This document shows, piece by piece, positions 1 through 64,000 of a stretch of 64,000 nucleotides of DNA (positions are counted from its first letter, which is position 1; each line of letters begins with the position of its first letter). The DNA comes from a virus. The notes below the pieces were generated by a model that saw nothing but the letters and a program-made list of their open reading frames with translations, had not been told where the DNA came from and ran no database searches. The position numbers were made by a program, and so were the translations under genes. Location of the stretch: UHGV virus genome UHGV-1358930; one strand, written 5' to 3'.

Positions 1-2
1 TG

Positions 3-899
3 AAATATAAGAAGCGGAACTTAGAGCAGAGCCTGAATGCTTCAAATATCTGTCCTATTTTGCATGACGTATGTGATAGATTGACCATAGATAGAGGCGA
101 GTTAGCAGCACAGCTAGATACCGTTGAGACGGAATTGCTTGCTGCGCAGTATAGATACGCAGATATTACAAGTACCATCAATGATTTAACTTCAAAGATT
201 GACAAGTTGTCAAAAAATCTAGACGTCTTAGCTACTAACTACGATGTTAAGCAGCAGCTAATCGATCATAAAGCCGCTATCAAGTCTCAGGTGAGGGATA
301 TGGTTGCTAGTACTGGTCTCAATGCCGAATTTATCGAATCTGAGTTAGATAAGCTTGATAACATTCGAATCAAATTGCTTGCTAACATGGAATACGATAG
401 AATTATGTCTAAAGTTGTTAAAGATAAGTATCAAGCGGAACTGGATCTGGCAGTACTGAAACGCATTGCAGATAAGTTAGGTCCAAATCAGCTTCAAGCT
501 GTCGTATCCGCCGCACCATTCGAGTCTGCAAAGCAGATCATTTCAGATAATCTCAAAGCGTGCGGATTGCTTGGAGATGCGTATTTTGTTACAGATGGAG
601 GCAACAATTCATTTGACTTTGGACTTGTTAGAGATGATTTGCATATCTCTTATAAATCATTGTCATCGGGTGAAAAATGTCTGTACATGTTAGCATTTAT
701 GACAGCATTACTATCTATGAATGAATGCAGTATCAACCTTTTGCTGTTAGATGATGTATTCGATCACTTAGATAACCAGCACACACAGTTAGCTTTAAGC
801 TATATCAGCAATGATGCTAATGTGCAATACATTTTTGCCGGCGTAAACAATGTATTTGTTGAGCAGAAATTTGACAACATCGATGTTGTAAATATGTGA
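3..899 (+). CDS. SbcC/Rad50-like (T4 gp46-type) recombination ATPase, C-terminal part; reading frame is open to the window edge so the gene continues upstream
   Basis: Frame has no stop from nt 3. Coiled-coil-like segment, then ABC signature LSSGEK and Walker B/D-loop LLLLDDVFDHLD near the C-terminus. Confidence 0.5.
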   Translation, partial: KYKKRNLEQSLNASNICPILHDVCDRLTIDRGELAAQLDTVETELLAAQYRYADITSTINDLTSKIDKLSKNLDVLATNYDVKQQLIDHKAAIKSQVRDMVASTGLNAEFIESELDKLDNIRIKLLANMEYDRIMSKVVKDKYQAELDLAVLKRIADKLGPNQLQAVVSAAPFESAKQIISDNLKACGLLGDAYFVTDGGNNSFDFGLVRDDLHISYKSLSSGEKCLYMLAFMTALLSMNECSINLLLLDDVFDHLDNQHTQLALSYISNDANVQYIFAGVNNVFVEQKFDNIDVVNM

Positions 900-916
900 A
901 TTTAGGAGCAGCTAAA

Positions 917-1408
917 ATGACACTAGAAATCGGAAGTATCTACCATGTTAAGGTTATCAAATTGCTTGATAAAGCTATCATAGTTAGATTACCTGACAAC
1001 TCAACAGAATTGATTCATGTATCTAAAATTGCTAATGCATTTGTCAAAGCACCAGAAGAATATGTGTCGATAGATGATGAATTCGACGCTGTTGGAGTTA
1101 AAGGTCAGACCAAGCCTGTTGAATTATCTTTGAGACACTTAGATCTGAAGAAATTTAATGCTACGATAACTGAACCGAAGATTATCGACCCTCCTAGTAA
1201 ACAGAAGCCGAAACAGCATAGTAAGCTATCTCAGAATGCTAGTAATTCAACGAAACCAATACATTCTAAGATCGACAGGAAACTGTCCTTGGATGAGATG
1301 ATCAAGAAAAGCAACAAGCAATTTGAAGATAAGTTTAGAGGTAGGAAAGACTTCACAAAGAAGAACAAGACTCGTAGAAAAAACCAGAGGCCTTACGAAG
1401 AAGATTAA
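917..1408 (+). CDS. hypothetical protein with S1/OB-fold-like N-terminus and lysine/arginine-rich tail (possible nucleic-acid binding)
   Basis: AGGAG 8 nt upstream of ATG at 917. N-terminus GSIYHVKVIKLLDKAIIVRLPDNSTELIHVSKIA resembles an S1 domain. C-terminus is very basic. Confidence 0.4.
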   Translation: MTLEIGSIYHVKVIKLLDKAIIVRLPDNSTELIHVSKIANAFVKAPEEYVSIDDEFDAVGVKGQTKPVELSLRHLDLKKFNATITEPKIIDPPSKQKPKQHSKLSQNASNSTKPIHSKIDRKLSLDEMIKKSNKQFEDKFRGRKDFTKKNKTRRKNQRPYEED

Positions 1409-1591
1409 CTCTGTATGTCTTCTTGATGCTAAAGTGAATGAACTCGAAATCAAACAAATAGATATTGGCCGAGGATTTTTATCTTCAGCCAATATAAATA
1501 TTCTCAGAAATAGTTATCAAAAAATTAAAATTGCAACGATCGTTAAATAAGTATGTAGCAGAAGAAGGTCAGAGCTTTCGGAAGGAGCTGA

Positions 1592-1801
1592 ATGGTGATG
1601 AAGTCTCAGTCCACTAACTATTACGATCAGATTGATAAGGCAATCAAATCTTACGAACAATCTAGACCGTATCACCCTTTGGGTCCTGATAAAATCTGTG
1701 ATAAAATTGATTGGTGCTGGAAATGGAGAAAAATTTCTGAATGTCAGATGCACAGCCTAGTTGACCGAATAGTGTATCTGATGGACAATAACTTAGTTTG
1801 A
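1592..1801 (+). CDS. hypothetical small protein
   Basis: GGAAGGAG RBS upstream; 69-aa ORF with two Cys/Trp-rich motifs. Confidence 0.3.
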   Translation: MVMKSQSTNYYDQIDKAIKSYEQSRPYHPLGPDKICDKIDWCWKWRKISECQMHSLVDRIVYLMDNNLV

Positions 1802-1868
1802 ATTTAGTTTGATGTTACGGCGTCGCTAAGCGCTAAAACATAGTAGAAACCTTTATTCTATATGATGT

Positions 1869-1942
1869 TGGAGATTGGAGTAATGACAGCACATAGGTCT
1901 TTGACACCTACGGAGTAAGTTCAAATCTTGCATCTCCAGCCA
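1869..1942 (+). tRNA. tRNA-Gln (anticodon TTG), CCA encoded
   Basis: Acceptor tggagat/atctcca. Anticodon stem taggt/accta with loop CTTTGAC. T-arm gtaag-TTCAAAT-cttgc. Discriminator G then CCA. D-stem has one mismatch. Confidence 0.7.
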
Positions 1943-2446
1943 ACTGTCAATACTTAATTGACTGATGTCAGAGTAATCAGCTAACCTGACAAAGAATGAA
2001 AATGGTCGCCCTCCACCCGGAGGGCGTGGATGGAAATTACGAGATAAGTCCTCGTTATTTACCTTAGGATAGTGGCTAGTTGATAACGCGTAGCGTGACA
2101 ATCTAAGCGGTAAGCTGATGAACTAAATTATTTACAATCGTTAATTAAGTATGTAGCAGCTAGTAAGCTATTACATAGGAGCTCACAATCCTGCCGAAAT
2201 ATCATCTAGAATATTTCCGCGCAAATTGGCTGAAAAGAGTGAGTGGCAAGGAATATGCCAGGAATGATTCCAAAGTTGATAAGCAACTATAACCGGGTGC
2301 AAAACCAATCCCGGTATGATTAGAATCATACTTCTTAATAAGAATTCCGTATATCCTTGATTGAAGTATACGAAATTCGTTGATCCTAAAACGATAGGCG
2401 TTAACACATGTTTTATAGGTGACACCTCGGAAAGACGAGGATATAC

Positions 2447-2522
2447 GCTGGTGTAGCTCAGTTGGTAGAGCAGCTGATTTGTAATCAGCAGGTCAGGGGT
2501 TCGAGTCCGTTCACCAGCTCCA
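2447..2522 (+). tRNA. tRNA-Thr (anticodon TGT)
   Basis: Acceptor gctggtg/caccagc. D-arm gctc-agttggta-gagc. Anticodon stem gctga/tcagc with loop TTTGTAA. T-loop TTCGAGT. CCA encoded. Confidence 0.85.
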
Positions 2523-3265
2523 TATCGGCCGGTTTCGGGTCGTTAGATAAACACAGTGATGTGTATAAAGCATGGTCGATGATTTCTGAACCATGCGACT
2601 GAAGAAGTTCTTCAGTGCAACGGAAAACCAATATTCACTAATCCAAACCTACGGTTGAGGGCAACTGCTAATGCTATGGCTTGGAAGGAGTCATGAAAAA
2701 GGCTCTATATTAACTCGGAAACGAGTGGATGGGAAATTGCTTCGAGGTGCGAATCCTGTTAAGTTCAGTGCTTCGTTGATTTTGAAAGCTCCCTTAAATC
2801 GAAAGATAGGAGCGCTTTCAGTAAAGCCTGTCGATAACAAGACGGCAGAACGGCGACGATTGGGTCGTGCTCAAAAGGTACGAATGGTCAAACGTACACC
2901 TCGTCGTTCATTGGGATCAATACACACTTTAGCTTTCATTAGCACCAGTGGGGTAAACTGTTATATCAAGCAAAAGTGTGTGCGACTTTAGAGAGACAAA
3001 CGACTTATCGTTCTGAAAAATGAACGCGCGTAAAGCTCGCAAGGCAATACGTGAGACAGTACGAGTAGGTGCAACCGTAGGAGACCGCAATCTCCGCACT
3101 CCGCAAGAGGCGATGTGCTAAAAGGAAATCTATAGTGCTTCAGAGTAAGATTTTGCTGGCTTTTACAAAACCAGTGTCGTTGATGCCTACAGCTTAATCG
3201 GCTGTGTGGTCACTCGCTTCCAACGGCGAGAGATGGCATCGTGGCGGGTCAAGATCTCAGCCCGT

Positions 3266-3345
3266 CGTTCAATATAGTCCAATAGCTTATCACGGTAAAG
3301 CGCGTTTGTAAAACGACGAGTGGCTCGGTTCGAACCCGGCTTGGA
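3266..3345 (+). tRNA. degenerate tRNA-like element (anticodon loop TTGTAAA, GTA/Tyr-like); possible pseudogene
   Basis: 6-bp acceptor gtccaa/ttggac. Good D-stem gctt/aagc. T-loop TTCGAAC. Anticodon stem only about 3 bp. No CCA. Confidence 0.2.
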
Positions 3346-3629
3346 CATCCTATTAGACCCTTGCACGCCTCTCAACGATGCGTACCATGCGAGGGTCGAA
3401 ATTAAATAGTTTTCTTGCCGCATTTGGTACGAAGTATCAAAATATCCGCTGCCTGCGGTAATAGGTGATCTGAATATAGATCAAATTCAGATCAACGGCG
3501 TAGCATTTAACGGGCTTTAGCTACACTACACGGTAAGAGTTGAGAAAGCTGGTTGATGTATCGTGCAAACCTGCGGGTCCACGATCCACAGACGGTTCGC
3601 GATGACTGCTGTAAACGGAATCGCGTTTT

Positions 3630-3721
3630 GGGAATGTACTCAAGTGGTTGAAGAGACCAGTCCTGAAAACTGGGAGGTCGTTCATAGCGGCGCGAGCGTT
3701 CGAATCGCTCCATTCCCGCCA
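3630..3721 (+). tRNA. type II tRNA-Ser-like (anticodon TGA) with long variable arm; position 33 is C (atypical)
   Basis: Acceptor gggaatg/cattccc. D-arm ctc-aagtggttgaa-gag. Anticodon stem ccagt/actgg with loop CCTGAAA. About 20-nt variable arm. Perfect T-arm gagcg-TTCGAAT-cgctc. Discriminator G then CCA. Confidence 0.65.
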
Positions 3722-4276
3722 TCCCCGCTCGACGCAACGCGCCTGAGAATGAAACCGATGCAACTTTGGGAGCACGTCACACGGGCGGAAAAGCCGTGCG
3801 TTGCTAAACCTGCTCCAACGTAATGGAGGAAGTCGGAACGGCTAATCCGTCAAGAGCCGAAGAACTGGATCCTAAGCTCATATTCGATAACAACAGAAGC
3901 GTGTAGGTGGCAGCTCGGAAAGACGAGCAAATATAGGTCAGTACAGTGTAATTGGTATCACCCCGGACTGTAAATCCAGCTTGGCCTACTATAGAGATAG
4001 CGCTAAGACCAGCTATCACGGCGTTGAATCAGTGATCAGGTACAAGAAACGCTTAATCTCGAAGCGAAACAGAGTAGCTAAAAGAACTGTACGTTGCATA
4101 GTAGGCAACCAACCGAAATTGGCCGAACTGGCGTGTCGTGTAGCCATGCGACTTTAAATAACAACGGTGGCACCATTACATACAGATGCGCTGCGAGCAA
4201 AGTATGAGAAAGATTATCTTTCTTTTGTCGGTGGGCAGGTTTGAAGTTATCCTGTTGCAGATAAAACTTCAAACAC

Positions 4277-4350
4277 GCCGGTATAGTGTAGTGGTAACAC
4301 CCAATCCTTCCAAGATTGTATTGCGGATTCGAGTTCCGTTACCGGCTCCA
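4277..4350 (+). tRNA. tRNA-Gly (anticodon TCC), copy 1
   Basis: Acceptor gccggta/taccggc. D-stem gtgt/acac. Anticodon stem caatc/gattg with loop CTTCCAA. T-loop TTCGAGT. CCA encoded. Confidence 0.8.
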
Positions 4351-4460
4351 GCGCGAGAACGTCACTGACTAAGCGTAGCACAGTGCATGGATAGGAGGGA
4401 AGCTTCATGAGAAACGACGCGCACGCCTTCTAAGTCTTGAAAGGGGGGGGGACTTAGAAA

Positions 4461-4760
4461 ATGAGCAGAAGCTATAAGAAAACGCCGTGGTGCGGAGATA
4501 AGAAAGGCAAATGGAAAAAGCGCAGAGCTTCAAAGGTCGTGCGCGGATATCTCAGGCGCCATATCGAAGATCTGTTCCAAGATGCGCAATACAAGAAAAT
4601 CTACTGTTCACGGTACATATGCGACTACGGGTTCTTATATCCATGGGAAGAGCATTGGACGTATGTGCAGGAAGAGAATTCACATGTGCGTGCGAATGAG
4701 CCAAAACGTTCGAAAGAAGATGAGTACCGCCAGTGGTATCAAGAGTACAAAGCTAAATAA
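4461..4760 (+). CDS. hypothetical basic protein
   Basis: G-rich RBS before ATG at 4461. 99-aa Lys/Arg/Trp/Tyr-rich ORF. A hairpin gcgctct..agagcgc follows the stop codon. Confidence 0.35.
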   Translation: MSRSYKKTPWCGDKKGKWKKRRASKVVRGYLRRHIEDLFQDAQYKKIYCSRYICDYGFLYPWEEHWTYVQEENSHVRANEPKRSKEDEYRQWYQEYKAK

Positions 4761-4799
4761 CAATCGGTTATGCGCTCTCCGATAAAAGAGCGCACACGA

Positions 4800-4874
4800 T
4801 GGGCTATGGTGAAAAGGCAACACATCAGACTTTGACTCTGACATTTGTTGGTTCGAGTCCAACTAGCCCAGCCA
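4800..4874 (+). tRNA. tRNA-Gln (anticodon TTG), copy 2
   Basis: Acceptor tgggcta/tagccca. Anticodon stem tcaga/tctga with loop CTTTGAC. T-arm gttgg-TTCGAGT-ccaac. Discriminator G then CCA. Confidence 0.75.
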
Positions 4875-4949
4875 AGTAAAAAGAAGACGTTTTATCTCTC
4901 TTTATCTTTCTGTTTGTGGCATCAGTACAAACAAAATGCCACACAACAT

Positions 4950-5026
4950 GGGAATGTAGCTCAGTAGGTTAGAGCGCATGACTATAGGTCATGAGGTCGA
5001 AGGTTCAAGCCCTTCTGTTCCCTCCA
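4950..5026 (+). tRNA. tRNA of undetermined identity; anticodon loop CTATAGG gives a formal anticodon ATA (A34, highly unusual); Ile(TAT)-like, Tyr-decoding or a pseudo-tRNA are all possible
   Basis: Canonical cloverleaf: acceptor gggaatg/tgttccc, D-arm gctc-agtaggtta-gagc, anticodon stem catga/tcatg, T-arm gaagg-TTCAAGC-ccttc, CCA encoded. Confidence 0.6.
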
Positions 5027-5435
5027 AAGCCTATGTCAGTATAGGTCTTGAAATGATAAATAGACCAATACATTATCTTTCTAAAGATAATGTATCTGAT
5101 GAAAAGAGATCATCAACTCTCGGCGAAATATAACTGTTGTGACGAATGTGTCGCTTGACACAAAGAAGTAGCAGGTTCGTCGCTGCGCTTAATCTACTGA
5201 ACTGCAATGTTGATGTAAGCAGTGATAGAGGTTCCCAAACCCATTCAGGGAGATTAAGAAAAAGTTTGCTTATTTAGTAGAAAGAGGGTTGGAGGGGCAC
5301 AGCAAGTAGAATAAATGCAATAGGGCAACAAATTTGAAAGCTAATAAAGGATGTGCTAAGGAGCAGAAGTAACTACCTCTGTCTACTGTGTATTTCTACT
5401 AAATGAGTTTAACTTTTTATTAAGGAGCTTATAGT

Positions 5436-5648
5436 ATGAAAACATATACTTTTATTTGTTATGATAAGTATCCAAAAACAGTTAAAAAGTTCCACACTTT
5501 TAGAAAGCGATTTTCTTCGTTATCAGATATTGCTAAATTCTTAAAATCTTCAAATAAGCTCTATTTGCATGAGCCACTGAAACAGCTATCTAAAAACGAA
5601 TTAGCAATTCTGTCAAAGAAGCTCCGATCGTTAAATAACATCACATGA
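5436..5648 (+). CDS. hypothetical small protein
   Basis: AAGGAG RBS 7 nt upstream of ATG; 70-aa Lys-rich ORF. Confidence 0.4.
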   Translation: MKTYTFICYDKYPKTVKKFHTFRKRFSSLSDIAKFLKSSNKLYLHEPLKQLSKNELAILSKKLRSLNNIT

Positions 5649-5771
5649 AAAATCAAAATATTTATAAATAAGCTAGAAGGTTTTAATTAAATTTTATTTT
5701 TGACAATTATACTAAAATACTAAATTATCCGTATAATTGAACCTAATATAAATGTAGATAGGAGGTGATAC

Positions 5772-7028
5772 ATGATGAAAACATGGAAGCAAAATCTAAA
5801 ACATCTTACCGTCGATCAATACAATCTGTTAAGAGAATTATGTAGCTTGTCTAGAGCAGTATATAATGAAAGTTTGTATAATATTCGGCAGCATTATTTT
5901 GAAGAAGGTTCTTACTTGAGATATGAAGCAAACTACTATCTTGTAAAGAATTCTGATAATTACAAAAGATTAGGTGCAAATGTTGCTCAGCAATCTATGA
6001 AAGGAGCTGACGCATCCTTCAAATCCTTCTTCGGGTTACAGAAGCTCGCTAAATCCGGCAAGTATCAGGGCTGGAAAATACGAATGCCCAAATATTTGAA
6101 GAAAGATTCGTTTTTCAAAATAGTATTTAGTCAAGCGCAGATATCAGATGACAAATTTCGTGTTCCGGTTTCTTTTGATATGCGAAAAGATTACAAAGAA
6201 CCAATGTTCATAAAAATTCCTCCGCATATTATCGGCAAGAAAATAAGGCAGATTCATATTGTTCCTAAGTACAACGGTAGATACTTTGAAGTTAGATACA
6301 TGTTTGACGATATTGATGTAGAAAAGCCTGAAATCGATGCTACAAGAGCAATGGGAATAGACTTAGGTGTCAATAACTTAGCTACTTGTGTAACCGATAC
6401 AGGTGAGTCTTTCATAATTGATGGTAAGAAATTAAAATCAATAAATCAATGGTACAACAAAGAGTTGGCCAGACTGTCAAGTATTAAAGATAAGCAAAGT
6501 ATCAAAGGTTACACAAAACGCCAATACAACCTGACAACTAAGAGAAACAACAGAGTTAACAACTATATTTATTGTGCAGCTAAGAAAATAGTTAACTACT
6601 GTGTCAATAACAAAATTGGTAATATTGTTGTAGGGTATAATGATGGTTTTCAATCGAGATCCAACTTAGGAAAAGTAAATAACCAAAACTTCGTTATGAT
6701 TCCGTTAGGACGACTGAAGAGCAGACTTGAGTATCTTTGCAATCAACATGGAATCAATTTTGTACTTCAAGAAGAAAGTTACACTTCAAAAGCATCGTTC
6801 TTTGACGATGATAAAATGCCAAAATGGAATCCGCAGAATCCAGAAGAAGCAAAATTTTCGGGAAAACGCGTATACAGAGGATTATACATCACATCAAACA
6901 AAACCAAAATAAACGCAGATGTCAACGCAGCACTAAACATACTAAGAAAAAGTAACTTGACAGACCTAACCGTCTTACAAGCTAGAGGCGCAGTCAGCTC
7001 GCCTTCAAGATGCTATATAGCATCTTGA
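5772..7028 (+). CDS. tnpB: TnpB (IS200/IS605-family OrfB, RuvC-like RNA-guided nuclease family); no tnpA partner
   Basis: GGAGGTG RBS. 418 aa. C-terminal RuvC-III-like motif INADVNAALNILRKS. Overall TnpB architecture. Confidence 0.85.
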   Translation: MMKTWKQNLKHLTVDQYNLLRELCSLSRAVYNESLYNIRQHYFEEGSYLRYEANYYLVKNSDNYKRLGANVAQQSMKGADASFKSFFGLQKLAKSGKYQGWKIRMPKYLKKDSFFKIVFSQAQISDDKFRVPVSFDMRKDYKEPMFIKIPPHIIGKKIRQIHIVPKYNGRYFEVRYMFDDIDVEKPEIDATRAMGIDLGVNNLATCVTDTGESFIIDGKKLKSINQWYNKELARLSSIKDKQSIKGYTKRQYNLTTKRNNRVNNYIYCAAKKIVNYCVNNKIGNIVVGYNDGFQSRSNLGKVNNQNFVMIPLGRLKSRLEYLCNQHGINFVLQEESYTSKASFFDDDKMPKWNPQNPEEAKFSGKRVYRGLYITSNKTKINADVNAALNILRKSNLTDLTVLQARGAVSSPSRCYIAS

Positions 7029-7071
7029 TAAAGATTTTTTTAATGAATTTAATTGATTTATTTAAAATCTG

Positions 7072-7142
7072 CTGATGTAGCGCAGCTGTTAGAGCAACCG
7101 ACTTTAAGCAATGAGTCGTAGGTTGAAGTCTAGCAACCAGCT
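7072..7142 (+). other. tRNA-like remnant directly 3' of tnpB (D-arm-like tagcgcagctgttagagc, 5/7 acceptor pairing, aberrant 8-10 nt anticodon loop TTAAGCAATG)
   Basis: Partial cloverleaf only. Could be a disrupted tRNA, a tRNA-derived insertion target, or part of the TnpB-associated right-end RNA. Confidence 0.2.
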
Positions 7143-7153
7143 AGATTTGATAT

Positions 7154-7227
7154 GCGGATATAGTGTAACGGTAACATCCGACTCTTCCAAAGTCGTGTTG
7201 CGGGTTCGAGTCCCGTTATCCGCTCCA
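7154..7227 (+). tRNA. tRNA-Gly (anticodon TCC), copy 2
   Basis: Acceptor gcggata/tatccgc. Anticodon stem cgact/agtcg with loop CTTCCAA. T-arm gcggg-TTCGAGT-cccgt. CCA encoded. Confidence 0.8.
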
Positions 7228-7421
7228 AGAGGGAGTATGCACCCCGCTACCCATCTAGTATGTCGACTATCTGATGGCGCGAAATTTAACTGAAAAGAGC
7301 ATATATGCAAGCTTGTCGCATATGAGTACAAGTGTCGTAAAGTCAATACGATGTCTAACTATTTTGACAAAGGCAGAGAAGCTGCTATAATCGGGTGCAA
7401 AAACCATTCCCGATACAATAA

Positions 7422-7498
7422 GGGTCTTTAGCTCAGTTGGTCAGAGCATCCGGCTCATAACCGGACGGTCCAGGGTTCAAACCCCTGAAGACCCACCA
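7422..7498 (+). tRNA. tRNA-Met elongator-type (anticodon CAT; Ile2-lysidine identity cannot be excluded)
   Basis: Acceptor gggtctt/aagaccc with 1:72 paired. Anticodon stem tccgg/ccgga with loop CTCATAA. T-arm caggg-TTCAAAC-ccctg. Discriminator A then CCA. Confidence 0.9.
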
Positions 7499-7713
7499 CA
7501 ATTGGTACAACACGACTGTAACGACTCTCGCGGTTTAAAGTTGTATCCCACTTCTTGATTGAGGTGTGAAGTGTCAAGAGAGCTTCCGACGAGTCTTATG
7601 GGCACCACCTAGCGGTGAAAAGATAAGACAATCGTCATTAGATCTAAGTTGTCCGGCAGTGTTAATGTTATTGAATCATGGTGAAATTGTGATCACATCT
7701 GCCGGATACATAT

Positions 7714-7782
7714 CCTCCCGTAGTGTAGTGGTAGCACTAGCGTCCGTCAGGGCGAAGGATCCGTTCGAATCGGAAGGGAGGT
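7714..7782 (+). tRNA. tRNA-like, probably defective (GTC/Asp-like anticodon region but no proper 7-nt loop/5-bp stem; 4-bp T-stem; no CCA)
   Basis: Acceptor cctccc/gggagg. D-arm gtgt-agtggta-gcac identical in style to the Gly tRNAs. T-loop TTCGAAT. Confidence 0.3.
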
Positions 7783-7997
7783 TGTCTGGCACGGACAAAG
7801 TGCAGAACCTATCAAGAGGAATTCAGTGCCTGCCTCGCTTCGGATAGCAAAAGAAGGCGTTTGGTAGTAATCGACAAACTACTCGCGGTTACAGAGAGGG
7901 AGAGGCGTTACAGGTAAACCTCTTAGGTGCTATGATATCAGGCACTTAGCAAAGCACAGCTTGCAGTTAGGACTAATCCGACCAGATATCAAAATAT

Positions 7998-8071
7998 GCA
8001 GCTATAGTGTAATGGTAACACTCAACTCTTCCAAAGTTGTATTGCCGGTTCAAATCCGGTTAGCTGCTCCA
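7998..8071 (+). tRNA. tRNA-Gly (anticodon TCC), copy 3
   Basis: Acceptor gcagcta/tagctgc. Anticodon stem caact/agttg with loop CTTCCAA. T-arm gccgg-TTCAAAT-ccggt. CCA encoded. Confidence 0.8.
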
Positions 8072-8099
8072 CAGAAAGTCTACAGAAAGGGTGATAAAT

Positions 8100-8417
8100 A
8101 TGGCTATTTATAAATGCCCGGTTTGTGAAGGAAGGGGATTTGTTCCTTTCGGATTCTATACAAGTCAACCACATGATGGAAGCTCAATAACTGGTTCTGC
8201 TTCAACTGAAATTTGTAGAAGCTGTGATGGTAGAGGCGTAATATTTGATGAATGCCTTAGAACAGCTTCAAACAATGAGCAAAAGATCTGTAGCAACTGC
8301 GAAATGAATGATGGAATGGTATATATGTCTTATCCTCCTAAGTACAGATGCACTGTATCCGGTTGTTTCAATGAAGGAACACATCTATGCGATCTAGATG
8401 ACGTGATGGATAAGTGA
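8100..8417 (+). CDS. hypothetical Cys-rich zinc-ribbon protein
   Basis: Multiple CxxC pairs (CPVCEGRG, CRSCDGRG, CSNCE). RBS-like AAAGGGTG upstream. Confidence 0.5.
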   Translation: MAIYKCPVCEGRGFVPFGFYTSQPHDGSSITGSASTEICRSCDGRGVIFDECLRTASNNEQKICSNCEMNDGMVYMSYPPKYRCTVSGCFNEGTHLCDLDDVMDK

Positions 8418-8478
8418 AACAACTATCCAATATAATATAGAGATCGGTAGGACGCTGACGTGTGCTGACCGAATCGTT

Positions 8479-8518
8479 CCGTCTGGGTGCGTCAACACCT
8501 GGACGGTTCTTTTTTTTG
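8479..8518 (+). terminator. rho-independent terminator
   Basis: GC-rich stem ccgtctgg..ccaggacgg followed by TTCTTTTTTTTG. Confidence 0.7.
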
Positions 8519-8534
8519 TTGTTAGATGAATCAA

Positions 8535-8588
8535 ATTATTAACGAATTATTAACGGATATTGAATTTTCCATACAAATATCATATAAT
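8535..8588 (+). promoter_or_regulatory. operator-like direct repeats ATTATTAACGA (x2) fused to a sigma-A consensus promoter (TTGAAT-17-TATAAT)
   Basis: -35 at 8560-8565, 17-nt spacer, -10 TATAAT at 8583-8588. Repeats at 8535-8556. Confidence 0.6.
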
Positions 8589-8651
8589 ATAATCATAAAA
8601 AAGCTGGTCCAATCCAACACATCAAAAAGCTTCAAAGCTAAGGAGGACAAC

Positions 8652-8966
8652 ATGAAAGGATACGTTATCAAAGTTACATACCTCACAGGCCCACATGAAG
8701 GAAAGTCTTATTTCCTCCAAAAAGGTGGGTTTGTAACCTCTGATCCAGATAACCAGTGGTCACATAATTGCTACAAGACGGAAAATATCTGCAAGTCGGT
8801 TTGCAGACAACTTGGATGCAATAACAAGATTAACCACATGGTGGAGGAGAAAACCAGAGAGTTTCAGATTCAACACGGTCGAGATGTATCAGATTCAATG
8901 ATCTACGAATTGGAATACTACGAACCGTATTTCGTCAAAAATGTTCGCAATTCATATGTTGACTAA
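8652..8966 (+). CDS. hypothetical protein
   Basis: AAGGAGG RBS 6 nt before ATG at 8652. The upstream part of the listed ORF 8526 is the promoter region. Confidence 0.5.
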   Translation: MKGYVIKVTYLTGPHEGKSYFLQKGGFVTSDPDNQWSHNCYKTENICKSVCRQLGCNNKINHMVEEKTREFQIQHGRDVSDSMIYELEYYEPYFVKNVRNSYVD

Positions 8967-8979
8967 GGAGGTATTCAAT

Positions 8980-9258
8980 ATGATTGTATACAGCAGATCT
9001 GAAGCAAAAGAATTGTTAGATAGAAACTGCGAGATTGCAGAGCACTCCAGCATGGTTGTTGTTACAGTCTTTCACACGGACTTAATTACAAAGGAAGTAT
9101 GCGTTACAGACATATTCAGCCATGATGCAGTGCAGGCAATGATCTGGAAGTCAGATTACCTGAACCGACTCAAATCGCTAAAAGTTCCGTATATCGCATA
9201 TATCGGCAACACCCTTGAATCCGCATATAGCTATGTTGAATTTGAGGAGGACAAGTAA
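8980..9258 (+). CDS. hypothetical protein
   Basis: AAGGAGG RBS before ATG 8980. Confidence 0.5.
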   Translation: MIVYSRSEAKELLDRNCEIAEHSSMVVVTVFHTDLITKEVCVTDIFSHDAVQAMIWKSDYLNRLKSLKVPYIAYIGNTLESAYSYVEFEEDK

Positions 9259-9264
9259 CTACAT

Positions 9265-9459
9265 ATGAAAGAAATCAAATTTTTACTCAGTAATCATGAA
9301 GTAGAAACAATGCGAGCAGCATTCAACAACTCTTTTTTACAAAAACCTGATACAGAAGCAGCAGATAGCGAAATCGATGACACAGACAGCGATATCGCAA
9401 GATTCATTATCTGGAACTACGTTAAATTTTATGAAGCAATGAAAGGTACGGAGGAATGA
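9265..9459 (+). CDS. hypothetical acidic small protein
   Basis: GAGGAGG upstream; 64 aa. Confidence 0.4.
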   Translation: MKEIKFLLSNHEVETMRAAFNNSFLQKPDTEAADSEIDDTDSDIARFIIWNYVKFYEAMKGTEE

Positions 9460-9779
9460 CAATGATGGATAGAAAAGTTGATATGGCTCTGTTTTCTGCA
9501 AACAATTGGATCAATTACCAGCTTGAGATGCAGAAAGCTGCGATTCAAATCATAAGAAACGCAATTGAAGAAACAAGGAAAGCTTACACGCTTCAGAGCA
9601 AACAAAGCCTTGAGGAAGATGAAGGAGTTGAAGTTTTCACAAGCGCCGACATCGCAGAAATCTGCAAGTTGCTCGACAGCTCAGAATCGGAAATCGAGTC
9701 AGTTATATCTAAGCTAGAAGAAGCAAAGGAAATGATGCCTGATTTTGACAGGAGCTTAAAGCATGAAACGAATAAGTAA
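9456..9779 (+). CDS. hypothetical protein
   Basis: GGAGG RBS; overlaps the previous stop (ATGA). Confidence 0.5.
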   Translation: MTMMDRKVDMALFSANNWINYQLEMQKAAIQIIRNAIEETRKAYTLQSKQSLEEDEGVEVFTSADIAEICKLLDSSESEIESVISKLEEAKEMMPDFDRSLKHETNK

Positions 9780-10158
9780 GAAATCTAACATATTGGGAAT
9801 GGCTAAAGAACCGTCAAGAGGTGTTTTCTGGATCGTTGACGGAAAAGTTCTTTCATTTCCATTCTATCATGATATAACGTCTCTCGGCGTTTCTAAATCA
9901 GGATTGACATACAACCACAAAAAGTTGTGGCCAGAGGTTAAACCTAAAGGATGTAACAAGCCGTATAATTACTATCCTCGAGGAAGAGTCGAACTAGGTA
10001 GAAAGTTTCCTATCATCTATGTAAACCCGAATTTTGACAAGTTTGACCTAGCTGAGGTCAAAAAGGATTTTGGACTTGTAGATGAGCCGAAAGTAATATT
10101 TGACAATTCAGATCATTACAAATGTTATCTTGACGACGGATGGAAGCCAGATAAGTAA
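9763..10158 (+). CDS. hypothetical protein
   Basis: 131-aa ORF, start overlaps the previous gene. Confidence 0.45.
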   Translation: MKRISKKSNILGMAKEPSRGVFWIVDGKVLSFPFYHDITSLGVSKSGLTYNHKKLWPEVKPKGCNKPYNYYPRGRVELGRKFPIIYVNPNFDKFDLAEVKKDFGLVDEPKVIFDNSDHYKCYLDDGWKPDK

Positions 10159-10294
10159 CAATCGTTATATGATAAGAGATGAATAAATTGAAAAAAGTTA
10201 TCTACGCTTCTAAACAGCTGGAGGATAAGTACAAGAAATTAGCGTAAAAGCTTTACAAACAGAATAAATCTACAATGGAGAGACTTAAAGATAA

Positions 10295-10738
10295 ATGATA
10301 GATAGACAATTAGTTGAAGCATTTAACTCAAACAAGTCAAATGTAGAAATAATAGAGATTGAATTTTATGCGAATGTAGAGCAACCTAATAATGTCAATT
10401 CTGACAAAGATTCAACCCCTAAAGAACACAAGCAGAGTACTTATAAGAGAATATTCAAAGCCTTTGTAGATAATGCAATAAGACTTATGAAAGAAAGACA
10501 CAGCAGGATTGTAGATATCCATCAATCTAGCAGAGCTGGATCGAATTCTTGGTATGTCGCAATGTACCCAGCAAACAATCAGGGCGAGATAGAATCTAAA
10601 TATTTGTTCATTTTTGTATTCTCTGAATACGCAAAGCAGTTAAATGTTCCATTTGAGATCGTTGTCAAGAGAGACAACAACGAAATTCACATCAAGTCGT
10701 TCGCAGAGGCACTAGACTTCTTAACTATGATAAGATGA
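10295..10738 (+). CDS. hypothetical protein
   Basis: 147-aa ORF after an AT-rich spacer. Confidence 0.45.
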   Translation: MIDRQLVEAFNSNKSNVEIIEIEFYANVEQPNNVNSDKDSTPKEHKQSTYKRIFKAFVDNAIRLMKERHSRIVDIHQSSRAGSNSWYVAMYPANNQGEIESKYLFIFVFSEYAKQLNVPFEIVVKRDNNEIHIKSFAEALDFLTMIR

Positions 10739-10960
10739 AACGAACAGCGTGGATTGATAACTTGAATCAGCTCAAATAGCTGAAAATGAGCAGTCTTGGT
10801 AGAATGCGGGAAGTTGGTAAGGGTATCAACAACACACTACAGCATGGTGGGTTTGCTGTAGACAAAATACAATCAGCTCGATAATAGAGCTGTTAACGAA
10901 GATTCGGTTATGCATGAGCATTTCCGAATCTTTTATTGTGTTTGCTTAGAGGTGATAAAA

Positions 10961-11173
10961 ATGAAAATATTAAGATGTCCTGTATGCAATTCAAAAATCG
11001 TTATTTTACACGATATAGATACTAGATTTGACGAAATCCGATATCGTATACTTTGTTCAGATTACAGCTGTGTAATCAACGATGTATGCGCTTCTAGTTC
11101 AACTAAATTAGGTGCATATAAATTATGGATAGCAATGAGGAGATGGGTCTTACGTGATCACAGAGGAAATTGA
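10961..11173 (+). CDS. hypothetical zinc-ribbon protein
   Basis: GAGGTGA RBS before ATG 10961; CPVCNS ... CSDYSC motifs. Confidence 0.4.
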   Translation: MKILRCPVCNSKIVILHDIDTRFDEIRYRILCSDYSCVINDVCASSSTKLGAYKLWIAMRRWVLRDHRGN

Positions 11174-11663
11174 AGTATGGAAAGACATTCCAGGTTATGT
11201 GAGCTATCAAGCTTCAAGCTTAGGTAGAATTCGTCAATCGTTGCCAAACAGCAACTACAAATACCTAAAGCCCAGTATGACGACAGATGGATATTTAACA
11301 GTACACGTAGTAGGATGTCCGCTTAGATATCCAACAGTTGCTAAACTAGTTTGCTTAGCATTTCATGGACACTCTTCGCTTGATATTATTCATCCCGTTG
11401 TAGATCACATAAACAATAATTCAACAGATAATCGACCGGAAAATTTAAGATGGATATCACAAAGAGAGAACGTCAATCAAGCAATTAAGTACAGAATAGG
11501 TAAATGCCAAATACGATGCAAAGAAATAGGCGAAATATTTGATTCTATTTCTGCAGCGAGTAAGCAGCTTAGCATTCGTTACTATTCGATATATAACAAT
11601 CTGAGGAATAATATTCCAACGCATGGATTATCATTTGAAAGGATAGAAAAGGCAGATGGCTGA
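11154..11663 (+). CDS. HNH homing endonuclease (NUMOD4 + HNH_3 type)
   Basis: WKDIPGY..YQASSLGRIR N-terminus; HNH core VDHINNNSTDNRPENLRWISQRENVNQ. Confidence 0.8.
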   Translation: MITEEIEVWKDIPGYVSYQASSLGRIRQSLPNSNYKYLKPSMTTDGYLTVHVVGCPLRYPTVAKLVCLAFHGHSSLDIIHPVVDHINNNSTDNRPENLRWISQRENVNQAIKYRIGKCQIRCKEIGEIFDSISAASKQLSIRYYSIYNNLRNNIPTHGLSFERIEKADG

Positions 11664-12153
11664 AGAAATATGGAAAGACATCCCGAATTATACACCGTAT
11701 CAAGCTTCTTCATTAGGTAACATCCGAATGAAACTGACTGACGGTTCATTTAAGCTACTCAAGCCGTTCTTAAACATGGATGGTTACTATCAAGTAGCTG
11801 TCAAGAACTGTCCTACAAAACTACCTAACCTTCACAGGCTTGTAGCTTTTGCGTTTCATGGTGTACCAGAAACTAGGATGGTAGTAGATCATTTGAATAA
11901 CATACATACTGATAATAGACCTGAAAATCTAGAATGGGTTACGCAGAAAGAAAATATGCGAAGGGCGAAGGTGATGGGACTGTATGCTAAGAAAACAAAA
12001 ATCAAATGCGTAGAAGACAACATCATCTATGAATCTATCGCAGACTGCGCGAAGAAAACAGGTATTCGACCTGCAAGTTTGTGGAGTACTACAAGAGACG
12101 GTACAGCAATTCATGGTAAACATTATATAAGAATTGAGCAAGAAAATATCTAA
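11656..12153 (+). CDS. HNH homing endonuclease, tandem paralogue of the preceding gene
   Basis: EIWKDIPNYTPYQASSLGNIR; VDHLNNIHTDNRPENLEWVTQKEN. Confidence 0.8.
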   Translation: MAEEIWKDIPNYTPYQASSLGNIRMKLTDGSFKLLKPFLNMDGYYQVAVKNCPTKLPNLHRLVAFAFHGVPETRMVVDHLNNIHTDNRPENLEWVTQKENMRRAKVMGLYAKKTKIKCVEDNIIYESIADCAKKTGIRPASLWSTTRDGTAIHGKHYIRIEQENI

Positions 12154-12206
12154 ATATTAACAAATTATTAACGATAGTTGAATTCACCCTCAAGATCGCT
12201 TATAAT
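12152..12206 (+). promoter_or_regulatory. ATATTAACA/ATTATTAACGA operator-like repeats plus sigma-A consensus promoter (TTGAAT-17-TATAAT)
   Basis: -35 at 12178-12183, -10 at 12201-12206; same architecture as at 8535 and 57041. Confidence 0.6.
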
Positions 12207-12276
12207 ATAAGTATCGACATATAGTTACACATATCAGAAATCAGAAAATAACTGATACAAAAATTGGAGGTACAGT

Positions 12277-12564
12277 ATGGAGAAGAACATTGTAACTTCT
12301 ATAACAGATCAGATTCGAGTACTGCAGGAACATGAAGTCATTGCTTCAAAAGCAGGATTGCACTACGCAGTTATGTTTGTGCAGCTAGATGATAAATCAG
12401 AAGTATTCTGGCACGATATTTGGTCACAAGATAAGAATATACTCATGTGGATGCTAGACCAGCTTGAAGCAAGCTACAACGATATGGAAGATGTCAGATA
12501 TGAATCATATGTTGGTACACATATTCGTAACATCGGTTCGAGTGGATTAGATTTCAGTAATTGA
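12277..12564 (+). CDS. hypothetical protein
   Basis: GGAGG RBS; 95 aa. Confidence 0.5.
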   Translation: MEKNIVTSITDQIRVLQEHEVIASKAGLHYAVMFVQLDDKSEVFWHDIWSQDKNILMWMLDQLEASYNDMEDVRYESYVGTHIRNIGSSGLDFSN

Positions 12565-12646
12565 CGAAGAGTCTGCAATATGTCTTCGGAACAGATCAAT
12601 TCACAAATAGATTCAACTGATGTCAATATTTCTAAAGGGAACTAAT

Positions 12647-12952
12647 ATGAAACGTATCCAGTCTATCAATGAATTTCATAATGCAAAAGCAGATGTTATC
12701 AACAAAGCTAATATGATCAATGGATTCGCAGGTATGTGCTTCTTCACAGATCCAGTAACCGGCTACACTATTATGCTAGATGTAATCAGCTCAGACAGAA
12801 ATGTAGTAGAAGATTGGCTGGATAACTGTAGCAATACATATCGAAGAAATTGTGAAAGTTTTGTAACGTATCTAAATGAAGATCTTTATTATGATGGTGT
12901 AAAACGAGATTGGGCTTGGTCTTTACTTGGAAGCATATTCCAGTTCGCATAA
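12647..12952 (+). CDS. hypothetical protein
   Basis: AAAGGGAAC RBS before ATG 12647. Confidence 0.45.
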   Translation: MKRIQSINEFHNAKADVINKANMINGFAGMCFFTDPVTGYTIMLDVISSDRNVVEDWLDNCSNTYRRNCESFVTYLNEDLYYDGVKRDWAWSLLGSIFQFA

Positions 12953-12986
12953 ACATTGTAAGATACGTTACAATTGGAGATCAAAC

Positions 12987-13406
12987 ATGATTACTAAAAA
13001 AGATTTGTCATATTTTAGAATTGCTAAGCAAACAGCTAAATTGTCTACTTGGGAACAAGTTAGGTATCAAATTGGGTGTGTAGTAGTATTGAACCACAGA
13101 ATAATCAGCGTCGGATTCAACACAACAAAGACAGATACCCTTCAGAAGAAATACAACAAAGAGAGATTCACAGAAGAATCGTGTCATATGGCTCATGCGG
13201 AGCTGTTAGCTTTGAAGCCGTTGTTATACGATAACACGATTGACGCTTCTAAGCTTAAAGTATATGTATACAGAGAGTTGAAAACGGGTAAACTTGGCTG
13301 TGCTCGTCCTTGTAAAAGTTGTATGAAGCTGATAAAAGACATCGGCATTCGTTACATATATTATACAACTTCTGATGGATACGCAGAAGAAAAAATATTG
13401 TATTAA
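12987..13406 (+). CDS. dCMP/cytidine deaminase-family zinc enzyme (dCMP deaminase likely)
   Basis: CDA-fold zinc motifs HAE (CHMAHAELLAL) and PCxxC (RPCKSCMKLI). Confidence 0.7.
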   Translation: MITKKDLSYFRIAKQTAKLSTWEQVRYQIGCVVVLNHRIISVGFNTTKTDTLQKKYNKERFTEESCHMAHAELLALKPLLYDNTIDASKLKVYVYRELKTGKLGCARPCKSCMKLIKDIGIRYIYYTTSDGYAEEKILY

Positions 13407-13420
13407 GTAGGTGAATTACA

Positions 13421-13891
13421 ATGAAGTTGTTCTTAAATAGAGATATTTTCTGTCAAGCTTTTCCGATGTCTAAGGTAAAAGATAAACTACTTGCTGACTC
13501 AAAACAGCTCAACGAGCACATATTGAAATGCGTCATCTATTATGATGAGTTACATTGCTTATCGCATTGGATAGACGAAATTACAAGTTGGGTGTACAAA
13601 GCAAGCACAGTAAGCAGTAAGCACAACATATCGGGTAAAACGTATCAGAATACAATATTCAGCTGGTTTGGAGAAGATCAAAGAGACTGCGAATCTAATC
13701 TATACGACTTTTATGCAAAATTTGTTATGAAACGAAAATCTTACCCAGAGTTTGAAATTTCTGATTACTTGATTGAAAGATTGTATCATGTATATAGAGA
13801 ATTTGAACGTGATATCATCAACATGTATATTAGTAAATACAATTACAGTAAATCCGATTATCTAGAAGCTGTTACAGATATATTGAAGTGA
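13421..13891 (+). CDS. hypothetical protein
   Basis: AGGTGA RBS; 156 aa. Confidence 0.5.
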   Translation: MKLFLNRDIFCQAFPMSKVKDKLLADSKQLNEHILKCVIYYDELHCLSHWIDEITSWVYKASTVSSKHNISGKTYQNTIFSWFGEDQRDCESNLYDFYAKFVMKRKSYPEFEISDYLIERLYHVYREFERDIINMYISKYNYSKSDYLEAVTDILK

Positions 13892-13907
13892 GATAGGAGG
13901 TGACCGC

Positions 13908-14342
13908 ATGAAGAAGTGGATCAACTACAGCCAACCGATATTTGCAATGGCTATAATCAATCCGCAGCTAAATACGGAATTTGGAATATTTGTTGAAGTG
14001 TTTCAAAACAACGAAGGTAGTATTCCGCATGTGCATGTGTATCACGACAAATCTCGAAACAAGCGAAGATGCTCAATAGTTCGATTAGATAAACCAGAAT
14101 ACTCAACACATCACAAGTATAATCCTGCGATGCTTAAAGATGTGAAAGAAAAATTTCTTAAAATAATGACTCAACCCTGGCCCAGTCACATCATTCAGCT
14201 TTCCGATGGATCGTATCGACCTGCAACAGGATACGAAGCTGCAGTTAAAATTTGGGCAGATACATTTGAAAAAGGAAGTTTAGCGAAATTTAATCTAGAT
14301 AAGAATGGTGACATTATCAACATCGACTATTCTAACATTTAA
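13908..14342 (+). CDS. hypothetical protein
   Basis: GGAGGTGA RBS; 144 aa. Confidence 0.5.
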   Translation: MKKWINYSQPIFAMAIINPQLNTEFGIFVEVFQNNEGSIPHVHVYHDKSRNKRRCSIVRLDKPEYSTHHKYNPAMLKDVKEKFLKIMTQPWPSHIIQLSDGSYRPATGYEAAVKIWADTFEKGSLAKFNLDKNGDIINIDYSNI

Positions 14343-14364
14343 GAAAATATTAGGAGGTATTGCA

Positions 14365-14550
14365 ATGAACACGAAATTAGATGTTGTAGTTAAAATGAAT
14401 GAGCTTCAGGCTGAACTTATCCGTAGATATCAGGAAGAGCTCAAGCAGCTTAAAGCTGACATGAAGAAACAAGATCAGTCATACACAGATTCTGAGTTAA
14501 CTCGAGTAGGTTCTATATGCTGTGAGCTAGTTAATTCTAAGCGCAGCTAG
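14365..14550 (+). CDS. hypothetical small coiled-coil protein
   Basis: TAGGAGG RBS before ATG 14365. Confidence 0.4.
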   Translation: MNTKLDVVVKMNELQAELIRRYQEELKQLKADMKKQDQSYTDSELTRVGSICCELVNSKRS

Positions 14551-14605
14551 TAGATGCACAAGTATAACAGCTTGATAGATAAAAGTTTATATGTAGGAGG
14601 ACAAA

Positions 14606-16501
14606 ATGTCATTTAGCGCCTTAGAGAAAAAGATACAGGCAAATGCTCAAAAGTACTATACAGATGGCAGTCAAGAGCTTTCAGATAAAGAATTTGATAA
14701 TCTTGTAGACAAGCTCAAAGAAGAAAATCCAGCTTCTCCGATGCTAAAAACAGGCTGGGGATACGATGTAAACTCAGATACAACATCTGGGCATAAAGTT
14801 AAGCATAAGTATGGAGAAGTTGGCTCCCTCGATAAGGTCCATAACTGGAAAGAATTAAAAAGTTCTTTGAGAAATTCCGAGGTTGTTACTTCCTTGAAAC
14901 TCGACGGACTTTCTGTTGTAATGTACTATGAAGCAGGGCAGTTTAAATCCGCAGTGACTCGAGGAGATGGTGTAACAGGTATTGATATCACAGACAAGAT
15001 CGGGATGATATTGCACAAAAAGACTCTGACTGATAATACATTCAGTGGAGGAGTTAGAGGCGAAATTGTTATGTCTAATGAACAATTTCGACGTTACAAA
15101 TCTCAGCACGAAGATGCAAAGAACGCAAGAAATACAGCTGCAGGTATCATCAATTCTAAAGAATTGTCAGAAGATCTAGATTTTCTATCTGTTGTAGTAT
15201 ATAAAGTTGTTGGAGGTAACAAAGCATTTGACAATTATTCCAGTATGCTGAGTTGGCTTCATTCAAATTTTATCGATGTCGTAGATTGTGATATAACTAA
15301 GCTGTTTGAAGATACACTAGATTCCAGAATGGTTGAATACAAAGATGCTTGGTATGATGAATATCCAGCAGATGGAATTGTAATTGCCAGCCAAACTTTA
15401 AAACTACAAGAAGCAAATAACGAATATATCTACGATTTTGATTCTCAAGCGTTCAAGTTTCCCGCCGAATCGAAATTAACCAGAGTTAAATCCGTAGATT
15501 GGTCGCTATCCAAAACTAAATACATGATACCTGTTATCAATGTAGAACCCGTTCAGTTGTCTGGCACCACTGTTCAGTTTGCAACAGGATTCAATGCGAA
15601 ATACATAAAAGATCACAACATTGGGCCAGGAGCTGAAATTGAGCTTTGCAAAGCAAATGAGATAATCCCTTACGTTCTGAATGTCGTCTCTCCGTCGTCT
15701 GACATGTCAATGCCTACACACTGTCCGTGTTGTGATGCGGAGTTGATTCAGGCTGGTGTGAACTTGATGTGCCCCAACTATAAATGCACTAATTATCAGA
15801 AGACAGACCTCTTGATTTGGTGCAATCTATTGTCTCCAGTTGACGGCATTGGTGATGTACTCAGAGAAAGATTCTTGTATGAGGTATTCGGAGATTTGAC
15901 TACAGTCGATTCTCTCATGTCTAGATCTGTAGAGGATCTAGACCTAGAATTCTCAATGTACAATGGATCTGGAAAGCAGTTTGAGTTATTCAAACATTCG
16001 GTATATATGTTGTTCAATCAATCTGTTGATATTGCAACAGCGTTGCAAGCTTTAAATATTCCTAGATTAGGTCTAGAAACTTCTAGAAAACTGTCTGAAT
16101 ATCTAGATGTAATTGAACGAATACTCAAAGTGAGTCTAGGAGAAGCTCCAGTTTCAGAAATATCGAATCTGGATAGCTTCATTGGCTACGCTAATGCAAA
16201 TTCCATCCTAAGTCACCTAGATAAATTCGCAAGGCTGAAGTATATATGGGATAGAATATCTTGGTCTGATACAACTGCAGATCGAGTTAAAGTTGCAATT
16301 ACAGGTAAATTGTCTGTAAAACGATCTGAATTTGAATCGGAATTAAATCAACATGGATTTGAACTTGGCTCATTGTCTAAAGACACTGTTTATCTAATTA
16401 CAGATGACCCGAATAGCGGAAGTAGCAAGAATATTCAAGCTGACAAATACGGAGTATCTAAAATAACTGAACAAGATTTCCGAAATAAATTCATGAGGTG
16501 A
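14606..16501 (+). CDS. ligA: NAD-dependent DNA ligase (LigA family)
   Basis: Adenylation KxDG motif (SLKLDGLSV). Four-Cys zinc finger HCPCCDAE..CPNYKC. C-terminal HhH/BRCT-like region. 631 aa. Confidence 0.85.
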   Translation: MSFSALEKKIQANAQKYYTDGSQELSDKEFDNLVDKLKEENPASPMLKTGWGYDVNSDTTSGHKVKHKYGEVGSLDKVHNWKELKSSLRNSEVVTSLKLDGLSVVMYYEAGQFKSAVTRGDGVTGIDITDKIGMILHKKTLTDNTFSGGVRGEIVMSNEQFRRYKSQHEDAKNARNTAAGIINSKELSEDLDFLSVVVYKVVGGNKAFDNYSSMLSWLHSNFIDVVDCDITKLFEDTLDSRMVEYKDAWYDEYPADGIVIASQTLKLQEANNEYIYDFDSQAFKFPAESKLTRVKSVDWSLSKTKYMIPVINVEPVQLSGTTVQFATGFNAKYIKDHNIGPGAEIELCKANEIIPYVLNVVSPSSDMSMPTHCPCCDAELIQAGVNLMCPNYKCTNYQKTDLLIWCNLLSPVDGIGDVLRERFLYEVFGDLTTVDSLMSRSVEDLDLEFSMYNGSGKQFELFKHSVYMLFNQSVDIATALQALNIPRLGLETSRKLSEYLDVIERILKVSLGEAPVSEISNLDSFIGYANANSILSHLDKFARLKYIWDRISWSDTTADRVKVAITGKLSVKRSEFESELNQHGFELGSLSKDTVYLITDDPNSGSSKNIQADKYGVSKITEQDFRNKFMR

Positions 16502-16505
16502 TTAT

Positions 16506-17462
16506 ATGCAACTAGTTCAACCTTCTGTAGTGCGAATCGTAGAATCTGATCCGTTGACTCAGATCGAAAACGCCGCTAGAACTTGCTATAAGTCAGAAAG
16601 CAAAGCAGCTGCAGGATCAGCAAAACGAATGTTTGATAATCTAGTCAAAAACAAACATACAGCGATGTTAGAGCATGCTAGTTTAGTTTTTCAAGTATTT
16701 GACACAGATTATTATGATGCGCTTAAACACAATCTTAGCAAGTACATGAATTTCACAGAACACTGGACTATCAGCAAAGCTGATTCTAGATATACAACAC
16801 CTAGATTTTTAATGTCTGGAAATATCAGAGCTATCAATGATTCATGCATTCGTCAGATATATGAAGCAATGATTCAAGCTGGCCTATCTGATCTGTTGTA
16901 CCCTGATAGCTATCCTAAAGAAAATGAAAACTGGCCAAACGATGAACTACTCCCAAACACTAGAATCAAAGTAGTTGATATTGCTGAAATAGACGATTTA
17001 TCTGAATCCGAGAAACTGAATCATGTTTATGCGAGCTTCAAAATAAAAACAGATAGAGCTGTATCACACGAAATCGTCCGTCATAGGACAATGAGTTTTG
17101 CTCAGCAGTCTCAGAGATACGTTAAATACAATTCCGATGATATCGAATTCGTTGAACCTAGTTGGTATAGAAGTTCAACAGACGACATGAAGCAGATATT
17201 TTGCAATTCTCTACTACAATCTGAAAAGTCATACAACGAACTAATGTCAAAGGGATGTACTGCACAAGAAGCTAGATGTGTGCTACCTAATAGTACAGCT
17301 ACAGAAATTGTAGTTACAGGAAATCTCAAAGCTTGGAAGCATTTCATCAATCTTCGATACAAAGGTACAACAGGAAAACCGTATCCGGATATGAAAGTAG
17401 TTGCTGAACAAATCTACAATGAACTTAAAGTGGATCCGTTGTGTAAAGATGTGATTGAGTAA
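16506..17462 (+). CDS. thyX: flavin-dependent thymidylate synthase ThyX
   Basis: ThyX signature RHRx7-8S...QxSQRY (EIVRHRTMSFAQQSQRY). Confidence 0.9.
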   Translation: MQLVQPSVVRIVESDPLTQIENAARTCYKSESKAAAGSAKRMFDNLVKNKHTAMLEHASLVFQVFDTDYYDALKHNLSKYMNFTEHWTISKADSRYTTPRFLMSGNIRAINDSCIRQIYEAMIQAGLSDLLYPDSYPKENENWPNDELLPNTRIKVVDIAEIDDLSESEKLNHVYASFKIKTDRAVSHEIVRHRTMSFAQQSQRYVKYNSDDIEFVEPSWYRSSTDDMKQIFCNSLLQSEKSYNELMSKGCTAQEARCVLPNSTATEIVVTGNLKAWKHFINLRYKGTTGKPYPDMKVVAEQIYNELKVDPLCKDVIE

Positions 17463-17502
17463 TTTTCTACAGCGCATCAACATAACAAACATTAAATTAT
17501 AA

Positions 17503-17552
17503 TCACCTCTAGAACCTATAATAGAAATGGATAGGTCAGAGGTGATTTCTTT
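17503..17552 (+). terminator. hairpin with U-tract overlapping the RBS of the downstream gene (terminator/attenuator-like)
   Basis: Stem tcacctct..agaggtga followed by tttcttt; the 3' arm contains the GAGGTGA RBS of the ORF at 17553. Confidence 0.4.
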
Positions 17553-17786
17553 ATGTGTGAATGCTGCAAGCTACATGTCCCGGATACAAATATCGACATA
17601 GCGAATGATAGTTATGTTAAACTCGGAAGATTTGATGCAACGATCTGGATAATTAAACATGGCTGGTATCAATGTGACGGCAATCGTCCACATTGCGGGT
17701 GGTATTTTCAGCAAAAAGATGACCCTGCTATGATAAAACCTGTATCATTGTCAGATCTATACGATATATACGAAATACAGTTGTAA
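17553..17786 (+). CDS. hypothetical protein with HGWY-CDG-GWYF motif (paralogous domain shared with the next gene)
   Basis: IKHGWYQCDGNRPHCGWYF versus QHGWYIYRGLQKNGWYF in the next ORF. Confidence 0.5.
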   Translation: MCECCKLHVPDTNIDIANDSYVKLGRFDATIWIIKHGWYQCDGNRPHCGWYFQQKDDPAMIKPVSLSDLYDIYEIQL

Positions 17787-17800
17787 AGCGAGGTGATATC

Positions 17801-18460
17801 ATGAACTATATACAAATACCTGGTAGCATTACTAAGTTATACGAAGGCGATGTAGTAACTATCGAAACATATCCAGGAACTAAGTGGATTGTTCAGCACG
17901 GCTGGTACATATACAGAGGACTACAGAAAAACGGCTGGTACTTCTGTTCTGTAGATACGCAAACTACGTTACCTGCTACAAACGATGTGCTGCTCAATGT
18001 TTCAGACGTTTCAGGGTCAACTGGATGTTGTAAACCTGACACATCCTGTACATGCCATTGTCCTCCTCCGCCTGGCCCTCCGCCTCCGTGTCCTCCGCCT
18101 CCGTGTCCTCCACGTCCTATAGATCCACATAGCTTTCAAGTAGAACATGCGTTCATAACTGTAGATACAGAAGCAGAAAGAGACTATCTATTAGCTAATC
18201 AGTTGATTCCTAACGGTAAGATAGTAAAAGTTAATCAGACTACTTCTGGAACTAAATACTTCACCTGGAATCAAGTAGCTTCTAAATGGGAAGAGGAAAC
18301 ATTTGGAATCACTCCAGATAAGTATGTAACAACCGAAAGCTTGCCAGACAAGGTAGATAAGATTATAGAATCAAGCGAAAAAGTTCATGAAGCTATCAAA
18401 GAAGTCTCTGCTGAAACTGTACAGTGGAGTAAACTAGAAGTAAGGAGTAAAATAAGTTAA
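17801..18460 (+). CDS. hypothetical protein, N-terminal HGWY domain plus Cys/Pro-rich linker (CHCPPPPGPPPPCPPPPCPPRP)
   Basis: GAGGTGA RBS; 219 aa. Confidence 0.55.
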   Translation: MNYIQIPGSITKLYEGDVVTIETYPGTKWIVQHGWYIYRGLQKNGWYFCSVDTQTTLPATNDVLLNVSDVSGSTGCCKPDTSCTCHCPPPPGPPPPCPPPPCPPRPIDPHSFQVEHAFITVDTEAERDYLLANQLIPNGKIVKVNQTTSGTKYFTWNQVASKWEEETFGITPDKYVTTESLPDKVDKIIESSEKVHEAIKEVSAETVQWSKLEVRSKIS

Positions 18461-19962
18461 TGGCATCAAAAGTTCTTTTTAGTTATGGCTCAATTGATCT
18501 TTACAAAGCATTGTCAGTCAAAGATGAAAATACATTGTATTTTATCACAGACTCTCATGAAATTTATAAAGGTTCTGAGCTAATCGCGGATAAGACAGAA
18601 CTCAATGTTAAGTTTGTATCCGCAATTCCGTCTACAGCTACTGCTGTAGAAAACGTCTTGTACATTGCTACTGTAGAAGGAAAAACAACGTCTTGGATCA
18701 AGTCCGGGTCAACGATGATTCAAGTAGGTGGTGGAGAAGCTACTGAAATTGCAGACGGAGTTCTGAAGATCACCAATTTTGCCGAAGGCACTATCGCAAA
18801 GACACTAGATGCAGCGACAGACGAGCAGATTCCAACTGCTAAGGCTGTATCGGATGCAATCACTACAGCAGTTGGCCAGCTAGACTCTGCGTTTGTAGAC
18901 GTAGTTACAGAAGCAGCTCCAGAAGGAACTGCAGGTACTGTACTCAAGTTTACAACTAAGGGTGGAGAAACTAAGTCTGTAACTATTGCAGATATTTTCC
19001 TTGCCGGTGCTACATATGACAGCGCAAAGCACATCTTGACTCTAACACTTAATGATGCACAGCATTCTAAGGTAGAAGTTGACTTATCTACTTTTGTCGG
19101 ATCTTCTCTGTCCGATGTATCTGTAGGTGAGGATGAAGCGTTTACAGTAGAACTAGGCGATGGTGCTACGCTTGGTGGATTCAAGACAGGCGACAAGATT
19201 GCAAAGGATATGACAGTTGAAACCATCGTCAAGAAGCTTTTGATGAAACAAGTTCCTCCGACATATGTTCAGCCGTCTGTTGTAATTTCTAACAATGCGG
19301 GCTCATCCGCAGGTAATTACGAAATCGGATCTACTTTGAATGTCAAACTTCATGCTACGTTTACGCAGCATGACGCAGGCCAACTTACAAACATCCAGTT
19401 CAAGAAGAACAGTGTGAATGTGGGTGAAGCTTCTACATCTACTCCTGCAGATTACTCGGAAGAGTCATTGTCCCTCGTTTCTGCTACTACATATTCTGCA
19501 ACTGCTACGTATGCAGAAGGTGATGTAAAGAACGATAACCTAGGACAAGCTTATCCGACCGGACATATTGAAGCAGGTTCTAAGGATACTAGCAATTATG
19601 TATTCACTCCGTACCGTATGGGCTACTTCGCTGGATATACTTCTGACGTAGCTGAATTGACATCTGCAGCAATTCGTAATCTTCAAACAAAATCTAACGC
19701 AGCTTACAGATCAGGATCATTTAAGATCACAGTTAAAGCTGGAGCTAAGCGTGTTGTCATTGCTGCACCTGCAACTAACGCAGGTGTTACCAAGATTCTA
19801 AATGAATCTGCTTTGAACGCAGACGTCACATCTACCTTTGCTATGTCCACTATTGATGTAGAAGGTGCTAACGGCCATGCAGCTATTACATATAATGTTT
19901 GGACATATGTTCCGCTTAACGCATACAGCCAAGATGCTGTTCTTTCTGTTACGCTAGGTTAA
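18460..19962 (+). CDS. virion structural protein (fibre/decoration-like), paralogue 1
   Basis: N-terminal LYKALSVKDENTLYFITDSHEIYKGSEL motif shared with the next two genes; Thr/Ser/Ala-rich beta-rich body. Confidence 0.6.
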   Translation: MASKVLFSYGSIDLYKALSVKDENTLYFITDSHEIYKGSELIADKTELNVKFVSAIPSTATAVENVLYIATVEGKTTSWIKSGSTMIQVGGGEATEIADGVLKITNFAEGTIAKTLDAATDEQIPTAKAVSDAITTAVGQLDSAFVDVVTEAAPEGTAGTVLKFTTKGGETKSVTIADIFLAGATYDSAKHILTLTLNDAQHSKVEVDLSTFVGSSLSDVSVGEDEAFTVELGDGATLGGFKTGDKIAKDMTVETIVKKLLMKQVPPTYVQPSVVISNNAGSSAGNYEIGSTLNVKLHATFTQHDAGQLTNIQFKKNSVNVGEASTSTPADYSEESLSLVSATTYSATATYAEGDVKNDNLGQAYPTGHIEAGSKDTSNYVFTPYRMGYFAGYTSDVAELTSAAIRNLQTKSNAAYRSGSFKITVKAGAKRVVIAAPATNAGVTKILNESALNADVTSTFAMSTIDVEGANGHAAITYNVWTYVPLNAYSQDAVLSVTLG

Positions 19963-19985
19963 ATTATAGAAAGGAGTGAAACTTA

Positions 19986-21554
19986 ATGGCTACAATCAAT
20001 AAAACAAACGCTTTCATGGAGTTCCCTCTTCAAATCAGCCGTCAGTATAGCGGTCCAATTGAAAGATATTCCGTATTCTATTCTCTAGAAGAGGCTACTA
20101 CATATGCTACCACTAATCCAATTGCATATGTAGGTCAGATTGTAACAGTTGTTAACGAAGCTAAGAAGAATTCTGTTGCATATCAGATTTCTAATACAGA
20201 TGGCGATCTAGTTGAAATCGGTGCAAGCAAGCCGATGCTGTTCGTCGACAACGAATCTGCTATGCTAGCTCTAAAAGATCTTGAAGCTGGTCAGCAAGTT
20301 TACAGAGAAGATACCAGCACGGTATGGATCTTTGCTGGTGGCGATGCAACTCAGCTTGTAAACTGGCGCGAATCTGCTGCACACAGCGATACAATCTGGC
20401 AGGGTACCGAAAATAAAGTTATTTTCAATGCTATTACAGAAGCAGCTTATAAAGCTCTTGATGCAAAAGATGTAAATACACTTTATTTTATCACGGATGC
20501 GGGCAGAGTTTGCAAAGGTTCAGCAGACCTAACGAAATCTGTCATTGTAACTGACACGGTACCAGCAGTATCGGATGCAATTCTAGATAAGCTTTACATC
20601 AATTCTACTACATTTGAAGCAAAGATAACGACAGATAACGCAAGCTGGATTGTTCTTACTCCCGGTTATCTAACAGATGGTGCTAACTGGGCAGATGCAG
20701 ATTCTAACAAGTTTGCTACTATTGGTCTCATTAAGAAAGGAATCAAAGCTGCAGTAGATGCGATTTCACTTGCTACTACGTTTGATGCTATCACAGGTAG
20801 TGTCAAGGTAGGCGAAGGTACAGCTGCTACTCTTACCGGTGTTGCTCACGGAATCACCTATGATGCGTCTACGCTTACTATCACTATTCCGCAGTATGGT
20901 TCTGATAATCTAGTTGTAAACATTCCAAAGGACAAATTCGTAACTGCTGGTAAGTATTACGAAGATTATCCAGAAACAGATCCAACACAGCATAAGGTCA
21001 TTGTTCTAACTATTGATGGTCAGGCTGATCCTGTTATCATCCCTGCAGAAGCGCTTGTAAATATTTACAGTGCAGACAATACCAGCAAAAACGTTGTAAT
21101 TTCTGTATCCGATGACAATAAGATTTCTGCTCAGATCCTCATCGATCCGAATACTAAGAATGCACTTACGTATTCAGATGCCGGATTCCTTGTAGACATT
21201 TCTGGTAAGCTGGACAAGCTAACTTCTGCACTTGGTGACAAGATTGTCATCAGTGATGCAAATGGAAATGTAGTTGAGAGCAAGTTCTCTATCCAGTCTG
21301 AGGGCGAATTATCAGTCTCTTCAGAAAACATTGCAACTAACAATGTTGTATCTGCTGCAATCGCTAAGAAAGTTACAGCAGTAGCTGGAACTGAGAACAA
21401 CATCATTACATTTGGCACAGATGGTGCTATCAAAGATTCTGGTAAAACTATGGGCGGTGCTACGCTTTCTGAAACAGTTTCTGCCGATACTCTTGCTTCA
21501 GAAGCTGCCGTATCTGCGGCAATTGACGAAGTAATGAGCTGGCATTCTCTCTAA
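19986..21554 (+). CDS. virion structural protein (fibre/decoration-like), paralogue 2
   Basis: AYKALDAKDVNTLYFITDAGRVCKGSADL motif; AGGAG RBS. Confidence 0.6.
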   Translation: MATINKTNAFMEFPLQISRQYSGPIERYSVFYSLEEATTYATTNPIAYVGQIVTVVNEAKKNSVAYQISNTDGDLVEIGASKPMLFVDNESAMLALKDLEAGQQVYREDTSTVWIFAGGDATQLVNWRESAAHSDTIWQGTENKVIFNAITEAAYKALDAKDVNTLYFITDAGRVCKGSADLTKSVIVTDTVPAVSDAILDKLYINSTTFEAKITTDNASWIVLTPGYLTDGANWADADSNKFATIGLIKKGIKAAVDAISLATTFDAITGSVKVGEGTAATLTGVAHGITYDASTLTITIPQYGSDNLVVNIPKDKFVTAGKYYEDYPETDPTQHKVIVLTIDGQADPVIIPAEALVNIYSADNTSKNVVISVSDDNKISAQILIDPNTKNALTYSDAGFLVDISGKLDKLTSALGDKIVISDANGNVVESKFSIQSEGELSVSSENIATNNVVSAAIAKKVTAVAGTENNIITFGTDGAIKDSGKTMGGATLSETVSADTLASEAAVSAAIDEVMSWHSL

Positions 21555-21640
21555 TATCTTACAATAACCAAATATGTATGTTGTGTGTTCTCACAAGTAC
21601 GCACAACATACTAAATATATTTTATGAAAGGGCTAAATAT

Positions 21641-23236
21641 ATGCCTTCAACTTCAGGAATTATTGAATTTAAGTATGGTCTGCAGGCTGAGTATAACAGT
21701 GCAGCCAAAAACGCAAACACGATCTACTTTACGACAGATGCTCAGAGACTCTTTGTAGGTGATACTGAGTATACTCGTCCAGTTTCTCATGGCGCTGCTC
21801 TGCCTTCTAGTTTCTTGCCTCCGGATTCACTGTTCGTGCTGGAAGCGGGTACCGCTCGTTCACTCTACTTCAGCAAGGATGGCAAGACTTGGGAACTCAT
21901 TGCTAAGCTCAACGCTACGATCGCTAATGGTGTAGTTGGTAACAACACAGAGGGTGCTGTTGACTTCGGTGGTAGCTTCAAGATTCCGAAGGTTACTTAT
22001 GATGACCGAGGTAACATTACTGCAGCAGAAGATGTAACTATTACGCTTCCTGCAAATCCTGCCGATATCAAGAATACCGTTGAGGTAGATGGAACCGGAA
22101 ATGCTGTTACGGGTGCTACCTTTGATACTGCAGGTCATGCACTTACTCTCACAAAGGGTGAGACGTTTGCAACTAAGGCTTCTGTTGACGCAATTGCAGA
22201 GAAGCCGGCAATGGATATTACCTCAACTCAGATAACGAACTGGGACAATGAGGTAGGTGCAAAGGCTATTGCCAATGCTGCTGTAAAAGCTAATACTGCT
22301 ATCACCGGAGGTACACATACTAAAATCACGTATGATGCAAAAGGCCTTGTAACTGGTGGTACAGATCTTACTGCTGCAGATATCCCGACGTTAACACTAG
22401 CAAAGATTTCAGACGCTGGTGATGCAGCTAAGAAGGGTGTAGCTACCACTGTTACAGCTGGTGGCACGGACCTCCCGACTGCTGGTGCTGTTCAGACTGC
22501 AATCAACTCTGCTATTTCTGGTGTAACGCAGTTTGAAATCGTGAAGGTCGAGTCTTTCGACAAGCTTCCGTCTACGGGTGTAAAGGGTGTAATTTACCTT
22601 GTTCCGCATACTCATGGATCAAACGATACATTTGATGAGTATATCTGGAACACATCAGCAGCCGAACCGGCATATGAGAAGATCGGCAACACTGATGTTG
22701 ATCTATCTGGATATGTTCCGACCTCTCGTAAGATTAACGGTCAATCACTTGATGCAGATGTCAATATTACTACAATTACAGGTAATGCTGGATCTGCAAA
22801 CAAAGTAAATCATGCAATCACGATTGATGGTCAGAAATTCGACGGTTCTGCAGCAGTAACAATCAGCACCGCAAAGAGCGTCAGCTCTCTCACGGATACA
22901 ACTATCACATCAGCTGCAAACGGCAATTCTCTTGTCTACAACGGTACTGCCTGGGTAAACAAGACGCTTACTAAGGCTGATATAGGTCTTGGAAATGTAG
23001 ACAATACTGCTGACTCTGCTAAGTCAGTTGCGTCTGCAGGTAAGCTGACAACTGCCAGAACTATCACGCTTGAGGGTGATGCAACTGGATCTGTTTCCTT
23101 CGACGGATCTGAGAATGTGTCTATCGCAGTAACAGGTGTTAAGGCTGCAGCAGATGGAGAAGGTAACAACATTGTAGCTACGTATGCTACAAAGGCAGAA
23201 GTCGCAGCTGCAGCGCTTAAGTGGCAAACCATCTAA
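21641..23236 (+). CDS. virion structural protein (fibre/decoration-like), paralogue 3
   Basis: AAAGGG RBS before ATG 21641; NTIYFTTDAQRLFVGDTEY motif; repeated TGGT/ITGG segments. Confidence 0.6.
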   Translation: MPSTSGIIEFKYGLQAEYNSAAKNANTIYFTTDAQRLFVGDTEYTRPVSHGAALPSSFLPPDSLFVLEAGTARSLYFSKDGKTWELIAKLNATIANGVVGNNTEGAVDFGGSFKIPKVTYDDRGNITAAEDVTITLPANPADIKNTVEVDGTGNAVTGATFDTAGHALTLTKGETFATKASVDAIAEKPAMDITSTQITNWDNEVGAKAIANAAVKANTAITGGTHTKITYDAKGLVTGGTDLTAADIPTLTLAKISDAGDAAKKGVATTVTAGGTDLPTAGAVQTAINSAISGVTQFEIVKVESFDKLPSTGVKGVIYLVPHTHGSNDTFDEYIWNTSAAEPAYEKIGNTDVDLSGYVPTSRKINGQSLDADVNITTITGNAGSANKVNHAITIDGQKFDGSAAVTISTAKSVSSLTDTTITSAANGNSLVYNGTAWVNKTLTKADIGLGNVDNTADSAKSVASAGKLTTARTITLEGDATGSVSFDGSENVSIAVTGVKAAADGEGNNIVATYATKAEVAAAALKWQTI

Positions 23237-23275
23237 GTTCCTGTAATCTATAGTTACTAGAATATGTAGCATTTC

Positions 23276-23314
23276 GCCGAGTTGATTCAAATCAACTCGG
23301 CGATTTGTTTGTTC
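23276..23314 (+). terminator. rho-independent terminator
   Basis: 12-bp stem cgccgagttgat/atcaactcggcg, loop tcaa, then ATTTGTTTGTT. Confidence 0.8.
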
Positions 23315-23365
23315 ACCTTTAATACAACTGACGATAAACTACTACTAAACATATGTGGTGATGAC

Positions 23366-23710
23366 ATGAAAGATGTAAAATTAGAAGATGTATCGTTTAG
23401 CCGAGGACCTTCGAGCACAATTCCAGAAACTAAGATACCTGGAAGATTATTAGTAGAAACAGACACAGGAAATGTATTTTTAGATGATACAAAAGAATCT
23501 AGAGTACAATTAACAGATACATCAAAGTTATCTAAACACGGTGATGTATTAGATGATGGAGCGTCAATGGAATTTAAATCAGGTGAAGATTTTATACGCA
23601 TCTCAGGAAACTCGATTGAAGGCACAGCTTTATCCATCAAAAACATAAGAGAATCATTAGGGATTTCCGATAACAGACTTGTATGGACACCTATAAACGA
23701 GGAGAGATAA
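23366..23710 (+). CDS. hypothetical protein
   Basis: The ORF listed from 23282 overlaps the terminator; the likely start is ATG 23366 after GGTGATGA. Confidence 0.4.
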   Translation: MKDVKLEDVSFSRGPSSTIPETKIPGRLLVETDTGNVFLDDTKESRVQLTDTSKLSKHGDVLDDGASMEFKSGEDFIRISGNSIEGTALSIKNIRESLGISDNRLVWTPINEER

Positions 23711-23717
23711 CATAAAC

Positions 23718-24236
23718 ATGGATGAGATTCTGAAATACATTCAATTAGTTGCATCTTTGGTGTGCTCTATATCTGCTGCATCTGCAATAATTATCAAAAT
23801 TCTCAAAAAGTCGTTGATAAAGGTTACAAAAGAAGCAATTGATACTCACATGACCGAAATCAAACGAAATCAGCAGCAGAATATCAAGTCACTAGAATCT
23901 AAGATGCAAAGTAAGTTAGACGACATTAAATCATCTACTGATACACAGATGACTGCACTAACAAATCAGCTTCAAAGTTTATCTGAATCTCAATCAGATA
24001 CAAATGCCAAGCTTAAAGCTTCTTTGCTAGCATCTACGAGAGACAGAATAAATCAAGCGCATGACTATTACCTTAAAAAAGGATTCATAGGTACGCACTC
24101 TTTATTTATTGTAGAAGAATTATATTCCTCTTATACTGCATTGGGAGGAAACTCTTTTATAACACATCAAATGGAAGATATCAGAGAACTTAAGCTTACC
24201 AGCGCTGAGATGGAACAGTATGACAAAGAAAGCTAG
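23718..24236 (+). CDS. membrane-anchored coiled-coil protein (N-terminal TM helix)
   Basis: GAGGAGAG RBS; hydrophobic segment LVASLVCSISAASAIIIKIL followed by a Q/S-rich coiled coil. Confidence 0.5.
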   Translation: MDEILKYIQLVASLVCSISAASAIIIKILKKSLIKVTKEAIDTHMTEIKRNQQQNIKSLESKMQSKLDDIKSSTDTQMTALTNQLQSLSESQSDTNAKLKASLLASTRDRINQAHDYYLKKGFIGTHSLFIVEELYSSYTALGGNSFITHQMEDIRELKLTSAEMEQYDKES

Positions 24237-24324
24237 TTGTTTCTGCTCTGCAATACTTTCGTCACCTTTTATCTAATATATAGCAGGTGCTATTACATTA
24301 AACAATTTGTTGGAGGATGATTAT

Positions 24325-24537
24325 ATGCCGAGTGATAATACCATGATGTTGCCAATAGAAAACAATTCAATTAAGATCAAATTCGGAAGTCAATTGCCAA
24401 GCGCACCTGACAGAGATTGCATCTATTTCATAGCTGATGGAGAGACTAACACCTACAAACTCTATTTAGGAAACTATCCTATATATGCTAACGTGTCCGC
24501 AATAACTGACACTGAAATTGACGAAATTTGTAAATAA
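24325..24537 (+). CDS. hypothetical small protein
   Basis: GGAGG RBS 8 nt before ATG 24325. Confidence 0.45.
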   Translation: MPSDNTMMLPIENNSIKIKFGSQLPSAPDRDCIYFIADGETNTYKLYLGNYPIYANVSAITDTEIDEICK

Positions 24538-24560
24538 TTCTAGATGCAAGGAGGATTATT

Positions 24561-25647
24561 ATGGCGTTTTTAGATAACTCTGGATTGTCTAAGCTTTGGG
24601 CAAAAATAAAAGAACAGCTAAACAGCAAAGCAAATGCTTCGCATGATCATACATCAATTTCTGGTACTGCTTCTAATATCACAGGAGTTGTAGATTTTGC
24701 GCACGGAGGAACTGGTAGATCAAATAGAGATAGCGGATATTCGGCTTTGATGTCGGGGGGTGTACAAGGGAAATCTAAACGACGCTCAAAACGCAGGTGT
24801 TTATATGTTCACAACTGCGGATACTACAAATTATCCTACGTATGCTGGTAGAACTGATACTTGGGCAAGACTAGAAGTAACTACATCAGCTAGAGATTCT
24901 GCAGAAGTGATGCAAAGAGTGATATACAGTAGAGAAGGTGTAGAGTTTACTCGATTACATGCCAATGGAACAACTTGGACTCCTTGGCAAATTGTTGTAA
25001 GTGGCGCAGTTGCACATAGACAATTTGTGCAGAGTATTCCGTCTGGCGCAAATCTAAATGATTATATGATAAACGGTTCATATGTATCTACATCTAGTGA
25101 AAATATTATCGCTAATCTACCACCATTCTTTGGCGATGGTAAAGGTGCATTCACACTTCTTGTAACTGGAATTAGTACAGACTCTATGTATACTAATCAA
25201 ATCTTAATTGCTCTCGACAATAAACATGTATACATGCGATCTCAAACGAATTGGCAACTTCCCTGGGTCTGGACAGATTGGGCTCCAGTACCTATAGATT
25301 TTGTATCTAAAAATACAGGTAAATCTGAAATGCATTTGAACATAAGTAAACTCAATATAGAACCAAATCTGTATTTTGATAGAAGTGTTAATGGAGATAA
25401 ATATACTAGAATGTATGAAGCAAATACACAAGCTGCAGAATTAGCATTTGCACAAAAACCTGTAAATGGAACTGAAGCCATATCTAGATTAGCATGGGAT
25501 GGAGACCACATTGAGTTTAGAGGAGACAATAATACAATGTGGTTAGGTTCAAACTATCATCCGATGGCAAGATTCTACACATCAGACTACGGAACATCCC
25601 TACCAGCAGCTGGTTCTAAAGGTAGAGTCTTTTTCAAGAAAGTATAA
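24561..25647 (+). CDS. tail fibre protein (MAFLD-type), interrupted by a frameshift inside the G6 tract at 24755-24760 (listed ORFs 24561..24851 and 24760..25647 are the two parts)
   Basis: N-terminus MAFLDNSGLSKLW..SHDHTSISGTASNITGVV..GGTG is colinear with the paralogue at 25683. Removing one G restores LMSGVYKGNLNDAQNAGVYMF, matching the paralogue GDFNNLTTPGVYWV. Confidence 0.55.
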
Positions 25648-25682
25648 CAACACACAATTTATATGAAAGATAAGGTGAAAAC

Positions 25683-26561
25683 GTGGCGTTTTTAGATCAT
25701 GACGGATTGGTCAAAGTTTGGAGTAAAATGCTAGAGAAAGTAAATGCAAAAGCCGATAGTTCGCATGACCATAACAGCATATCGGGAACAGCTTCCAATG
25801 TAACAGGAGTTGTTAGCATCAGTAACGGAGGTACTGGTTCAGACTCACGTGGAGAGGGATATCAAGCTCTCCAGTCTGCTGGAACATTTTCAGGTGACTT
25901 TAATAATCTAACTACTCCAGGTGTGTACTGGGTAGATTTAAGAGAATGCACAAATGTTCCGCCTCGTCCAAATGGAATCAATCACGGAATACTAGAAGTA
26001 ATAAACAATGTCAATGTTTATCAGAGATTCACTTGTTTTGAGTACACGATGTATATCAGAACATATGCAAATAACATCTGGCAGGATTGGATTTGTATAT
26101 ATTCTTCTAAAGATATTATCGGACTAAATAATGGTGGTACTGGTGCATCTACTAGCTATGACGCTCAAATGAATTTAGGTATAATGCACGTTCACGATAT
26201 AGCAGCATCTGATCAGAATGACTGGAGAACTAAAGTGCTTTCTCAAATTTTACAAAATTCTATAAATTATGGTGGTGGCTTCCAATGTGGTAGTATTGGA
26301 TGGGCTGGTATTCAATTTGGTCAATACTTTGCTACTTCAGTCGGAAGTGGTGATAATCTATCGAATAGAATTTTGGCGCTAATCTACAATTCGGCTGGAA
26401 CAAACTGGGCATTAGAAGTATGGAGATGCGACGCAGGTACGTGGAATCCATGCGCAGTTAAAGGAGCATCACTACAAACAATGCCAGAAATTGGCTATGG
26501 TACAGCTGACCAAAGACCTGGTCCTGGACTCCCAGGAAGAATTTACTTCCAAAAGGTATAA
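25683..26561 (+). CDS. tail fibre protein (MAFLD-type) paralogue, GTG start
   Basis: AAGGTGA RBS; MAFLDHDGLVKVW..SHDHNSISGTASNVTGVV..GGTG; C-terminus GRIYFQKV similar to the first copy. Confidence 0.65.
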   Translation: MAFLDHDGLVKVWSKMLEKVNAKADSSHDHNSISGTASNVTGVVSISNGGTGSDSRGEGYQALQSAGTFSGDFNNLTTPGVYWVDLRECTNVPPRPNGINHGILEVINNVNVYQRFTCFEYTMYIRTYANNIWQDWICIYSSKDIIGLNNGGTGASTSYDAQMNLGIMHVHDIAASDQNDWRTKVLSQILQNSINYGGGFQCGSIGWAGIQFGQYFATSVGSGDNLSNRILALIYNSAGTNWALEVWRCDAGTWNPCAVKGASLQTMPEIGYGTADQRPGPGLPGRIYFQKV

Positions 26562-26590
26562 TATTAGAAACAACAAAAAGAGGTGATTGA

Positions 26591-27118
26591 ATGGCTTTAC
26601 AATCTAAAACAATTACTGGCAATGGTTCAAGAGGACACCATAAATTTACATTAACTGTTACAGAGAACAGTAAAAATGATAGTGCAAACACATCCAATAT
26701 TAGCTATACATTTAAAATTTCGCCTATTCAATCTGGATGGGGATGGAATACGCAAGGAACAAATATCAGTTACACTATCACGATAAACGGAACTAATTAT
26801 ACTGGAACAATTCCTGATTATAATGGTTCAAGTACAGTTACGTTGAAAAGCGGTACATTAAACGTTGCACATGATGCAACAGGTACAAAAACAATGAGTT
26901 TCAGTTTCAGTGTACGTGATAGAGACGGAGAAAGTTACACTTGCGGCTCAGCATCAGCTAGCGGATCTATGGTATTAACACCAACCACTGGTCAGGGACT
27001 TGTTTACATTGATAATGGGTCTGGTTGGGATGCATATCAAGTATATATCGACAATGGATCATCGTGGGATAGATACATTCCATATATTGACAACGGATCT
27101 GGCTGGGACATGTATTAA
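26591..27118 (+). CDS. structural protein with C-terminal triple repeat YIDNGSGWDxY
   Basis: AGAGGTGA RBS; Thr/Asn/Gly-rich; three tandem about 11-aa repeats at the C-terminus. Confidence 0.5.
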   Translation: MALQSKTITGNGSRGHHKFTLTVTENSKNDSANTSNISYTFKISPIQSGWGWNTQGTNISYTITINGTNYTGTIPDYNGSSTVTLKSGTLNVAHDATGTKTMSFSFSVRDRDGESYTCGSASASGSMVLTPTTGQGLVYIDNGSGWDAYQVYIDNGSSWDRYIPYIDNGSGWDMY

Positions 27119-27236
27119 GTGAATCAATGCTAGCAATAACTGTTGAAACTATTCAGCAGTTATTGTTATGTACACCTTTAATATCGACAAATGTATACAA
27201 ATTCGTTCAACTATGATACTAGGAGTTGATTCGTAT

Positions 27237-28856
27237 ATGCCAAGACAACTATGGAATGAAGGACGAGTTGTAGGCTTGTCCGCATATGAAGTCTATCTCA
27301 AACAACATCTGTCAAAAAATCCTGATATAGAACCTGCTACTGAAATTGAATGGTTAGCTGCTTCGATTGCATCTGGATCTTCTATGATACTGAAAATATC
27401 TGCTCACAAAACTGCAGGTAGACACATAGTAGATTACCCATTACCTGCAGATAGTAGACTATGTGCAGCTAACCTGATTTTTGGTAATTTTTTCTCTGGA
27501 GATGTAGATATATCCGACGCCTCATCTCCATTTGGTTATAGATTGTCATCTGTAGGTCAAACTGTTTCAAATACTGAGCACAGCCATCCGATTGGATCTG
27601 CTACGGACGCTACAAGTATTCCGAATCAAGTTGATGATACAGATTTATTTAACTCTAAAGCAAACGAATACAATAAAATTTTAGATGGTGTAGTCATTCA
27701 ACCAGGTAACTGGGAAGATACAGGTGCGGCAGCTCCTGCAGCAGATCTAATTCCAAACATGAAACTTTCACCTACTGTCCGTATACTATTCAAAGACAAA
27801 GTAGATGTAGATTTCTATGTTATATTAACTGGATTCACCAATAGATCTGTAATATCTGGAGTAGCTGGAATGGGAGGATCTTTTGATCCTATTGCTCCGC
27901 TAGACGGAACAGCATTTGGACCCGCACAGTTCCCTTGGGCTGCTAAAATCATATTCAATACGTCTAACTATACATTAGATCAGGCTGTATTATCTAATTA
28001 TTCTCGAAAGCTTCCTACTTCTGCAGCTGAAGTATCTGTAAAAGGCAAACCGATTATAGATATGGCTACAACTGACCCAAACAGCTACTATCATGCAAAT
28101 CTACCAGATGCGCAAGTTACAGAAAATGTCGTTAAATATAGCTCTCCAGACAACCAAATCAATGTACTAACTACATATACAAAGAAAGATAAATATCCGC
28201 CTGCGTTGTATGGAGGAATAGTAACTAAAACAGGTGAAAACACTATAAGTCCAATAGGTGTTGTATCCGAAGGTTCAGTTAAGATATTTGACAAAGATGC
28301 AACGAAAGATGATATAAAGGATTATGAAGACACGTATCCGGGTACATCTGGAATTCGTAAAAACGATGACGGAACTATGGATACTCTAGATAACGCTGAT
28401 AATCTAGTTAAAGTCGCTGAAGTGTCGCATAGAAGGCTTGTGTATAACAACATAGTCGCAAGCGACAACTATGTGAATGGCGTAGTAACTAAGACTGGAA
28501 ATAAATCTGCGATATCTCTATCACTATCGCCTAGCAGTAACGACACGCAGTATACGCTAGGAAATGATGGAGATAACAACAAGACCATAGGAAACACAAC
28601 ATTCGGAGTAGGTAACCTGCAGAAGCTGAGTCCAAATTCTTCTAATATCACATTCCCTTATATACTAGAAGCTATGTCTAATAATAAGTCAATAGACATT
28701 CTAGGAGATAACATGAAATTGCTGAAAGCTGGTCTAAATAAATCGGAACCATATGTCCAGCTTCCTAACGGACTTCGATTCTACATATCCGCAACAAAAC
28801 CAACTGCAACTGATGTCCCAATCGGGTCTATTGGAGTAGGCTGGACAGAGGAGTAA
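27237..28856 (+). CDS. tail/baseplate structural protein, hypothetical
   Basis: TAGGAG RBS before ATG 27237; 540 aa, Gly/Asn/Thr-rich. Confidence 0.5.
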   Translation: MPRQLWNEGRVVGLSAYEVYLKQHLSKNPDIEPATEIEWLAASIASGSSMILKISAHKTAGRHIVDYPLPADSRLCAANLIFGNFFSGDVDISDASSPFGYRLSSVGQTVSNTEHSHPIGSATDATSIPNQVDDTDLFNSKANEYNKILDGVVIQPGNWEDTGAAAPAADLIPNMKLSPTVRILFKDKVDVDFYVILTGFTNRSVISGVAGMGGSFDPIAPLDGTAFGPAQFPWAAKIIFNTSNYTLDQAVLSNYSRKLPTSAAEVSVKGKPIIDMATTDPNSYYHANLPDAQVTENVVKYSSPDNQINVLTTYTKKDKYPPALYGGIVTKTGENTISPIGVVSEGSVKIFDKDATKDDIKDYEDTYPGTSGIRKNDDGTMDTLDNADNLVKVAEVSHRRLVYNNIVASDNYVNGVVTKTGNKSAISLSLSPSSNDTQYTLGNDGDNNKTIGNTTFGVGNLQKLSPNSSNITFPYILEAMSNNKSIDILGDNMKLLKAGLNKSEPYVQLPNGLRFYISATKPTATDVPIGSIGVGWTEE

Positions 28857-28860
28857 TCGT

Positions 28861-30531
28861 ATGGCTACTTCAAATTTTACAACATTCAACAACGACTGGA
28901 CTTACTGTGCACAAGAGGGCTATATATCTGCGGGCACATTCAAAAACACAAATTCGAGTAAGATTCATATTTCTAGCGTATCGCTGTGGCTTGGTACTCT
29001 TAGTGGATATGTAAATGCAGGCGATACGACTACTGGAAATGGCAAACCAATTTCAACCACAGTTAAGATTGGAAACACAATATCTACTGCAGTAAACGTA
29101 ACAGCTGTAACTGGTACAGGTTACGATTCTAGTGTAGGATACTACCCTACGCATAAAAATAACCCCGAATATAAGTTTCCGATATCCGCTACCGTAAATC
29201 CAGGAGCTACAGTAACAATATATGTGCATGCTCCAAATGGAATAAATACCTCCACAGGAAATTGTTTAACAAAAACGCAAAACAAAGGCACAGTGACGTA
29301 TGAAGTAGTTCCGGACTATTATACTGTATCCTACGATGCTAACGGAGGTACAGGTGCACCAGCTTCTCAACAAAAAATACATGATGTTAATCTAACTCTG
29401 TCCTCTACTGAACCAAAAAAAGCATCAACGTCTGTTTCAAGCTACCGTGTTACATTCAATGCCAATGGAGGTTCATGTGATGTAGCTTACAGAGACTCGA
29501 CCAAAACAACTACTTACACATTTATTTGCTGGGCTGCAAATAAAGATGGATCAGGTACAACCTGGTTTCCAGGAGGTACGTATCGTCAAAACGCTTCCAT
29601 AACACTATATGCAAGTTACGTAGGAGTAGAGACACAAGATTCAGTCGGACTCCCGCACGCTTCTAGACCTGGATACGTGTTTAAAGGTTGGGCAGAATCA
29701 CCATCGGAAACTTCTGGTGGCACACTATGGTACACTCCACAGCAGAATATTACCCTATATGCAACATGGGAGCGAGCTTCTATCACAATTACATATAACG
29801 CTAATGGTGGATCTGGAGCTCCTTCAAATCAATCAGGTGTACCGCCAATTACAATCAGTTCAACTATACCTACTAGATCTAATTGCAAATTTAAATGTTG
29901 GAATACTAGATCTGACGAATCTGGTACATCATACAATCCTGGAGATGTATACAATGGGTTCTCTAATGTCACATTGTATGCAATATGGCTATATAAATTC
30001 ACAATAGGTGGAACAGATGGAACAGTGACGTATAGCGGATCTTCGTTATCTCTCGCATACTCCGCAGACAATTCTACGCTTACTGCGTATCTGGATAAGG
30101 GTACACACATACCGTTATCTGAGTTCAGGTTCAATTGGGACTCGTACTCAGGAAAAACTTTACAAAGCTGGAACACCAATACAGCAGGAAGTGGAACTTC
30201 ATACAGCTTAACTCAGACAATACAATTATCATCTGCATTGACGTTGCATGCAATAGCAGCTCCGCTACACACATATACTGTATCATTTTACGATGGAAAA
30301 TCTCCTGTAAATTCTGTGATCAGCTCTATTCAAAAACCATACGGATCCGAATTGGTTGATTCAGATTATCCTACTCCGCCTACTTGGCCTGGTCACAAAT
30401 TTTCTGGTTGGGTAGGAGGATATTCGATAGTAATGAAAGACATGACAATAACTGCGATGTGGGGATCTTCTCCCGTATGGATATTCACTACATCTGGGTG
30501 GGTCAAATATTCACCGAAGGAGAAAAAATAA
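28861..30531 (+). CDS. receptor-binding/tail protein with Listeria-Bacteroides (Flg_new-like) repeats
   Basis: Repeated Yx(A/D)NGG(T/S)GAP strands: YDANGGTGAPASQ, FNANGGSCDV, YNANGGSGAPSNQ. Confidence 0.6.
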   Translation: MATSNFTTFNNDWTYCAQEGYISAGTFKNTNSSKIHISSVSLWLGTLSGYVNAGDTTTGNGKPISTTVKIGNTISTAVNVTAVTGTGYDSSVGYYPTHKNNPEYKFPISATVNPGATVTIYVHAPNGINTSTGNCLTKTQNKGTVTYEVVPDYYTVSYDANGGTGAPASQQKIHDVNLTLSSTEPKKASTSVSSYRVTFNANGGSCDVAYRDSTKTTTYTFICWAANKDGSGTTWFPGGTYRQNASITLYASYVGVETQDSVGLPHASRPGYVFKGWAESPSETSGGTLWYTPQQNITLYATWERASITITYNANGGSGAPSNQSGVPPITISSTIPTRSNCKFKCWNTRSDESGTSYNPGDVYNGFSNVTLYAIWLYKFTIGGTDGTVTYSGSSLSLAYSADNSTLTAYLDKGTHIPLSEFRFNWDSYSGKTLQSWNTNTAGSGTSYSLTQTIQLSSALTLHAIAAPLHTYTVSFYDGKSPVNSVISSIQKPYGSELVDSDYPTPPTWPGHKFSGWVGGYSIVMKDMTITAMWGSSPVWIFTTSGWVKYSPKEKK

Positions 30532-31266
30532 ATGGGATGGATAATGTCTTCAAAATTTCCTGGAAAAGCTATCATCTACAACTACTACAATCAGGATGTA
30601 GGTAGTTCAAAGAAGGGAACATATACGAAAGCGGATCCAGAATTCTTCAACTGGCAAATAGGTGAATACTGGCTCCAGCACGATCAATGTATAAAATATA
30701 TCAACACTGCCGAAAGTGCGATACGATTGACACGTGTAGGAATAAAAACCATGTCATGTAACTCCAATGGTCAAAGTTACTGGTCATACGGAGGTGGTCC
30801 GAACCCGCCTGTAACTGGCAAAGGTGGAAAATATTATGCGTTTATACAGCATTTTGATGCAAATGAAAACTTGCTAGATAGATCATATATTGGAGATACT
30901 AAACCTGCGATTGATATTCCCGACGTTGGACCTAACATGATATGGGCAGGAGACGGAAGTACGCTAGGGCATACTGCAATATTTGATTCAACAAAGATGA
31001 CGATGAACACATATGAAACACCAGATTGTCCTGCCATACAGCCAGGAGAAGGATTCTATCTTCATTTAGGCATCGGAGAATTCACTGAAACTTGGCTACC
31101 TGCAGTAAACATCATGTTTTCATTAGTGCCTGGAGATATGGATATATATATTGAACCTGCAGAACAGCCGGCAATATGGAGATTCGAAGAGGATAGAAAA
31201 TGGCACTTAGTTAAACGCTTATACAAGATGACAGGATCCGGATGGACAAGCATGTACGACAAGTAG
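30532..31266 (+). CDS. hypothetical structural protein
   Basis: AAGGAGAAAAAA RBS; 244 aa. Confidence 0.5.
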   Translation: MGWIMSSKFPGKAIIYNYYNQDVGSSKKGTYTKADPEFFNWQIGEYWLQHDQCIKYINTAESAIRLTRVGIKTMSCNSNGQSYWSYGGGPNPPVTGKGGKYYAFIQHFDANENLLDRSYIGDTKPAIDIPDVGPNMIWAGDGSTLGHTAIFDSTKMTMNTYETPDCPAIQPGEGFYLHLGIGEFTETWLPAVNIMFSLVPGDMDIYIEPAEQPAIWRFEEDRKWHLVKRLYKMTGSGWTSMYDK

Positions 31267-31274
31267 GTGAAATC

Positions 31275-31661
31275 ATGAAAATATTTACAAGCAAGACAAC
31301 AAAATTAAGTGCTAATCAGCAAGTAAATAGAGTTGGTAAATACTTATTTAATCACATTGACAGCGCATACAACTATAAAAAATCTGGAAATATGTTTGAT
31401 GTGTATATCACAGCATACTATCAAGATACAAGTAGACTCGACTCTAGTGTAGAAGAAATGAATATTGACATCAACATAACTACATACAGCAATAAGCTCC
31501 GAATAAATATTATTTCTTTAGATGAAAATGAGAAGACTATCGGATCTGATGTGTATACGCCTGAGTTTCTTGAGGACTTGCCGAAAGCTTACAGCAAAAT
31601 AATGAACCGAATAAAGTACAGGATGTCTAAAGAGTTCTCGAAATACGAATTTATTTTCTAG
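31275..31661 (+). CDS. hypothetical protein
   Basis: AGGTGA RBS before ATG 31275. Confidence 0.45.
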   Translation: MKIFTSKTTKLSANQQVNRVGKYLFNHIDSAYNYKKSGNMFDVYITAYYQDTSRLDSSVEEMNIDINITTYSNKLRINIISLDENEKTIGSDVYTPEFLEDLPKAYSKIMNRIKYRMSKEFSKYEFIF

Positions 31662-31929
31662 ATTCGTTATTTATATCGGAGGAGAATCTACAAATGAGAC
31701 TATACATCAAATCAAGTGAAAACACATCCGAAGAATTTGAAACGTTCAACACATTTGAAGTTAGTAGCATATCCGATGTACTTTCAGCTCATGCCTGATG
31801 AATTTCACTATAAAAGACCTCTTAGACAAGGAGGTCCGATGCTTGTGAAAATAGCTTATAGAACAATTCAATGGTAATCAGTTTTCACGCGTTAACATAA
31901 CATCATTCTAACTAGGAGCTGCTGAATCA

Positions 31930-32709
31930 ATGAAAAAACGAATATATCCAATATCTGCTGGAATTCGTGTTGAGAACAACAAATTTATATTTAAGAATGA
32001 AAATTCACCTGATGATATAATTGATTTCAAATATCCTCAGATATATCAATCGAAATTTGGAAAATACACTTATTGGTTCGGTTACAAGTTCAATGACACA
32101 GTTTCCTCTAAAGACAGATCTAAGTTCTTGCACGCTATCAAAGGATTATCCGAAGATCAGATATCTGATAATGATATTGTTGACTTTATAGACAGGCCAA
32201 TATTTGAGTTAGACAACTATATAAATACGTACAGCATATCTGCAGTTATTTACCCAGTATCTGGAAGAAGCAAGTTAGTTTCTAAAATAATAAGTGAAGT
32301 AGGGAGATTCACTTCACATGATACAAAGAGGCTGTCGTTTGAGTTTGTTAAAAATATTCCAAATAAAATTGAATTTGATTGGGAGCAATTTGAATCCGAT
32401 ACGTCGAATGATCTCAACAAATACAATCAAATGAAGAAATATGTAACAGAGGAATTGTTACCAGCTATTCATTCCTTAGATTACTTTTCTCTTGCAGAAA
32501 ATGTGAAACCTAAATATCGAAAGTATATAAAAAACTATTTGGCATTGTCTGAATCAGATGTAGCTAAACTAGCTTCGTTAAAAGGTGAAACTGTTCTTAT
32601 TATAGACGATATAAATACATCAGGTGCTACACTAGATGAGCTTGTCCGAAACATCAGACTACTAAATAACACGTGCAAGATTTTTATTTATACGCTTATC
32701 GGTAAATAG
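31930..32709 (+). CDS. type I phosphoribosyltransferase-domain protein (C-terminal PRPP-binding motif) with unknown about 150-aa N-terminal domain
   Basis: PRT type I signature VLIIDDINTSGATL near the C-terminus; TAGGAG RBS. Confidence 0.6.
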   Translation: MKKRIYPISAGIRVENNKFIFKNENSPDDIIDFKYPQIYQSKFGKYTYWFGYKFNDTVSSKDRSKFLHAIKGLSEDQISDNDIVDFIDRPIFELDNYINTYSISAVIYPVSGRSKLVSKIISEVGRFTSHDTKRLSFEFVKNIPNKIEFDWEQFESDTSNDLNKYNQMKKYVTEELLPAIHSLDYFSLAENVKPKYRKYIKNYLALSESDVAKLASLKGETVLIIDDINTSGATLDELVRNIRLLNNTCKIFIYTLIGK

Positions 32710-32904
32710 CGAACCAATCGTTAATTTATATAGTAACTTGACGAAGAGTATACTCAATATCGTGCACATGGAGTAAAAAAAATAACATTGACACATGCCG
32801 ATGATCACATAGATAGAATACCGCTTGTGTTTTGTAAGAAACCTTGACACCCACAAGCCCAGCAGAAATGCTGAAATAAACAAAAATAAAAGGAGTTAAT
32901 AATT

Positions 32905-33654
32905 ATGAGTAAATTACGAAAGATCATTGTTTCAGAAATTGAGGACTACAGAGTTCTCTTGCGCAATGCGCCAGCTGTTACAATGATCTTTTTCTGTGTG
33001 TCTGTTATCTTAATGAACCTATTTGCGTCTAAAGAGCTACTAAATATTGAATATTTAGGGCTAGATTGCGGATTTTTGCTATCATGGCTCAGTTTTCTTT
33101 GCATGGATATGCTGACAAAGCGATTTGGTGCAAAACCCGCGATCAAACTTTCATTGTTTGCTGTTTTCCTCAACTTGCTTACATGTATATTCTTCTTTAT
33201 AGTTGCACACATCGGAAACAACTGGGCAGCTTTCTATACATACGAAAATGACATTGCTAACTCCGCTATAAATGAAACAATCGGAGGTACCTGGTATGTG
33301 TTAGTGGGATCAATGACTGCTTTCGTTGTTTCGTCAATTGTAAACGCACTGCTAAATGAAGGAATTGGTAAATTAGTTAAGAGGAAAAATTTTGTCGAAT
33401 ACGCTCTTAGGTCATATGCTTCTACAATGATTGGTCAGTTTGTAGACAATCTTGTTTTTGCAAGCTTAGTATCTAAGATTTTCTTTGGGTGGACATGGAA
33501 GCAGGTAGTATTTTGCTCACTCGCTGGAGCTATCGCAGAACTTCTATCCGAAGTAATTTTCAGCCCGATCGGATTTAAAGTTTGCAAGAAATGGGAGAAG
33601 CACAATGTAGGCGCGGATTATATCAAGTACACGCTTAGCAAAGAAAGGAGATAA
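32905..33654 (+). CDS. yhhQ: YhhQ/DUF165-family membrane protein (queuosine-precursor preQ0/preQ1 transporter family)
   Basis: 6-7 predicted TM helices; CMDMLTKRFGAKPAIKLSLFAVFLNLL resembles the YhhQ core (D..tEvyG motif); AAAGGAG RBS. Confidence 0.6.
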   Translation: MSKLRKIIVSEIEDYRVLLRNAPAVTMIFFCVSVILMNLFASKELLNIEYLGLDCGFLLSWLSFLCMDMLTKRFGAKPAIKLSLFAVFLNLLTCIFFFIVAHIGNNWAAFYTYENDIANSAINETIGGTWYVLVGSMTAFVVSSIVNALLNEGIGKLVKRKNFVEYALRSYASTMIGQFVDNLVFASLVSKIFFGWTWKQVVFCSLAGAIAELLSEVIFSPIGFKVCKKWEKHNVGADYIKYTLSKERR

Positions 33655-33660
33655 TTAAAC

Positions 33661-34341
33661 ATGTCAAATAACAAAGGAGTAGTAGTTGTAACTGGATCTT
33701 CTGGAGGTATTGGAGAGGCCATATGTAAAAAATTTCTATCCGAGGGGTTTGAAGTTCACGGAATTGATGTAGTAACTCCTTCGACAGAACTTCTACATGA
33801 TTTAAACTTCTATTCACACATAAACGATATTAGAAATTCTAATGATCTGCCAGACATTGACAAAGTGGAGTACTTGATCAATTGTGCAGGTACTCAAAAT
33901 TCATACGATGATATCGGAAATAATCTTATCGGTCTAATGAATACTACAGAGAAATATGGACTTCAATATTGGATTAAATCAATTGTAAACATGGCATCTG
34001 TATCCGCGCACAACGGATGTGAATTTCCTAAATACGTCGCGTCTAAAGGTGGTGTGCTCGCTTATACTATATGGACAGCCAAAGAAATTGCTACATACGA
34101 GAATCACCCAACATGTAACAGCCTATCATTTGGCGGAGTACTGACAGCACTTAATTCGGAAGTTATCTGTGACAAAGAAAAGTTCAACAAGATTATGGAC
34201 ATGACTCCGTTAAGGAAGTGGGCTACAGCTGAAGAGTGTGCAGAATGGACATACTTCATCTCAGTTGTAAATAAATCAATGTCAGGACAAGATATCATTA
34301 TCGATAACATGGAAACTAGAAACAATCAGTTTGTTTGGTAA
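33661..34341 (+). CDS. short-chain dehydrogenase/reductase (SDR) family oxidoreductase
   Basis: Rossmann TGSSGGIG at the N-terminus; catalytic YxxxK-like YVASK; AAAGGAG RBS. Confidence 0.6.
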   Translation: MSNNKGVVVVTGSSGGIGEAICKKFLSEGFEVHGIDVVTPSTELLHDLNFYSHINDIRNSNDLPDIDKVEYLINCAGTQNSYDDIGNNLIGLMNTTEKYGLQYWIKSIVNMASVSAHNGCEFPKYVASKGGVLAYTIWTAKEIATYENHPTCNSLSFGGVLTALNSEVICDKEKFNKIMDMTPLRKWATAEECAEWTYFISVVNKSMSGQDIIIDNMETRNNQFVW

Positions 34342-34350
34342 AGTATTCAA

Positions 34351-34406
34351 AGAGAGTTTTGTATTCCTTTGAAACCCTCTCTGAAAATAAAAATAATAAG
34401 GAGAAG
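34351..34406 (+). ncRNA. candidate preQ1-I-type riboswitch-like leader (hairpin + A-rich tail + SD) upstream of queF
   Basis: agagag..ctctct 6-bp stem, then gaaaataaaaataataaggag with the SD in the tail; architecture only, no model scan possible. Confidence 0.3.
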
Positions 34407-34413
34407 TAAAAAA

Positions 34414-35925
34414 ATGCTAAAATCAAACAATGGAAGAACATCCGAAGACTTATCAGGAGTAACTCTACTTGGTAATAACAACACTGAGTACAACTACGAC
34501 TATACTCCAGAAGTTCTAGAAACATTTGTAAACAAGCATCCTGACAACGATTATGTTGTCACATTTGATGCTTATGAATTTACAAGCAAGTGTGTCACCG
34601 GAGACACTATGATAGATGTTGCATGTAATGAAACTGACAATCCGGATGGAATTCCAATCAAAGATTTGGTAGGTACAGAAGGATATGTGTTTTGTGTAGA
34701 TCCCACTACATTACAACCATTATGTAGGAAGTATCGAGATGTACGAAAGACTGGAGAAAGTGTACCTGTAGTTAAAGTACTCATGCAAAGTTTGAGAACA
34801 GATGGAAAGGGTAACACATACTATGAATCTTCTGAAATCAAGTGTACACCTGATCATATGATATTGGTGAAAAAAGGATTCCATGATAGCGAATGGGTGT
34901 GTGCAAAAGATCTCAAACCTGGCATGAGGTTGATTGCAAATCAAAGAAGTGGAGATGTAATACGATCTAAACTTCGACACAGACTTATTGGGGAAGCAAT
35001 TTTTGATGAAGATATTATGAATATTCATCATATAGACGGTAATCATTACAATAATGACCCATCTAATCTATCTAATTTATCTTCTCATGATCATCACCAT
35101 CTTCATAGATCTCAAGAATATGGATACGATAATTTAGATGTATCATACTTAGTTGATCTGTATAACTCCGGAGAAAACTTCAACTCCATAGCAAAGATGT
35201 TCAACTGTGATGTATCTACCATTGAATCTAGAATAGGTAATATAGTTGGAAGACGGACACAATCAGAGTCATTATCACTACGAAATAACTTGTTGAATAA
35301 AGAGCGGGATAGCGAAATCTGTGAATTGTACAACAAAGGATACTTGCTATCTGAAATTGCAGATTACTTAAATATCCACAGTACAACAGTGTTAGGAGCA
35401 CTAGAAAGACACGGCATCCCTCGCAGAGAATCGAACTTCTCTAGGTACAATCGAAAGAAATTGAACCTCCCACCATTGAATCATAAAGTACTAGCTGTAC
35501 TAGATGGTGGATATGAAGATGTGTACAACATGGAAGTAGAAGGAGTTGAAAACTATTTTGCCAATGAAGTGATAGTCCATAACTGCCCAAAAACGGGGCA
35601 GCCAGATTTTGCAAAAGTTGTAATTAGTTACATTCCTAATGAGAGAATGGTTGAAAGCAAGTCCCTAAAGCTTTACCTCTTTTCTTTCCGCAATCATGGA
35701 GATTTCCACGAAGACTGCATGAACATCATCATGAAGGATCTAATTCATCTTATGGATCCGAAGTACATTGAAGTAAAAGGTATTTTTTCTCCAAGAGGAG
35801 GTATCTCCATCTTTCCCTTTGTTAACTACGCGAATCCGAAATTTAATTATCAGGATTTTGCAAAGTCTCGAATGCTGGAGGCGCTTAGAGATTCGAGCAA
35901 TAGAACAGTAAGATACGATATGTGA
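34414..35925 (+). CDS. queF: NADPH-dependent 7-cyano-7-deazaguanine reductase QueF (YkvM type), interrupted by an intein (extein 172 aa)
   Basis: N-extein ends ..AYEFTSK, C-extein starts [18 protein letters not shown]..; spliced junction [14 protein letters not shown] matches the QueF catalytic motif E(F/Y)TSLCPxTGQPD. Confidence 0.8.
34591..35583 (+). mobile_element. intein (331 aa) within queF carrying an HNH endonuclease domain and two HTH modules; inserted immediately before the QueF catalytic Cys, which serves as +1 residue
   Basis: Block [11 protein letters not shown] at the start; terminal VIVHN followed by extein Cys; HNH core [23 protein letters not shown]. Confidence 0.75.
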
Positions 35926-36023
35926 AACAACGGGAAGATATAAATATAGTAAAGTCTGTAGATACGTACAGCAAAAAAAAGCAGCAAACTCTAGAATAGA
36001 TTACAATTACTTAGAAAGGTTAG

Positions 36024-36767
36024 ATGAAAATGGAAAACAAAAGAAATTCAAACAAAAAAGCGTTGGTGCTCTCGTCAGGTGGAGTAGACTCCACTACTTG
36101 CGTAGGTATTGCTGTAAATGAATTAGGTTCTGAAAATGTTAGCACTGTATCGGTGTTTTATGGACAGAAACACAATAAAGAACTTGAATGCGCTGAAAAA
36201 GTAGCTGAATTTTATAATGTAAAGCACTATGTTCTTGACTTGTCTAATGTCCTTCAGTACAGCAACTGTTCTCTAATGAAGAACAGCACAGAAGAAATCC
36301 CTATGATGAGCTACGCAGAGCAGATTGAAAAGAATGGTAAACCATCAACAGAAGTTCCATTGAGAAATGGACTCATGCTCATGGCAGTTGGCTCATTAGC
36401 TATGCAACTTTATCCAGAAGCTGATGTCGATATTTACATTGGAGCACATGCCGATGATGCTGCAGGTAATGCTTATCCAGATTGCTCTGCAGAATTCATT
36501 CAAAACGTAAAAGAAGCAATATTGATTGGATCTAGATATAAAGTTAACTTAGTTTCTCCATTTGTGAATCATAACAAATCAGAAGTTGTTAAATTAGGGT
36601 TATCTATAGGTGCTCCGTATGAATTAACAACTTCCTGTTACAATGGCAGAGAGAAAGCTTGTGGATTGTGTGGAACCTGCAGAGATCGTATAGCTGCATT
36701 CAAAGCAAACAATGCAATTGACCCAATTGAATATGAAATTGACGACCCATTCAAAGAAATGCGATGA
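36024..36767 (+). CDS. queC: 7-cyano-7-deazaguanine synthase QueC
   Basis: PP-loop [14 protein letters not shown]; C-terminal zinc Cys cluster [10 protein letters not shown]. Confidence 0.9.
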
Positions 36768-36774
36768 TGTTCAA

Positions 36775-37371
36775 ATGGAAATATGGCGACCTGCTAAAGG
36801 ATATGAAGATAAATATGAGGTGAGCAATTTAGGACGAGTAAGAAATTCAAAGCATTATATCATGAAACCACATCTACAAGATGATGGATATCTTTGGATA
36901 TACCTTGCGTCTAAAACTAGTCCTAACAACACATCAATTCATAGGCTAGTTGCTAAAACGTTTATTCCGAATCCAGAAGGCAAACCGCAAGTAAATCACA
37001 TAGACGGGAACAAAACAAATAATCGAGTTGAGAATCTAGAATGGGTTACAGGATCTGAAAATGTTAAACATGCTTATGCCAATAATCTAATTGCAGACAA
37101 ATCTCCTGAAGGCATCAGAAATATTGTAGCAGCAGCTAGAAAATCATTGAAGAAATATTGCAACATCCCGATAATATGTGAAACTACAGGGCAAGAGTTT
37201 GAATCTATTCATCATGCTGCACTACATTATGATGTAGACGATACCACTATTCAAAACATCGTAAGAAATGTAACAAAAAGATCCAGAAAACTACCTGGAT
37301 TGAAATTTAGATTCAAATATCCAGAGATTACTTGTAGATCACCTCATAGAAAGAAACATTTAATTAAATAG
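36775..37371 (+). CDS. HNH homing endonuclease inserted between queC and queD
   Basis: [23 protein letters not shown]; [25 protein letters not shown]; C-terminal IENR/NUMOD-like module. The ORF listed from 36712 overlaps queC; the likely start is ATG 36775. Confidence 0.75.
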
Positions 37372-37387
37372 CTTTGGAGGAATGAGA

Positions 37388-37825
37388 ATGTATACAGTAA
37401 AAACAAAAGTATCTTTTGAAGCTGCGCATCGTCTATACAATGTAGACACATACTCAAAAGAATGCAGAGATAATCTCCATGGGCACTCATACAAAGTAGA
37501 AATTGTCGTAGGCGCAGATAACTTGAACTCTGCTGGAATGGTTATTGATTTCAAGCTGCTAAAAACAGTTATTCGAGAAGAGATTGAATCTAAATATGAT
37601 CATTCTTGTATATTGAGAAAATGCGATCCAATTGCAAATACTATCAAGGAAAACTGTAAGAAAGTTATCCTTGTTGACGAAAGTCCTACTGCAGAATGGA
37701 TGGCAAAAGAATTCTATGACATGATTGAATCTAAAGTTCATACGTATTCTTCTGATTTACATGTTGTTTCAATTGGAGTACAAGAAACAGAAAATAACAT
37801 TGCGTATTATCTTCCGGAGGAATAA
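37388..37825 (+). CDS. queD: 6-carboxy-5,6,7,8-tetrahydropterin synthase QueD
   Basis: CRDNLHGHSYKVEIVV zinc/catalytic motif; GGAGG RBS. Confidence 0.9.
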   Translation: MYTVKTKVSFEAAHRLYNVDTYSKECRDNLHGHSYKVEIVVGADNLNSAGMVIDFKLLKTVIREEIESKYDHSCILRKCDPIANTIKENCKKVILVDESPTAEWMAKEFYDMIESKVHTYSSDLHVVSIGVQETENNIAYYLPEE

Positions 37826-37827
37826 AC

Positions 37828-38469
37828 ATGAAAGTTATCGAATTATTTAATAGTATTGATGGAGAGGGCAAACGAGCTGGTATGCTCGCTACGTTTATAC
37901 GTCTGTCTACGTGCAATCTTAGATGCAGTTACTGCGATTCCGCTTACGCTTTCGATGATAAGCTTGCTGAAGAGATGTCAATTCAAAGTATTGTAGCAAA
38001 CTGCGACAAATATGATTGTCCGCAAATTACGCTAACTGGTGGAGAGCCTTTGATTTCCAGAGACGTAGAGCTACTTTTATCCGAACTTGATTCTCATGGA
38101 TATGACGTCAATGTGGAAACAAATGGGTCTATTGATCCATCCGCATATCATAAATACAAAAATGTTTGGTTCACAATTGACTGGAAATGCCCTTCTAGCG
38201 GTATGGAGTCAAAAATGAATCCGAAAGCATTTGAAACACTTCGTGAGCAGGATGTACTAAAATTCGTAGTAGGGTCAAATGAGGACTTACAAGATGCGTT
38301 ACACGTCATCAAGAAGTACAACCCAAAATGCTCAATCTATTTCAGTCCGGTATTTGGATATGATGCAAAAAATATCGTAGAATTCATGAAAGATCACAAA
38401 CTGAATGATTGCAAAGTTCAGCTTCAAATTCATAAGTATATCTATGACCCGAATGCTAGAGGAGTATGA
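37828..38469 (+). CDS. queE: 7-carboxy-7-deazaguanine synthase QueE (radical SAM)
   Basis: [10 protein letters not shown] radical-SAM cluster motif; GGAGG RBS. Confidence 0.9.
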
Positions 38470-38486
38470 TCAAAGAAGGTGTTGAT

Positions 38487-39062
38487 ATGAAAAATATTGA
38501 TAAAAACAAAATTGAAAAGCTGACAAGAGAGCTCTTAGTAGCTTTAGGCGATGATCCTGACAGAGAAGGGTTGAAGAAGACTCCAAGTCGAGTTGCAAGA
38601 ATGTGTGATGAATTATTTGAAGGTATGACACATTCGAATCACGAGATAGCTGAAATGTTCAATACATGTTTTGAAGATGTAAAAACTGGAGATCTTGTAG
38701 TGGAGAGCAATATTCCGATTCACTCCTGCTGCGAACATCATCTCATGCTGATGTATGATATGTCAGTAGCTATTGGATACATTCCAAATGGTAAAGTTAT
38801 CGGATTATCTAAGCTTGCTAGAATTTCTGACATGGTTGGAAAGCGACTTCAGTTGCAAGAACGAATCGGTTCAGATATCGCAGATATTCTCCACGAAATT
38901 CTCAATACCAATGACATCATTGTTGTCATTCAAGGAAAGCACGGATGCATGACAGCACGCGGCATTAAATCAAGAGAAGCAATAACTCGAACAGCTACAC
39001 TTAGAGGAAGATTTGAGTCAGATTCAGATCTACGATCCGAATTCTATTCTCTCATCAAATAA
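38487..39062 (+). CDS. folE: GTP cyclohydrolase I FolE
   Basis: CEHHLM active-site motif; N-terminus aligns with B. subtilis MtrA-type FolE ([17 protein letters not shown]). Confidence 0.9.
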
Positions 39063-39101
39063 CTTACTTCTGGATACAGATAAGTAGATTGAATCGTTAA
39101 T

Positions 39102-39137
39102 GTAGACGTACTAAACTATAGTGCGTCTACAATTTTA
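39102..39137 (+). terminator. possible terminator hairpin
   Basis: gtagacg..cgtctac stem followed by AATTTTATAT. Confidence 0.35.
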
Positions 39138-39188
39138 TATACTTAGTTAAATTTTACGAAAATAATCTAAAGAAATGAGGTCAAATAA

Positions 39189-39800
39189 TTGAAAAAGCTG
39201 ATTAGATCTTCAACAACTGCTGTATATTCAACGCAGATCGCACCAAAAATATTAGAAATTTGGATTGTAGATGATGTTCGGCACTGCAGCGCATCCATAG
39301 CAGCTGCAGACGAAACTGCCGAAACTCGTGAAGGGCTAGAAACAGAGAAAACATCACAAAATAAAAATTCTAGAATAAGACGAATTGAGCCAAGTGCTGA
39401 TATCGAAGAATTTCTAAATAGTATGAAGAAAGCTCCTATTCTATTTATAGAAAGATCTGCAAAAAATTCGGCATTTTTGAAGTTATATAAAACATTATCT
39501 GGAAAATTGTTTGATGTGGCTGTAGCAAAAGAACTTCTGAATCAGCTTACAGTTTCTGATTATGTATATACTACGGAAAGTGATTCAGCTAATTACAAAG
39601 GAGATGAGTTAATTGTATTTGAACCTGTGCATGATCTAGTATCTAGAAAAAATGGAGTTGTATTGAAAAATGTCGTAATCTATATGAAAATAGATAAAAC
39701 AGAGTCAAACGAAGATGAGACAGTTTTAGTATCATTTCATTCCGCTGAATTTGAAGATGACAAACCGTATAGTTCTGCGAACAACAAGGAGGATAGATGA
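39189..39800 (+). CDS. hypothetical protein (TTG start)
   Basis: GAGG RBS; 203 aa. Confidence 0.4.
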   Translation: MKKLIRSSTTAVYSTQIAPKILEIWIVDDVRHCSASIAAADETAETREGLETEKTSQNKNSRIRRIEPSADIEEFLNSMKKAPILFIERSAKNSAFLKLYKTLSGKLFDVAVAKELLNQLTVSDYVYTTESDSANYKGDELIVFEPVHDLVSRKNGVVLKNVVIYMKIDKTESNEDETVLVSFHSAEFEDDKPYSSANNKEDR

Positions 39801-40276
39801 GGTACATGAAAATTTTTGCATTTGCGGATAAGAAAGATAGCATCAAAGACAAATTGAAAGAGAAATCAGATGATTTAGTATATCACCTCGTGAAAGTATT
39901 TTTGTTCCCTAACTGCGAAGTGAAACCTCACTGGTGTCAAGAAATCTACGGATTTATTCACAGCGTACCTAAAACTAAAAACAAGAATAAGTTCCCAGAC
40001 AAGACTTTCATCTTCAATAACACTTACGAAATCTGGGGAGATACAATTGAATCCTGTATCATAACTGCTATAAAGGATTATCCTAGTATAGTGCCATTAT
40101 TTGATCAGCACACCGGGTTAGCTATCTGCGAAACTGCAGTTAGAGAGTATTTTGAATGGTTATCTGAGGAGCTATCTAGTATCGGAAGAGTCGCATCTTC
40201 AGATGTATACAAGAAGATTGATGAGCTAATCGAAGAAGTAGTTCAAAAATTGAATAACACAACATATGCACTATAA
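39797..40276 (+). CDS. hypothetical protein
   Basis: AAGGAGG RBS; 159 aa. Confidence 0.45.
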   Translation: MRYMKIFAFADKKDSIKDKLKEKSDDLVYHLVKVFLFPNCEVKPHWCQEIYGFIHSVPKTKNKNKFPDKTFIFNNTYEIWGDTIESCIITAIKDYPSIVPLFDQHTGLAICETAVREYFEWLSEELSSIGRVASSDVYKKIDELIEEVVQKLNNTTYAL

Positions 40277-40332
40277 GGAAAAGAAATCTGAACTGAATCA
40301 TCAAAACGATAGGAATAAAGGAGAATTTGCTT

Positions 40333-40803
40333 ATGTATGTTAGGAAAATTATGACAGACACAACAAAGCATGCAATGGAGACATTGATGCGAAACATTGG
40401 AGGACCGTTTGGAGCTGCAATTGTTAAAAACGGAGAAGTAATCTGTGTAGAATCAAATTCGGTGTTAAGGGATAAAGACCCAACAGCACATGCGGAAATG
40501 AATGCTATTCGATCTGCATGCAGAAAGTTGAAGACTTACGATCTAAGTGACTGCGAATTGTATGCAACTGGCAGCCCTTGTCCTATGTGCTTAAGTGCAA
40601 TAATCTGGGCAAATATCAAGACAGTATACTATTCTGGTACGTACGAAGATTGCAAGAAGATTGGATTTAGAGATGACTTCATTTTCAATTTCATCAAGAA
40701 TGATTGCAAGAACGATGATATTGTTAAACTAGAATTGCATGACAATGATCTGGCAAATACATTGTACAACGCATATGAAACATTCTCAGGAGAATTATAC
40801 TAA
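40333..40803 (+). CDS. CDA-fold nucleobase deaminase, closest to guanine deaminase GuaD/TadA family
   Basis: IGGPFGAAIV..DPTAHAEMNAIR..SPCPMCLSAIIWA: zinc-ligand HAE and PCxxC motifs with spacing typical of Bacillus GuaD-type guanine deaminases. Confidence 0.65.
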   Translation: MYVRKIMTDTTKHAMETLMRNIGGPFGAAIVKNGEVICVESNSVLRDKDPTAHAEMNAIRSACRKLKTYDLSDCELYATGSPCPMCLSAIIWANIKTVYYSGTYEDCKKIGFRDDFIFNFIKNDCKNDDIVKLELHDNDLANTLYNAYETFSGELY

Positions 40804-40804
40804 C

Positions 40805-41203
40805 ATGTACAGCATGCAAACTTCAGAATTTAATCTAACTGAACACTTGAAACGATACGTCAATTACACAGAGGTTATAATCTTTCCAGACGGACACATT
40901 GAATATGCGATTCCTTCGCACCAAGAGAAACTTATTTCTATATTGTGTAGTATGGAGCACAAATCGCGACAACAAGTTATAGACGAAACACCCCCAGAAT
41001 ATTATTTTGATTGGCTGAACTATTTACTCAATAAAACAGGATGTATTTCGGTTTGGTTTGATTTCATCATCACTACAAATCGCATGACAGATGCGCAAAA
41101 CGACACAATTATCAACTTGATACAATCTGGAGCAGTGCGATTAGACAAGAATAAGAATGAACCTAATATTTATTTGAAATATAGCAAATATGCAAGAAAG
41201 TGA
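40805..41203 (+). CDS. hypothetical protein
   Basis: GGAG RBS before ATG 40805. Confidence 0.4.
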   Translation: MYSMQTSEFNLTEHLKRYVNYTEVIIFPDGHIEYAIPSHQEKLISILCSMEHKSRQQVIDETPPEYYFDWLNYLLNKTGCISVWFDFIITTNRMTDAQNDTIINLIQSGAVRLDKNKNEPNIYLKYSKYARK

Positions 41204-41208
41204 TTCTT

Positions 41209-41586
41209 ATGAAAAAACGAGTAATAGAAATTCCTGAAATATCAAATTTCGCATTTGTGCTCAATTCCTCCGAGATATTGTCTTCTATATCCACTCGAGA
41301 TCTTCTCAAAAATATTGTAAGGTGTAGATCATCTAACATATGGGGATATGGTATAAATGTCAAGGATAAAAAAGACAGAGTCGGAAACATGATCATTCAA
41401 TTCAAAAACAAATACGGCGGACCTGACGATGTATACATGTATTACGATGTACCTATTGAGGTGTATAGAAGGATGATAACCGCACCAAGTAAGGGTCACT
41501 ATATGTGGTACAATATCCGTAACAGATACAAGTATTCAAAGTTAACTGGAAATAAGCGTGGAGTTTTACCTAATGCAGTGAATTGA
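41209..41586 (+). CDS. KTSC-domain protein
   Basis: YDVPIEVYRRMITAPSKGHYMWYNIRNRYKY matches the KTSC domain consensus. Confidence 0.55.
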   Translation: MKKRVIEIPEISNFAFVLNSSEILSSISTRDLLKNIVRCRSSNIWGYGINVKDKKDRVGNMIIQFKNKYGGPDDVYMYYDVPIEVYRRMITAPSKGHYMWYNIRNRYKYSKLTGNKRGVLPNAVN

Positions 41587-41657
41587 AGAAAATGGTATCA
41601 CAAGAAAAATCAAAATATCTGTAAGCAAAATAAAATTTCTTAGATGGATGTGTATGT

Positions 41658-41945
41658 ATGAGATATTTGATTGCGTATGTTCCTTATACTAGACGAGAGG
41701 AGAACATTGAGCTTATATTTTGCGATACGGTAAGAGAACTGCTACAAGTGATTGTAGAAAATATCGGATGTGCTCCTGTGGAATATTATGAAGACGGAGT
41801 TTTCTACGATTACGACGGATATGAAGTTGATTTCTCGTTGCAGTCCTGCTTGTCTTACTTGAAGGAGCATTTCGTCGGTGATGGGTCTTACGGTGCTGTT
41901 TTGCTAACTATCGCAAAGGGCAGAACTGTTCTGTTCCAAGGCTGA
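41658..41945 (+). CDS. hypothetical protein
   Basis: 95-aa ORF. Confidence 0.4.
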   Translation: MRYLIAYVPYTRREENIELIFCDTVRELLQVIVENIGCAPVEYYEDGVFYDYDGYEVDFSLQSCLSYLKEHFVGDGSYGAVLLTIAKGRTVLFQG

Positions 41946-42169
41946 TAGATTCTACAATAAGGCTAAGTCAAAATAAAATAAGGATCGTTAAATACATTGC
42001 AAGTAGATCTATTCAAAATAACTTGCAATGTATTTATTATTTTGAGGAGATGATATAGGAAATTTGAAACGATAACATAATCAATATAAGAATACACATC
42101 AAAACCGTAACTAACGATCTGCGCCAAGCTCGCAAAGATCGCAGCCTATCAAGAAAGGAACATTTATCA

Positions 42170-42823
42170 ATGGATGTAGTAAAGAATATGCGTGGAAGTA
42201 TTTGGTGGTTGAAAGACGAATTTGATAAATACAAAGGTGAAAGAGGCATCCTTAGAGGTTCTAGGCCGGTTATCATTATGAATAATCCAGCAAACGAATA
42301 TAATGATTGCACTATTACATATTTGCCGATTTCTAAGTGCGAATCTCATGCTGGTGATGATAGTCGAATTCAAATGTTTTATCAGGTACCTATTCAGATT
42401 CCTGGTAATAAATCTAGTTATGTATGTTGTAATAGCATCATGACTACAACTACTTCTCATCTTGGAGAATATGTTGGGCAGATTTCAGAAGATAAGCTAA
42501 AAGAAGTCGAAGCCGAATTGATGCGTTATCTTTCTCTTTCTGAAAAAGTCGTTACACGAGAAGTAATAAAAGAGGTTAGGGATACAGACAAGGCAACGAA
42601 AACAACTTCTTTTTCTATTACAGACGCTGTCGCTTGTCCAGAACTCAAAAAAGTATATTCTAGTTGTACTGAAATGGCTAAAGATCTTAACTGCTCTCCT
42701 GCGTCTATCAGCAAGTCGAGTAGATGGGGAAGTAAGCTGATGCACAAATACACAGTGTTTAAAGTAGCAACGGCTGCTGGAAACTATGTTTGCAAAACTA
42801 AGGAGGAAATCAAAAATGAGTGA
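42170..42823 (+). CDS. protein with N-terminal PemK/MazF-like (toxin endoribonuclease fold) domain fused to a C-terminal putative DNA-binding module
   Basis: GSIWWLKDEF..KGERGILRGSRPVIIMNN...CTITYLPISK resembles the MazF/PemK core (G.E..G.RP..v.s ... v.PiTs). Confidence 0.45.
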   Translation: MDVVKNMRGSIWWLKDEFDKYKGERGILRGSRPVIIMNNPANEYNDCTITYLPISKCESHAGDDSRIQMFYQVPIQIPGNKSSYVCCNSIMTTTTSHLGEYVGQISEDKLKEVEAELMRYLSLSEKVVTREVIKEVRDTDKATKTTSFSITDAVACPELKKVYSSCTEMAKDLNCSPASISKSSRWGSKLMHKYTVFKVATAAGNYVCKTKEEIKNE

Positions 42824-43775
42824 GCTACTTAATATTCCTGGAATTCTTTGGCAAGACCTAGGAACACGAACTGATTCAGAAAACACAACACTTGACAGCT
42901 TGATGACGAAAGCAGGTGCAAACTACACTGTATCTGCATACAAGATGTATACAGAAGTAGCAAACAGCGTACAAGGATATCATGCTATTTACAGAAATGA
43001 CGACAAACGTCTGATGTGTGTAGTAAATAATTTCTACCCTGAACTTGTTCAGAATAACATGACGTTTGCTCTCATGGAACCTCTGATGGCTGCGGGACTT
43101 GTATCATTTGAATTTTCGTCTGTAGCATCAGGTGGACTGTATCACTACGGTGTATTCAAATCTAATAAGACATGTAAGATCCTTAATGAAGATATTGAAC
43201 ATTATTTTCTTGTAGTGAATGATCATAGCAAGACTGATAGAAAAGTTTCTGTATTCAATCTGCCTGTACGAAAAAAGAATGAAACTATTCTTTTCTGCTC
43301 CATGACAAACAGTGCTTATAAGCTTCGTATGCCAGTTTCTGAAGATAACCTGTCCAATGAAGCTGCTGGCACTATGATCATGTCTTCGATTGATGACGCA
43401 TTCCTTTGGTGCGAAATCAAACTAAAAAAGCTATATAATAAGAAGATTGAGCTTGAGGACGTTGCTAAGGTTATGGACGAGTTGTTTCCTTACGTTTCTG
43501 CTTCAAATGGAGATCCGTTGGATACAAAAGCAAACGAAAAAGTTGACGAGCTCAGAAGCACCTTCCAAGAGTGCATTGATTCAGATGATAATGATGAATA
43601 TCGTCAAACTGCACTATATCTTTACCTTGGTATGCTAGATTATACGCAGCACTACTGGGCAAGTGCAGAAAAAGGATACGACATCAACAAGAAGATGACC
43701 GTAGTACCTGGATTCTTTACTTCGATTGATACAGAAGGTGCTAAAGTAGCTAAGCTGCTAAAAATGCTGAAGTAG
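42816..43775 (+). CDS. hypothetical protein
   Basis: AAGGAGG RBS before ATG 42816; 319 aa. Confidence 0.5.
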   Translation: MSELLNIPGILWQDLGTRTDSENTTLDSLMTKAGANYTVSAYKMYTEVANSVQGYHAIYRNDDKRLMCVVNNFYPELVQNNMTFALMEPLMAAGLVSFEFSSVASGGLYHYGVFKSNKTCKILNEDIEHYFLVVNDHSKTDRKVSVFNLPVRKKNETILFCSMTNSAYKLRMPVSEDNLSNEAAGTMIMSSIDDAFLWCEIKLKKLYNKKIELEDVAKVMDELFPYVSASNGDPLDTKANEKVDELRSTFQECIDSDDNDEYRQTALYLYLGMLDYTQHYWASAEKGYDINKKMTVVPGFFTSIDTEGAKVAKLLKMLK

Positions 43776-43796
43776 TAAAATACAAAGTAAAAAATT

Positions 43797-43834
43797 GAGC
43801 CGAAGCGTGACAACTTCGGCTCTTTTATTATTTT
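43797..43834. terminator. bidirectional rho-independent terminator between convergent genes
   Basis: gagccgaag..cttcggctc 9-bp stem flanked by A-run and TTTTATTATTTT. Confidence 0.75.
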
Positions 43835-44601
43835 AAGGAGAAAGTTTCTCTAACATTCATTGACGTATGTAATCTATTGTAAAGCATTGTTTCTGCAGTT
43901 TTTAGTTTACTTTTTACTGTTTTGCTATCTAATCCATACATATCACATATTTTAAATATATCAGAATCTGTAAGTTTGTGCTCTCTATCTATCATCTCTC
44001 TCATCAGAAGTTCTTCAATAGTATCATAATTATCAGAAGATAGGGAGGTTAATTCAATCGACGGGATGTCCTCAGAAGTCAAGAAGGGTTCATGCTTATC
44101 AAGATCAGCTATGTATAAGGTTCCAAATATGGCTTTTAATGAATCCATCTTATCTACAGGTAAATGTAACCTTGGATCGGATAGATCTTCGTATTTAACT
44201 TGACCCCAATGTTTACCTAACTGTTCTCCGACTTCCATACATAAAGATCTACGAATGGAGTATTTAACTTCGTTCAACTCTCTTTCAATCATCTCTCCTA
44301 TACGAAGTAAATAAAATACTGAAAACGATAGATCTTGTCTATATCCTTTATGTGTTTCATCACCCTGCCATTTGTACCACCAAAAACATTCACAAAAATG
44401 AGTCAGAGCTGATTGAAGTTTATCTTCATATGTAACAGTAGAATTGTTGATAAATGTTCTACTTGCTACATATCCAAAAAACGCATAGTTAAGCTCTATT
44501 ATCTCATCGCGTTGTTTGAAACATTTCATTCGCTCTGCTTTATTTTGTGGCATAGTCGAATATATGTCTAAGGTTCGTTGTTTTATTTCCTCATTAGTCA
44601 T
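43828..44601 (-). CDS. sigma-70-family phage sigma factor-like protein
   Basis: Region-2-like IELNYAFFGYVASRTF and C-terminal HTH-like region; sole sizeable minus-strand gene, facing a large regulatory region. Confidence 0.55.
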   Translation of the reverse strand: MTNEEIKQRTLDIYSTMPQNKAERMKCFKQRDEIIELNYAFFGYVASRTFINNSTVTYEDKLQSALTHFCECFWWYKWQGDETHKGYRQDLSFSVFYLLRIGEMIERELNEVKYSIRRSLCMEVGEQLGKHWGQVKYEDLSDPRLHLPVDKMDSLKAIFGTLYIADLDKHEPFLTSEDIPSIELTSLSSDNYDTIEELLMREMIDREHKLTDSDIFKICDMYGLDSKTVKSKLKTAETMLYNRLHTSMNVRETFSLK

Positions 44602-45810
44602 TTTCTAGCACTCCCGTATCAATTGATGAAATTCTGAAATATTGAAATATTTAATAAACTGAGTAATGTGTAGAATATTGTGAAAACTGAAAATATGAAC
44701 CTTTGTTAATCTTACATGTAGAGGTATGTTTAAATCTACAAATATATTATATGAACTTAGTTAGCAGAAGTCAATGTAAATTAGCCAATTCATATCAAAA
44801 TTTTTATTGAAATCAGCAGATTTTCAGAATTTTGAAGTTTTACACAATTTGATCTAACTATAAAGCTAGATAGGAAATAACTATAACAAGCTGTTTGGCA
44901 TATAGATATGTTATAGCGAGACTTGAATAGCACTATAAGATAAATAACACGAACTTATCGCAATATCCGAAATTTAGAAATATTGAAGATTTGTGTATGG
45001 ATCATCTTAAACATTGAAATCTACAAAATCTACAATATCTGAAATTTTGAGATATTGTAAATTTGAATACTTTAACATACGTATATTGAATGTGCTTAAA
45101 AGATTAAATTTTCGTAAATTATTTTATTTATAGTTAAAATTTATGATTTGTTAATAGTTATAAACAGTATAAAAGTGATCTATTATTATAAGTGTCACCG
45201 TCTAGGTATATATGTATTCAATATATCATATAGTAGATATGTAAGTATTATATATCAAGCACATATCAAAATACTATAGCAAACTAAGTTATATAGGTAA
45301 TCCCTATATCAAGGTGTAATCTATATACAGTAATCCCTCACAGCGTAAGTTGAGCATAAACAATGAAATTGAGACATGTAGATATATTATCGCTATATAT
45401 CTAAACAAATTGATATAGTATTGACATATAGAGAATCACGTGATATTATAGCAAAACTTCATGGTTATGAAACTTCTATGTAACAAAATCAGTCAGAAAC
45501 CACCAAAATTTGAATATTTCAGAATATTGAAATTTCAATAATATGTAAATTTTACAATCTTTCAGAATCGTGAATATTTCAAAATATGAAAATTTCAACT
45601 TTCCGCTAAAATCACCAGAATTTAGTAAAATTGAAAGAATATGAAAATTTGATGCCTTCAATCTTTCAGAATCTGGTCATTTGGCCGCTTTAATATTATT
45701 AAAGAAATTAAAGTAATTAAAGTTATAATGTTATTAAAGTTATTTTAAAGGAATTAGCCAATTAAAGTAAAAAAGAATTAAAGTAAAAACTCGCAAGCTC
45801 GTTTTTACTT
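44602..45810. repeat. AT-rich repeat-rich intergenic region (iteron-like TTTCAGAAT / GAAATATTGAAAT units; ATTAAAGT x6 at 45690-45780; internal TTGACA-17-TATTAT promoter around 45420-45450)
   Basis: Multiple imperfect direct and inverted repeats, no credible ORFs. Confidence 0.6.
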
Positions 45811-46119
45811 TTTGGTTTGTAATCTGAGAACATAAATTCTGTCAGTAGATACCTCTATGCTGAAACGCATTGACGTACTTTTATGCGATCATGCGAAACA
45901 CATAGACGTGGGCGTGACCTAAACACTACAGTTGATACTGCACATGGTCGGTTCAAACTACGTAGTAGTTGAATTTTTGAGTAATTTGGTGGCGCTTGCG
46001 TTGAATATCTGTCTTCGTCTCGTGTATGCAACGCACGTATGAGTCTCATATGCAAAAAAAATATTCGCCAGCGCATTGGCAAATATCTGTTAGATTTCAA
46101 AAATTTATAAAATTCGGGG

Positions 46120-46148
46120 TTGACTTTTTGAAGCAGATACCTTATACT
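46120..46148 (+). promoter_or_regulatory. sigma-A consensus promoter (TTGACT-17-TATACT) driving an about 460-nt untranslated leader/ncRNA before the ORF at 46616
   Basis: Exact -35 hexamer, 17-nt spacer, near-consensus -10. Confidence 0.6.
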
Positions 46149-46615
46149 ATGGGTGTAGGTTCACCTAACAAGTTAAAACTCAGTTGAGCGTAGCACCTCG
46201 ACTACTTACTACTTCTGCTAGGCAGCTTCATGATAGAGTCAGCGCAAGATCGTCGAAGCAGGTAACTTGTTAGAAACCGAATCGTTAATGTACTTAGCAA
46301 ACCGCCACCAGGTAACTCCTATCGAGCTTGAAATTGAATAATCTCAAGATTGGTCAACAAAATCTTCTTTCAGAAGAGGCGCCAGTTTTGTACTCATCTT
46401 CTACTCACTTTTCGATAGGGGTGCTGGTAGTTGCTAAGCTATCAGTTTAGGTTTGCTAAAGTAGAAATAATCATCTACGTGAATTAGCCGGTATCTAGAG
46501 GTCGCTACTCGACGGTACGACGTTGTAGCATGCGTAGAAGCTGCAGCTGATGTGATGAGTGCAAAACTGACGCCTTTCTTTTGTTTATTTAGTAGTTCGG
46601 AGGGCTAAAGCATAC

Positions 46616-47983
46616 ATGGATATCTACACCGCAATGAATTCTATAAATAAGCTTGAAAATTTCATTATCAACGAATTTGATTTTGCAAAAGGAATGTATA
46701 GATCTACAATGACTAAGCTCAAAGAGATTGATAAGAAATGTAACGCAATTTCGACTAAATTGAATTCTTCTTTATCTGATGCAGGTGTAGAAGACAAAGT
46801 TAGTAAAGCTATCGAATTGACAAATCAGCTGAATATTTTGCTATCTGAGTTATCTGCGTCAGAAATTGAAAGTTCTAGAGAATTGAAAGAATCTTTCAAG
46901 TCTTGCGCAGCTATTTTTGTTATAGACGAAGATAAACCTCCAGCGACTGATAAGAGACTAGAAAATAAGCTAGATGCAATTTTAGATATATTGAAGAATT
47001 CTTCAATTTCTGATAAATTTACTAGTATTGAATCTAATCAATTTAATAAGCCTCTTGAAATTACAGAAAATGAGGATTCTAATGCGGTTGTGAGCAGATC
47101 CAGCGTTGCTGCAGATCAAATGAACGCATCTGAGACAGATTGCACTACTGTTGTTGATGTTAATCCTGTTTCATCATCTAACAATGAAGAACACACAAGT
47201 GCTTCTAATTCACTATCTTCAGATGTCAACCGGCGTCAGATATTCAAACGATTTGTCTCTACAATGGAGTATGCAAAGACTCATTCTACAAATTATCCAT
47301 TGGCTGACGTTGCAAAAGACTTGATTGTGGAGTGGTTTCAAGCTAGATTTTGTGATCCGACAACGCATTTCAAGTATAGACATCGAACTATTATAACTGG
47401 TATGTTGTCAATTACACTAGAAGTCGCTAGGAAGTATGCGTCATATTGTAAAGAGTCTTGGAGGCAGATATTAGATGTTTGGCCAAAGGTTAAGACGTCT
47501 GATATCTTAAGTGTCTCTTCTTTGATATCTGATATTCGTTCAAATAACATGCAATTTGCTTTGAGTTACGAGCTACAGTCTGCTATGTCAGATCCTGATG
47601 TTTTTGTTGAACGGTATGGTGAATATAAATTTACAGCAGTATGCGCTGAATATGTTTGGTACATACTTACTACTACAGTTTTTAAGAAAATCTGTGCAGA
47701 CGATGCATCTAACCATTTCGGAGTATCTGCAAGCTACTACATTACAAAACACAGTTTATGGGACTTGCTACTTAGCCATGAGGATAGCATCTATTTAGGT
47801 AATAAGGATATGTGTGATGTAGATGGTTACATATTTTCACCTGAAGGCATAGAATTCTGCGAAGACATGGAACTTAATCCGCATAAAATGGTTACTCATA
47901 TTGAAACGTATGACGCAGTCGATAAACATGATAAACATGTTGCAGCTAAGCAGGCGGAGAAGTTAGAGGAGGGCTTGATTTGA
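46616..47983 (+). CDS. hypothetical protein
   Basis: GGAGGG RBS; 455 aa; Ser-rich central region. Confidence 0.55.
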   Translation: MDIYTAMNSINKLENFIINEFDFAKGMYRSTMTKLKEIDKKCNAISTKLNSSLSDAGVEDKVSKAIELTNQLNILLSELSASEIESSRELKESFKSCAAIFVIDEDKPPATDKRLENKLDAILDILKNSSISDKFTSIESNQFNKPLEITENEDSNAVVSRSSVAADQMNASETDCTTVVDVNPVSSSNNEEHTSASNSLSSDVNRRQIFKRFVSTMEYAKTHSTNYPLADVAKDLIVEWFQARFCDPTTHFKYRHRTIITGMLSITLEVARKYASYCKESWRQILDVWPKVKTSDILSVSSLISDIRSNNMQFALSYELQSAMSDPDVFVERYGEYKFTAVCAEYVWYILTTTVFKKICADDASNHFGVSASYYITKHSLWDLLLSHEDSIYLGNKDMCDVDGYIFSPEGIEFCEDMELNPHKMVTHIETYDAVDKHDKHVAAKQAEKLEEGLI

Positions 47984-49302
47984 AACGTATATTTAGCGAA
48001 GCGGGGTTAGAGAACTACTCGCCTATTCAGTTAAAACGGTCTCCGATGCAAATGGTAATACGAGACGAAATAGCCCGTATTATTCAAAATTTTAGAAATA
48101 CTCAGAAATACAAAAAATCTGCGTTGCGTGCACTGAACATATTGATGTATGCCACATTCTCAAACTCGTATCCGCCTGGCTGGAGCTCTGATGATGGATC
48201 TGCTCCTGTAGTATCATATTTTTCTAAGTTATCTGAAGAAGATATTCGAGCAGAGATTGGAGATTACTATTTAGATTATGTGGATGTTAAGTGGATTGAT
48301 ATTCCAGAATCTAATAGTTCTGATAACGCAAGTATAGCGCCTACGAAGTCAAAAAAGCTTGCGCAGAATTCTATTGATAATAATTCTAAATCTGATAGTA
48401 GTACTCCAGATGACAAAATATTTGACAGCCTAGAAACTGTTGACCTAGATGAAGCACTTAGCGCATTAAATGATAAAAGCACTTCAGCGTCTAGCAGTCA
48501 ATCCAAAGAAGCTGGCAGCACTTTAGGTAGTAATCATCTTGATACGATCTATGATGAAGTTAGACCAAATTCTAAGCCGGAGGATCTTTGGTTGAATGGG
48601 CCCGCAGTACCACAAATTGATACGTCTAAAATCTGGAGACGAGGTATTGTAGACGATACTGAATTAGTGATATATCATAGTTTACCTGAAATTCCTACAC
48701 GTCAGTGTGAAATCTCCATCACTACAGATTCTAGTAAATTAGCTAAGACAGATCTAATGAAATTATATCCAGACTGTATGTTTTATACTAGGCCGATGAT
48801 ACTATATTCCGAATCTTGCGGATTGAAGATGCATAAAACCTTTGGTGGCATAATACCAATCAAAGGCTTCACACAAAAGCAGATCATTGATAATATCGTA
48901 AAATATCCAGTAGTTACTGGTATGACTAGAGAAGGCAAAAAGCACGGACGGTCTATATTTGTTGAATTTGAAAAATTCATAGAAATTGACGGTGAGTTAT
49001 ATAAGACAACAGACATGATTGATAAATTACCTGACCTGAAAACGCTGAAGCCTTCATGGTCAATTATCGCTGAATACGTCGTTCGTCGTTATTTACTTGA
49101 GAGAGACATCTTACATATAGACCATAAGTACAAGATGTATGGAACGCTAGATCCATACTTAACATTGTTCATGCCGTCTCAAGATTATGTATCTGCTGGG
49201 CACAAAGATGTTGTAGCTATTGCAAAACATTGCGTAGAGTCTAGAGTAAGCTATCTCCAGAGTAGAAGTCCCATCATTCGGAGGTTAGAAGAAAATGCAT
49301 GA
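47980..49302 (+). CDS. hypothetical protein
   Basis: 440 aa; start overlaps the previous stop. Confidence 0.55.
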   Translation: MKRIFSEAGLENYSPIQLKRSPMQMVIRDEIARIIQNFRNTQKYKKSALRALNILMYATFSNSYPPGWSSDDGSAPVVSYFSKLSEEDIRAEIGDYYLDYVDVKWIDIPESNSSDNASIAPTKSKKLAQNSIDNNSKSDSSTPDDKIFDSLETVDLDEALSALNDKSTSASSSQSKEAGSTLGSNHLDTIYDEVRPNSKPEDLWLNGPAVPQIDTSKIWRRGIVDDTELVIYHSLPEIPTRQCEISITTDSSKLAKTDLMKLYPDCMFYTRPMILYSESCGLKMHKTFGGIIPIKGFTQKQIIDNIVKYPVVTGMTREGKKHGRSIFVEFEKFIEIDGELYKTTDMIDKLPDLKTLKPSWSIIAEYVVRRYLLERDILHIDHKYKMYGTLDPYLTLFMPSQDYVSAGHKDVVAIAKHCVESRVSYLQSRSPIIRRLEENA

Positions 49303-49879
49303 TTGTATATATACACCATATTGTACATACAAACAATGCGACTTAGCTTGTCCTAATAGAGCTGAAGTGAATTGTTGGTTCAAACGATGCCGACTTGATA
49401 TGTCAAATAATTGCTTGCATACTAATATCCGAAATATTGAGAAAGCCGAGGATCTACTAAGTAACAAGTATGGAGAAACTGTGTGGTTTCCCACAGATAA
49501 TCCTTCAGATGCAAGCGACACTATTTGCTACGTAGCTATTTGCAAATATGGTAAAGGTACTGCTCTTGGAAACGGAATATACAATCTGGATTTTGCAAAA
49601 TTTATAGATATGATCAAGGAGTCCTGGAATACGCATTTTGAAACAGATAACTTAATTCAGATGCGTGTGTGGTCTTTGTCTGCAAATTACCTAGTTATCT
49701 CAAATCTAGATTATGTTAGATTTCAAGATTTTGAAAGTCAAACGTTGCTAAGGCTTCTGAATGATCGAAGAGATTATACAAAGACAACTGTAGTAGTTAC
49801 TAGTAAAGAACCTTTGGTCGGCAGCGGAAATTTCTTTCCTAGATTGACTTCTTTGCTAAAGGGGGTCAAGAGCAATTGA
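49295..49879 (+). CDS. hypothetical protein, Cys-rich N-terminus (possible helicase-associated factor)
   Basis: 194 aa immediately upstream of the helicase gene; function not inferable from sequence alone. Confidence 0.45.
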   Translation: MHDCIYTPYCTYKQCDLACPNRAEVNCWFKRCRLDMSNNCLHTNIRNIEKAEDLLSNKYGETVWFPTDNPSDASDTICYVAICKYGKGTALGNGIYNLDFAKFIDMIKESWNTHFETDNLIQMRVWSLSANYLVISNLDYVRFQDFESQTLLRLLNDRRDYTKTTVVVTSKEPLVGSGNFFPRLTSLLKGVKSN

Positions 49880-52299
49880 CGAATTCAGTAGAACTTCAAG
49901 TTATTTGTAAAATTTTAACAAGTCAAGATGATTCTGAAATTGATAGGCTGTGTGCGTTTGATGAATCCTATTACGCAGTATTCAAAGATCAGATCAAATT
50001 TATTCTAGATCATAGAGAAAAATATCATACTGTCCCAGACTTGTTTACGTTCCAAGCTCAATTCGAAGACATTGTTTTGATTGATGTAAACGAATCTGCA
50101 GATTTTTTAGTAGACGGACTTCGGAAAAACAAGCAGCAGATCATACTCTTACAAACATTCAATAAGCTATCTGAGTTAGGTTCTGCAGACGTTTCTGAAG
50201 CTTGGCAGTTCTTACAATCCCAATGCGACAAAGCTGCTCAACTTGATAATTCTAACCCGATGGATATCATCAAAGAAGCTCACAAGCGAAGTGATCAAGT
50301 TTTATCGCTAAGTAATCAAACAAGAATTCCTACAGGATTCAAAGAAGTAGATGAAACAATGTATGGAGGATTGTCAACTGTTGAAGAACTTTGTCTTGTA
50401 GTTGCTAGAACTAACACAGGTAAAGCTCAGCCTCTTTGGAGTAATATCTTAACACCTACTGGGTGGAAGCGTATGCGAGATATTCAAGTAGGAGACATTG
50501 TATGCGGTAGAGATAATGACAATGGTAAAGTAGTTCAAATATTTCCGCAAGGTACAATTGACTACTATCGTGTAAAGTTTGATGATGGTACTTATACGGA
50601 GTGTTCTGCAGATCATCTTTGGGAAGTTCTGGATAGTGAACGAAGGAAGCATGATAGAAAAACTTATGGTCAGTATCTTACATTGACTACTCGAGATATT
50701 CGGAATCATATGTATCGCAGATACTCTGTTGATATGTGTGAACAAATTGAATTCGAGAGTGCTTTTGATACAGATAGTGAACTTGACGGATATTTTTTAG
50801 GAGCATTTATCGGGCATGGTAGAAATGTAGGTAACAAGCTATATATTCATTCTCTGTCCGATGTTTCAAAGCGACGTATAATTGATGCATTGTCTAAATA
50901 TCGTTGTCAATTCACAGAAAATGATCCAAATACACTCGTGATTGAGGATAAGAATGATGGTAAGCTTATCCAAAAGATGTTCGAGTACAACTTGATGAAC
51001 TGCAAAGTCATTGATAGACATATTCCGGATATATATTTTCATAGCCCTGTAAATGTTAGAAAAGCTCTGTTATCAGGTCTCTGCGATACAGATAGCACAA
51101 TGTTATCAAAAAATCATAGAGGTTGGGTTTTCGTTACATCTTCAGATCAGCTTAAATCTGATTTTGTTTACATTGCTAGATCTTTAGGTGTAAAAGCAAA
51201 GGTGTCGACTGCAAGATCTGGTAGATGGGTTGACTTAGGTGTATCGCACGTTGCGAATACGTACCACAGGGTTATGTGTATCTCAAAATTCAATCCGTTT
51301 TATGGTTCACCAAATTACACAGAATTTGAACGCAGACAGGATAAAACTAAATTTAAAAATCGCAAGCGTGTTTGCAAATTCATTGATTCTATTGAATACG
51401 TAGGTAAGACGGAATGCCAGTGTATCATGGTAGACAATAAGACGCATACATATATTACAGATGATTTTATTGTCACACATAACACCTGGGTTACTACTAA
51501 GATGATGGAGTCTGCACAAGCGAATGGATTTCCTGTACTATATTATAGCCCAGAGATGCAATCTGCTTTCATTGGCACACGATTTGATACCTGGAGAGGT
51601 CACTTCCGAAATAGCGATATTCAACGAGGTAAATACAGCGAAGACTACATTCAGTACATCAAAGACATTGTTAAAGAGGAAACTGGTGCATTTGTTGCAG
51701 AAGACAAAGATATGCCAGGAGGAAAAACAACTGTCAGGTCGATTGAAACTCTAGTCAAGCGACATCATATAAAGCTTGTTATCATTGATGGTCTGTCTTA
51801 TATGGCAGATACAGAAAAGTCTGATAGCGATGTTATTAAGTATAAAAATATATGTACTGGACTATTCCGAATGTCTAAAACATATGGATGTGCTGTAGTA
51901 GTATCTGTACAAGCTAATAGAGACACTAAATCTAATGTCGATGACAAAGGAGTCCCGTGGCCTGATATGTATTCGATTGAAGGCTCAGACCATCCAGGAC
52001 GTATTGCAACTCAAGTATTTGCGCTTCGACAATTGTACGAAGAGCATACATTAGAGATAAAGCTGTTGAAGACTAGAAATGCAAAGAATGCAAATCCTAC
52101 GTTCGCATATGTATGGGATCCAAATACAGGAAACACAGAGTTTGTTTCGGATGATGCATCGGCTGCTCCTCCTTCTGCTCCTGCACAGCCTAGCAAGTTC
52201 TCAACGCCGACAGTGTCAGCAAAGATTGTACACACCGATATAGATGATAATCTAATCGATGCCAGTACAGATGACGATCTAGATGACGTTGAGTTTTGA
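49876..52299 (+). CDS. DnaB-like replicative helicase (T4 gp41-like), interrupted by an intein in the P-loop
   Basis: Exteins join as ..LVVARTNTGK|TWVTTKMMESAQANG (Walker A GxxxxGKT). C-terminal RecA-like motifs: Walker B LVIIDGLSYM, SVQANRD. Confidence 0.8.
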   Translation: MTNSVELQVICKILTSQDDSEIDRLCAFDESYYAVFKDQIKFILDHREKYHTVPDLFTFQAQFEDIVLIDVNESADFLVDGLRKNKQQIILLQTFNKLSELGSADVSEAWQFLQSQCDKAAQLDNSNPMDIIKEAHKRSDQVLSLSNQTRIPTGFKEVDETMYGGLSTVEELCLVVARTNTGKAQPLWSNILTPTGWKRMRDIQVGDIVCGRDNDNGKVVQIFPQGTIDYYRVKFDDGTYTECSADHLWEVLDSERRKHDRKTYGQYLTLTTRDIRNHMYRRYSVDMCEQIEFESAFDTDSELDGYFLGAFIGHGRNVGNKLYIHSLSDVSKRRIIDALSKYRCQFTENDPNTLVIEDKNDGKLIQKMFEYNLMNCKVIDRHIPDIYFHSPVNVRKALLSGLCDTDSTMLSKNHRGWVFVTSSDQLKSDFVYIARSLGVKAKVSTARSGRWVDLGVSHVANTYHRVMCISKFNPFYGSPNYTEFERRQDKTKFKNRKRVCKFIDSIEYVGKTECQCIMVDNKTHTYITDDFIVTHNTWVTTKMMESAQANGFPVLYYSPEMQSAFIGTRFDTWRGHFRNSDIQRGKYSEDYIQYIKDIVKEETGAFVAEDKDMPGGKTTVRSIETLVKRHHIKLVIIDGLSYMADTEKSDSDVIKYKNICTGLFRMSKTYGCAVVVSVQANRDTKSNVDDKGVPWPDMYSIEGSDHPGRIATQVFALRQLYEEHTLEIKLLKTRNAKNANPTFAYVWDPNTGNTEFVSDDASAAPPSAPAQPSKFSTPTVSAKIVHTDIDDNLIDASTDDDLDDVEF
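50425..51483 (+). mobile_element. intein (353 aa) with LAGLIDADG homing endonuclease; class-3-like (Ala1, WCT motif)
   Basis: Starts AQPLWSNILTPTGW; ends FIVTHN|T. Block B ..ADHLW, block F ECQCIMV, block G Thr-His-Asn. LAGLIDADG motifs LDGYFLGAFIGHG and LLSGLCDTDS. Confidence 0.65.
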
Positions 52300-52305
52300 T
52301 ATACT

Positions 52306-52337
52306 CCCGCCGAATCAATATTCGGCGGGTTTGCTTT
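52306..52337 (+). terminator. rho-independent terminator
   Basis: cccgccgaat..attcggcggg stem followed by TTTGCTTT. Confidence 0.75.
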
Positions 52338-52514
52338 GGTGCGATCGTTAGATAAACTAAGAAGGGAGTTAACATCACACCAGATTTGAAAATAAACATT
52401 AAATACCTTTATTTTCTTAATCTGTTCCTCTTTCAACGACCTTGCTTGACAAGTCAAGTCTTACTAGATCTCCAGAGGCGTTAATTTCCGCTTGTGCAGC
52501 GGTATTTGTTATTT

Positions 52515-53651
52515 TTAGGAGAAAGCTATTCTCAAGCCCTCGTTCAATATATTCTTTGATGCATTGATATCTCTATCATGTGTTGTTTGACAATTAGGAC
52601 AAGTCCAATTTCTAACTTCAAGATTTTTGACTTCTGGATTTTTGAATCCGCAACAGCTACAAGTTTGAGAAGACGGAAAGAAGGCGTCTATTTTGACAAG
52701 TTGTTTTCCATACCAGCTGCACTTGTAAGTCAATAGTTCAACGAATTTTGACCAGCTTGCGTCTGAAATTGCTCTTGCTAGTTTATGATTCTTGACCATA
52801 TTTTTGACTTTCAAGTCTTCAACACAGATTATGTCGTGGTTTTTGACAAATTCTGTTGACAGCTTGTGCAAGAAATCATTTCGTTGATTTGAAACTTTCT
52901 CAAATTGTTTAGCAAGTCTGATTCTTGATTTGTTTCTGTTATTAGATCCTTTTTGCTTCTTCGAGAGCTGTCTTTGAAGTCTTCTTAACTTCTTAGTAGA
53001 CTTTGAAAGGTATTTCGGATTTTTGATCTTTTCACCGTCTGAAGTTATTGCGAAATCTTTGATGCCGAGGTCAATTCCTACAACAGATCCAGTTTTGTCA
53101 AACTCTTCAATTTCAACATCTTTGCAACAGATACTTGCAAAATATTTTCCTGAAGCTGTTTTTGAGATGGTTGCCGAAAGCGGAGTTCCTTTGACATTTA
53201 AATTTCCTTTGAATTTAACCCATTTCAATTTAGGCAAGAAGATCTTGTTATCTAAACAATGAAATTGTGCAGGTGTGGAGTATGTAGCCTTATATGACTG
53301 TCTACTTGAAAGTTTCTTCTTAAATTTAGGATAACCTGGTTGCTTTCCATTCTTTACGTTTCTAAAGAAGTTTTGATACGCAGTATCAAGATCTCTAAGA
53401 GACGATTGCAAAGCCATTGCTTCAGGTTCTTTCAACCATGAATATTCGTCAAGCTTCTTGAGCTTTGTTAAATCTGCAGAATTTTGATTATATGTATTTG
53501 ACTTTCTTGCCTCTTCATAATCTTTGATGGATTTAGCAAGATAGTAGTTGTAGACAAATCTGCAGCAGCCAAAGGTTTTTGCAATTTGCTCAATCTGCTG
53601 CTTGTTCGGATATATCCGTATTTTATAAGCTTTCAGAATCATTTTGGTCAT
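52515..53651 (-). CDS. tnpB: TnpB (IS607/IS605-family OrfB, RuvC-like nuclease with C-terminal zinc finger)
   Basis: N-terminus [23 protein letters not shown]; zinc finger [24 protein letters not shown]. Confidence 0.85.
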
Positions 53652-54243
53652 CTGAAAGTGCCTCCTTGATTTTAGCTACGCTTCTCTTAGAATACATTTT
53701 CATTGAGTAACAGTGCAGTAAACTTACGATTTCTTCAAAAATTTCTTCAGAATCAAGTTTTTCGGATCCTAGTTGGGACGCAACAACTATCTCTGTTCCA
53801 AATTTTCTAAAAAGATGATAAAATAGATCAAATCCTACTCTAGACAGTCTGTCTTTATAATTGATAACTACTTTCTCAACTTTATATTCCAATACATCGT
53901 CTAATAGTTCAAAAAACTGTTTTCTGTTTTCAAAAGAAATTCCGGAAGCAACCTCTTGAAAAACACCATCGACTTGAATTCCGGAATTCATGCAAAAACT
54001 GTTCAAAGATTCAAGTTGGTTCGCTAGATCCGATTTTTGAGATATTGTAGAAACTCTAGCGTAGATATAATTTTTTCTTGTTTGACCGTTATTTAATATA
54101 GAGTAGACGTCTTTATCATGATAGATGCGCTTACCTGTAGGTGTTAAGTCATAATGAATGAGTCCTCTTTTGCAATAATGACCAAGTGTTGGCTGTGAAA
54201 TATTCAATAGTTGTAACACTTGTTTAGCTTTCATATTGATCAC
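53623..54243 (-). CDS. tnpA: IS607-type transposase TnpA (small serine recombinase with N-terminal MerR-like HTH)
   Basis: [26 protein letters not shown]; catalytic serine motif [14 protein letters not shown]; 29-nt overlap with tnpB. Confidence 0.85.
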
Positions 54244-54295
54244 CTCAAAATAATTTAAGGTTAAAAAATAATATCATCTTAATATAAAAAAGGAA

Positions 54296-55303
54296 ATGCT
54301 ATATATGAATATTGATACCATAATTGATAAACTTTCATCTCAAGGGTTTATACGCCTAAATAGGCATATAGGCGACTACTATAGCTGCTATTGCCCATTT
54401 CACAGTGATGGAAAAGAGAAAAAGCCGTCCTCTGGTATATTGCTAAGAGACCAGTATCGCAATGGACAGCACTATCCTGCTGGATTCTTTAACTGTTTCA
54501 CTTGTCACCATGCATATCAACTGGAAGAGTTCATCACAGAGCTATTGAAAGTTAATTCTATCCACATGTCTGGTAGAGATTGGCTCATCAAGAATGATCC
54601 AGATTATGATCCAGATACAGAATTTGAATATCTCTTACCTAGAGATATGATGCAGTCTGTCGTGAATTCTTTTGCATTAAAGCAGATATCTAGTAAGTCG
54701 GGAGTTCAAAAACCTTCATTCATATCTGAGTCAGAACTTTCTAAGTATAGATACACAGTACAGTATATGTATGACCGAAAACTTACAGACACTGTGATCG
54801 ACTTATTTGACGTAGGGTTTGATGCTAATTTCGTTCCAGCAGGAAGAAAGAAATCAGTTCCATGCGTCACATTCCCGGTAAGAGATGTCCACGGAAATAC
54901 GCTGTTCATCTGCAGACGATCGATTGAAGGAAAATCATTCTATCTACCGTCAAACATAGAAAAATCTGTATATGGGCTGTATGAATTACCTCAAGGATGT
55001 AAATCTGTTATCATCGCGGAAAGCTGCTTCAATGTTCTAACTTCTTACGTTTACGGTGTACCTGCTGTAGGTCTACTAGGTACTGGTACTCCTCATCAGA
55101 TTTCTCAGCTTAGAAGTTTAGGTGTAAATGAGTTTGTATTAGGATTAGATCCAGATGAAGCAGGAGATAGAGCTTGCAAGCGATTGAAACGAGCACTCGG
55201 CGATATTGCTATTATCCGACGCATGAATGGAATACCTGAAGGAAAAGATATAAATGACCTCACCAAGTCTGAATTTTTAGACATATACAGAAGTAGAATG
55301 TGA
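54296..55303 (+). CDS. DnaG-like DNA primase (zinc-binding + TOPRIM)
   Basis: Zinc finger CYCPFH..CFTCHH; TOPRIM VIIAESCFN ... LGLDPDEAG. Confidence 0.8.
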   Translation: MLYMNIDTIIDKLSSQGFIRLNRHIGDYYSCYCPFHSDGKEKKPSSGILLRDQYRNGQHYPAGFFNCFTCHHAYQLEEFITELLKVNSIHMSGRDWLIKNDPDYDPDTEFEYLLPRDMMQSVVNSFALKQISSKSGVQKPSFISESELSKYRYTVQYMYDRKLTDTVIDLFDVGFDANFVPAGRKKSVPCVTFPVRDVHGNTLFICRRSIEGKSFYLPSNIEKSVYGLYELPQGCKSVIIAESCFNVLTSYVYGVPAVGLLGTGTPHQISQLRSLGVNEFVLGLDPDEAGDRACKRLKRALGDIAIIRRMNGIPEGKDINDLTKSEFLDIYRSRM

Positions 55304-55344
55304 TAGATCGTTAAAATTAAATGTACTAAATACTTAGGAGTGAT

Positions 55345-55632
55345 ATGTTGATTACACTGAATATTAGAAATTGTAAGATTTTAGACACTGCGACTTTATC
55401 TAAATTGACAGCATATATTGATAAGTTGCAAAATAAACTTGAAGCTGCTGAGATGGTTGAATCGCAGCAGAATATGTTGATCGACGCGTTGATCGAAGAA
55501 AATCAAAGACTTCATACTTTAGTAGATACTGGGCGGGATACCAATGAAACTAAACAAACAGCAAGAAAAGCTAATAGATCTATCGTTTCTGTCCGATATA
55601 AAACAAGCTCAAGTTATGCAGACATGCGATAA
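55345..55632 (+). CDS. hypothetical coiled-coil protein
   Basis: TAGGAGTGA RBS; 95 aa. Confidence 0.4.
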   Translation: MLITLNIRNCKILDTATLSKLTAYIDKLQNKLEAAEMVESQQNMLIDALIEENQRLHTLVDTGRDTNETKQTARKANRSIVSVRYKTSSSYADMR

Positions 55633-55840
55633 GATTATCGAAGATTTGACAAGCAACCACTCTAGCATTAGACAATGTTCTGATAACATAGGAGTGCCTA
55701 AGTCTACAATTCATCTTTATATTCACACTTATATTAGAGAATATTATAACAGCGATTATAAGGAGATCCAGCATCTTTTGCAATTCAACAAGAGATACAG
55801 ATGCAAATGTAGAAGATGCTGGACAGAAAGGTACTGGTGA
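55544..55840 (+). CDS. hypothetical protein with HTH-like segment (overlaps the previous ORF in another frame; true start uncertain)
   Basis: SIRQCSDNIGVPKSTIHLYI resembles an HTH; Cys-rich C-terminus. Confidence 0.3.
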   Translation: MKLNKQQEKLIDLSFLSDIKQAQVMQTCDKIIEDLTSNHSSIRQCSDNIGVPKSTIHLYIHTYIREYYNSDYKEIQHLLQFNKRYRCKCRRCWTERYW

Positions 55841-55844
55841 TATT

Positions 55845-57035
55845 TTGAATTATGCTTGGATGTTGAGGCAAGACGGTACGGCATTCAGCTGCACACATCA
55901 TTTATATTGCATGGATGACGACGATTTATCTTCTGAAGCAGAGTGTGCTGCATTTATTTTAAATAGCAACTCTAAAGATTCTAAATTAGCCGAATTGATT
56001 CTAGACGCTTGGATGGCATTAGGGATTGAAAACTCTGTCAACTACGATGCGGATGAAGAAGACATTGAAAATGCAATCATCAAATTTGCAAACTCCGTTC
56101 CATATCATTTTCAATTTGAGTTAAAGTTAAGCAAGCTGTTACAGATTCACAAATCTGCACATAATTATAGCGATGTGGACAGCTTGTATGAGTTCTGTGA
56201 CTATGTTAGATCTGAGTTATCTACGCTTCAAAGACAGATAAAACATTCTATCAATCAGCAGTTTTGTAGAGTTAGATTTGGAGGGCAGTATGACTCAATC
56301 AATCCTACTAGCACACTTTGGTTTAGAATCTCTAGTGTAGGATTCAATTGGGCTGATACTATATACATTTTCGCTTCAGAATGCAAGAAGTCTTATCATG
56401 TAGCATACATTACCATATGTAGAGATCATGAATCTGACAATGGTATAGATTCAGACGCAGATGAATATTTCTACAAGGCTCGAGATGGAGCTATCTATTA
56501 CAACATGCCGATTGAAGAGTTCCTTGCTGAAGAACATGAACATTCTTTAGTATTTTCTAACAAGCAGATAAATGTCATGAAGGGCTACGTGAAGACCATT
56601 AGAGATTGCTTCAAGTTTGGTAAAACCGAGCAAGAAACTGCAGATATTTTATTGTCGCACGATATTAACTATGATCCGATGATGTGGGATAGATTGAAGA
56701 ATAGAGACAGAGCGCGTTTCTGTATTGCAGCGTCACAATACTTTGATGAGGCAAACAACAGGACAAAGAACCGATTGAACAAGATTATGAATATGATCAT
56801 CAATCGCTACCCTGAAATCAAATCTGTGGATATTGACTACAAATACAGAGACAAGGTGAGAGGTAAAACACCTGGATGCGAATATCTATTCTATTTGACA
56901 TCTAACTTTGATGAAATTGATAGACTAGAAATATCAACTGTATTCAATCGTCTAGAAACAAACCCGGATATTATCTTTAGAAGATTCAAACAGGAATATG
57001 AATCGTATAAAGAATACTCAAACTTGAATATCTAA
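55845..57035 (+). CDS. hypothetical protein
   Basis: 396 aa, TTG start as listed. Confidence 0.5.
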   Translation: MNYAWMLRQDGTAFSCTHHLYCMDDDDLSSEAECAAFILNSNSKDSKLAELILDAWMALGIENSVNYDADEEDIENAIIKFANSVPYHFQFELKLSKLLQIHKSAHNYSDVDSLYEFCDYVRSELSTLQRQIKHSINQQFCRVRFGGQYDSINPTSTLWFRISSVGFNWADTIYIFASECKKSYHVAYITICRDHESDNGIDSDADEYFYKARDGAIYYNMPIEEFLAEEHEHSLVFSNKQINVMKGYVKTIRDCFKFGKTEQETADILLSHDINYDPMMWDRLKNRDRARFCIAASQYFDEANNRTKNRLNKIMNMIINRYPEIKSVDIDYKYRDKVRGKTPGCEYLFYLTSNFDEIDRLEISTVFNRLETNPDIIFRRFKQEYESYKEYSNLNI

Positions 57036-57040
57036 ATCTA

Positions 57041-57104
57041 AATATTAACGAATTATTAACGAACGGAAATAGGTATTGACTTTTTAGCCATTTTATCTTA
57101 TAAT
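57041..57104 (+). promoter_or_regulatory. AATATTAACGA/ATTATTAACGA operator-like repeats plus sigma-A consensus promoter (TTGACT-17-TATAAT)
   Basis: -35 at 57076-57081, 17-nt spacer, -10 at 57099-57104. Confidence 0.65.
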
Positions 57105-57165
57105 AATAGCATAATAAGTCAACCAAATAACACATATCAAAACACATCAATTGGAGGATTTACAA

Positions 57166-57858
57166 ATGGCTAAGAGAATCAGATTCAACGATATTTCCCG
57201 TTTCGACAAAAACAACAGAAGAAGAATTGCTCATGGCTCAGATCCTATTCCGGTTGTTAGACCCTTCCGTGCAGCGTATCTGATGTTCCGTGACTATCTC
57301 GATTATGACAGACCGCTGACTTATAATGAATGGATGAATCGTCTGGAATCAGATAAGGCAGCGGCTTTATATGTTCAGTTCTACGATCAGATTCAGCTTG
57401 CTTGGTACAAAGCAAAAAGCTTCTATGCTGTTGAAGAAGATGGCGTGTCTACAATGATGCAATATCTTATGAAGAATGTTCCTGTCATCAACAAAGACGA
57501 AAAGCGCTTCACACCTCGTTATATATATCGTGTAGCTTACAACTGCTTGTATTGCATCTGTCATGACATCAAAGTTGATAAAGACAGATGGGAGTTAGAG
57601 AGCAGCAATATTACATCTAATTCCGATGAAGAAGAAGTAGATGTGTTCAATTTCATTCCGTCTAATTTTGACATTGAGCGAATGATGAATGAAGAAAAAT
57701 TCTGGAAGGCTATCATGTCTCAAGACGAAGATACAATTACATATGTGGATTGCGTCATCAATCATACAAGATTTCCTGCGGGTATGAAAGCTAGAAGTCC
57801 TAAGATCATCGCAAAGTTAAAGGTAGTTCTTTCAGAACTGGCTGATGAGGAGTTCTAA
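57166..57858 (+). CDS. hypothetical protein (possible transcription factor)
   Basis: GGAGG RBS 8 nt before ATG 57166. Confidence 0.45.
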   Translation: MAKRIRFNDISRFDKNNRRRIAHGSDPIPVVRPFRAAYLMFRDYLDYDRPLTYNEWMNRLESDKAAALYVQFYDQIQLAWYKAKSFYAVEEDGVSTMMQYLMKNVPVINKDEKRFTPRYIYRVAYNCLYCICHDIKVDKDRWELESSNITSNSDEEEVDVFNFIPSNFDIERMMNEEKFWKAIMSQDEDTITYVDCVINHTRFPAGMKARSPKIIAKLKVVLSELADEEF

Positions 57859-58285
57859 AATGAAACGTACTATCACTCAAAGTATACGAGTAGAGCTCAG
57901 CTATCTGATGAAGCTAAACGGAAAGCCTCTATTGAATTCACATGCCTATCGAGTTGAAGCTACGATTTGCAATAATTCTAACATTGGCAGGATGATGGAT
58001 TTCGAGGATATATCAAAACTACTGTTTGAGGCTATCCCAACGAATTCATTTCTCATTTCTACATCAAGCGAAGAAGCTGAGTTAGAAGTAGCTAAAGCGC
58101 TGAAGCAGTTTGGAGTTCCTGTAATTGTATATTCTGAAGAGCTCTGTACAGAGAACTTGTTGATGCTATTCGTCAAATCCATAAATCAAAAACTAGCAGA
58201 ATATTCAGACAGTTTAAGTTCATACGAACTGGTAGAGCTTAAGCTTTGGGAAACCGATAATTATTGTGCTACTTACGTAGCATAA
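57845..58285 (+). CDS. hypothetical protein
   Basis: 146 aa. Confidence 0.45.
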   Translation: MRSSKMKRTITQSIRVELSYLMKLNGKPLLNSHAYRVEATICNNSNIGRMMDFEDISKLLFEAIPTNSFLISTSSEEAELEVAKALKQFGVPVIVYSEELCTENLLMLFVKSINQKLAEYSDSLSSYELVELKLWETDNYCATYVA

Positions 58286-58331
58286 TGAAATTTATAGCAT
58301 ATCTAGATATATCAAATTAGGAGGCAATAAT

Positions 58332-59042
58332 ATGGCATTCAAAACAGTAGACAGCTACAACGAAGCACGATTTGGTGGATTCTTCCTTCTTAGAAACGAT
58401 GGAGATTACGCTGATGTAATCTTCATGTATAGAAGTAGAGAAGATGTACTTGTTGCAGATACACATTACATCAAGTCTGCTGACTATCAGGGATACGTTC
58501 ATTGCTGTGGTAAGGGTTGTCCTGCGTGTCAGAAGGGCATCAGAGTTCAGACAAAACTGTTCATCCCTCTCTACAACATTTCCGAAGGTAAGATTGAATT
58601 CTGGGACAGAACAATGCGATTCGAGCCGCAGCTGATGAACGATGTATTCAAGAATTTTGCTAATCCTTCCGAATATGTATTCAGAGTTACGCGACATGGC
58701 GCAGCTGGATCTATTGATACAACCTATGAGATCCAAGCTATTTCTAGAAACAACGTCATGTCCTACGCGGATATCCTTGCATCTAACAATGTAACTTCTC
58801 CTGAGTATTATTCGGAAGTTTGCAAAGAAGTCGATAGTTTCCATCTTTCTGACATGCTAAATGAACGAGCAGATAATGTATCTACTCCTTCAACTGCTGC
58901 GTATAGCGCAAATCTTCCGGATTATCAGATTAAGCCTAGAGCTGTTGCAACTACGTACACTGATCCAGCTCCCGCAATTGAAATTCCGGACGACAATGAT
59001 TCTAGCTTAGAATCTTTAGACGAAGACGATGTTAATTTTTGA
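58332..59042 (+). CDS. putative single-stranded DNA-binding protein (Cys-cluster plus acidic C-terminal tail ending in Phe)
   Basis: HCCGKGCPAC cluster; C-terminus DDNDSSLESLDEDDVNF resembles SSB protein-interaction tails. Confidence 0.4.
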   Translation: MAFKTVDSYNEARFGGFFLLRNDGDYADVIFMYRSREDVLVADTHYIKSADYQGYVHCCGKGCPACQKGIRVQTKLFIPLYNISEGKIEFWDRTMRFEPQLMNDVFKNFANPSEYVFRVTRHGAAGSIDTTYEIQAISRNNVMSYADILASNNVTSPEYYSEVCKEVDSFHLSDMLNERADNVSTPSTAAYSANLPDYQIKPRAVATTYTDPAPAIEIPDDNDSSLESLDEDDVNF

Positions 59043-59131
59043 TCTAATCTAAGCTATCAGAAGCCGATTCACTTTTCATTATCAACAACAACAAAATATT
59101 TGACCTGTAATCGTTATATATCTTGAGGAGG

Positions 59132-59174
59132 GCTTCACACATTAGATAGACTTAATTGTGTGAAGCTTTTCTTT
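59132..59174 (+). terminator. rho-independent terminator
   Basis: 10-bp stem gcttcacaca/tgtgtgaagc followed by TTTTCTTT. Confidence 0.75.
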
Positions 59175-59207
59175 ATACAAAAATAAACTGATAAGGAGGA
59201 CATTAAG

Positions 59208-60476
59208 TTGAGTTTATTTACCAAGTCACAAATGGCGAAATTCAATGAAGTTGCCGAACGAAGCAAACAGCTTAACAAAGAAAAACCAAAGTCTGTAAAT
59301 GTATCTACAGTAAATGCGGAATTGAAGTCGATGTCAGATTCTGTGCTAGAATACTTCAAAGACTCCCCTGCTATCTGCATTCGAACCGCTGATCAGCTAC
59401 ATGAATACATTGATAAATGTATCGAAGCTGGATACGCTGGTATAGATACAGAAACAACGGGACTAGACAGACAAAGAGATTACATTGTAGGCGCGTCTTT
59501 ATATTATCCGGATGGTACAGAATGTTATATTCCGATGAAACATAAGATCCCTATTTTCGAAACTCCTTACAAAAATCAACTGTCTTATGAAGAAGTAACT
59601 AAAGAATTCAAACGACTAGAAAACAGCAACATACGACTCATTTTTGCAAATGCTGACTTCGACTTAGCAATGATCTACAAGGATCTAAAAGTTGATTTCA
59701 ACGATAGATTCTATTATGATGTTATTCTTGCATGGCGTTGTTTGAAGGAGAATGAGTTACACAATGACTTGAAATTCCTTTACAATAAATATGTATTGAA
59801 AGGAAAAGGAGATCCTAAACGTTTTAGCGATTTCTTTTCTGTAAAGCTGTTCCCATATTCTGATCCTGAAATCGCTAAATTGTACGCAGCAAACGACGCA
59901 AAAATCACATTTCAACTGTTCAAGTGGCAGCTTCCTTATGTTACAGAAAGTCATCCTAAGTGTCAGAAAGCTCACCTAGAAGCAATATCTAGACTCATTT
60001 GGAACATAGAGTTTCCACTGGTTAAAGTCTGCCAGAATATGTATAGAAGAGGTTCATACATTGATTCTAATGTTGCTAGTGTTTTGAAAAAGCGATACAG
60101 AGATGAATACAATGTAGAAGTCAAAAAGCTACAAGACATGGTACAAAAAATCATTGATAATACGAATATAGCATATTCAGGTAAACGTCCATTTACTAGA
60201 GGAGCAGATTTCAACCCATCTTCACCTCCTCAAGTTAAATATTTGATATACAATCTACTTCAAATTCCTAAAGGATCGTCTTCTGGAACAGGTAAAGAAG
60301 TATTGAACGAACTTAATCTGCCTGTAACAAATCAGATACTGAAGGTAAGATCTCTATCTGTACTTATCAATACATTCGTAGAGAAGCTACCAGCTGCCGC
60401 AAGTCTGGATCATAGAATTCATGGTCAGTTCAAGCAGGTGGGTGCAGCCACGGGCAGGTTGTCTTGTGCCGAGCCT
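59208..60476 (+). CDS. family A DNA polymerase, exon 1 (3'-5' exonuclease domain and start of the polymerase domain; TTG start)
   Basis: Exo I motif GIDTETTGL; ends at ..KQVGAATGRLSCAEP (PolA motif TGRLSSxxPNLQNIP), then out-of-frame sequence and a stop. Confidence 0.75.
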
Positions 60477-61382
60477 AAACATGATAAATCAGATTGGGCT
60501 CGTAAAATCGAGTTAATTCAGGGAAGGGTAGCAGCTTGACGCTGTGAGATAACCCTGAGCCAAGGCTCTCATATATCTACTTAGGAGGTACACGATATGA
60601 GAAAGATTCAATTCAATGAAGAGACCATCAATGCAATTAAAAATTTTATAGAGTCTGGTCACACAATGGAAGAGACATGTAACAGATTTACGCTCAAATA
60701 CGATACATTGAAACGTGTAATGTTTGAGAACAATCTGAAGCCGTATAGAGCAGATAAATCACATCCCGTTATCTTCACTAGAGATGAGGAAAACATCGTA
60801 TGTAAGCTATATTCGACAACTTCAATGACAATGAAAGATATCTGTAAAGAAGTGAAGCTACCTGATTACGCTGTGCAGAAAATACTATCGGATAATTTTT
60901 CTGAAAAATACAGAAATGAAAGGAAAGCAAAGCTTTATAGATTGTCCAAACGGTGCGAGAATAGTCCGTGGTTTCAGAAATACGGAGCAGACTCTTCTCA
61001 GTGGGTCGGAGGCGTTGTAGACGATGGCAACGGATATGATATGATCAAAAAACCTGAGTGGTACACAGGTAGAAAGTGTTCTGATTATGTCTTTTTACAT
61101 ACAGTTGTGATGTGTGAGCACTTAGGTCTAACTGAACTTCCTAAAGGATATGTAGTACATCATATCGACGGAAACAAGAAAAATAACACAATAGATAATT
61201 TAGCGTTGATGACCGTGTCAGGACACAGTAAGTTACATTTGTTGATGAAGAATCTATGCAAGGTGCAGAGACTATCCGAACAGGAGTAAGCGAAAGCTGA
61301 AATGCTAGACAATGGTTGTGTATGACATCTATCATTCCTACTAGTTATACAAGCCATCGAAGATATAGTCCACAAATAATTG
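60477..61382 (+). mobile_element. putative group I intron 1 in the DNA polymerase gene (encodes HNH endonuclease)
   Basis: Exon 1 ends after U (cct|); the intron ends in G immediately before exon-2 codon AAC; free-standing ORF with its own RBS inside. Confidence 0.6.
60597..61289 (+). CDS. intron-encoded HNH homing endonuclease
   Basis: TAGGAGG RBS; HNH core VVHHIDGNKKNNTIDNLALMTVSGHSKLH. Confidence 0.8.
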   Translation: MRKIQFNEETINAIKNFIESGHTMEETCNRFTLKYDTLKRVMFENNLKPYRADKSHPVIFTRDEENIVCKLYSTTSMTMKDICKEVKLPDYAVQKILSDNFSEKYRNERKAKLYRLSKRCENSPWFQKYGADSSQWVGGVVDDGNGYDMIKKPEWYTGRKCSDYVFLHTVVMCEHLGLTELPKGYVVHHIDGNKKNNTIDNLALMTVSGHSKLHLLMKNLCKVQRLSEQE

Positions 61383-61450
61383 AACCTGATGAATATCCCG
61401 TCGCATGCGGTTGATATTCGACATATGTTCAGAGCAACTCCCCAGAAAGA
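61383..61450 (+). CDS. DNA polymerase exon 2 (3' boundary uncertain)
   Basis: Begins NLMNIPSHAVDIRHMFRA, completing the PolA motif P-NLQNIP..IR.aF; the downstream read-through does not match the expected DYSQIELR region. Confidence 0.5.
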
Positions 61451-62848
61451 TTACACAGTTGAATCAGAAGTAGATGACAATAACGAAGTATCATTCGTTA
61501 TTGATAATGGACATGAATTACAAACATCTGAAGGATATAAGCCAGTAGTAGATATTGTTCCCGGAGATGTTGTAATGTTTGATGATAAGGAGGTATCAAG
61601 CTTAATTGTCAAAGAAGTTGAAACTAAAGGTACGTCAACCCGAGTACGTTTTGATGTCATCTGACTACAGTTTACGAAAGTTGGCTGTAGTAAAACCTTG
61701 TTAAGTCGATGAATACTTGATAGATAATTCTATAACCTAAATACAAGAATTGGTTCGACTATCAAGTTAATATCGAGCAAAATAGGACCTTTTATCTTGT
61801 TGAGTATAGTCTCTTAAAAATTGGAGGTATTCGACATGATAATATATAAAATATACAATGATGTTAATTCTAAGCTTTACATCGGTCAAACAACAAAATC
61901 GCTTGAAGAAAGAATAAATGGGCATCATTCTTCTATGATAGGAGGGCAAGATACTCATCTATATCGAGCAATGCGAAAATACGGATGGGAAAAGTTTCAT
62001 TTTGAAATAATATCCAGAGCTGATAGTCAAGATGAATTAAATTATCTTGAAGAGTATTATATCCGTAAGTTAGATACAATAAGAAATGGATATAACATGG
62101 CTCCAGGAGGATCAAAAAATGTTATGTACTCATCTATCGTAGCAGCTAAACATGATGCTAAAATGAGAACAGATTCTGTAAGAAAGAAAATATCAGAATC
62201 AATGAAAAAGTCTTATGCTTCACGCGGTGGTCCCTCAGAAGAACACAGGAAGCATCTTTCACAAGCCAAGAAGGAATATTATCAAACTCCTGAAAGCGAA
62301 TTGACACGAGAAAGGTTTAGAAAGTCATTCAAGCTATCTCCTGAGCATTATAAGGCACTGAATGACGCGAAAAACAAAAGTGTATATTGCATAAATGAAT
62401 CTAATGAAGTAGTTGCAAAATTTGATAGGGTCAAAGATGCAGCTATTTGGTGGATGTCTACTGGGTACAAAGTTAAACATTATGATCAACTTTGTGACAA
62501 AATAAAAGAGTCCAGCAAGCAAAATAGATTCATAAAGGGGCTAAAATGGTTCTATTGTGTGTAGAGACTATCGAAAGCTAGAAATTGACATTCAGAGAAA
62601 TCTGTAAATGATTTTAGGTAAATCAGGTCAGTTGAGATAACCAAGTGAGTAGAGTACAGCTCAAGTGAGTTAGCATCTGCATGATATTAGTGTAGAGTAA
62701 GCCTATTGAATGGAAATTCAAGGGTTCATTTGAATTGGTGATAGATTCAAATGTTCAAGAGATAGTCCGGCACTCTTGGTGACAAGAGAAATGTTTAACG
62801 AACATTCAACTAATTAAGCAGCAAGAACCAAAAATTTGCGCATACGTA
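61451..62848 (+). mobile_element. putative group I intron 2 (encodes GIY-YIG endonuclease); boundaries approximate
   Basis: Non-coding flanks around a free-standing GIY-YIG ORF; exon 3 resumes at about 62849 after an in-frame stop. Confidence 0.4.
61821..62564 (+). CDS. GIY-YIG homing endonuclease
   Basis: YKIYNDVNSKLYIGQTT GIY-YIG motif; TGGAGG RBS. Confidence 0.8.
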   Translation: MEVFDMIIYKIYNDVNSKLYIGQTTKSLEERINGHHSSMIGGQDTHLYRAMRKYGWEKFHFEIISRADSQDELNYLEEYYIRKLDTIRNGYNMAPGGSKNVMYSSIVAAKHDAKMRTDSVRKKISESMKKSYASRGGPSEEHRKHLSQAKKEYYQTPESELTRERFRKSFKLSPEHYKALNDAKNKSVYCINESNEVVAKFDRVKDAAIWWMSTGYKVKHYDQLCDKIKESSKQNRFIKGLKWFYCV

Positions 62849-63025
62849 GGTAACATCAAAGAACTTTGCGAAGGTTTTGCAAACGGGAAAGATGCTTACG
62901 CGATGATCGCAGCTGTTTCTTTCAATAAGTCATATGAAGAATGCTTAGAGTTTCACCCTGTTACGCATGAGTATCAGCCTGAAGGTAAAGCAAGAAGAAC
63001 AGAATCGAAGTCCGTACTTTTGGGT
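62849..63025 (+). CDS. DNA polymerase exon 3 (boundaries approximate)
   Basis: GNIKELCEGFANGKDAYAMIAAVSF..RRTESKSV aligns with the PolA region NLIEAFRRGLDIHTKTAMDIF..RRQAKAVNFG; the frame then diverges and stops at 63067. Confidence 0.5.
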
Positions 63026-64000
63026 GAACGTAAAAGTTATGCCCCATATTTCAAGTTCTCGCATTAAATTTGCTTGAAATATGAAAATCTTGTGAACTAC
63101 ATTGCTCATAGGTGTTGAGAACACGATTAGGATATACAGGAAATGGTATATAGGTTCTCAGCTAACTGGGGATACTCAAAAGAGTGAATCCAGTGCCAAG
63201 CATCAAGTCTTCACGGAGTTCTATACCTTACATCATATCGGAGGTGTAGAACTTGAACAATTATTCATCATACATCATAACTTGTAAGGACAATGGAATG
63301 CAATACATCGGAATAACTTCTATTGGTTTAAGAAATAGGTGGTATGCACATGTTTCATGTTCTCGAAATTTAAGTAGTAATAATCCAATGTATAAGGATA
63401 TGAAAGAATTTGGAGAATCCTCTTTTGAAATACATGAAATTGAATCTGGGTTATCAAAAGAAGAAGCCGATGCGCGTGAAAAGGAACTAATAAAGATTTA
63501 TAATACAAAGTGGCCTAACGGATACAACTTAACAGACGGTGGATTCAAGAATGATGGACAGTTATTACCAGAAGGTCGATCGGCTAGAATATCTTGTAAG
63601 CTACGCGGAGTTCCTAAATCAAGCGAGCATAGATTGCATCTAAGTCAGTCTAGGATTGGAAAATACAAAGGAGCAGACAACGCCTTCTATGGTAAACATC
63701 ATTCTGATGAAACTATATTGAATCTTCAGAAGCTATTATCCCACGGAAAGGTTTATCAGTTAGACAAAAAATCTAAATTAGTTGTAGGCACATTTGATAG
63801 CGCAGCGTTTGCAGCAAGATACATATCTGAAAACAAATTATCTTCTGCAAAAATAGATACTATAAATGCTAGATTATGCGAAGTTATGAACAATGATAAT
63901 CGTTCCGCATACGGTTTTATGTGGAGACGCGATGAAGGTCAATCGACTAAGTATTAGAAGAGAAAATAGAGCTACTCTTCGAAGCGCAAGACATTAAGCG
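63026..64000 (+). mobile_element. putative group I intron 3 (encodes GIY-YIG endonuclease); runs to the window end
   Basis: Polymerase homology is lost after ..SVLLG; free-standing GIY-YIG ORF follows. Confidence 0.35.
63253..63957 (+). CDS. GIY-YIG homing endonuclease
   Basis: YIITCKDNGMQYIGITS..RWYAH GIY-YIG motif; GGAGG RBS. Confidence 0.8.
   Translation: MNNYSSYIITCKDNGMQYIGITSIGLRNRWYAHVSCSRNLSSNNPMYKDMKEFGESSFEIHEIESGLSKEEADAREKELIKIYNTKWPNGYNLTDGGFKNDGQLLPEGRSARISCKLRGVPKSSEHRLHLSQSRIGKYKGADNAFYGKHHSDETILNLQKLLSHGKVYQLDKKSKLVVGTFDSAAFAARYISENKLSSAKIDTINARLCEVMNNDNRSAYGFMWRRDEGQSTKY

Follow-up and report, generated by a model that had tools for sequence, protein, structure and literature searches.

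The window, a stretch of 64,000 nucleotides of viral DNA, carries at positions 1869-8071 nine tRNA genes found by ARAGORN on the plus strand, on which all the other parts of the array described below also lie. The set comprises (i) three Gly-UCC, (ii) two Gln-UUG, (iii) one Thr-UGU, (iv) one Ser-UGA with C33, (v) one tRNA with a CAU anticodon, and (vi) one tRNA with the loop CTATAGG; the CCA end is encoded in 9/9, and eight of the nine pass the Rfam tRNA threshold of 29 bits, scoring 47.7-73.4 bits. The odd tRNA cluster of the original prediction is thus real, with the nine genes recovered in place by the ARAGORN scan. Beside them lie four degenerate tRNA-like elements (3276-3350, 3938-3990, 7071-7142, and 7712-7784), the first, third, and fourth of which are detected by ARAGORN only at relaxed thresholds (-ps80). 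The original list lacked the elements at 3938-3990 and 7071-7142 as well as three further features of the interval: the GOLLD-like RNA at 2523-3264, the abiF motif at 3359-3395, and a TnpB insertion element (~5642-7076). The CCA-encoding canonical tRNAs are interspersed with conserved structured RNAs, including the GOLLD-like RNA and the segments s1, s5, s7, and s8, and related phages differ from this island by whole cassettes with break points at tRNA ends; the cassette at 2455-4340, for example, is missing in the relatives L001, L044, L045, and L046.

The three Gly-UCC genes (4277-4350, 7154-7227, and 7998-8071; Rfam scores of 61.5, 63.5, and 67.8 bits, respectively) carry the same CTTCCAA loop on different acceptor stems (GCCGGTA, GCGGATA, and GCAGCTA), and the two Gln-UUG genes (1869-1942 and 4800-4874; 47.7 and 63.7 bits) carry CTTTGAC on TGGAGAT and TGGGCTA, as originally described. 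Gly copy 1 is the final element of the cassette bearing the GOLLD-like RNA, the sequence of copy 2 is found identically in L001, L006, L044, L045, and L046, and the orthologues of copy 3 in L001 and L046 display C33 (CCTCCAA). Gln copy 2 is canonical and highly conserved, being identical in L001 and L005 and matching at 73/75 positions in L003; the weaker copy 1 contains a D-stem mismatch, and its L001 orthologue, at 37.4 bits, shows stem-breaking mismatches in the acceptor and anticodon stems. A recent duplication, one of the explanations first offered for this redundancy, is not borne out, given the mutual identities of 78-81% among the Gly copies (78% for copy 1 against copies 2 and 3) and 64% between the Gln copies, and the separate orthologues of Gly copies 2 and 3 in related phages. 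Both sets consist of old paralogues, and every copy has orthologues of its own.

Among the remaining genes, the canonical Thr-UGU tRNA (2447-2522, ARAGORN; 67.3 bits) is followed directly by the GOLLD-like RNA, with a gap of 0 nt after its CCA end. The CAU tRNA (7422-7498; Met-cat in ARAGORN, 73.4 bits) could be either an elongator Met or an Ile2 (lysidine) tRNA, two identities that look alike in sequence here; compared with L001 and L005, its anticodon stem has been replaced wholesale with the pairing preserved. The class II Ser-UGA tRNA (3630-3721, ARAGORN) has intact stems, G73, and CCA, and its loop reads CCTGAAA, which confirms the reported C33; in Rfam it is matched as tRNA-Sec only, at 32.8 bits, and the same loop recurs on an unrelated Ser body in L013 and L027. 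U34 is found in 7/9 tRNAs and matches heavily used codons in phage-side counts, with GGA, ACA, and CAA being the most frequent choice for their respective amino acids and TCA ranking second among Ser codons. As part of the reading that we modestly favor, the U34 tRNAs would serve the A-ending codons of the phage, a compensation seen from the phage side only.

The 741-nt GOLLD-like RNA (2523-3264) comprises a variable 5' domain (2523-2847) and a conserved 3' domain (2848-3264). Its match to Rfam RF02032 covers the whole model (positions 1-416) with 92.1 bits (E 1.2e-23), under the curated threshold of 150 bits. The RNA aligns end to end with its counterpart in L006, the RNAalifold consensus of 16 homologues comprises 97 pairs, 60 of them with compensatory changes, and the MFE z-score is -3.2 against dinucleotide shuffles. 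Across 19 related loci with a GOLLD-like RNA, a tRNA or tRNA-like neighbor occurs on every sequenced side: upstream in 18/19 (estimated gap of 0-87 nt) and downstream in 17/19 (gap of 9-113 nt), numbers that represent all the flanks covered by sequence. In L006, L022, and L023, the 5' neighbor is a tRNA-like element that lacks CCA and has an 8-nt loop made up entirely of purines. Most of the other loci place a terminator-like hairpin between the GOLLD-like RNA and the next tRNA, whereas in the branch formed by this window, L006, and L022 the hairpin is absent and the next tRNA shape begins 9-11 nt past the 3' hairpin of the GOLLD-like RNA.

In the window, this next shape is the pseudo-tRNA at 3276-3350, found by ARAGORN only with -ps80, with CCT in place of CCA, and located 11 nt past the GOLLD-like RNA and 8 nt ahead of the abiF motif. 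It corresponds to the GTA-like gene originally placed at 3266, and the GTC-like gene placed at 7714 corresponds to 7712-7784; both aberrant elements exist, with corrected boundaries. The former is the only element for which the anticodon assignment changed: a Tyr-GTA identity was rejected, its orthologues in L006 and L022 being the canonical Thr-tgt genes located after the GOLLD-like RNA. The anticodon arm has been re-registered into a stem predicted to be capped by a GUA triloop. Against the L006 Thr tRNA, four double changes preserve the pairs 4-69, 7-66, 12-23, and 52-62, distributed over the acceptor, D, and T stems, in an element that is only ~60% identical to its Thr orthologue, compared with ~76% for the neighboring GOLLD-like RNA. 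The hairpin that follows, an antitoxin-type abiF RNA motif (3359-3395; RF03085, 38.3 bits, the threshold being 37), matches exactly the 15-nt core GCCTCTCAACGATGC and is an orphan, with no abiF gene nearby and no Abi_2 ORF downstream of 3359-3395.

The cloverleaf at 4950-5026, annotated by ARAGORN as 'Tyr'-ata (Rfam tRNA, 62.7 bits), carries CCA and a discriminator T, and its CTATAGG loop with the formal anticodon ATA is read directly from the sequence, as predicted. Its lineage is the canonical Asn-gtt tRNA (CTGTTAA, G73) of 13 IMG/VR matches and L003, from which it differs at 11 positions, 0/11 stem-breaking, with the loop and discriminator rewritten and the anticodon arm predicted to zip into 7 bp and a 3-nt loop. 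The anticodon is ATA in this window, L044, and L045 and ACA in L001 and L046, and the L044 allele displays C73. On these comparisons, the aberrant elements descend from real tRNAs, Thr-UGU giving rise to 3276 and Asn-GUU to 4950. The aberrant elements have rewritten anticodon arms, three of which close to loops of 3-4 nt in predicted folds, and the acceptor, D, and T stems have been retained through compensatory or pair-preserving changes, an argument drawn from few sequences. Functional divergence, the other explanation first proposed, fits several members better than simple redundancy, as exemplified by 4950 and 3276, both changed with their folds kept.

Two specific functions have been considered for these anticodons. 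The A34 of the AUA/ACA tRNA, if deaminated to inosine, would read UAA/UGA besides UAY/UGY and make the tRNA a stop-codon suppressor. The codon box of A34 is a split one, the U33-A34-C35 of the ACA allele resembles a target of TadA in the light of the specificity of that enzyme, and two relatives, L006 (Asp-atc) and L021 (Asn-att), also have tRNAs with A34 in split boxes; however, the genes of the window, including the structural ones, are long and well tiled under the standard code, the arm is predicted to be closed to a 3-nt loop, G37 and G38 are unusual for an A36 anticodon, and the two alleles would have one tRNA body suppress different stop codons, so that suppression appears very improbable. 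Equally improbable is the original suggestion of a queuosine connection, in which the phage preQ1 pathway would act on the GUN-like elements or be tied to them in some other way. Such a pathway is encoded 25-30 kb away (FolE, QueD, QueE, QueC, QueF, and a YhhQ-like transporter), NAU codons are preferred by the phage (60-70%), and 4950 descends from Asn-GUU, a queuosine-family tRNA. Nevertheless, the ARAGORN scan places zero intact GUN-anticodon tRNAs in the island, the 'GTA' element is of Thr descent, 4950 has lost G34, the base exchanged at the queuosine site, and the GUC of 7712 sits in a predicted closed tetraloop. Besides, the scan of ~50 window ORFs turned up no homologue of TGT or DpdA, and such phage preQ1 clusters are reportedly, after Hutinet and colleagues in 2019, best known for DNA modification. 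Functional divergence is the part of the original account that finds support, whereas recent duplication and the queuosine link do not.

The other tRNA-like elements and the spacers are preserved to different degrees. Spacer s1 (1943-2446) is structured, with an MFE z-score of -5.1 against dinucleotide shuffles, and contains copy 2 of a repeat (2137-2159) and a degenerate promoter and leader hairpin copy (2278-2323), with blocks conserved in L001, L003, and L005. Alignment to L022 identifies at 3938-4045 a tRNA-like element followed by a partial drum-like RNA remnant, within a spacer (s3) whose z-score is just -1.1; the L022 counterpart comprises an intact tRNA-like element and then a drum RNA (RF02958, 80.8 bits), whereas in the window an 18-nt deletion takes out the 5' half of the T-arm (element at 3938-3990). 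The conserved structured RNA s5 (5027-5435; z-score of -3.2), flanked by the variable tRNA slot and a 70-aa ORF, displays long-range helices and 13 covarying pairs over 11 homologues and has no match in Rfam. A 5'-truncated tRNA remnant (7071-7142), 12 nt upstream of Gly copy 2, lacks the 5' acceptor strand, is predicted to fold into a shape other than a cloverleaf, and is conserved in this window, L001, L003, L005, and L006. The conserved RNA s7 (7499-7711) and the tRNA-like domain that follows it (7712-7784) form a unit (7499-7784), conserved across this window, L001, L005, L045, and L046 and without a match in Rfam; the domain is predicted to comprise a GUCA tetraloop 'anticodon' arm and a 6-bp acceptor, without CCA, and its aberrant arm is the same in this window, L005, and L045 and variant in L001 and L046. 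Finally, s8 (7785-7997), a swappable cassette before a Gly-UCC tRNA, is 72% identical to L006 7443-7629, which likewise lies upstream of a Gly-tcc, and shows no homology to the same slot in L001 or L005.

This material could be explained by birth and death only, with cassettes gained by recombination, redundant copies decaying, 3276, 3938, 4950, 7071, 7712, and Ser-C33 being functionless pseudogenes, and their placement beside other RNAs being incidental. The mismatched, lower-scoring L001 orthologue of Gln copy 1, the deletion in 3938, the truncation of 7071, the missing CCA and faster divergence of 3276, and many other broken tRNAs in these islands, such as the L005/L045 'Pro/gaga' with its broken acceptor, agree with such decay. 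On the other hand, decay alone does not predict the four compensatory pair changes of 3276, the lack of disruptive changes in 4950 (a chance roughly estimated at ~0.003 under uniform mutation), the conservation of 7712 and 7071 across distant relatives to the same extent as the adjacent functional Gly tRNA, or anticodon arms that, in predicted folds, gained stability rather than losing it; we regard it as unlikely, though with appreciable weight. The elements 3938, with its 18-nt deletion, and 7071, being truncated, do look like plain decay.

A protein gene, an insertion element, and the transcription signals complete the array. A 99-aa basic protein (4461-4760), with 13 homologues, lies within phage tRNA islands in all the long contigs examined (L003, L005, L006, and L010) and has no Pfam, PHROG, or PDB match (AF2 pLDDT of 65.6). 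The TnpB-only insertion element (5642-7076; tnpB at 5772-7028; Pfam OrfB_IS605 and Cas12f1-like_TNB) is inserted into repeat copy 3, with the junction ambiguous by the dinucleotide AT, and is missing in L001 and L044-L046, whose flanks are otherwise colinear. A consensus sigma-70 promoter with an extended -10 (7364-7391; TTGACA-16-TGcTATAAT, 12/12 positions) precedes the CAU tRNA, and the sole strong intrinsic terminator found in or after the array (8479-8506; an 11-bp stem, then a T run) lies downstream of a 108-aa zinc-finger ORF.

With a promoter at 7364 and no strong terminator before 8479, transcription would proceed through long stretches of the array, and the host RNase P and 3' tRNA-maturation enzymes, RNase Z in the case of CCA-less elements, would cleave at each tRNA-shaped element, liberating the mature tRNAs and the intervening RNAs. 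Such co-transcription and cleavage by RNase P/Z across the array is what we infer from the layout. Because the GOLLD-like RNA in this branch lacks its own terminator, RNase P would generate its 3' end by cutting at the Thr-derived pseudo-tRNA, 11 nt past the RNA; the pseudo-tRNA, which lies 8 nt before the abiF-type hairpin, would also release the 5' end of that hairpin. Since a terminator-like hairpin intervenes at most other loci, tRNA-dependent 3'-end formation is not general. As tRNA shapes would release the flanking RNAs, non-decoding ones would be kept as punctuation, with truly redundant copies decaying meanwhile (Gln copy 1 in L001, 3938, and 7071). The aberrant tRNA-shaped elements are relics of real tRNAs that have most likely ceased to decode. 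Punctuation does not account for two features: the CCA end retained by the Asn-derived tRNA, together with the variation of this tRNA at exactly position 35 and the discriminator, and the recurrence of C33.

A more tentative proposal, compatible with this explanation and to our mind rather improbable, is a candidate anti-defense toolkit countering host anticodon-loop RNases of the HEPN PrrC, Cas13, or AbiF type. Extra U34 tRNAs would stand in for cleaved host tRNAs, C33 (in Ser and the L001 Gly copy 3) and zipped loops would represent uncleavable versions or decoys, and the orphan abiF hairpin would imitate the antitoxin RNA by which AbiF, a HEPN RNase related to Cas13, is neutralized. The motif scores above its Rfam threshold, and abiF-motif RNA binds and neutralizes the AbiF toxin in trans (PMC12373285), although a single motif is found here and RCd22 requires two (PMC12373285). 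Cas13a cuts at the first anticodon U, with a preference for Lys-UUU, Glu-UUC, Gln-UUG, and Thr-UGU (PMC11042736), and the island carries two Gln-UUG and a Thr-UGU; AT-rich codon use, however, explains the U34 enrichment equally well. C33 appears in two unrelated Ser-UGA bodies and one Gly-UCC lineage, and nuclease evasion has been proposed for phage anticodon-loop mutations (PMC10264068), but C33 or zipped loops may merely impair the tRNAs. In addition, related islands contain orphan DUF3800-I and drum RNAs, DUF3800 turning up in the literature on retron- and CRISPR-associated genes, and a T4-type RNA ligase 1 and a kinase are encoded near the L006 island.

Altogether, we lean towards reading the interval as a cassette-shuffled operon of tRNAs and non-coding RNAs in a large AT-rich gut-type phage. 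The array belongs to a known kind, the phage tRNA arrays carrying GOLLD RNA: GOLLD is known near phage tRNA islands, occasionally with tRNAs inside its linker (PMC12286853), and has been described inside a tRNA cluster together with a pseudo-tRNA (PMC6582537).

The interval from ~1.4 to 8.1 kb of the window comprises a tRNA island in which credible ORFs are almost absent and the G+C content rises to 0.45-0.53, against 0.35-0.39 in the flanks. ARAGORN returns nine tRNA genes, all on the plus strand and exactly where the original prediction had placed them: Gln1 (1869-1942), Thr (2447-2522), Ser (3630-3721), Gly1 (4277-4350), Gln2 (4800-4874), the gene at 4950-5026, Gly2 (7154-7227), a CAU tRNA (7422-7498), which is either Met or Ile2, and Gly3 (7998-8071). 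An encoded CCA end is read from the sequence in all nine, and eight pass the Rfam tRNA model (RF00005) with 47.7-73.4 bits against a threshold of 29; Ser-TGA has all stems intact according to ARAGORN, yet Rfam gives it only 32.8 bits, as tRNA-Sec. The three Gly genes have a common loop, CTTCCAA, and the two Gln genes another, CTTTGAC, with different acceptor stems within each set; the Ser-TGA loop reads CCTGAAA, so that position 33 is C, and the loop of the 4950 gene, CTATAGG, formally gives the anticodon ATA. These features of the original prediction were confirmed by ARAGORN, Rfam and the sequence, as was the existence of the degenerate genes at 3276-3350 and 7712-7784, detected by ARAGORN at relaxed thresholds only, likewise the relic at 7071-7142; the latter and a further relic at 3938-3990 were absent from its list. 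What chiefly fills the interval, a GOLLD-like RNA together with further structured RNAs, escaped the original prediction; a phage tRNA call that looks 'redundant' or 'aberrant' can thus flag an unannotated large RNA.

The related phage loci used for comparison comprise (i) L001, an IMG/VR contig reached via flanking proteins with 94% amino-acid identity; (ii) L003, L005, L006 and L010, reached via a 99-aa ORF that in every case lies inside tRNA islands; and (iii) L044-L046, reached by a metagenome scan. In INPHARED there is no close isolated phage, the island giving short tRNA-sized matches to four records only. The island is colinear with that of L001 save for whole blocks. The block at 2455-4340, which comprises the Thr body, the GOLLD-like RNA, the pseudo-tRNA at 3276-3350, an abiF motif, the Ser tRNA with C33, a 555-nt spacer and Gly1, stands in place of the body of an 86-nt class-II-shaped "Thr-tgt" of L001, with break points inside the shared acceptor ends; this slot is the same in L001, L003 and L005, which carry the identical tRNA, and in L044-L046. 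The 86-nt Thr-TGT tRNA itself, with a long variable arm (L001 12447-12532, L003 9811-9896, L005 1450-1535), is 100% identical across these three diverged phages. The segment 7804-7993 is swapped for unrelated sequence in L001, and the slot of the ATA tRNA, between conserved flanks, holds Asn-GTT in L003, Leu-TAA in L005 and an aberrant "Asp-ATC" in L006.

When scanned permissively with Rfam, 2848-3263 matches the whole GOLLD model (RF02032, 1-416) with 92.1 bits and an E value of 1.2e-23, below the curated threshold of 150 bits. The L006 counterpart attains 95.8 bits, and 17 IMG/VR loci all fall short of the curated threshold, so the RNA is named GOLLD-like here, a divergent subfamily and not a curated member. 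Between the CCA of tRNA-Thr (2522) and 3264 the sequence can be aligned over its full length with the RNA of L006, including the 5' domain that lies outside the Rfam model; in the resulting RNA of 741 nt the 3' domain is conserved and the 5' domain variable. A motif search in IMG/VR disclosed 17 further homologues, each of them on a phage contig (11-157 kb, with 15 over 80 kb), and RNAalifold on 16 homologues gives 97 pairs, 60 of them with compensatory double changes, in helices that are those of the Rfam consensus. The same motif applied to 185,579 representative bacterial genomes yielded five matches, all by chance, and all five lacked such an RNA and neighbouring tRNAs; INPHARED gave no match. 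GOLLD from env-38 assembles into a 14-mer RNA cage by cryo-EM, an assembly known for env-38 only (PMC12286853), and GOLLD RNAs have been described near or inside phage tRNA islands, at times with tRNAs or pseudo-tRNAs in or beside them (PMC12286853, PMC6582537, PMC5737381); the overall architecture is therefore already known.

In the window, phage genes surround the GOLLD-like RNA and tRNA shapes stand on both sides of it. Wherever the flank is available (19 loci), tRNA-shaped elements occur at both ends, upstream in 18 of the 19 loci at an estimated gap of 0-87 nt and downstream in 17 at 9-113 nt. Most branches display a terminator-like hairpin and T run between the RNA and the next tRNA; the branch of the window, L006 and the related contig L022 has no such terminator, and the next tRNA shape follows 9-11 nt after the 3' hairpin. 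In L006, L022 and L023 the RNA has at its 5' side a CCA-less tRNA-like element whose 8-nt loop is all purine and at its 3' side a real Thr tRNA, and the window shows the reverse arrangement, with the real Thr at the 5' side and a non-decoding element at the 3' side; in both, the non-decoding neighbour keeps its fold. Across the window array, tRNAs alternate with conserved structured RNAs. With moderate confidence, this organization points to tRNA-punctuated processing of the array transcript: long transcripts would be cut at every tRNA shape by RNase P and 3' maturation enzymes, freeing the tRNAs, the GOLLD-like RNA, the abiF hairpin and the spacer RNAs at 5027-5435, 7499-7711 and 7785-7997, and tRNA shapes past decoding would be kept as punctuation. 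A perfect sigma-70 promoter consensus lies at 7364-7391, and no strong terminator is seen in the island before 8479.

The element at 3276-3350 displays a tRNA-shaped fold without a decoding loop and follows the GOLLD-like RNA's 3' hairpin at a distance of 11 nt. It aligns with the canonical Thr-TGT that occupies the place 3' of the GOLLD-like RNA in L006 and L022. Its CCA has been lost, now reading CCT, and by folding its anticodon arm pairs CGTTT with AAACG around a GTA triloop. At pairs 4-69, 7-66, 12-23 and 52-62 both sides have changed relative to the Thr tRNA of L006 with pairing kept, the only broken pairs being the terminal 1-72 and 49-65. The "GTA" derives from the TGTA of the Thr loop and is no Tyr anticodon; a Tyr identity was rejected because the orthologues are Thr-UGU.

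The gene at 4950-5026 has its T arm and 3' acceptor strand in common with a canonical Asn-GTT tRNA (loop CTGTTAA, G73), a version found in 13 IMG/VR matches and in L003. Compared with the Asn consensus, the window and its nearest kin carry 11 differences, at positions 5-7, 17, 34, 36, 37, 38, 45, one T-loop base and 73, and none breaks a stem, the three acceptor changes still pairing with the unaltered partner strand; by a rough estimate, the chance of zero disruptive hits in 11 random substitutions is ~0.003. Close relatives then vary at position 35 and the discriminator only, with ATA in the window, L044 and L045 and ACA in L001 and L046, and with C as discriminator in L044 and T in the others. 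In the predicted fold, C32-G38 and U33-G37 are able to pair, producing a 7-bp arm with a 3-nt loop at -7.6 kcal/mol, compared with -3.1 for the Asn arm. In annotation, a rewritten loop can give rise to a spurious formal anticodon assignment, Tyr-AUA or Cys-ACA for example.

The element at 7712-7784, conserved in the window, L001, L005, L045 and L046, comprises a 6-bp acceptor without CCA and an arm formed by a 5-bp stem and a GUCA tetraloop, the same in the window, L005 and L045 and variant in L001 and L046, and it closes a conserved 210-nt RNA (7499-7711). The remaining two elements are reduced: 7071-7142, a 5'-truncated relic 12 nt upstream of Gly2, is conserved in five contigs, and 3938-3990 derives, by deletion of 18 nt, from a tRNA-like element still intact in L022, where it precedes a drum RNA. 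Pure decay, in which the aberrant elements would be tRNA genes on their way to loss, accounts for 3938, for 7071 and for Gln1, which seems relaxed because its L001 orthologue carries stem mismatches; as an account of the whole set it is rather doubtful, leaving unexplained the compensatory changes, the stabilised arms and the conservation of 7712. Retention of tRNA shapes as punctuation in a processed transcript is the preferred reading, and the functional divergence that the original prediction had entertained is supported for several members by the fold-preserving changes.

An open 7-nt loop with U33 and a purine at position 37 is present in both Gln, Thr, all three Gly and the CAU tRNAs. 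It is lacking in Ser (C33), in 4950 (a 3-nt loop being possible), in 3276 (triloop) and in 7712 (tetraloop), and these four are therefore not classed as ordinary decoding tRNAs. The Ser tRNA nonetheless retains G73, CCA and every stem; its CCTGAAA loop recurs in an unrelated Ser body in the loci L013 and L027, and C33 is also found in the Gly3 orthologue of L001 and L046. IMG/VR holds no orthologues of the C33 Ser tRNA or of the 7712 element beyond one known relative. Among 112 distinct tRNAs in the fetched loci, five lack U33 and four carry A34 in split codon boxes, all of them with additional loop oddities, so anticodon-loop variants are present and recurrent in these loci. Two examples combine G33 with A34 in a split codon box, the 'Asp-ATC' of L006 (8834-8907, loop CGATCAG), in the slot of the window's ATA tRNA, and the 'Asn-ATT' of L021 (76-148, minus strand, loop CGATTAA); both show GA in place of the UG of the queuosine-family loop. 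Recoding via inosine-34 is highly improbable, the genes being intact under the standard code, and stop-codon recoding was rejected because the window genes are intact under that code. In the CAU tRNA the whole 5-bp anticodon stem is swapped relative to L001 14126-14202 (CCGG.. versus CATA..), the remainder being near-identical.

The isoacceptor copies had been attributed in part to possible recent duplication, against which stand identities of 78-81% among the Gly copies and 64% between the Gln copies. Gly2 is identical in the window, L001, L006 and L044-L046, Gly3 has orthologues of its own, and Gly1 is part of the cassette bearing the GOLLD-like RNA. The Gly and Gln copies are old paralogues united by cassette exchange and not recent duplicates. 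Codon counts over 57 window ORFs (15,020 codons) give a GC3 of 0.32, with GGA at 46% of Gly, ACA at 45% of Thr, CAA at 55% of Gln and TCA at 22% of Ser codons. Seven of the nine tRNAs carry U34, so the set, judged from the phage side, suits the A-ending codons of the phage. The most frequent codons overall (GAT, AAA, GAA and AAT) have no matching island tRNA.

The island had also been linked to queuosine through the GUN-anticodon family and the preQ1 genes of the window, a link that is not supported, since no intact GUN tRNA occurs in the island and the Asn-derived 4950 has lost G34. U33-G34-U35 in an open loop is found in none of the nine tRNAs; 4950 carries A34, and in 7712 C33 is followed by GUC within a closed loop. 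The preQ1 genes themselves are real (32905-39062); they comprise a YhhQ-like transporter, QueF, interrupted by an intein (34369-35925), QueC, an HNH endonuclease, QueD, QueE and FolE; the scan of window ORFs gave no TGT or DpdA homologue. NAU codons are favoured by the phage (60-70%), which leaves room for a possible effect on host queuosine tRNAs, separate from the island.

Several spacers fold far more stably than shuffled controls, with z scores of -5.1 for 1943-2446, -3.2 for 5027-5435 and -3.2 for the GOLLD-like RNA; coding controls lie at -1.1 to -2.3. The spacer at 5027-5435, located between the variable tRNA slot and a 70-aa ORF, is highly conserved and displays long-range helices, with no Rfam match; it has 11 homologues, including L003 10569-11105 and L006 8910-9451, and the versions of the window, L001 and L005 are devoid of an internal domain of ~140-180 nt. 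The interval 7490-8000 has no Rfam match, YrlA and RAGATH-36 included, and RAGATH-36 matches only its L003 counterpart, below threshold. The 70-aa ORF and the 99-aa ORF are the two small conserved ORFs of the island; the 99-aa protein has no sequence match in the PDB and an AF2 pLDDT of 65.6.

The abiF RNA motif (RF03085) at 3359-3395, 8 nt after the pseudo-tRNA at 3276-3350, scores 38.3 bits against a threshold of 37, with a core of 15/15 and an outer stem of 6 bp. No abiF (Abi_2) gene lies nearby downstream, where short spurious ORFs and a tRNA are found, and the motif is thus an orphan and not an AbiF system. RNA bearing this motif binds and neutralises the HEPN toxin AbiF in trans as a proven antitoxin, RCd22 having two motifs (PMC12373285), so the orphan motif is a candidate phage antitoxin mimic. 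An anti-defence role, compatible with tRNA-punctuated processing, is a conjecture and is on balance unlikely. It draws on this antitoxin, on the preference of Cas13a, a relative of AbiF, for Lys-UUU, Glu-UUC, Gln-UUG and Thr-UGU tRNAs, cut at the first anticodon U (PMC11042736), on the proposal that phage tRNA loop changes serve nuclease evasion (PMC10264068), and on the orphan DUF3800-I and drum RNAs of related islands. Still more tentatively, such arrays could be processing platforms for anti-defence RNAs, in which tRNA genes that have decayed or been rewritten would supply non-decoding shapes to recruit RNase P/RNase Z, the cargo would comprise the GOLLD-like RNA and orphan copies of host defence-associated RNAs (the abiF motif in the window, DUF3800-I and drum in relatives), and closed-loop or C33 tRNAs would act as decoys or uncleavable substitutes countering HEPN-type anticodon nucleases. 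The presence of the abiF hairpin and loop-rewritten tRNAs in one operon would make a countermeasure against RNase-based abortive infection directly testable.

Orphan structured RNAs of the relatives lie at L006 6211-6305 and 11919-11989, L022 1998-2105, and L003 3156-3292 and 12409-12583; they comprise DUF3800-I (45.6 bits, above threshold), drum (80.8 bits) and, all below threshold, a twister-P1-like (42.5 bits) and two RAGATH-36-like RNAs. L010, a 126-kb phage contig (12368-16630 and 1-12000), displays 28 tRNAs beside a gene for a DUF2828/DUF7788 protein and, adjoining tRNAs, a gene for a protein with major-vault-protein shoulder domains. L006 encodes an AAA_33 kinase and a T4-type RNA ligase 1 (17273-19982) a few kb from its tRNA island, resembling the phage T4 pair that repairs tRNAs cut by anticodon nucleases. 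The PHROG match of the window ORF at 42170-42823 (E 1e-13) carries the annotation MazF-like growth inhibitor, and the ORF product may be a phage endoribonuclease that could bear on the odd tRNA loops.

Mobile elements interrupt the island and other parts of the window. A 1.43-kb TnpB-only element (~5642-7076; tnpB 5772-7028), an insertion relative to L001 and missing from four close relatives, has AT at both junctions and no TnpA; its Pfam OrfB_IS605 and zinc-ribbon (TNB) domains (E 1e-23 and 3e-8), together with its discrete presence or absence, place it in the IS200/IS605-IS607 family. The DNA bordering its right end is a tRNA relic's D-arm, which would serve as guide region of the element's omega RNA. 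A second TnpB gene lies at 52515-53651 on the minus strand. The repeat ATCGTTAAWTAA(G)TATGTAGC has three island copies, at 1539-1561, 2137-2159 and 5627-5641 with 7077-7090, the third split by the TnpB insertion, and weaker copies at 32717, 41984 and 52344; read as ATCGTTAAWTAA..ATGTAGC, it was rejected as a sigma-70 promoter for misfit of the spacing. A DnaB-like helicase (49876-52299) contains a Hom_end (homing-endonuclease) insert that is probably an intein, and the window has several HNH or GIY-YIG homing endonucleases (36712-37371, 60597-61289 and 61821-62564).

Compared with known GOLLD arrays (Weinberg 2009; Mycobacterium tRNA clusters; env-38 downstream of tRNA-Met), the island likewise displays a large ornate RNA inside a phage tRNA cluster; its 3' domain is conserved and its 5' domain variable, tRNAs flank it on either side, pseudo-tRNAs lie close by and the array includes homing or mobile elements. 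In contrast, the present subfamily, on 19 large phage contigs, lies below the curated threshold wherever tested (92-96 bits in the window and L006), and in the branch of the window the terminator is absent and the RNA borders on a non-decoding tRNA shape. Within the limited literature covered, no description was found of (i) the regular abutment of non-decoding tRNA shapes on a GOLLD-like RNA with fold-preserving evolution, (ii) the rewriting of Asn to A34 with a polymorphic position 35 and discriminator, or (iii) an orphan abiF motif in a phage tRNA array.

Evasion tRNAs (van den Berg et al. 2023; the T5 tRNA against PARIS; retron Ec78) show the same concentration of changes in the anticodon loops of phage-encoded tRNAs and the same over-representation of U-rich anticodons; they keep a decodable 7-nt loop and anticodon, whereas several window members change the anticodon or close the loop. 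The conserved RNA at 7499-7784 resembles YrlA and tmRNA in ending in an acceptor/D/T-arm domain devoid of a functional anticodon loop, but it has no Rfam match, ARAGORN reports no tmRNA and no Ro/Rsr gene was seen in the window. The pseudo-ToxI of phage PhiTE is a case of RNA antitoxin mimicry by a phage. Like PhiTE pseudo-ToxI, the abiF hairpin is an antitoxin-type hairpin in a phage without a toxin gene; unlike pseudo-ToxI and RCd22, it is a single motif instead of two or a repeat array, it lies inside a tRNA array, and it is a candidate mimic.

GOLLD is among the largest bacterial and phage RNAs without known function, and this locus may offer a compact, testable picture of GOLLD-type biogenesis, in which the RNA would be cut from a tRNA-punctuated transcript and a decayed tRNA kept for its shape. 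In MALAT1/mascRNA and MEN-beta, an RNase P cut at a tRNA-like element forms the 3' end of the transcript. As in these systems and in mitochondrial tRNA punctuation, the island places a tRNA-like structure with a degenerate anticodon arm right downstream of a long non-coding RNA. The mascRNA, MEN-beta and mitochondrial systems are eukaryotic nuclear or organellar, whereas the window element is read from sequence and its cleavage is predicted; unlike the elements of mascRNA-type systems, it demonstrably arose by decay of a real tRNA gene in the same place.

Follow-up and report, generated by a model that had tools for sequence, protein, structure and literature searches.

Introduction

The closest known counterparts of the locus reported here are the TnpB-omegaRNA systems of ISDra2/IS605-type elements, and the TnpB paradigm (Karvelis et al. 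2021; Meers et al. 2023, preprint PMC10055086) is the basis for what we infer below about an omega-RNA, its guide and homing. In these systems, a RuvC nuclease with a D-E-D triad is accompanied by a structured RNA whose template extends from the 3' end of tnpB into the right end of the element, and the guide is drawn from the DNA that flanks the right end. The 5-nt TAM is the same as the sequence that flanks the left end, what is targeted is the allele lacking the transposon or the donor joint, and insertion is seamless and occurs without target duplication. The phage-borne tnpB element that we describe has the same arrangement, its guide and target being predicted ones. It differs in that tnpA is missing, the TAM is WAYAT and not TTGAT, the TnpB clade does not have the four-Cys zinc finger, and protein similarity is too low for a single-sequence match in the PDB. 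In addition, the replicon is a lytic-type phage genome, and the part of the 'homologous chromosome' would be played by a co-infecting or replicating phage genome.

The element also resembles the IS1341 group, the tnpB-only members of IS200/IS605 (review PMC13565253), in having TnpB as its sole product and ends that contain hairpins. Compared with that group, the AT shared by both junctions and an IS607-like right-end tip point to a possible serine-recombinase partner rather than a Y1 partner. SegB of phage T4 and other free-standing homing endonucleases offer a further parallel; the part of the same review that cites Brok-Volchanskaya 2008 presents them as selfish nuclease genes in a phage tRNA cluster. 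Like SegB as portrayed there, the TnpB described here would be expected, in co-infection, to cleave those alleles of related phages that lack the nuclease gene and to be copied in by repair, but recognition would be by an RNA guide and a TAM and not by protein, and SegB is, in that account, a GIY-YIG enzyme of unrelated fold. Finally, phage tRNA clusters contain tRNA pseudogenes, decayed copies among working tRNAs that are recognizable by their D-arm and T-loop, and one such copy adjoins our element. What sets it apart from other phage tRNA pseudogenes is that its orthology to an intact tRNA-Lys(UUU) of relatives is demonstrated, that its 5' end shares bases with a protein gene's stop codon, and that a TnpB element appears to use it as the template for its guide.

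Results

We analyzed a 64,000-nucleotide stretch (the window) of the virus genome UHGV-1358930, the host replicon being a gut phage with a large genome, about 160 kb. The initial annotation had reported a stand-alone TnpB without tnpA between tRNA genes, and this description holds. The closest tRNA gene upstream of tnpB is at 4950-5026, an intact tRNA-Gly(tcc) lies downstream and outside the element at 7154..7227 (+ strand; ARAGORN; Rfam tRNA, 63.5 bits), and tnpB is the single gene of a complete insertion sequence (IS) of 1,435 bp at 5642..7076 (+ strand), with no tnpA inside. The tRNA-Gly had been placed 12 nt beyond a tRNA-like remnant ending at 7142; it is intact as claimed, and its start was measured 11 nt after 7142. 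Odd tRNA-like calls also occur at 3276-3350 and 7712-7784, and one tRNA has the anticodon ATA. Between the upstream tRNA and the element sits a conserved small phage gene (5436..5648, + strand; 77 homologues aligned) that encodes 70 aa here and 69 aa in phages that lack the IS. The insertion site falls within its final codons, where the IS turns NNM-stop into NNIT-stop and provides the stop codon.

The ends of the element were mapped from eight independent insertions, that of the window and seven others, and from the IS-free alleles of sister phages. BLAST comparison with IS-free relatives revealed that window positions 4341-5641 are contiguous with 7075-7464 in L029, L030, L031 and L043. In the IS-free alleles 5641 is joined straight to 7077; the boundaries are ambiguous by 2 nt, AT ending both the left flank and the IS. 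Empty-site alleles read TAAATAACAT followed directly by GTAGCGC, and across the junction AACAT is followed by GTAGCGCAGC, with the decayed tRNA directly abutting the upstream gene. The sequence directly 5' of the left end is the TAM, AACAT in the window (5637..5641, + strand), and the 5' flank conforms to WAYAT in all eight insertions (AACAT, AATAT, TATAT, TACAT, TATAT, TACAT, AATAT and TACAT), the left boundary having been set by analogy for six of the eight, with an offset of 5-7 nt from a conserved GAAAA allowed. A left boundary at GAAAA itself (5647) was considered and rejected: it yields no consistent TAM, and the empty alleles show that CACAT belongs to the insertion. At the other end, the tip TGCTGAT is common to all eight insertions, and the sequences diverge past it. 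Apart from the 2-nt AT ambiguity, insertion is seamless, without target duplication and next to a short specific motif; the left flank of the copy in L027 differs by 17 nt from the empty site in the window, and not every junction is perfectly seamless.

The left end (5642..5771, + strand) is conserved across insertions and contains a hairpin formed by AATTATAC and GTATAATT at about 5706-5738, the arms of which co-vary in L001 and L002; hairpins thus occur at both ends of the element, the second being described below. A scan also found a promoter-like TTGACA-17-AATTAT at 5700-5728, which is a consensus match only. A BLASTN search of 50,697 phage records with 5400-7500 returned no close sequenced relative, yielding tRNA-length matches only, and the sole exact match of the left-end motif in IMG/VR was a contig already in our comparison set.

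Eight different sites in related phages are occupied by elements whose TnpB is 88-97% identical to that of the window, where the whole gene is present. The window itself has an empty site at 11907 for the copy in L030, an element with 94% DNA identity to that of the window over the available 468 nt, and at 24298 for the copy in L027, whose guide matches perfectly there after TTACAT. The presence of near-identical elements at eight sites, together with these empty sites in the window, indicates recent mobility. The guide sequence differs at every insertion site, and the other IS copies do not adjoin tRNAs. The element is a phage-borne TnpB system of known type, and the locus is a clean but ordinary example of one.

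The tnpB gene (5772..7028, + strand) is a 418-aa open reading frame and, as first annotated, is full length and carries the motif KINADVNAALNILRKS. Pfam assigns it to PF01385 OrfB_IS605 (84.3 bits; cut-off 30.5) and PF07282 Cas12f1-like TNB (34.1 bits; cut-off 26.3). The RuvC triad, D197 (GIDLG), E335 (QEESYTS) and D383 (NADVN), is invariant in 19 aligned sequences down to 38% identity. A single-sequence phmmer search of the PDB with TnpB gave no match and a family profile was required; the profile matches Cas12f/TnpB chains, and the triad aligns with the equivalent Cas12f motifs. An AlphaFold2 model, built from the shallower alignment A9, has a mean pLDDT of 67.8, reaching 70-95 over the N-terminal two thirds and dropping to poor values in the C-terminal third. 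The best Foldseek matches of this model are AsCas12f (E 4e-17, TM 0.58), ISFba1 TnpB (8iaz) and ISDra2 TnpB (8h1j/8exa), with E values across the three ranging from 1e-17 to 1e-12. TnpB relatives at 38% identity or less by TBLASTN are found in Nodularia, Lak, crAss-like and Staphylococcus phages and are of no use for defining ends.

A four-Cys zinc finger is typical of TnpB, though not strictly defining. The zinc finger that is typical of the TnpB/Cas12f TNB is absent here, with no Cys between E335 and D383 in the clade; two of its Cys are retained in the distant relatives L017 and L018. Judged from the conserved triad, TnpB looks catalytically intact, but its nuclease competence is not certain, because the zinc finger is absent and the C-terminal third of the model is of low confidence. 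Both of these features, and the lack of a transposase in the element, would fit a TnpB that has been domesticated or inactivated, for example as a TldR-like RNA-guided repressor or a decaying relic, in an element that neither moves nor cuts. We consider this unlikely. The D-E-D triad is invariant, dozens of clusters at 69-97% identity keep the open reading frame at full length, and the near-identical elements at eight sites have matching empty sites in sister phages. Moreover, the guide varies from site to site, which is expected of a mobile element and not of a fixed regulator.

We found strong covariation support for a conserved, structured omega-RNA scaffold that runs from within the 3' part of tnpB through the right end of the element. 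This predicted omega-RNA (reRNA) scaffold (6948..7076, + strand, 5' limit approximate) overlaps the tnpB 3' end, reaches the right-end tip and includes a terminal hairpin at about 7032-7070. RNAalifold, applied to 8 sequences, predicted 43 pairs, 13 of them compensatory. A covariance model, R1, located the same RNA element downstream of tnpB in 22 related loci, and across 23 sequences 37 of the 44 scaffold pairs show compensatory change, a count that leans towards the structure because the alignment was fitted to the model. Scaffold cells are paired in 89% of cases, as compared with 38-47% in slid controls, and none of 500 shuffles reached the observed values. Rfam has no family for this omega-RNA, and its weak matches in 7040-7160 (SraB, snoRNAs, miRNA) are noise. 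The initial annotation had suggested that the remnant could be part of the right-end omega-RNA. The scaffold ends at 7076, which makes the remnant flanking DNA, but its first 16-20 nt would, by their position, be the guide.

The ends of the omega-RNA and the length of its guide are placed by position. By analogy with described systems, the first 16-20 nt of the pseudogene from 7077 onward are the putative guide, GTAGCGCAGCTGTTAG (7077..7092, + strand, maybe to about 7096), which sits directly 3' of the conserved right-end tip and is also the D-arm part of the tRNA-Lys pseudogene. A perfect match of 17-19 nt to this guide lies beside AACAT in the IS-free alleles of L029-L032 and L043, and also in L148, L150 and L153. 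This match to IS-free sister phages fits RNA-guided homing or retention. No other guide match with fewer than 3 mismatches occurs within the window, and a search of 185,579 bacterial and archaeal genomes yielded no match flanked by the TAM. We also considered, and rejected, host tRNA genes as the guide's target: the 18-mer has three occurrences in the same 185,579 genomes, none of them inside a tRNA and none preceded by WAYAT. In the intact tRNA-Lys genes of relatives, 4 of the 16 guide positions differ and there is no TAM, by inspection of the alignment.

The remnant had been annotated at 7072-7142 as tRNA-like with partial acceptor pairing. We observed that 7072-7076 (CTGAT) is the conserved right-end tip of the IS and not tRNA sequence; what looks like a 5' acceptor strand in the window is the IS tip GCTGAT, and the remnant's own strand is absent from the IS-free alleles. 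The pairing is therefore a coincidence between this tip and the 3' strand of the pseudogene. The remaining 7077-7142 is tRNA-derived, as proposed. Local alignment to the window's own tRNAs gives a score of 30, as compared with 16.2 ± 2.2 for controls, and this score was reached by none of 2000 genomic windows and by a single shuffle in 2000. Relatives L039, L041, L042, L044, L045 and L047-L050 carry an intact tRNA-Lys(ttt) at the same position, called by ARAGORN in L039, L042, L048 and L049; the small gene upstream is the same one, and its stop codon is overlapped by the tRNA at an unchanged offset. In alignment A8, 32 columns are invariant in all eight rows, including blocks in the D-arm, anticodon loop and T-loop. 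This orthology shows, at the level of sequence, that 7077..7142 (+ strand) is a true tRNA-Lys(UUU) pseudogene that corresponds to tRNA positions 7 to 73, and not a functional tRNA. It lacks the 5' acceptor strand (6 nt deleted) and is 1 nt short in the anticodon loop (CTTTAA in place of CTTTTAA), and it carries mutations in the anticodon stem, in the T arm and in the 3' strand of the acceptor. An exact search of IMG/VR with the remnant returned no match.

No tRNA detector accepts the remnant. Infernal reported no Rfam tRNA (RF00005) there at E<=1 when 12 kb were searched or at E<=10 when the search was confined to 121 nt, and ARAGORN does not call it by default; it is called solely at the 80% threshold, at which the program makes 50 calls in the window as compared with 9 at default. 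The initial annotation had held that a noise-level Infernal score would tell against the remnant. Such a score was indeed obtained and speaks against a functional tRNA, but the sequence is nonetheless a true tRNA-Lys pseudogene. We also weighed whether the remnant could function as a non-canonical tRNA or tRNA-like RNA, for example as a frameshift or stop suppressor with an expanded anticodon loop, or as an RNase P/Z processing signal for trimming of the omega-RNA or of the precursor of tRNA-Gly. The sequence is retained in many phages, the phage has the other odd tRNA-like calls and the anticodon-ATA tRNA mentioned above, and a 125-nt region folds better than shuffles (z = -3.5), with the energy coming mostly from the IS terminal hairpin. 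The remnant alone, however, folds no better than chance (z = -1.65), it has no covariance-model match even at E<=10, and the 5' acceptor strand is missing from every allele. In addition, the CGACU/AGUCG helix of the window's remnant is broken without compensation in L029, L030 and L043 (CGCCU, CACCU), and GGUUG/CAACC is lost in L038. Since the other IS copies lie away from tRNAs, no tRNA signal is needed for omega-RNA maturation. A function of this kind is thus very improbable, and we continue to regard the remnant as a dead tRNA-Lys gene.

The order of events can be read from the alleles without the IS. L029-L032, L043, L148, L150 and L153 carry the same decayed sequence, every lesion included, showing by comparison of sequences that decay of the tRNA preceded arrival of the IS. 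L038 represents an intermediate that retains the 5' strand beside decayed arms, which means that death of the tRNA came first. That the insertion itself disrupted, truncated or duplicated a working tRNA gene, as the initial annotation had proposed, is scarcely credible: tRNA homology does begin at the first base past the IS, at tRNA position 7, with the 5' acceptor strand gone, but at least 8 IS-free contigs have the same 6-nt acceptor loss and the same anticodon, T-arm and 3'-strand lesions, the L038 arms decayed with the 5' strand in place, and removal of the IS in silico restored an ARAGORN-detectable tRNA at 0 of 12 cut points.

The window contains, 46 kb away, an IS607-type element with a serine-recombinase TnpA and a second, canonical TnpB. 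The TnpA, a Resolvase+MerR protein, is encoded at 53623-54243 on the - strand of that separate element, with none in 5642-7076, and the second TnpB has the zinc-finger Cys (CSCCG...CPNC). A motif screen for Y1 (HUH) TnpA found no HUH+Y candidate among the 107 reading frames of at least 90 aa in the window. AT is present at both the left flank and the right tip in all eight insertions of the tnpB-only element and also in the co-resident IS607-type element. The right-end tips of the two elements have a similarity of 27, as compared with 16.7 ± 2.5, and their left-end similarity is not significant.

Discussion

We think it probable that the explanation as a whole is correct: 5642-7076 is a tnpB-only, non-autonomous, IS1341-like insertion sequence of the IS200/IS605-IS607 world that lies beside an already dead tRNA-Lys, uses the adjoining flank as an omega-RNA guide and is spread or kept by homing or retention. 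By analogy with described TnpB systems, its omega-RNA would be transcribed and processed, its TnpB would cleave DNA and the element would home. In the mechanism we propose, the 3' part of the tnpB transcript would fold into the scaffold (about 6948-7076) and run on into the flanking DNA, and the opening 16-20 nt of the pseudogene would thereby become the guide. TnpB loaded with this RNA would cut any DNA in which WAYAT is followed by guide-matching sequence, the target being the IS-free allele of sister phages and also the donor joint left by excision. A genome with the IS, available in co-infection or while the phage replicates, would then serve as the template for repair, and the element would be copied into the cut genome or restored. 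Competitor phages may possibly be damaged by TnpB cutting as well. The pseudo-tRNA would be a relic, probably without a function of its own, that supplies the guide by chance.

The shared AT/AT junction ambiguity, the similar (T/C)ATAT-type left flanks and the similar right-end tips suggest a more speculative extension, which we put forward tentatively and would not bet on. The tnpB-only element may depend, as a non-autonomous partner, on the IS607-type element of the same phage genome and be inserted in trans by the serine recombinase of that element; RNA-guided homing would then spread it between co-infecting phages, and the zinc-finger-less clade would act in gut phages as a programmable homing or exclusion nuclease.

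The locus leaves the known working of TnpB systems unchanged. It does correct the record of the remnant, a tRNA-Lys pseudogene that was dead before the IS arrived and is neither a casualty of the insertion nor a novel tRNA. The TnpB is compact (418 aa), has an A/T-rich TAM and is without a zinc finger, and may interest those who mine for genome editors. As a fully resolved natural phage-borne TnpB element, with exact ends, a TAM and a covariation-backed scaffold, the locus offers occupied and empty alleles with a perfect guide match in sister phages, and these provide a starting point for tests of RNA-guided homing from phage to phage in co-infections.

Ends and insertion site of the tnpB element

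The window is phage DNA, encoding an NAD-dependent DNA ligase, tail-fibre-like proteins, a DNA polymerase and an intein-bearing DnaB-like helicase, and its first 9 kb form a tRNA island with nine tRNAs called by ARAGORN, among them tRNA-Gly(tcc) at 7154-7227. L025, a 108-kb human-gut metagenome scaffold, is 100% identical to the window over the first 12 kb, the stretch compared, and the phage's relatives are contigs of ~160 kb. The initial annotation described a stand-alone TnpB in this island with a tRNA-like remnant at its 3' end, an observation that is partly confirmed and whose interpretation is partly supported.

In order to map the ends of the element, loci were fetched for several TnpB homologues. 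We observed seven further insertions in related phages, each in a different gene neighbourhood. TnpB is 88-97% identical in the six for which the whole gene was compared (L021, L027, L028, L022/L023, L024 and L001), and the seventh, L030, is 94% identical in DNA across the left end and first 330 nt of the gene. The six copies with an available right end can be aligned 3' of the stop codon through ...AAAAT(C/T)TGCTGAT and then diverge completely, placing the right end at 7076. Decisive for the ends were IS-free alleles, found via homologues of a small conserved upstream gene (5436-5648, + strand). In L029-L032 this gene is present without TnpB, with ...CGTTAAATAACAT joined directly to GTAGCGCAGCTGTTAGAGC..., and in BLAST alignments to L029, L030, L031 and L043 the segments 4341-5641 and 7075-7464 directly adjoin. 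Thus, the insertion is 5642-7076 (+ strand, 1,435 bp), with a 2-nt AT ambiguity at its boundaries. The motif 5' of the element is AACAT (5637-5641), and the left flank is WAYAT in all eight insertions when the register is set by empty alleles. Upon insertion the C-terminus of the small gene changes from NNM-stop to NNIT-stop, the element supplying the stop codon.

TnpB and its omega-RNA scaffold

The description of TnpB as stand-alone is borne out: the 418-aa ORF (5772-7028, + strand; end part ...KINADVNAALNILRKSNL...) matches Pfam OrfB_IS605 and the Cas12f1-like TNB, both over threshold, and the element encodes no transposase. Homologues with 69-97% identity are numerous in metagenomes, and D197, E335 and D383 are invariant in 19 of 19 aligned sequences. 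The clade has no cysteines at the usual CxxC...CxxC zinc-finger site of TnpB/Cas12f, and the TNB profile matches despite their absence. Against the PDB, the family profile matches AsCas12f and other Cas12f/TnpB chains; likewise, the best structural matches of an AlphaFold2 model (mean pLDDT 67.8, poor beyond residue ~290) are AsCas12f, ISFba1 TnpB and ISDra2 TnpB. The element is a well-resolved new example of an already known type.

The last ~130 nt of the element, overlapping the 3' end of tnpB, are predicted to form four helices and a closing stem, with a predicted hairpin at 7032-7070 as the terminal stem-loop. RNAalifold of eight sequences yielded 43 pairs, 13 with compensatory changes, and a covariance model from those eight found the same RNA at 22 loci immediately 3' of tnpB, the TnpB proteins being as little as 38% identical. 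In the covariance-model alignment, both-side changes occur at 37 of 44 scaffold pairs, these being counts from an alignment fitted to the model. In the scaffold alignment 89% of cells are paired, as compared with 38-47% after a shift of the partners by 1-3 columns, and none of 500 shuffles matched the observed scaffold values. No family matching the omega-RNA was found in Rfam. The model also detects an orphan right-end or omega-RNA fragment of a related L002-type TnpB element (...CTTCTTAATAAGAATTCCGTATATCCTTGATTGAAGTATACGAAATTCGTTGAT) at 2317-2384 (+ strand; 31.9 bits, E 1e-5); it has no adjacent tnpB and is missing in relatives L029-L031 and L043.

The adjacent tRNA-Lys decayed before the insertion

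The remnant directly 3' of the element had been proposed to be a tRNA disrupted by the insertion or a part of the omega-RNA. Infernal, the check suggested for it, returned no tRNA, whether over 12 kb (E<=1) or over 121 nt (E<=10). ARAGORN called 7071-7142 only at 80% of its threshold, a setting that gives 50 calls in the window, and the acceptor strand it draws, GCTGATG, includes the invariant IS tip GCTGAT. Judged by its sequence, the remnant is nevertheless tRNA-derived. Its local alignment with the window's tRNAs scores 30 (controls, 16.2 ± 2.2). A scan of IMG/VR for the conserved end of the small upstream gene turned up relatives whose own copy ends ...AATAAAATGAAGGTGTAG, overlapping an intact tRNA-Lys(UUU); alignment A8 shows 7077-7142 of the window to be the orthologue of that tRNA. 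The remnant carries a 6-nt deletion of the 5' acceptor strand (ATGAAGGTGTAGC to ATGTAGC), an anticodon loop short by one base, an anticodon stem that does not pair, mutations in the T arm and a non-complementary 3' strand, AACCAGC. In an intermediate, L038, the arms have decayed and the 5' strand is kept, and the full lesion set is present in all IS-free alleles. This indicates that the tRNA died first, the 5' deletion followed and the IS inserted last, so the insertion did not disrupt the tRNA. The 5' deletion created AACAT and the target. Membership in the omega-RNA holds for the putative guide segment only and fails for the rest, beyond the right end at 7076. Substitutions among alleles disrupt the window's best remnant helices without compensation, and no evidence of retained RNA structure was seen among the alleles compared.

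Several aberrant or decaying tRNAs lie within the island. The tRNA at 4950-5026 is assigned the unusual anticodon ATA; for its orthologue in L029, L031/L032 and L043 the calls are att, 'atta' and aca, respectively. A tRNA-Gly-like sequence with a 6-nt anticodon loop (7712-7784) falls just under the ARAGORN default in the window and is called at default in L029 and L031. A GOLLD-like large RNA (2848-3263, + strand; Rfam RF02032, 92 bits, E 2e-23, below the gathering score of 150) lies inside a 1.9-kb segment, 2455-4340, that has no counterpart in sister phages L029-L031 and L043; 3' of this RNA are an odd, near-threshold tRNA-like call (3276-3350) and then an abiF RNA motif (3359-3395; 38.3 bits, gathering score 37). 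Within 7364-7410, a sigma-70 promoter of perfect consensus (TTGACA-16-TATAAT, 7364-7391) precedes a hairpin, CGGGTGCAAAAACCATTCCCG, and tRNA-Met; the hairpin module has a paralogous copy 5' of tRNA-Thr (2278-2312). The motif CGATCGTTAA(A/T)TAAGTATGTAGCAG has two further copies (1523-1561 and 2121-2159), and its resemblance to the junction of small-gene end and tRNA start (CGATCGTTAAATAACATGTAGCGCAG) suggests that the island contains paralogous gene-plus-tRNA modules.

An IS607-type element and possible mobilisation in trans

No Y1 TnpA came up when the window was screened by motif. An IS607-type insertion sequence on the - strand (~52374/6-54302/4, ends from the empty allele L131) encodes a serine recombinase TnpA (53623-54243) that combines Resolvase and MerR domains, along with a canonical TnpB (52515-53651) that has an HTH domain and zinc finger and shares 28% identity with the first TnpB. 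The insertion is flanked by the gene for the intein-bearing DnaB-like helicase on one side and a primase-like gene on the other. In L051, a 97% identical copy of this TnpB occurs elsewhere, without TnpA. The IS607-type element has the same AT/AT junction ambiguity as the tnpB-only element, with left flank TTCATAT(AT), and the right-end tips are alike (AAATCTGGTGTGAT vs AAATCTGCTGAT; score 27, shuffles 16.7 ± 2.5); similarity between the left ends is not significant. We offer purely as a hypothesis that the IS607-type serine recombinase could mobilise the tnpB-only element in trans.

Other selfish elements are numerous in the phage, including an HNH-interrupted GTP cyclohydrolase-like ORF (34369-35925), a Hom_end intein in the helicase (49876-52299) and, a few kb past the tRNA island on its downstream side, NUMOD4/HNH_3 genes in tandem (L025 13719-14718).

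The predicted guide matches element-free alleles

In the TnpB paradigm, the RNA runs on past the right end (Meers et al., preprint PMC10055086; review PMC13565253); by analogy, the guide would be 7077 to ~7092-7096. This segment matches IS-free alleles perfectly over 17-19 nt immediately 3' of AACAT, and has no other close match within the window and no match flanked by the transposon-adjacent motif in 185,579 prokaryotic genomes. Given this match, the phage TnpB would be directed to sister genomes without the element or, alternatively, to the donor joint left by excision. The pattern of occupied and empty sites is reciprocal, the window itself being empty at two sites: 11907, preceded by TACAT, where sister phage L030 has a copy, and 24298, where TTACAT is followed by a perfect match to the guide of the L027 copy. 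L027 is without 17 nt (AGCAGGTGCTATTACAT) that the window carries beside the 24298 junction. A distribution of this kind across the phage population is expected under RNA-guided homing or retention, cleavage and homing being drawn here from analogy with characterised TnpB systems. Such RNA-guided homing would have a parallel in SegB, a protein homing endonuclease of the T4 tRNA region.

Follow-up and report, generated by a model that had tools for sequence, protein, structure and literature searches.

A preQ1 biosynthesis cassette of a large gut phage as the probable precursor supply of a DpdA-dependent DNA-modification system

Previous work on Streptococcus phage Dp-1 described a cluster coding for QueF (gp1), QueC, QueD, QueE, FolE, QueT and the DpdA gp7, with dPreQ1 making up ~1.7% of G (PMC6884629). 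In Vibrio phage VH7D, QueF and DpdA2 insert preQ1 into DNA, and Cellulophaga phage phiST carries a cluster with DpdA3, DpdL and a MazG-like protein (PMC10516641). DpdL, DpdM and DpdN have been described as additional enzymes producing new deazaguanine derivatives (Cui 2023), and a tRNA route has been proposed for phages with the preQ0 pathway and without DpdA, in a study that had already pointed out YhhQ homologues in phages (Hutinet 2019).

The 64-kb stretch analysed here (the window) is ~40% of a phage genome of ~160 kb (related contigs 159-167 kb). A sequence-only reading had recognised folE, queD, queE, queC as well as queF in it, along with a YhhQ/QPTR importer, an SDR and a GuaD-like deaminase, and profile scores and catalytic motifs confirmed all of these genes at the positions given in Table 1. 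The pathway enzymes score above, or slightly under, curated cut-offs (QueD reaches 84.3 bits with the equivalog model TIGR03367, slightly below its cut-off of 89.25) and keep their catalytic motifs. Motif inspection showed the radical-SAM CX3CX2C motif of QueE, as CNLRCSYC, and both the PP-loop and the Zn Cys cluster of QueC, and the NADPH motif of QueF, ESKSLKLY, is also kept. The closest relatives of QueF and QueC are proteins of Dp-1 and MS1; QueF matches Dp-1 gp1 with E 9e-72 (phmmer), and QueC is 42-50% identical.

Table 1. Features of the deazaguanine cassette and its surroundings in the window.
Feature	Coordinates	Strand	Evidence
PRT-like (ComF-like) protein, 259 aa	31930..32709	+	
YhhQ/QPTR-family queuosine-precursor importer	32905..33654	+	Pfam Vut_1 81.3 bits
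Classical SDR oxidoreductase	33661..34341	+	Pfam adh_short, adh_short_C2
QueF, unimodular preQ0 reductase, intein-interrupted	34414..35925	+	TIGR03139 QueF-II 149.3 bits (cut-off 86.9)
331-aa HNH/HTH intein in QueF	34591..35583	+	Pfam Intein_splicing 44.5 bits, HNH_3, HTH_38
QueC, preQ0 synthase	36024..36767	+	Pfam QueC 179 bits; TIGR00364 157.4 bits (cut-off 150.3)
Free-standing NUMOD4-HNH homing endonuclease	36775..37371	+	Pfam NUMOD4, HNH_3
QueD, 6-carboxytetrahydropterin synthase	37382..37825	+	Pfam PTPS 95.3 bits; C..HGH motif
QueE, CDG synthase, Clostridial type	37828..38469	+	TIGR03963 260.8 bits (cut-off 260.1)
FolE, GTP cyclohydrolase I	38466..39062	+	NF006826 229.5 bits (cut-off 162); Pfam 210 bits
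Two ORFs (203 aa, 159 aa) between folE and deaminase	39189..40276	+	
GuaD-like (CDA-fold) guanine deaminase	40333..40803	+	Best PDB matches 1WKQ/1TIY, B. subtilis guanine deaminase

When the six-frame translation of the window was searched under --max with a family HMM made from 80 phage DpdAs, nothing scored better than E 0.34, and phmmer searches of the window with Dp-1 gp7 and phiST DpdA3 returned no match, so the earlier statement that no DpdA is recognisable in these 64 kb holds. Its extension to the genome, a DpdA-less and hence novel route, does not. A contig that is 100.00% identical to positions 53253-64000 (L011) extends 9.96 kb further, and all four strains that are 97.3-97.7% identical to this contig (L126, L127, L128, L129) encode a 321-aa DpdA-family protein (E 2.9e-108 with the family HMM) immediately following the clamp-loader and HNH genes where L011 stops. 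Two of its Asp-Ser dipeptides, D57-S58 and D216-S217, do not vary within the family. The cassette and a DpdA-family transglycosylase gene also occur on one contig, IMGVR_UViG_3300029032_000001, and the distance from YhhQ (L028) to DpdA (L126) on the same IMG/VR contig is 38 kb; the cassette is shared by sister phages (L038-L040), whose DpdA is ~31 kb off at the syntenic place. The sequence-only reading had itself named a dpdA elsewhere in the genome among the observations that would speak against it, and here the same phage species encodes a family member with the DpdA fold, ~35 kb downstream of folE and ~10 kb past the right edge of the window; therefore, a DpdA-less novel route fails.

By tblastn, the 321-aa protein matches 9g DpdA (1e-12), phiSM DpdA1 (1e-18) and Bacillus phage Flasso (8e-50), and by its direct matches to the first two it probably belongs with DpdA1 and not DpdA2, unlike the enzyme of VH7D. 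It is only 13% identical to the Salmonella DpdA, a DNA preQ0 insertase (PDB 7UI4; 413 aa), and the dpdB-K restriction cluster of the Salmonella system is missing here. A MazZ-like dGTP diphosphohydrolase gene adjoins DpdA, which recalls the phiST cluster in that a nucleotide pyrophosphohydrolase stands beside a DNA transglycosylase in both, but no homologue of phiST DpdA3 or DpdL was detectable. A second T-fold protein (57845-58285) has no LxxxHRHxF, the motif of DpdL.

We consider that the cassette makes up the half of a DpdA-dependent 7-deazaguanine DNA-modification system that supplies the precursor. The probability of this explanation is about 0.8, a value that also covers a source in a large (~160 kb) phage of gut Firmicutes and a DpdA in the window's own strain, which is predicted from four strains ~97.5% identical, the scaffold_833 sequence read ending 137 bp short. 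FolE, QueD, QueE and QueC would convert GTP into preQ0, QueF would reduce this to preQ1 after intein splicing, and YhhQ/QPTR would add imported precursor to the pool. The DpdA-family DNA-guanine transglycosylase, coded in the replication module, would then exchange guanine in phage DNA for a deazaguanine base, which may protect the phage from host restriction. The inserted base may be either preQ0 or preQ1, or a derivative; preQ1 is most likely, giving dPreQ1-type DNA as in Dp-1, since VH7D likewise pairs a phage QueF carrying the NADPH motif with a DpdA and a QueF-encoding phage would be expected to insert preQ1. Because DpdA lies just beyond the window edge in near-identical strains, this phage belongs as an ordinary member to a known phage DNA-camouflage system, with two putative helper genes (SDR and GuaD). 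It has the five biosynthetic enzymes of Dp-1, a precursor importer and a DpdA that falls with gp7 in one HMM family, but the importer is YhhQ/QPTR instead of QueT, QueF has an intein, the SDR and GuaD genes are extra, the genome is far larger than the 56 kb of Dp-1, and DpdA is not adjacent to the cassette. This distance of 35 kb counts against the explanation.

It was also suggested that queuosine in tRNA is the target, given an adjacent large tRNA island, so that preQ1 would be made and imported mainly to raise queuosine in host or phage tRNA via the host TGT, with no role in DNA. Such a route has the published proposal for DpdA-less phages in its favor (Hutinet 2019), the phage does carry a tRNA island, and phage-made preQ1 could be used by the host TGT as a side effect. 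However, the island and the cassette are 24 kb apart, a GUN anticodon is missing from all 9 tRNAs of the island in the window (the Tyr tRNA has ATA), and no bacterial-type TGT, QueA or QueG was found among the ORFs scanned. Moreover, YhhQ and SDR directly adjoin DpdA in other phages, and DpdA is encoded in the species. The suggestion thus found no specific support, and we regard it as improbable.

Another proposal was that the PRTase ribosylates the deazapurine base: the PRT-like protein would use PRPP for this reaction on preQ0 or preQ1, and the phage polymerase would build the deazapurine, as a dNTP, into DNA with no need for DpdA. PRTases for deazapurines are known from toyocamycin and tubercidin biosynthesis. 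The phage protein folds like a type I PRT and has an intact PRPP-loop motif, VLIIDDINTSGAT, its gene is located beside YhhQ in the window strain and two others (L012, L013), and the MazZ-like gene next to DpdA would also fit a nucleotide route. Nevertheless, the protein is under threshold for the Pfam and NCBIfam PRT models (NCBIfam comF gives 19 bits, cut-off 233), and in structure it comes closest to ComF, which serves in DNA uptake and is not known to have PRT activity. Compared with H. pylori ComF (PDB 7P0H) and type I purine PRTases, it has a single Cys and therefore no Cys-rich N-terminal Zn finger. Strains with an identical YhhQ protein either have or lack the gene at this site, nine sister IMG/VR contigs keep the whole cassette without it at that position, 13 of 15 PRT loci (phage PAU included) lack any que gene within 10 kb, and none of the nine IMG/VR contigs from a PRT motif scan carries YhhQ. 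The gene is therefore probably a strain-variable neighbour outside the system, which makes a nucleotide-level route very improbable. As for the flanking genes originally listed, YhhQ, the SDR and the GuaD-like gene 1.3 kb downstream of the cassette are real, but the PRT-like gene flanks it in some strains only.

The importer shares the Pfam Vut_1 family with the E. coli preQ0/preQ1 transporter YhhQ/QPTR, but its score with NCBIfam TIGR00697 (43.3) is under the equivalog cut-off of 50.95 and it is paired with an SDR. Of 78 IMG/VR DpdA loci, 28 have YhhQ beside DpdA and/or que genes. The SDR, in which sequence inspection found the TGxxxGIG, NxAG and S..YxxxK motifs and an Asp at the end of beta-2, adjoins YhhQ near-constantly in phages (19 of 20 IMG/VR loci) and bacteria (63 of 80 loci), a new association that has no mention in a transporter survey (PMC11130926). 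No DpdA or que gene occurs within 8 kb of those 63 loci; two further bacterial loci with such a gene within 8 kb are probably mis-binned phage contigs. No preQ1 riboswitch turned up in nine bacterial YhhQ-SDR loci, a negative that counts against the explanation favored here. Gene clustering suggests a functional link between the SDR and the importer, and the pairing of the SDR with YhhQ where DpdA and que genes are missing points to precursor salvage, not DNA tailoring.

The GuaD-like deaminase (E 1.3e-32 with 1WKQ/1TIY; the next-best PDB match is a plant guanosine deaminase) has the HAE and PCPMC Zn motifs, the GF.DD motif and the C-terminal Tyr in common with B. subtilis GuaD, from which it differs in being encoded by a phage and in its clustering with YhhQ-SDR and DpdA. 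In two loci (L041, L042) its gene directly adjoins YhhQ-SDR, in another (L096) YhhQ-SDR-DpdA, and the arrangements DpdA-YhhQ-SDR, YhhQ-SDR-GuaD-DpdA and YhhQ-SDR-GuaD all occur among related loci. Of 78 DpdA loci, 10 have the SDR no more than 10 kb from DpdA, and in several the two are contiguous (e.g. L048, L096). This recurrence of GuaD and SDR inside DpdA clusters is new, and neither enzyme is mentioned for phage deazaguanine systems in Hutinet 2019 or Cui 2023; to this extent the gene set is, as had been claimed, not explained by the dPreQ0, dPreQ1 and dG+ systems, but the species does have DpdA. The same observations, with the precedent of DpdL, DpdM and DpdN, would fit a system that relies on DpdA but has the base changed by the SDR and/or deaminase, either ahead of its insertion or afterwards, yielding an undescribed 7-deazapurine, e.g. 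oxidised or deaminated, instead of plain dPreQ1. We consider this unlikely, as the SDR follows the importer and not DpdA, GuaD retains guanine-deaminase residues, and many related cassettes have no GuaD. In the DpdA-dependent system favored here, the deaminase, judging by its gene neighbours, plausibly removes guanine set free by base exchange. The two ORFs upstream of it have no Pfam or NCBIfam match, but the 159-aa ORF is kept beside GuaD in most relatives and has a homologue in phage PAU (gp116), two genes from the PRT homologue.

The NUMOD4-HNH endonuclease gene, missing in three relatives (L012, L031, L033), is a mobile insert outside the pathway. The intein, which the sequence-only reading had overlooked, is inserted directly before the catalytic Cys of QueF (..YEFTSK/C...VHN/CPKTGQPDF, with slashes at the junctions), so QueF function would require protein splicing at this residue, which is assumed to occur and counts against the explanation favored here; the exact intein-less allele is found in sister strains.

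Between 31.9 and 40.8 kb, genes for 7-deazaguanine metabolism follow one another in a run on one strand, and the sequence-only reading was right in listing folE, queD, queE and queC, together with queF, among them, since all five are backed by curated models and catalytic motifs. The set required for preQ0 (FolE, QueD, QueE and QueC) is complete, with the CX3CX2C cluster of QueE and the PP-loop and Cys cluster of QueC intact. QueF carries the NADPH motif ESKSLKLY, which fits E(S/L)K(S/A)hK(L/Y)(Y/F/W), as well as CPKTGQPDF, with the catalytic Cys of CPxTGQPD. The YhhQ protein belongs to the Vut_1 (COG1738) membrane family and scores 43.3 bits against the NCBIfam equivalog, under its cut-off of 50.95. 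No preQ1 riboswitches were seen in the window. The two small ORFs after folE were considered as a split DpdA (DpdA being the DNA transglycosylase that inserts 7-deazaguanine bases), and this was ruled out as no similarity was detected.

The intein of QueF is placed exactly ahead of the catalytic Cys, which is its +1 residue, so that splicing is needed to obtain an active enzyme. An exact intein-less queF allele is present in sister strains with otherwise near-identical sequence, indicating that the QueF intein is a current presence/absence polymorphism, and it offers a clean natural case of an intein sitting on the QueF catalytic cysteine.

Features of the window and its continuation (window coordinates unless stated otherwise)
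Feature	Position	Evidence or remark
abiF RNA match	3359-3395	Rfam, 38.3 bits vs 37, just over threshold; within tRNA island
tRNA, anticodon ATA (Tyr with A34)	4950-5026	Clean cloverleaf; Rfam 62.7 bits
TnpB	5772-7028	Inside tRNA island
PRT-like gene	31930-32709	
YhhQ/QPTR-type importer	32905-33654	Pfam Vut_1 81.3 bits (cut-off 27.2)
Classical SDR	33661-34341	
QueF-II	34414-35925	149 bits
Intein in QueF, 331 aa	34591-35583	HNH and HTH domains
QueC	36024-36767	Curated model
NUMOD4-HNH endonuclease, free-standing	36775-37371	
QueD	37382-37825	Passes Pfam PTPS; just below equivalog cut-off
QueE, Clostridial type	37828-38469	260.8 bits vs 260.1 cut-off
FolE	38466-39062	Curated model
Two ORFs without assigned function	Directly after folE, before deaminase	
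159-aa ORF (one of these two)	39797-40276	Upstream of GuaD
GuaD-like deaminase, 156 aa	40333-40803	
PemK/MazF-like toxin domain fused to NUMOD1 DNA-binding motif	42170-42823	
Region of 2 kb without long ORF	44601-46616	GC 0.29 vs about 0.37 elsewhere
DnaB-like helicase	49876-52299	Internal Hom_end domain
Element similar to IS607 type	52515-54243 (minus strand)	
396-aa ORF	55845-57035	
Degenerate T-fold protein, QueD/PTPS-like	57845-58285	Pfam PTPS 25.4 bits
PolA, split	59208-64000 and beyond	HNH and GIY-YIG endonuclease genes
DpdA, 321 aa (in relatives)	About 74.1-75.1 kb window-equivalent	Family HMM E 2.9e-108
MazZ-like dATP/dGTP diphosphohydrolase (in relative)	L126:12422-12982; about 75.1-75.6 kb window-equivalent	PF18909, 40.9 bits

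The window itself encodes no DpdA, as had been noticed from the sequence: in a search of the six-frame translation with an HMM made from 80 phage DpdAs, no match was better than E 0.34, and Dp-1 gp7 and phiST DpdA3 used as queries returned no match. Pfam and PHROGs scans of unannotated window ORFs of at least 200 aa also gave no TGT, a result that carries no weight because the Pfam TGT model (PF01702) misses Dp-1 gp7 and phiST DpdA3, the two subfamily representatives scanned, as well as the 321-aa DpdA of this phage. Moreover, contigs of this phage fall at 159-167 kb, so that the window, with its 64 kb, covers about 40% of the genome, and the exact PRT-like protein was found on contigs from metagenomes, 108 and 162 kb in length. 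It is a warning that little can be concluded from what a 64 kb window of a 160 kb genome lacks.

Relatives pointed to the DpdA. A scan of IMG/VR with the YhhQ protein gave 20 loci, and in L046, a 62 kb Dp-1-like phage, a DpdA of the Dp-1 gp7 type lies directly upstream of YhhQ-SDR. Scanning IMG/VR with the DpdA of L046 gave matches in three sister phages, each about 160 kb in size, with the YhhQ-SDR-queFCDE-folE cassette. In these, about 31 kb separate DpdA from the cassette, and the upstream neighbours of DpdA (the C-terminal part of PolA, clamp loaders and RecA) are syntenic with L011. L011 is a contig that is 100.00% identical to window 53253-64000 and extends 9.96 kb beyond it, and the last of the syntenic genes marks its exact end. 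On contig IMGVR_UViG_3300029032_000001, whose YhhQ and SDR are 100% identical to those of the window and whose DNA is 97.0% identical to the window and 97.7% to L011, the 321-aa protein begins 137 bp past the L011 end point, with the cassette on the same contig, 38 kb apart. Another three assemblies, which share 97.3-97.5% identity with L011, have the same DpdA gene in the same place, and the genes beside it are identical in length to those of L011. DpdA was read in these four relatives (97.3-97.7% identical to L011), L011 stopping 137 bp before the start of the gene. The phage species encodes DpdA, observed at species level in relatives of the window's strain. The claim of a DpdA-less genome fails on the very point by which it was to be judged, as DpdA and the cassette share a contig in this species.

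By tblastn, the 321-aa DpdA matched Enterobacteria phage 9g DpdA (E 1e-12) and phiSM DpdA1 (1e-18), and the HMM family that it joins also includes Dp-1 gp7. Because of the direct match to 9g DpdA, the protein more likely belongs on the DpdA1 side than with DpdA2, judging by sequence similarity. Fold comparison gave a TGT-type TIM barrel; when PDB sequences were searched with a profile of the DpdA family, no TGT was matched, and the relationship between DpdA and TGT is visible by fold comparison only. In sets of 18 and 36 sequences, the pairs D57-S58 (in FIDSGAYS) and D216-S217 are invariant. FIDSGAYS resembles DSGGFQ of TGT and, going by resemblance of motifs, D57 and D216 may be the counterparts of the catalytic Asp residues of TGT. 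The gene directly after DpdA is MazZ-like, a pairing that recurs in five other large-phage loci (L094, L102-L104 and L106), and it echoes the MazG-like gene found beside DpdA3 in phiST.

These genes of a large gut phage point to a DpdA-dependent 7-deazaguanine DNA-modification system, which would be an already known kind of system. The closest one described is that of phage Dp-1, with the same enzyme set, a transporter and DpdA; Dp-1 has dPreQ1 at about 1.7% of G (PMC6884629), and the DpdA2 of VH7D inserts preQ1 (PMC10516641). In the proposed pathway, GTP would be converted to preQ0 by FolE, QueD, QueE and QueC and preQ0 to preQ1 by spliced QueF, YhhQ would supplement this supply with salvaged precursor, and DpdA would put the deazaguanine in place of guanine in phage DNA. 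The sequence-only reading is partly confirmed: its gene list and the lack of DpdA in the window stand, whereas its DpdA-less interpretation does not. The current view is that every deazaguanine-encoding virus has DpdA (Cui 2023), which a DpdA-independent deazapurine DNA route, if true, would contradict; with DpdA just outside the window there is no contradiction, and DpdA-type modification would extend to an abundant and large clade of phages from the human gut, about 160 kb in size. A purpose in tRNA queuosine, suggested earlier as an option, finds no specific support and becomes unneeded once DpdA is found; none of the nine tRNAs of the window has a GUN anticodon, and no bacterial TGT, QueA or QueG was seen among the window ORFs scanned.

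The sequence-only reading had also offered a nucleotide-level route in which a PRTase ribosylates the base. The PRT-like protein does have a PRPP-binding loop and the PRT core fold. It stays below the curated family thresholds (Pfam 25 vs 26.3; NCBIfam OPRT-like 20.6 vs 115 and comF 19.1 vs 233.6) and falls into no recognisable base-specific subfamily, and its family profile matched the PRPP loop alone in the PDB, at E about 0.01 or weaker. Of 15 related loci, 13 have no que gene within 10 kb of the PRT-like gene, Sphingomonas phage PAU among them, and none of the contigs from the PRT motif scan was a YhhQ-bearing IMG/VR contig. In nine sister IMG/VR contigs the PRT gene is missing and the upstream gene is followed immediately by the complete cassette, and strains with identical YhhQ have either the PRT gene or an IS607-type element with a 163-aa ORF. 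With such a distribution, a role in the pathway is disfavoured and the nucleotide-level route becomes unlikely, to the point that we give it hardly any credence. In PAU, gp116, a homologue of the 159-aa ORF (39797-40276 and L003:16324-16842), lies two genes away from gp114, the homologue of the PRT gene, which suggests that the two genes had long been linked when the que cassette inserted between them. When window 31664-32779 is compared with L028:7282-9876 (sister strain, about 97% identity), the PRT gene is seen to be replaced by a serine recombinase, TnpB (IS607-type) and the 163-aa ORF, and similar elements occur elsewhere in the window.

The SDR forms a tight pair with YhhQ. They are adjacent in 19 of the 20 IMG/VR loci, and also where queFCDE or folE are lacking (L030, L041, L042, L046 and the metagenome contig L013), and the SDR lies at most 10 kb from DpdA in 10 of 78 IMG/VR DpdA loci, for example in the order DpdA-YhhQ-SDR. 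A bacterial scan with one genome per species gave 549 SDR relatives of about 50-56% identity, from Clostridia, Spirochaetes, Erysipelotrichaceae, Endozoicomonas and others. Among the best 80 loci (L132-L211), a YhhQ-family gene directly adjoins the SDR in 63, across several phyla, and there was no other conserved neighbour; no preQ1 riboswitch was found in the nine bacterial YhhQ-SDR loci examined. The cofactor and Ser-Tyr-Lys motifs usual in SDRs are present, and beta-2 ends with an Asp. An Asp in this position of SDRs suggests NAD(H). The solved proteins nearest to this SDR are generic FabG-like ones and hydroxy-acid or diol dehydrogenases; a pterin-type reductase was considered and rejected, as pterin reductases are not among them.

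The GuaD-like protein was correctly identified from the sequence. Among solved proteins it comes closest to guanine deaminase of B. subtilis (1WKQ, E 1.3e-32) and a plant guanosine deaminase (7DBF, 5e-28), TadA and dCMP deaminases match much more weakly, and the HAE / PCxxC zinc site and the C-terminal Tyr are kept. YhhQ-SDR-GuaD occurs without que genes in L041 and L042, and YhhQ-SDR-GuaD-DpdA is contiguous in one of the 78 IMG/VR DpdA loci. Neither the YhhQ-SDR pairing nor a guanine deaminase is mentioned in Hutinet 2019, Cui 2023 or the QPTR transporter survey (PMC11130926), and the earlier view that SDR and deaminase go beyond described systems survives. The SDR might act on the imported compound, and GuaD might remove the guanine freed by base exchange. 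A bolder proposal, which we regard as rather improbable, is that the SDR partnering YhhQ/QPTR in phages and in hundreds of gut or host-associated bacteria is an undescribed 7-deazaguanine salvage enzyme, one possible reaction being an NAD-dependent oxidation that frees preQ1 from imported queuine, and, with GuaD, may change or drive what DpdA inserts, giving DNA other than plain dPreQ1. A tailored, undescribed base, as the sequence-only reading envisaged, is likewise doubtful. The YhhQ-linked SDR and the recurrent GuaD are candidates for a new part in 7-deazaguanine salvage and in DNA modification, and both the pair, shared by phages and bacteria, and the deaminase merit follow-up.

Megablast of the cluster found no close relative among GenBank phages, and no record was found of the exact protein encoded at 896-1408. 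Further phage-like genes of the window include the tRNA island, ThyX, an NAD-dependent ligase and tail fibres that carry Flg_new repeats, as well as primase, SSB, a PolA split by endonuclease genes and a DnaB-like helicase, whose homing-endonuclease insert is probably another intein. The second T-fold protein belongs to the replication module, adjoins SSB, has lost two of the three Zn-binding His and is not DpdL-like. Together with the 396-aa ORF it was considered as a phiST-like DpdA3/DpdL pair, which was rejected; tblastn against phages and phmmer with phiST DpdA3 and DpdL were empty for both, and the T-fold protein has no HGH or HRH motifs. The ATA anticodon of the Tyr tRNA is unusual. The toxin-NUMOD1 fusion lies beside a DUF932-like gene in all relatives, and the AT-rich 2 kb region, located between divergent genes, may be a regulatory or origin region.
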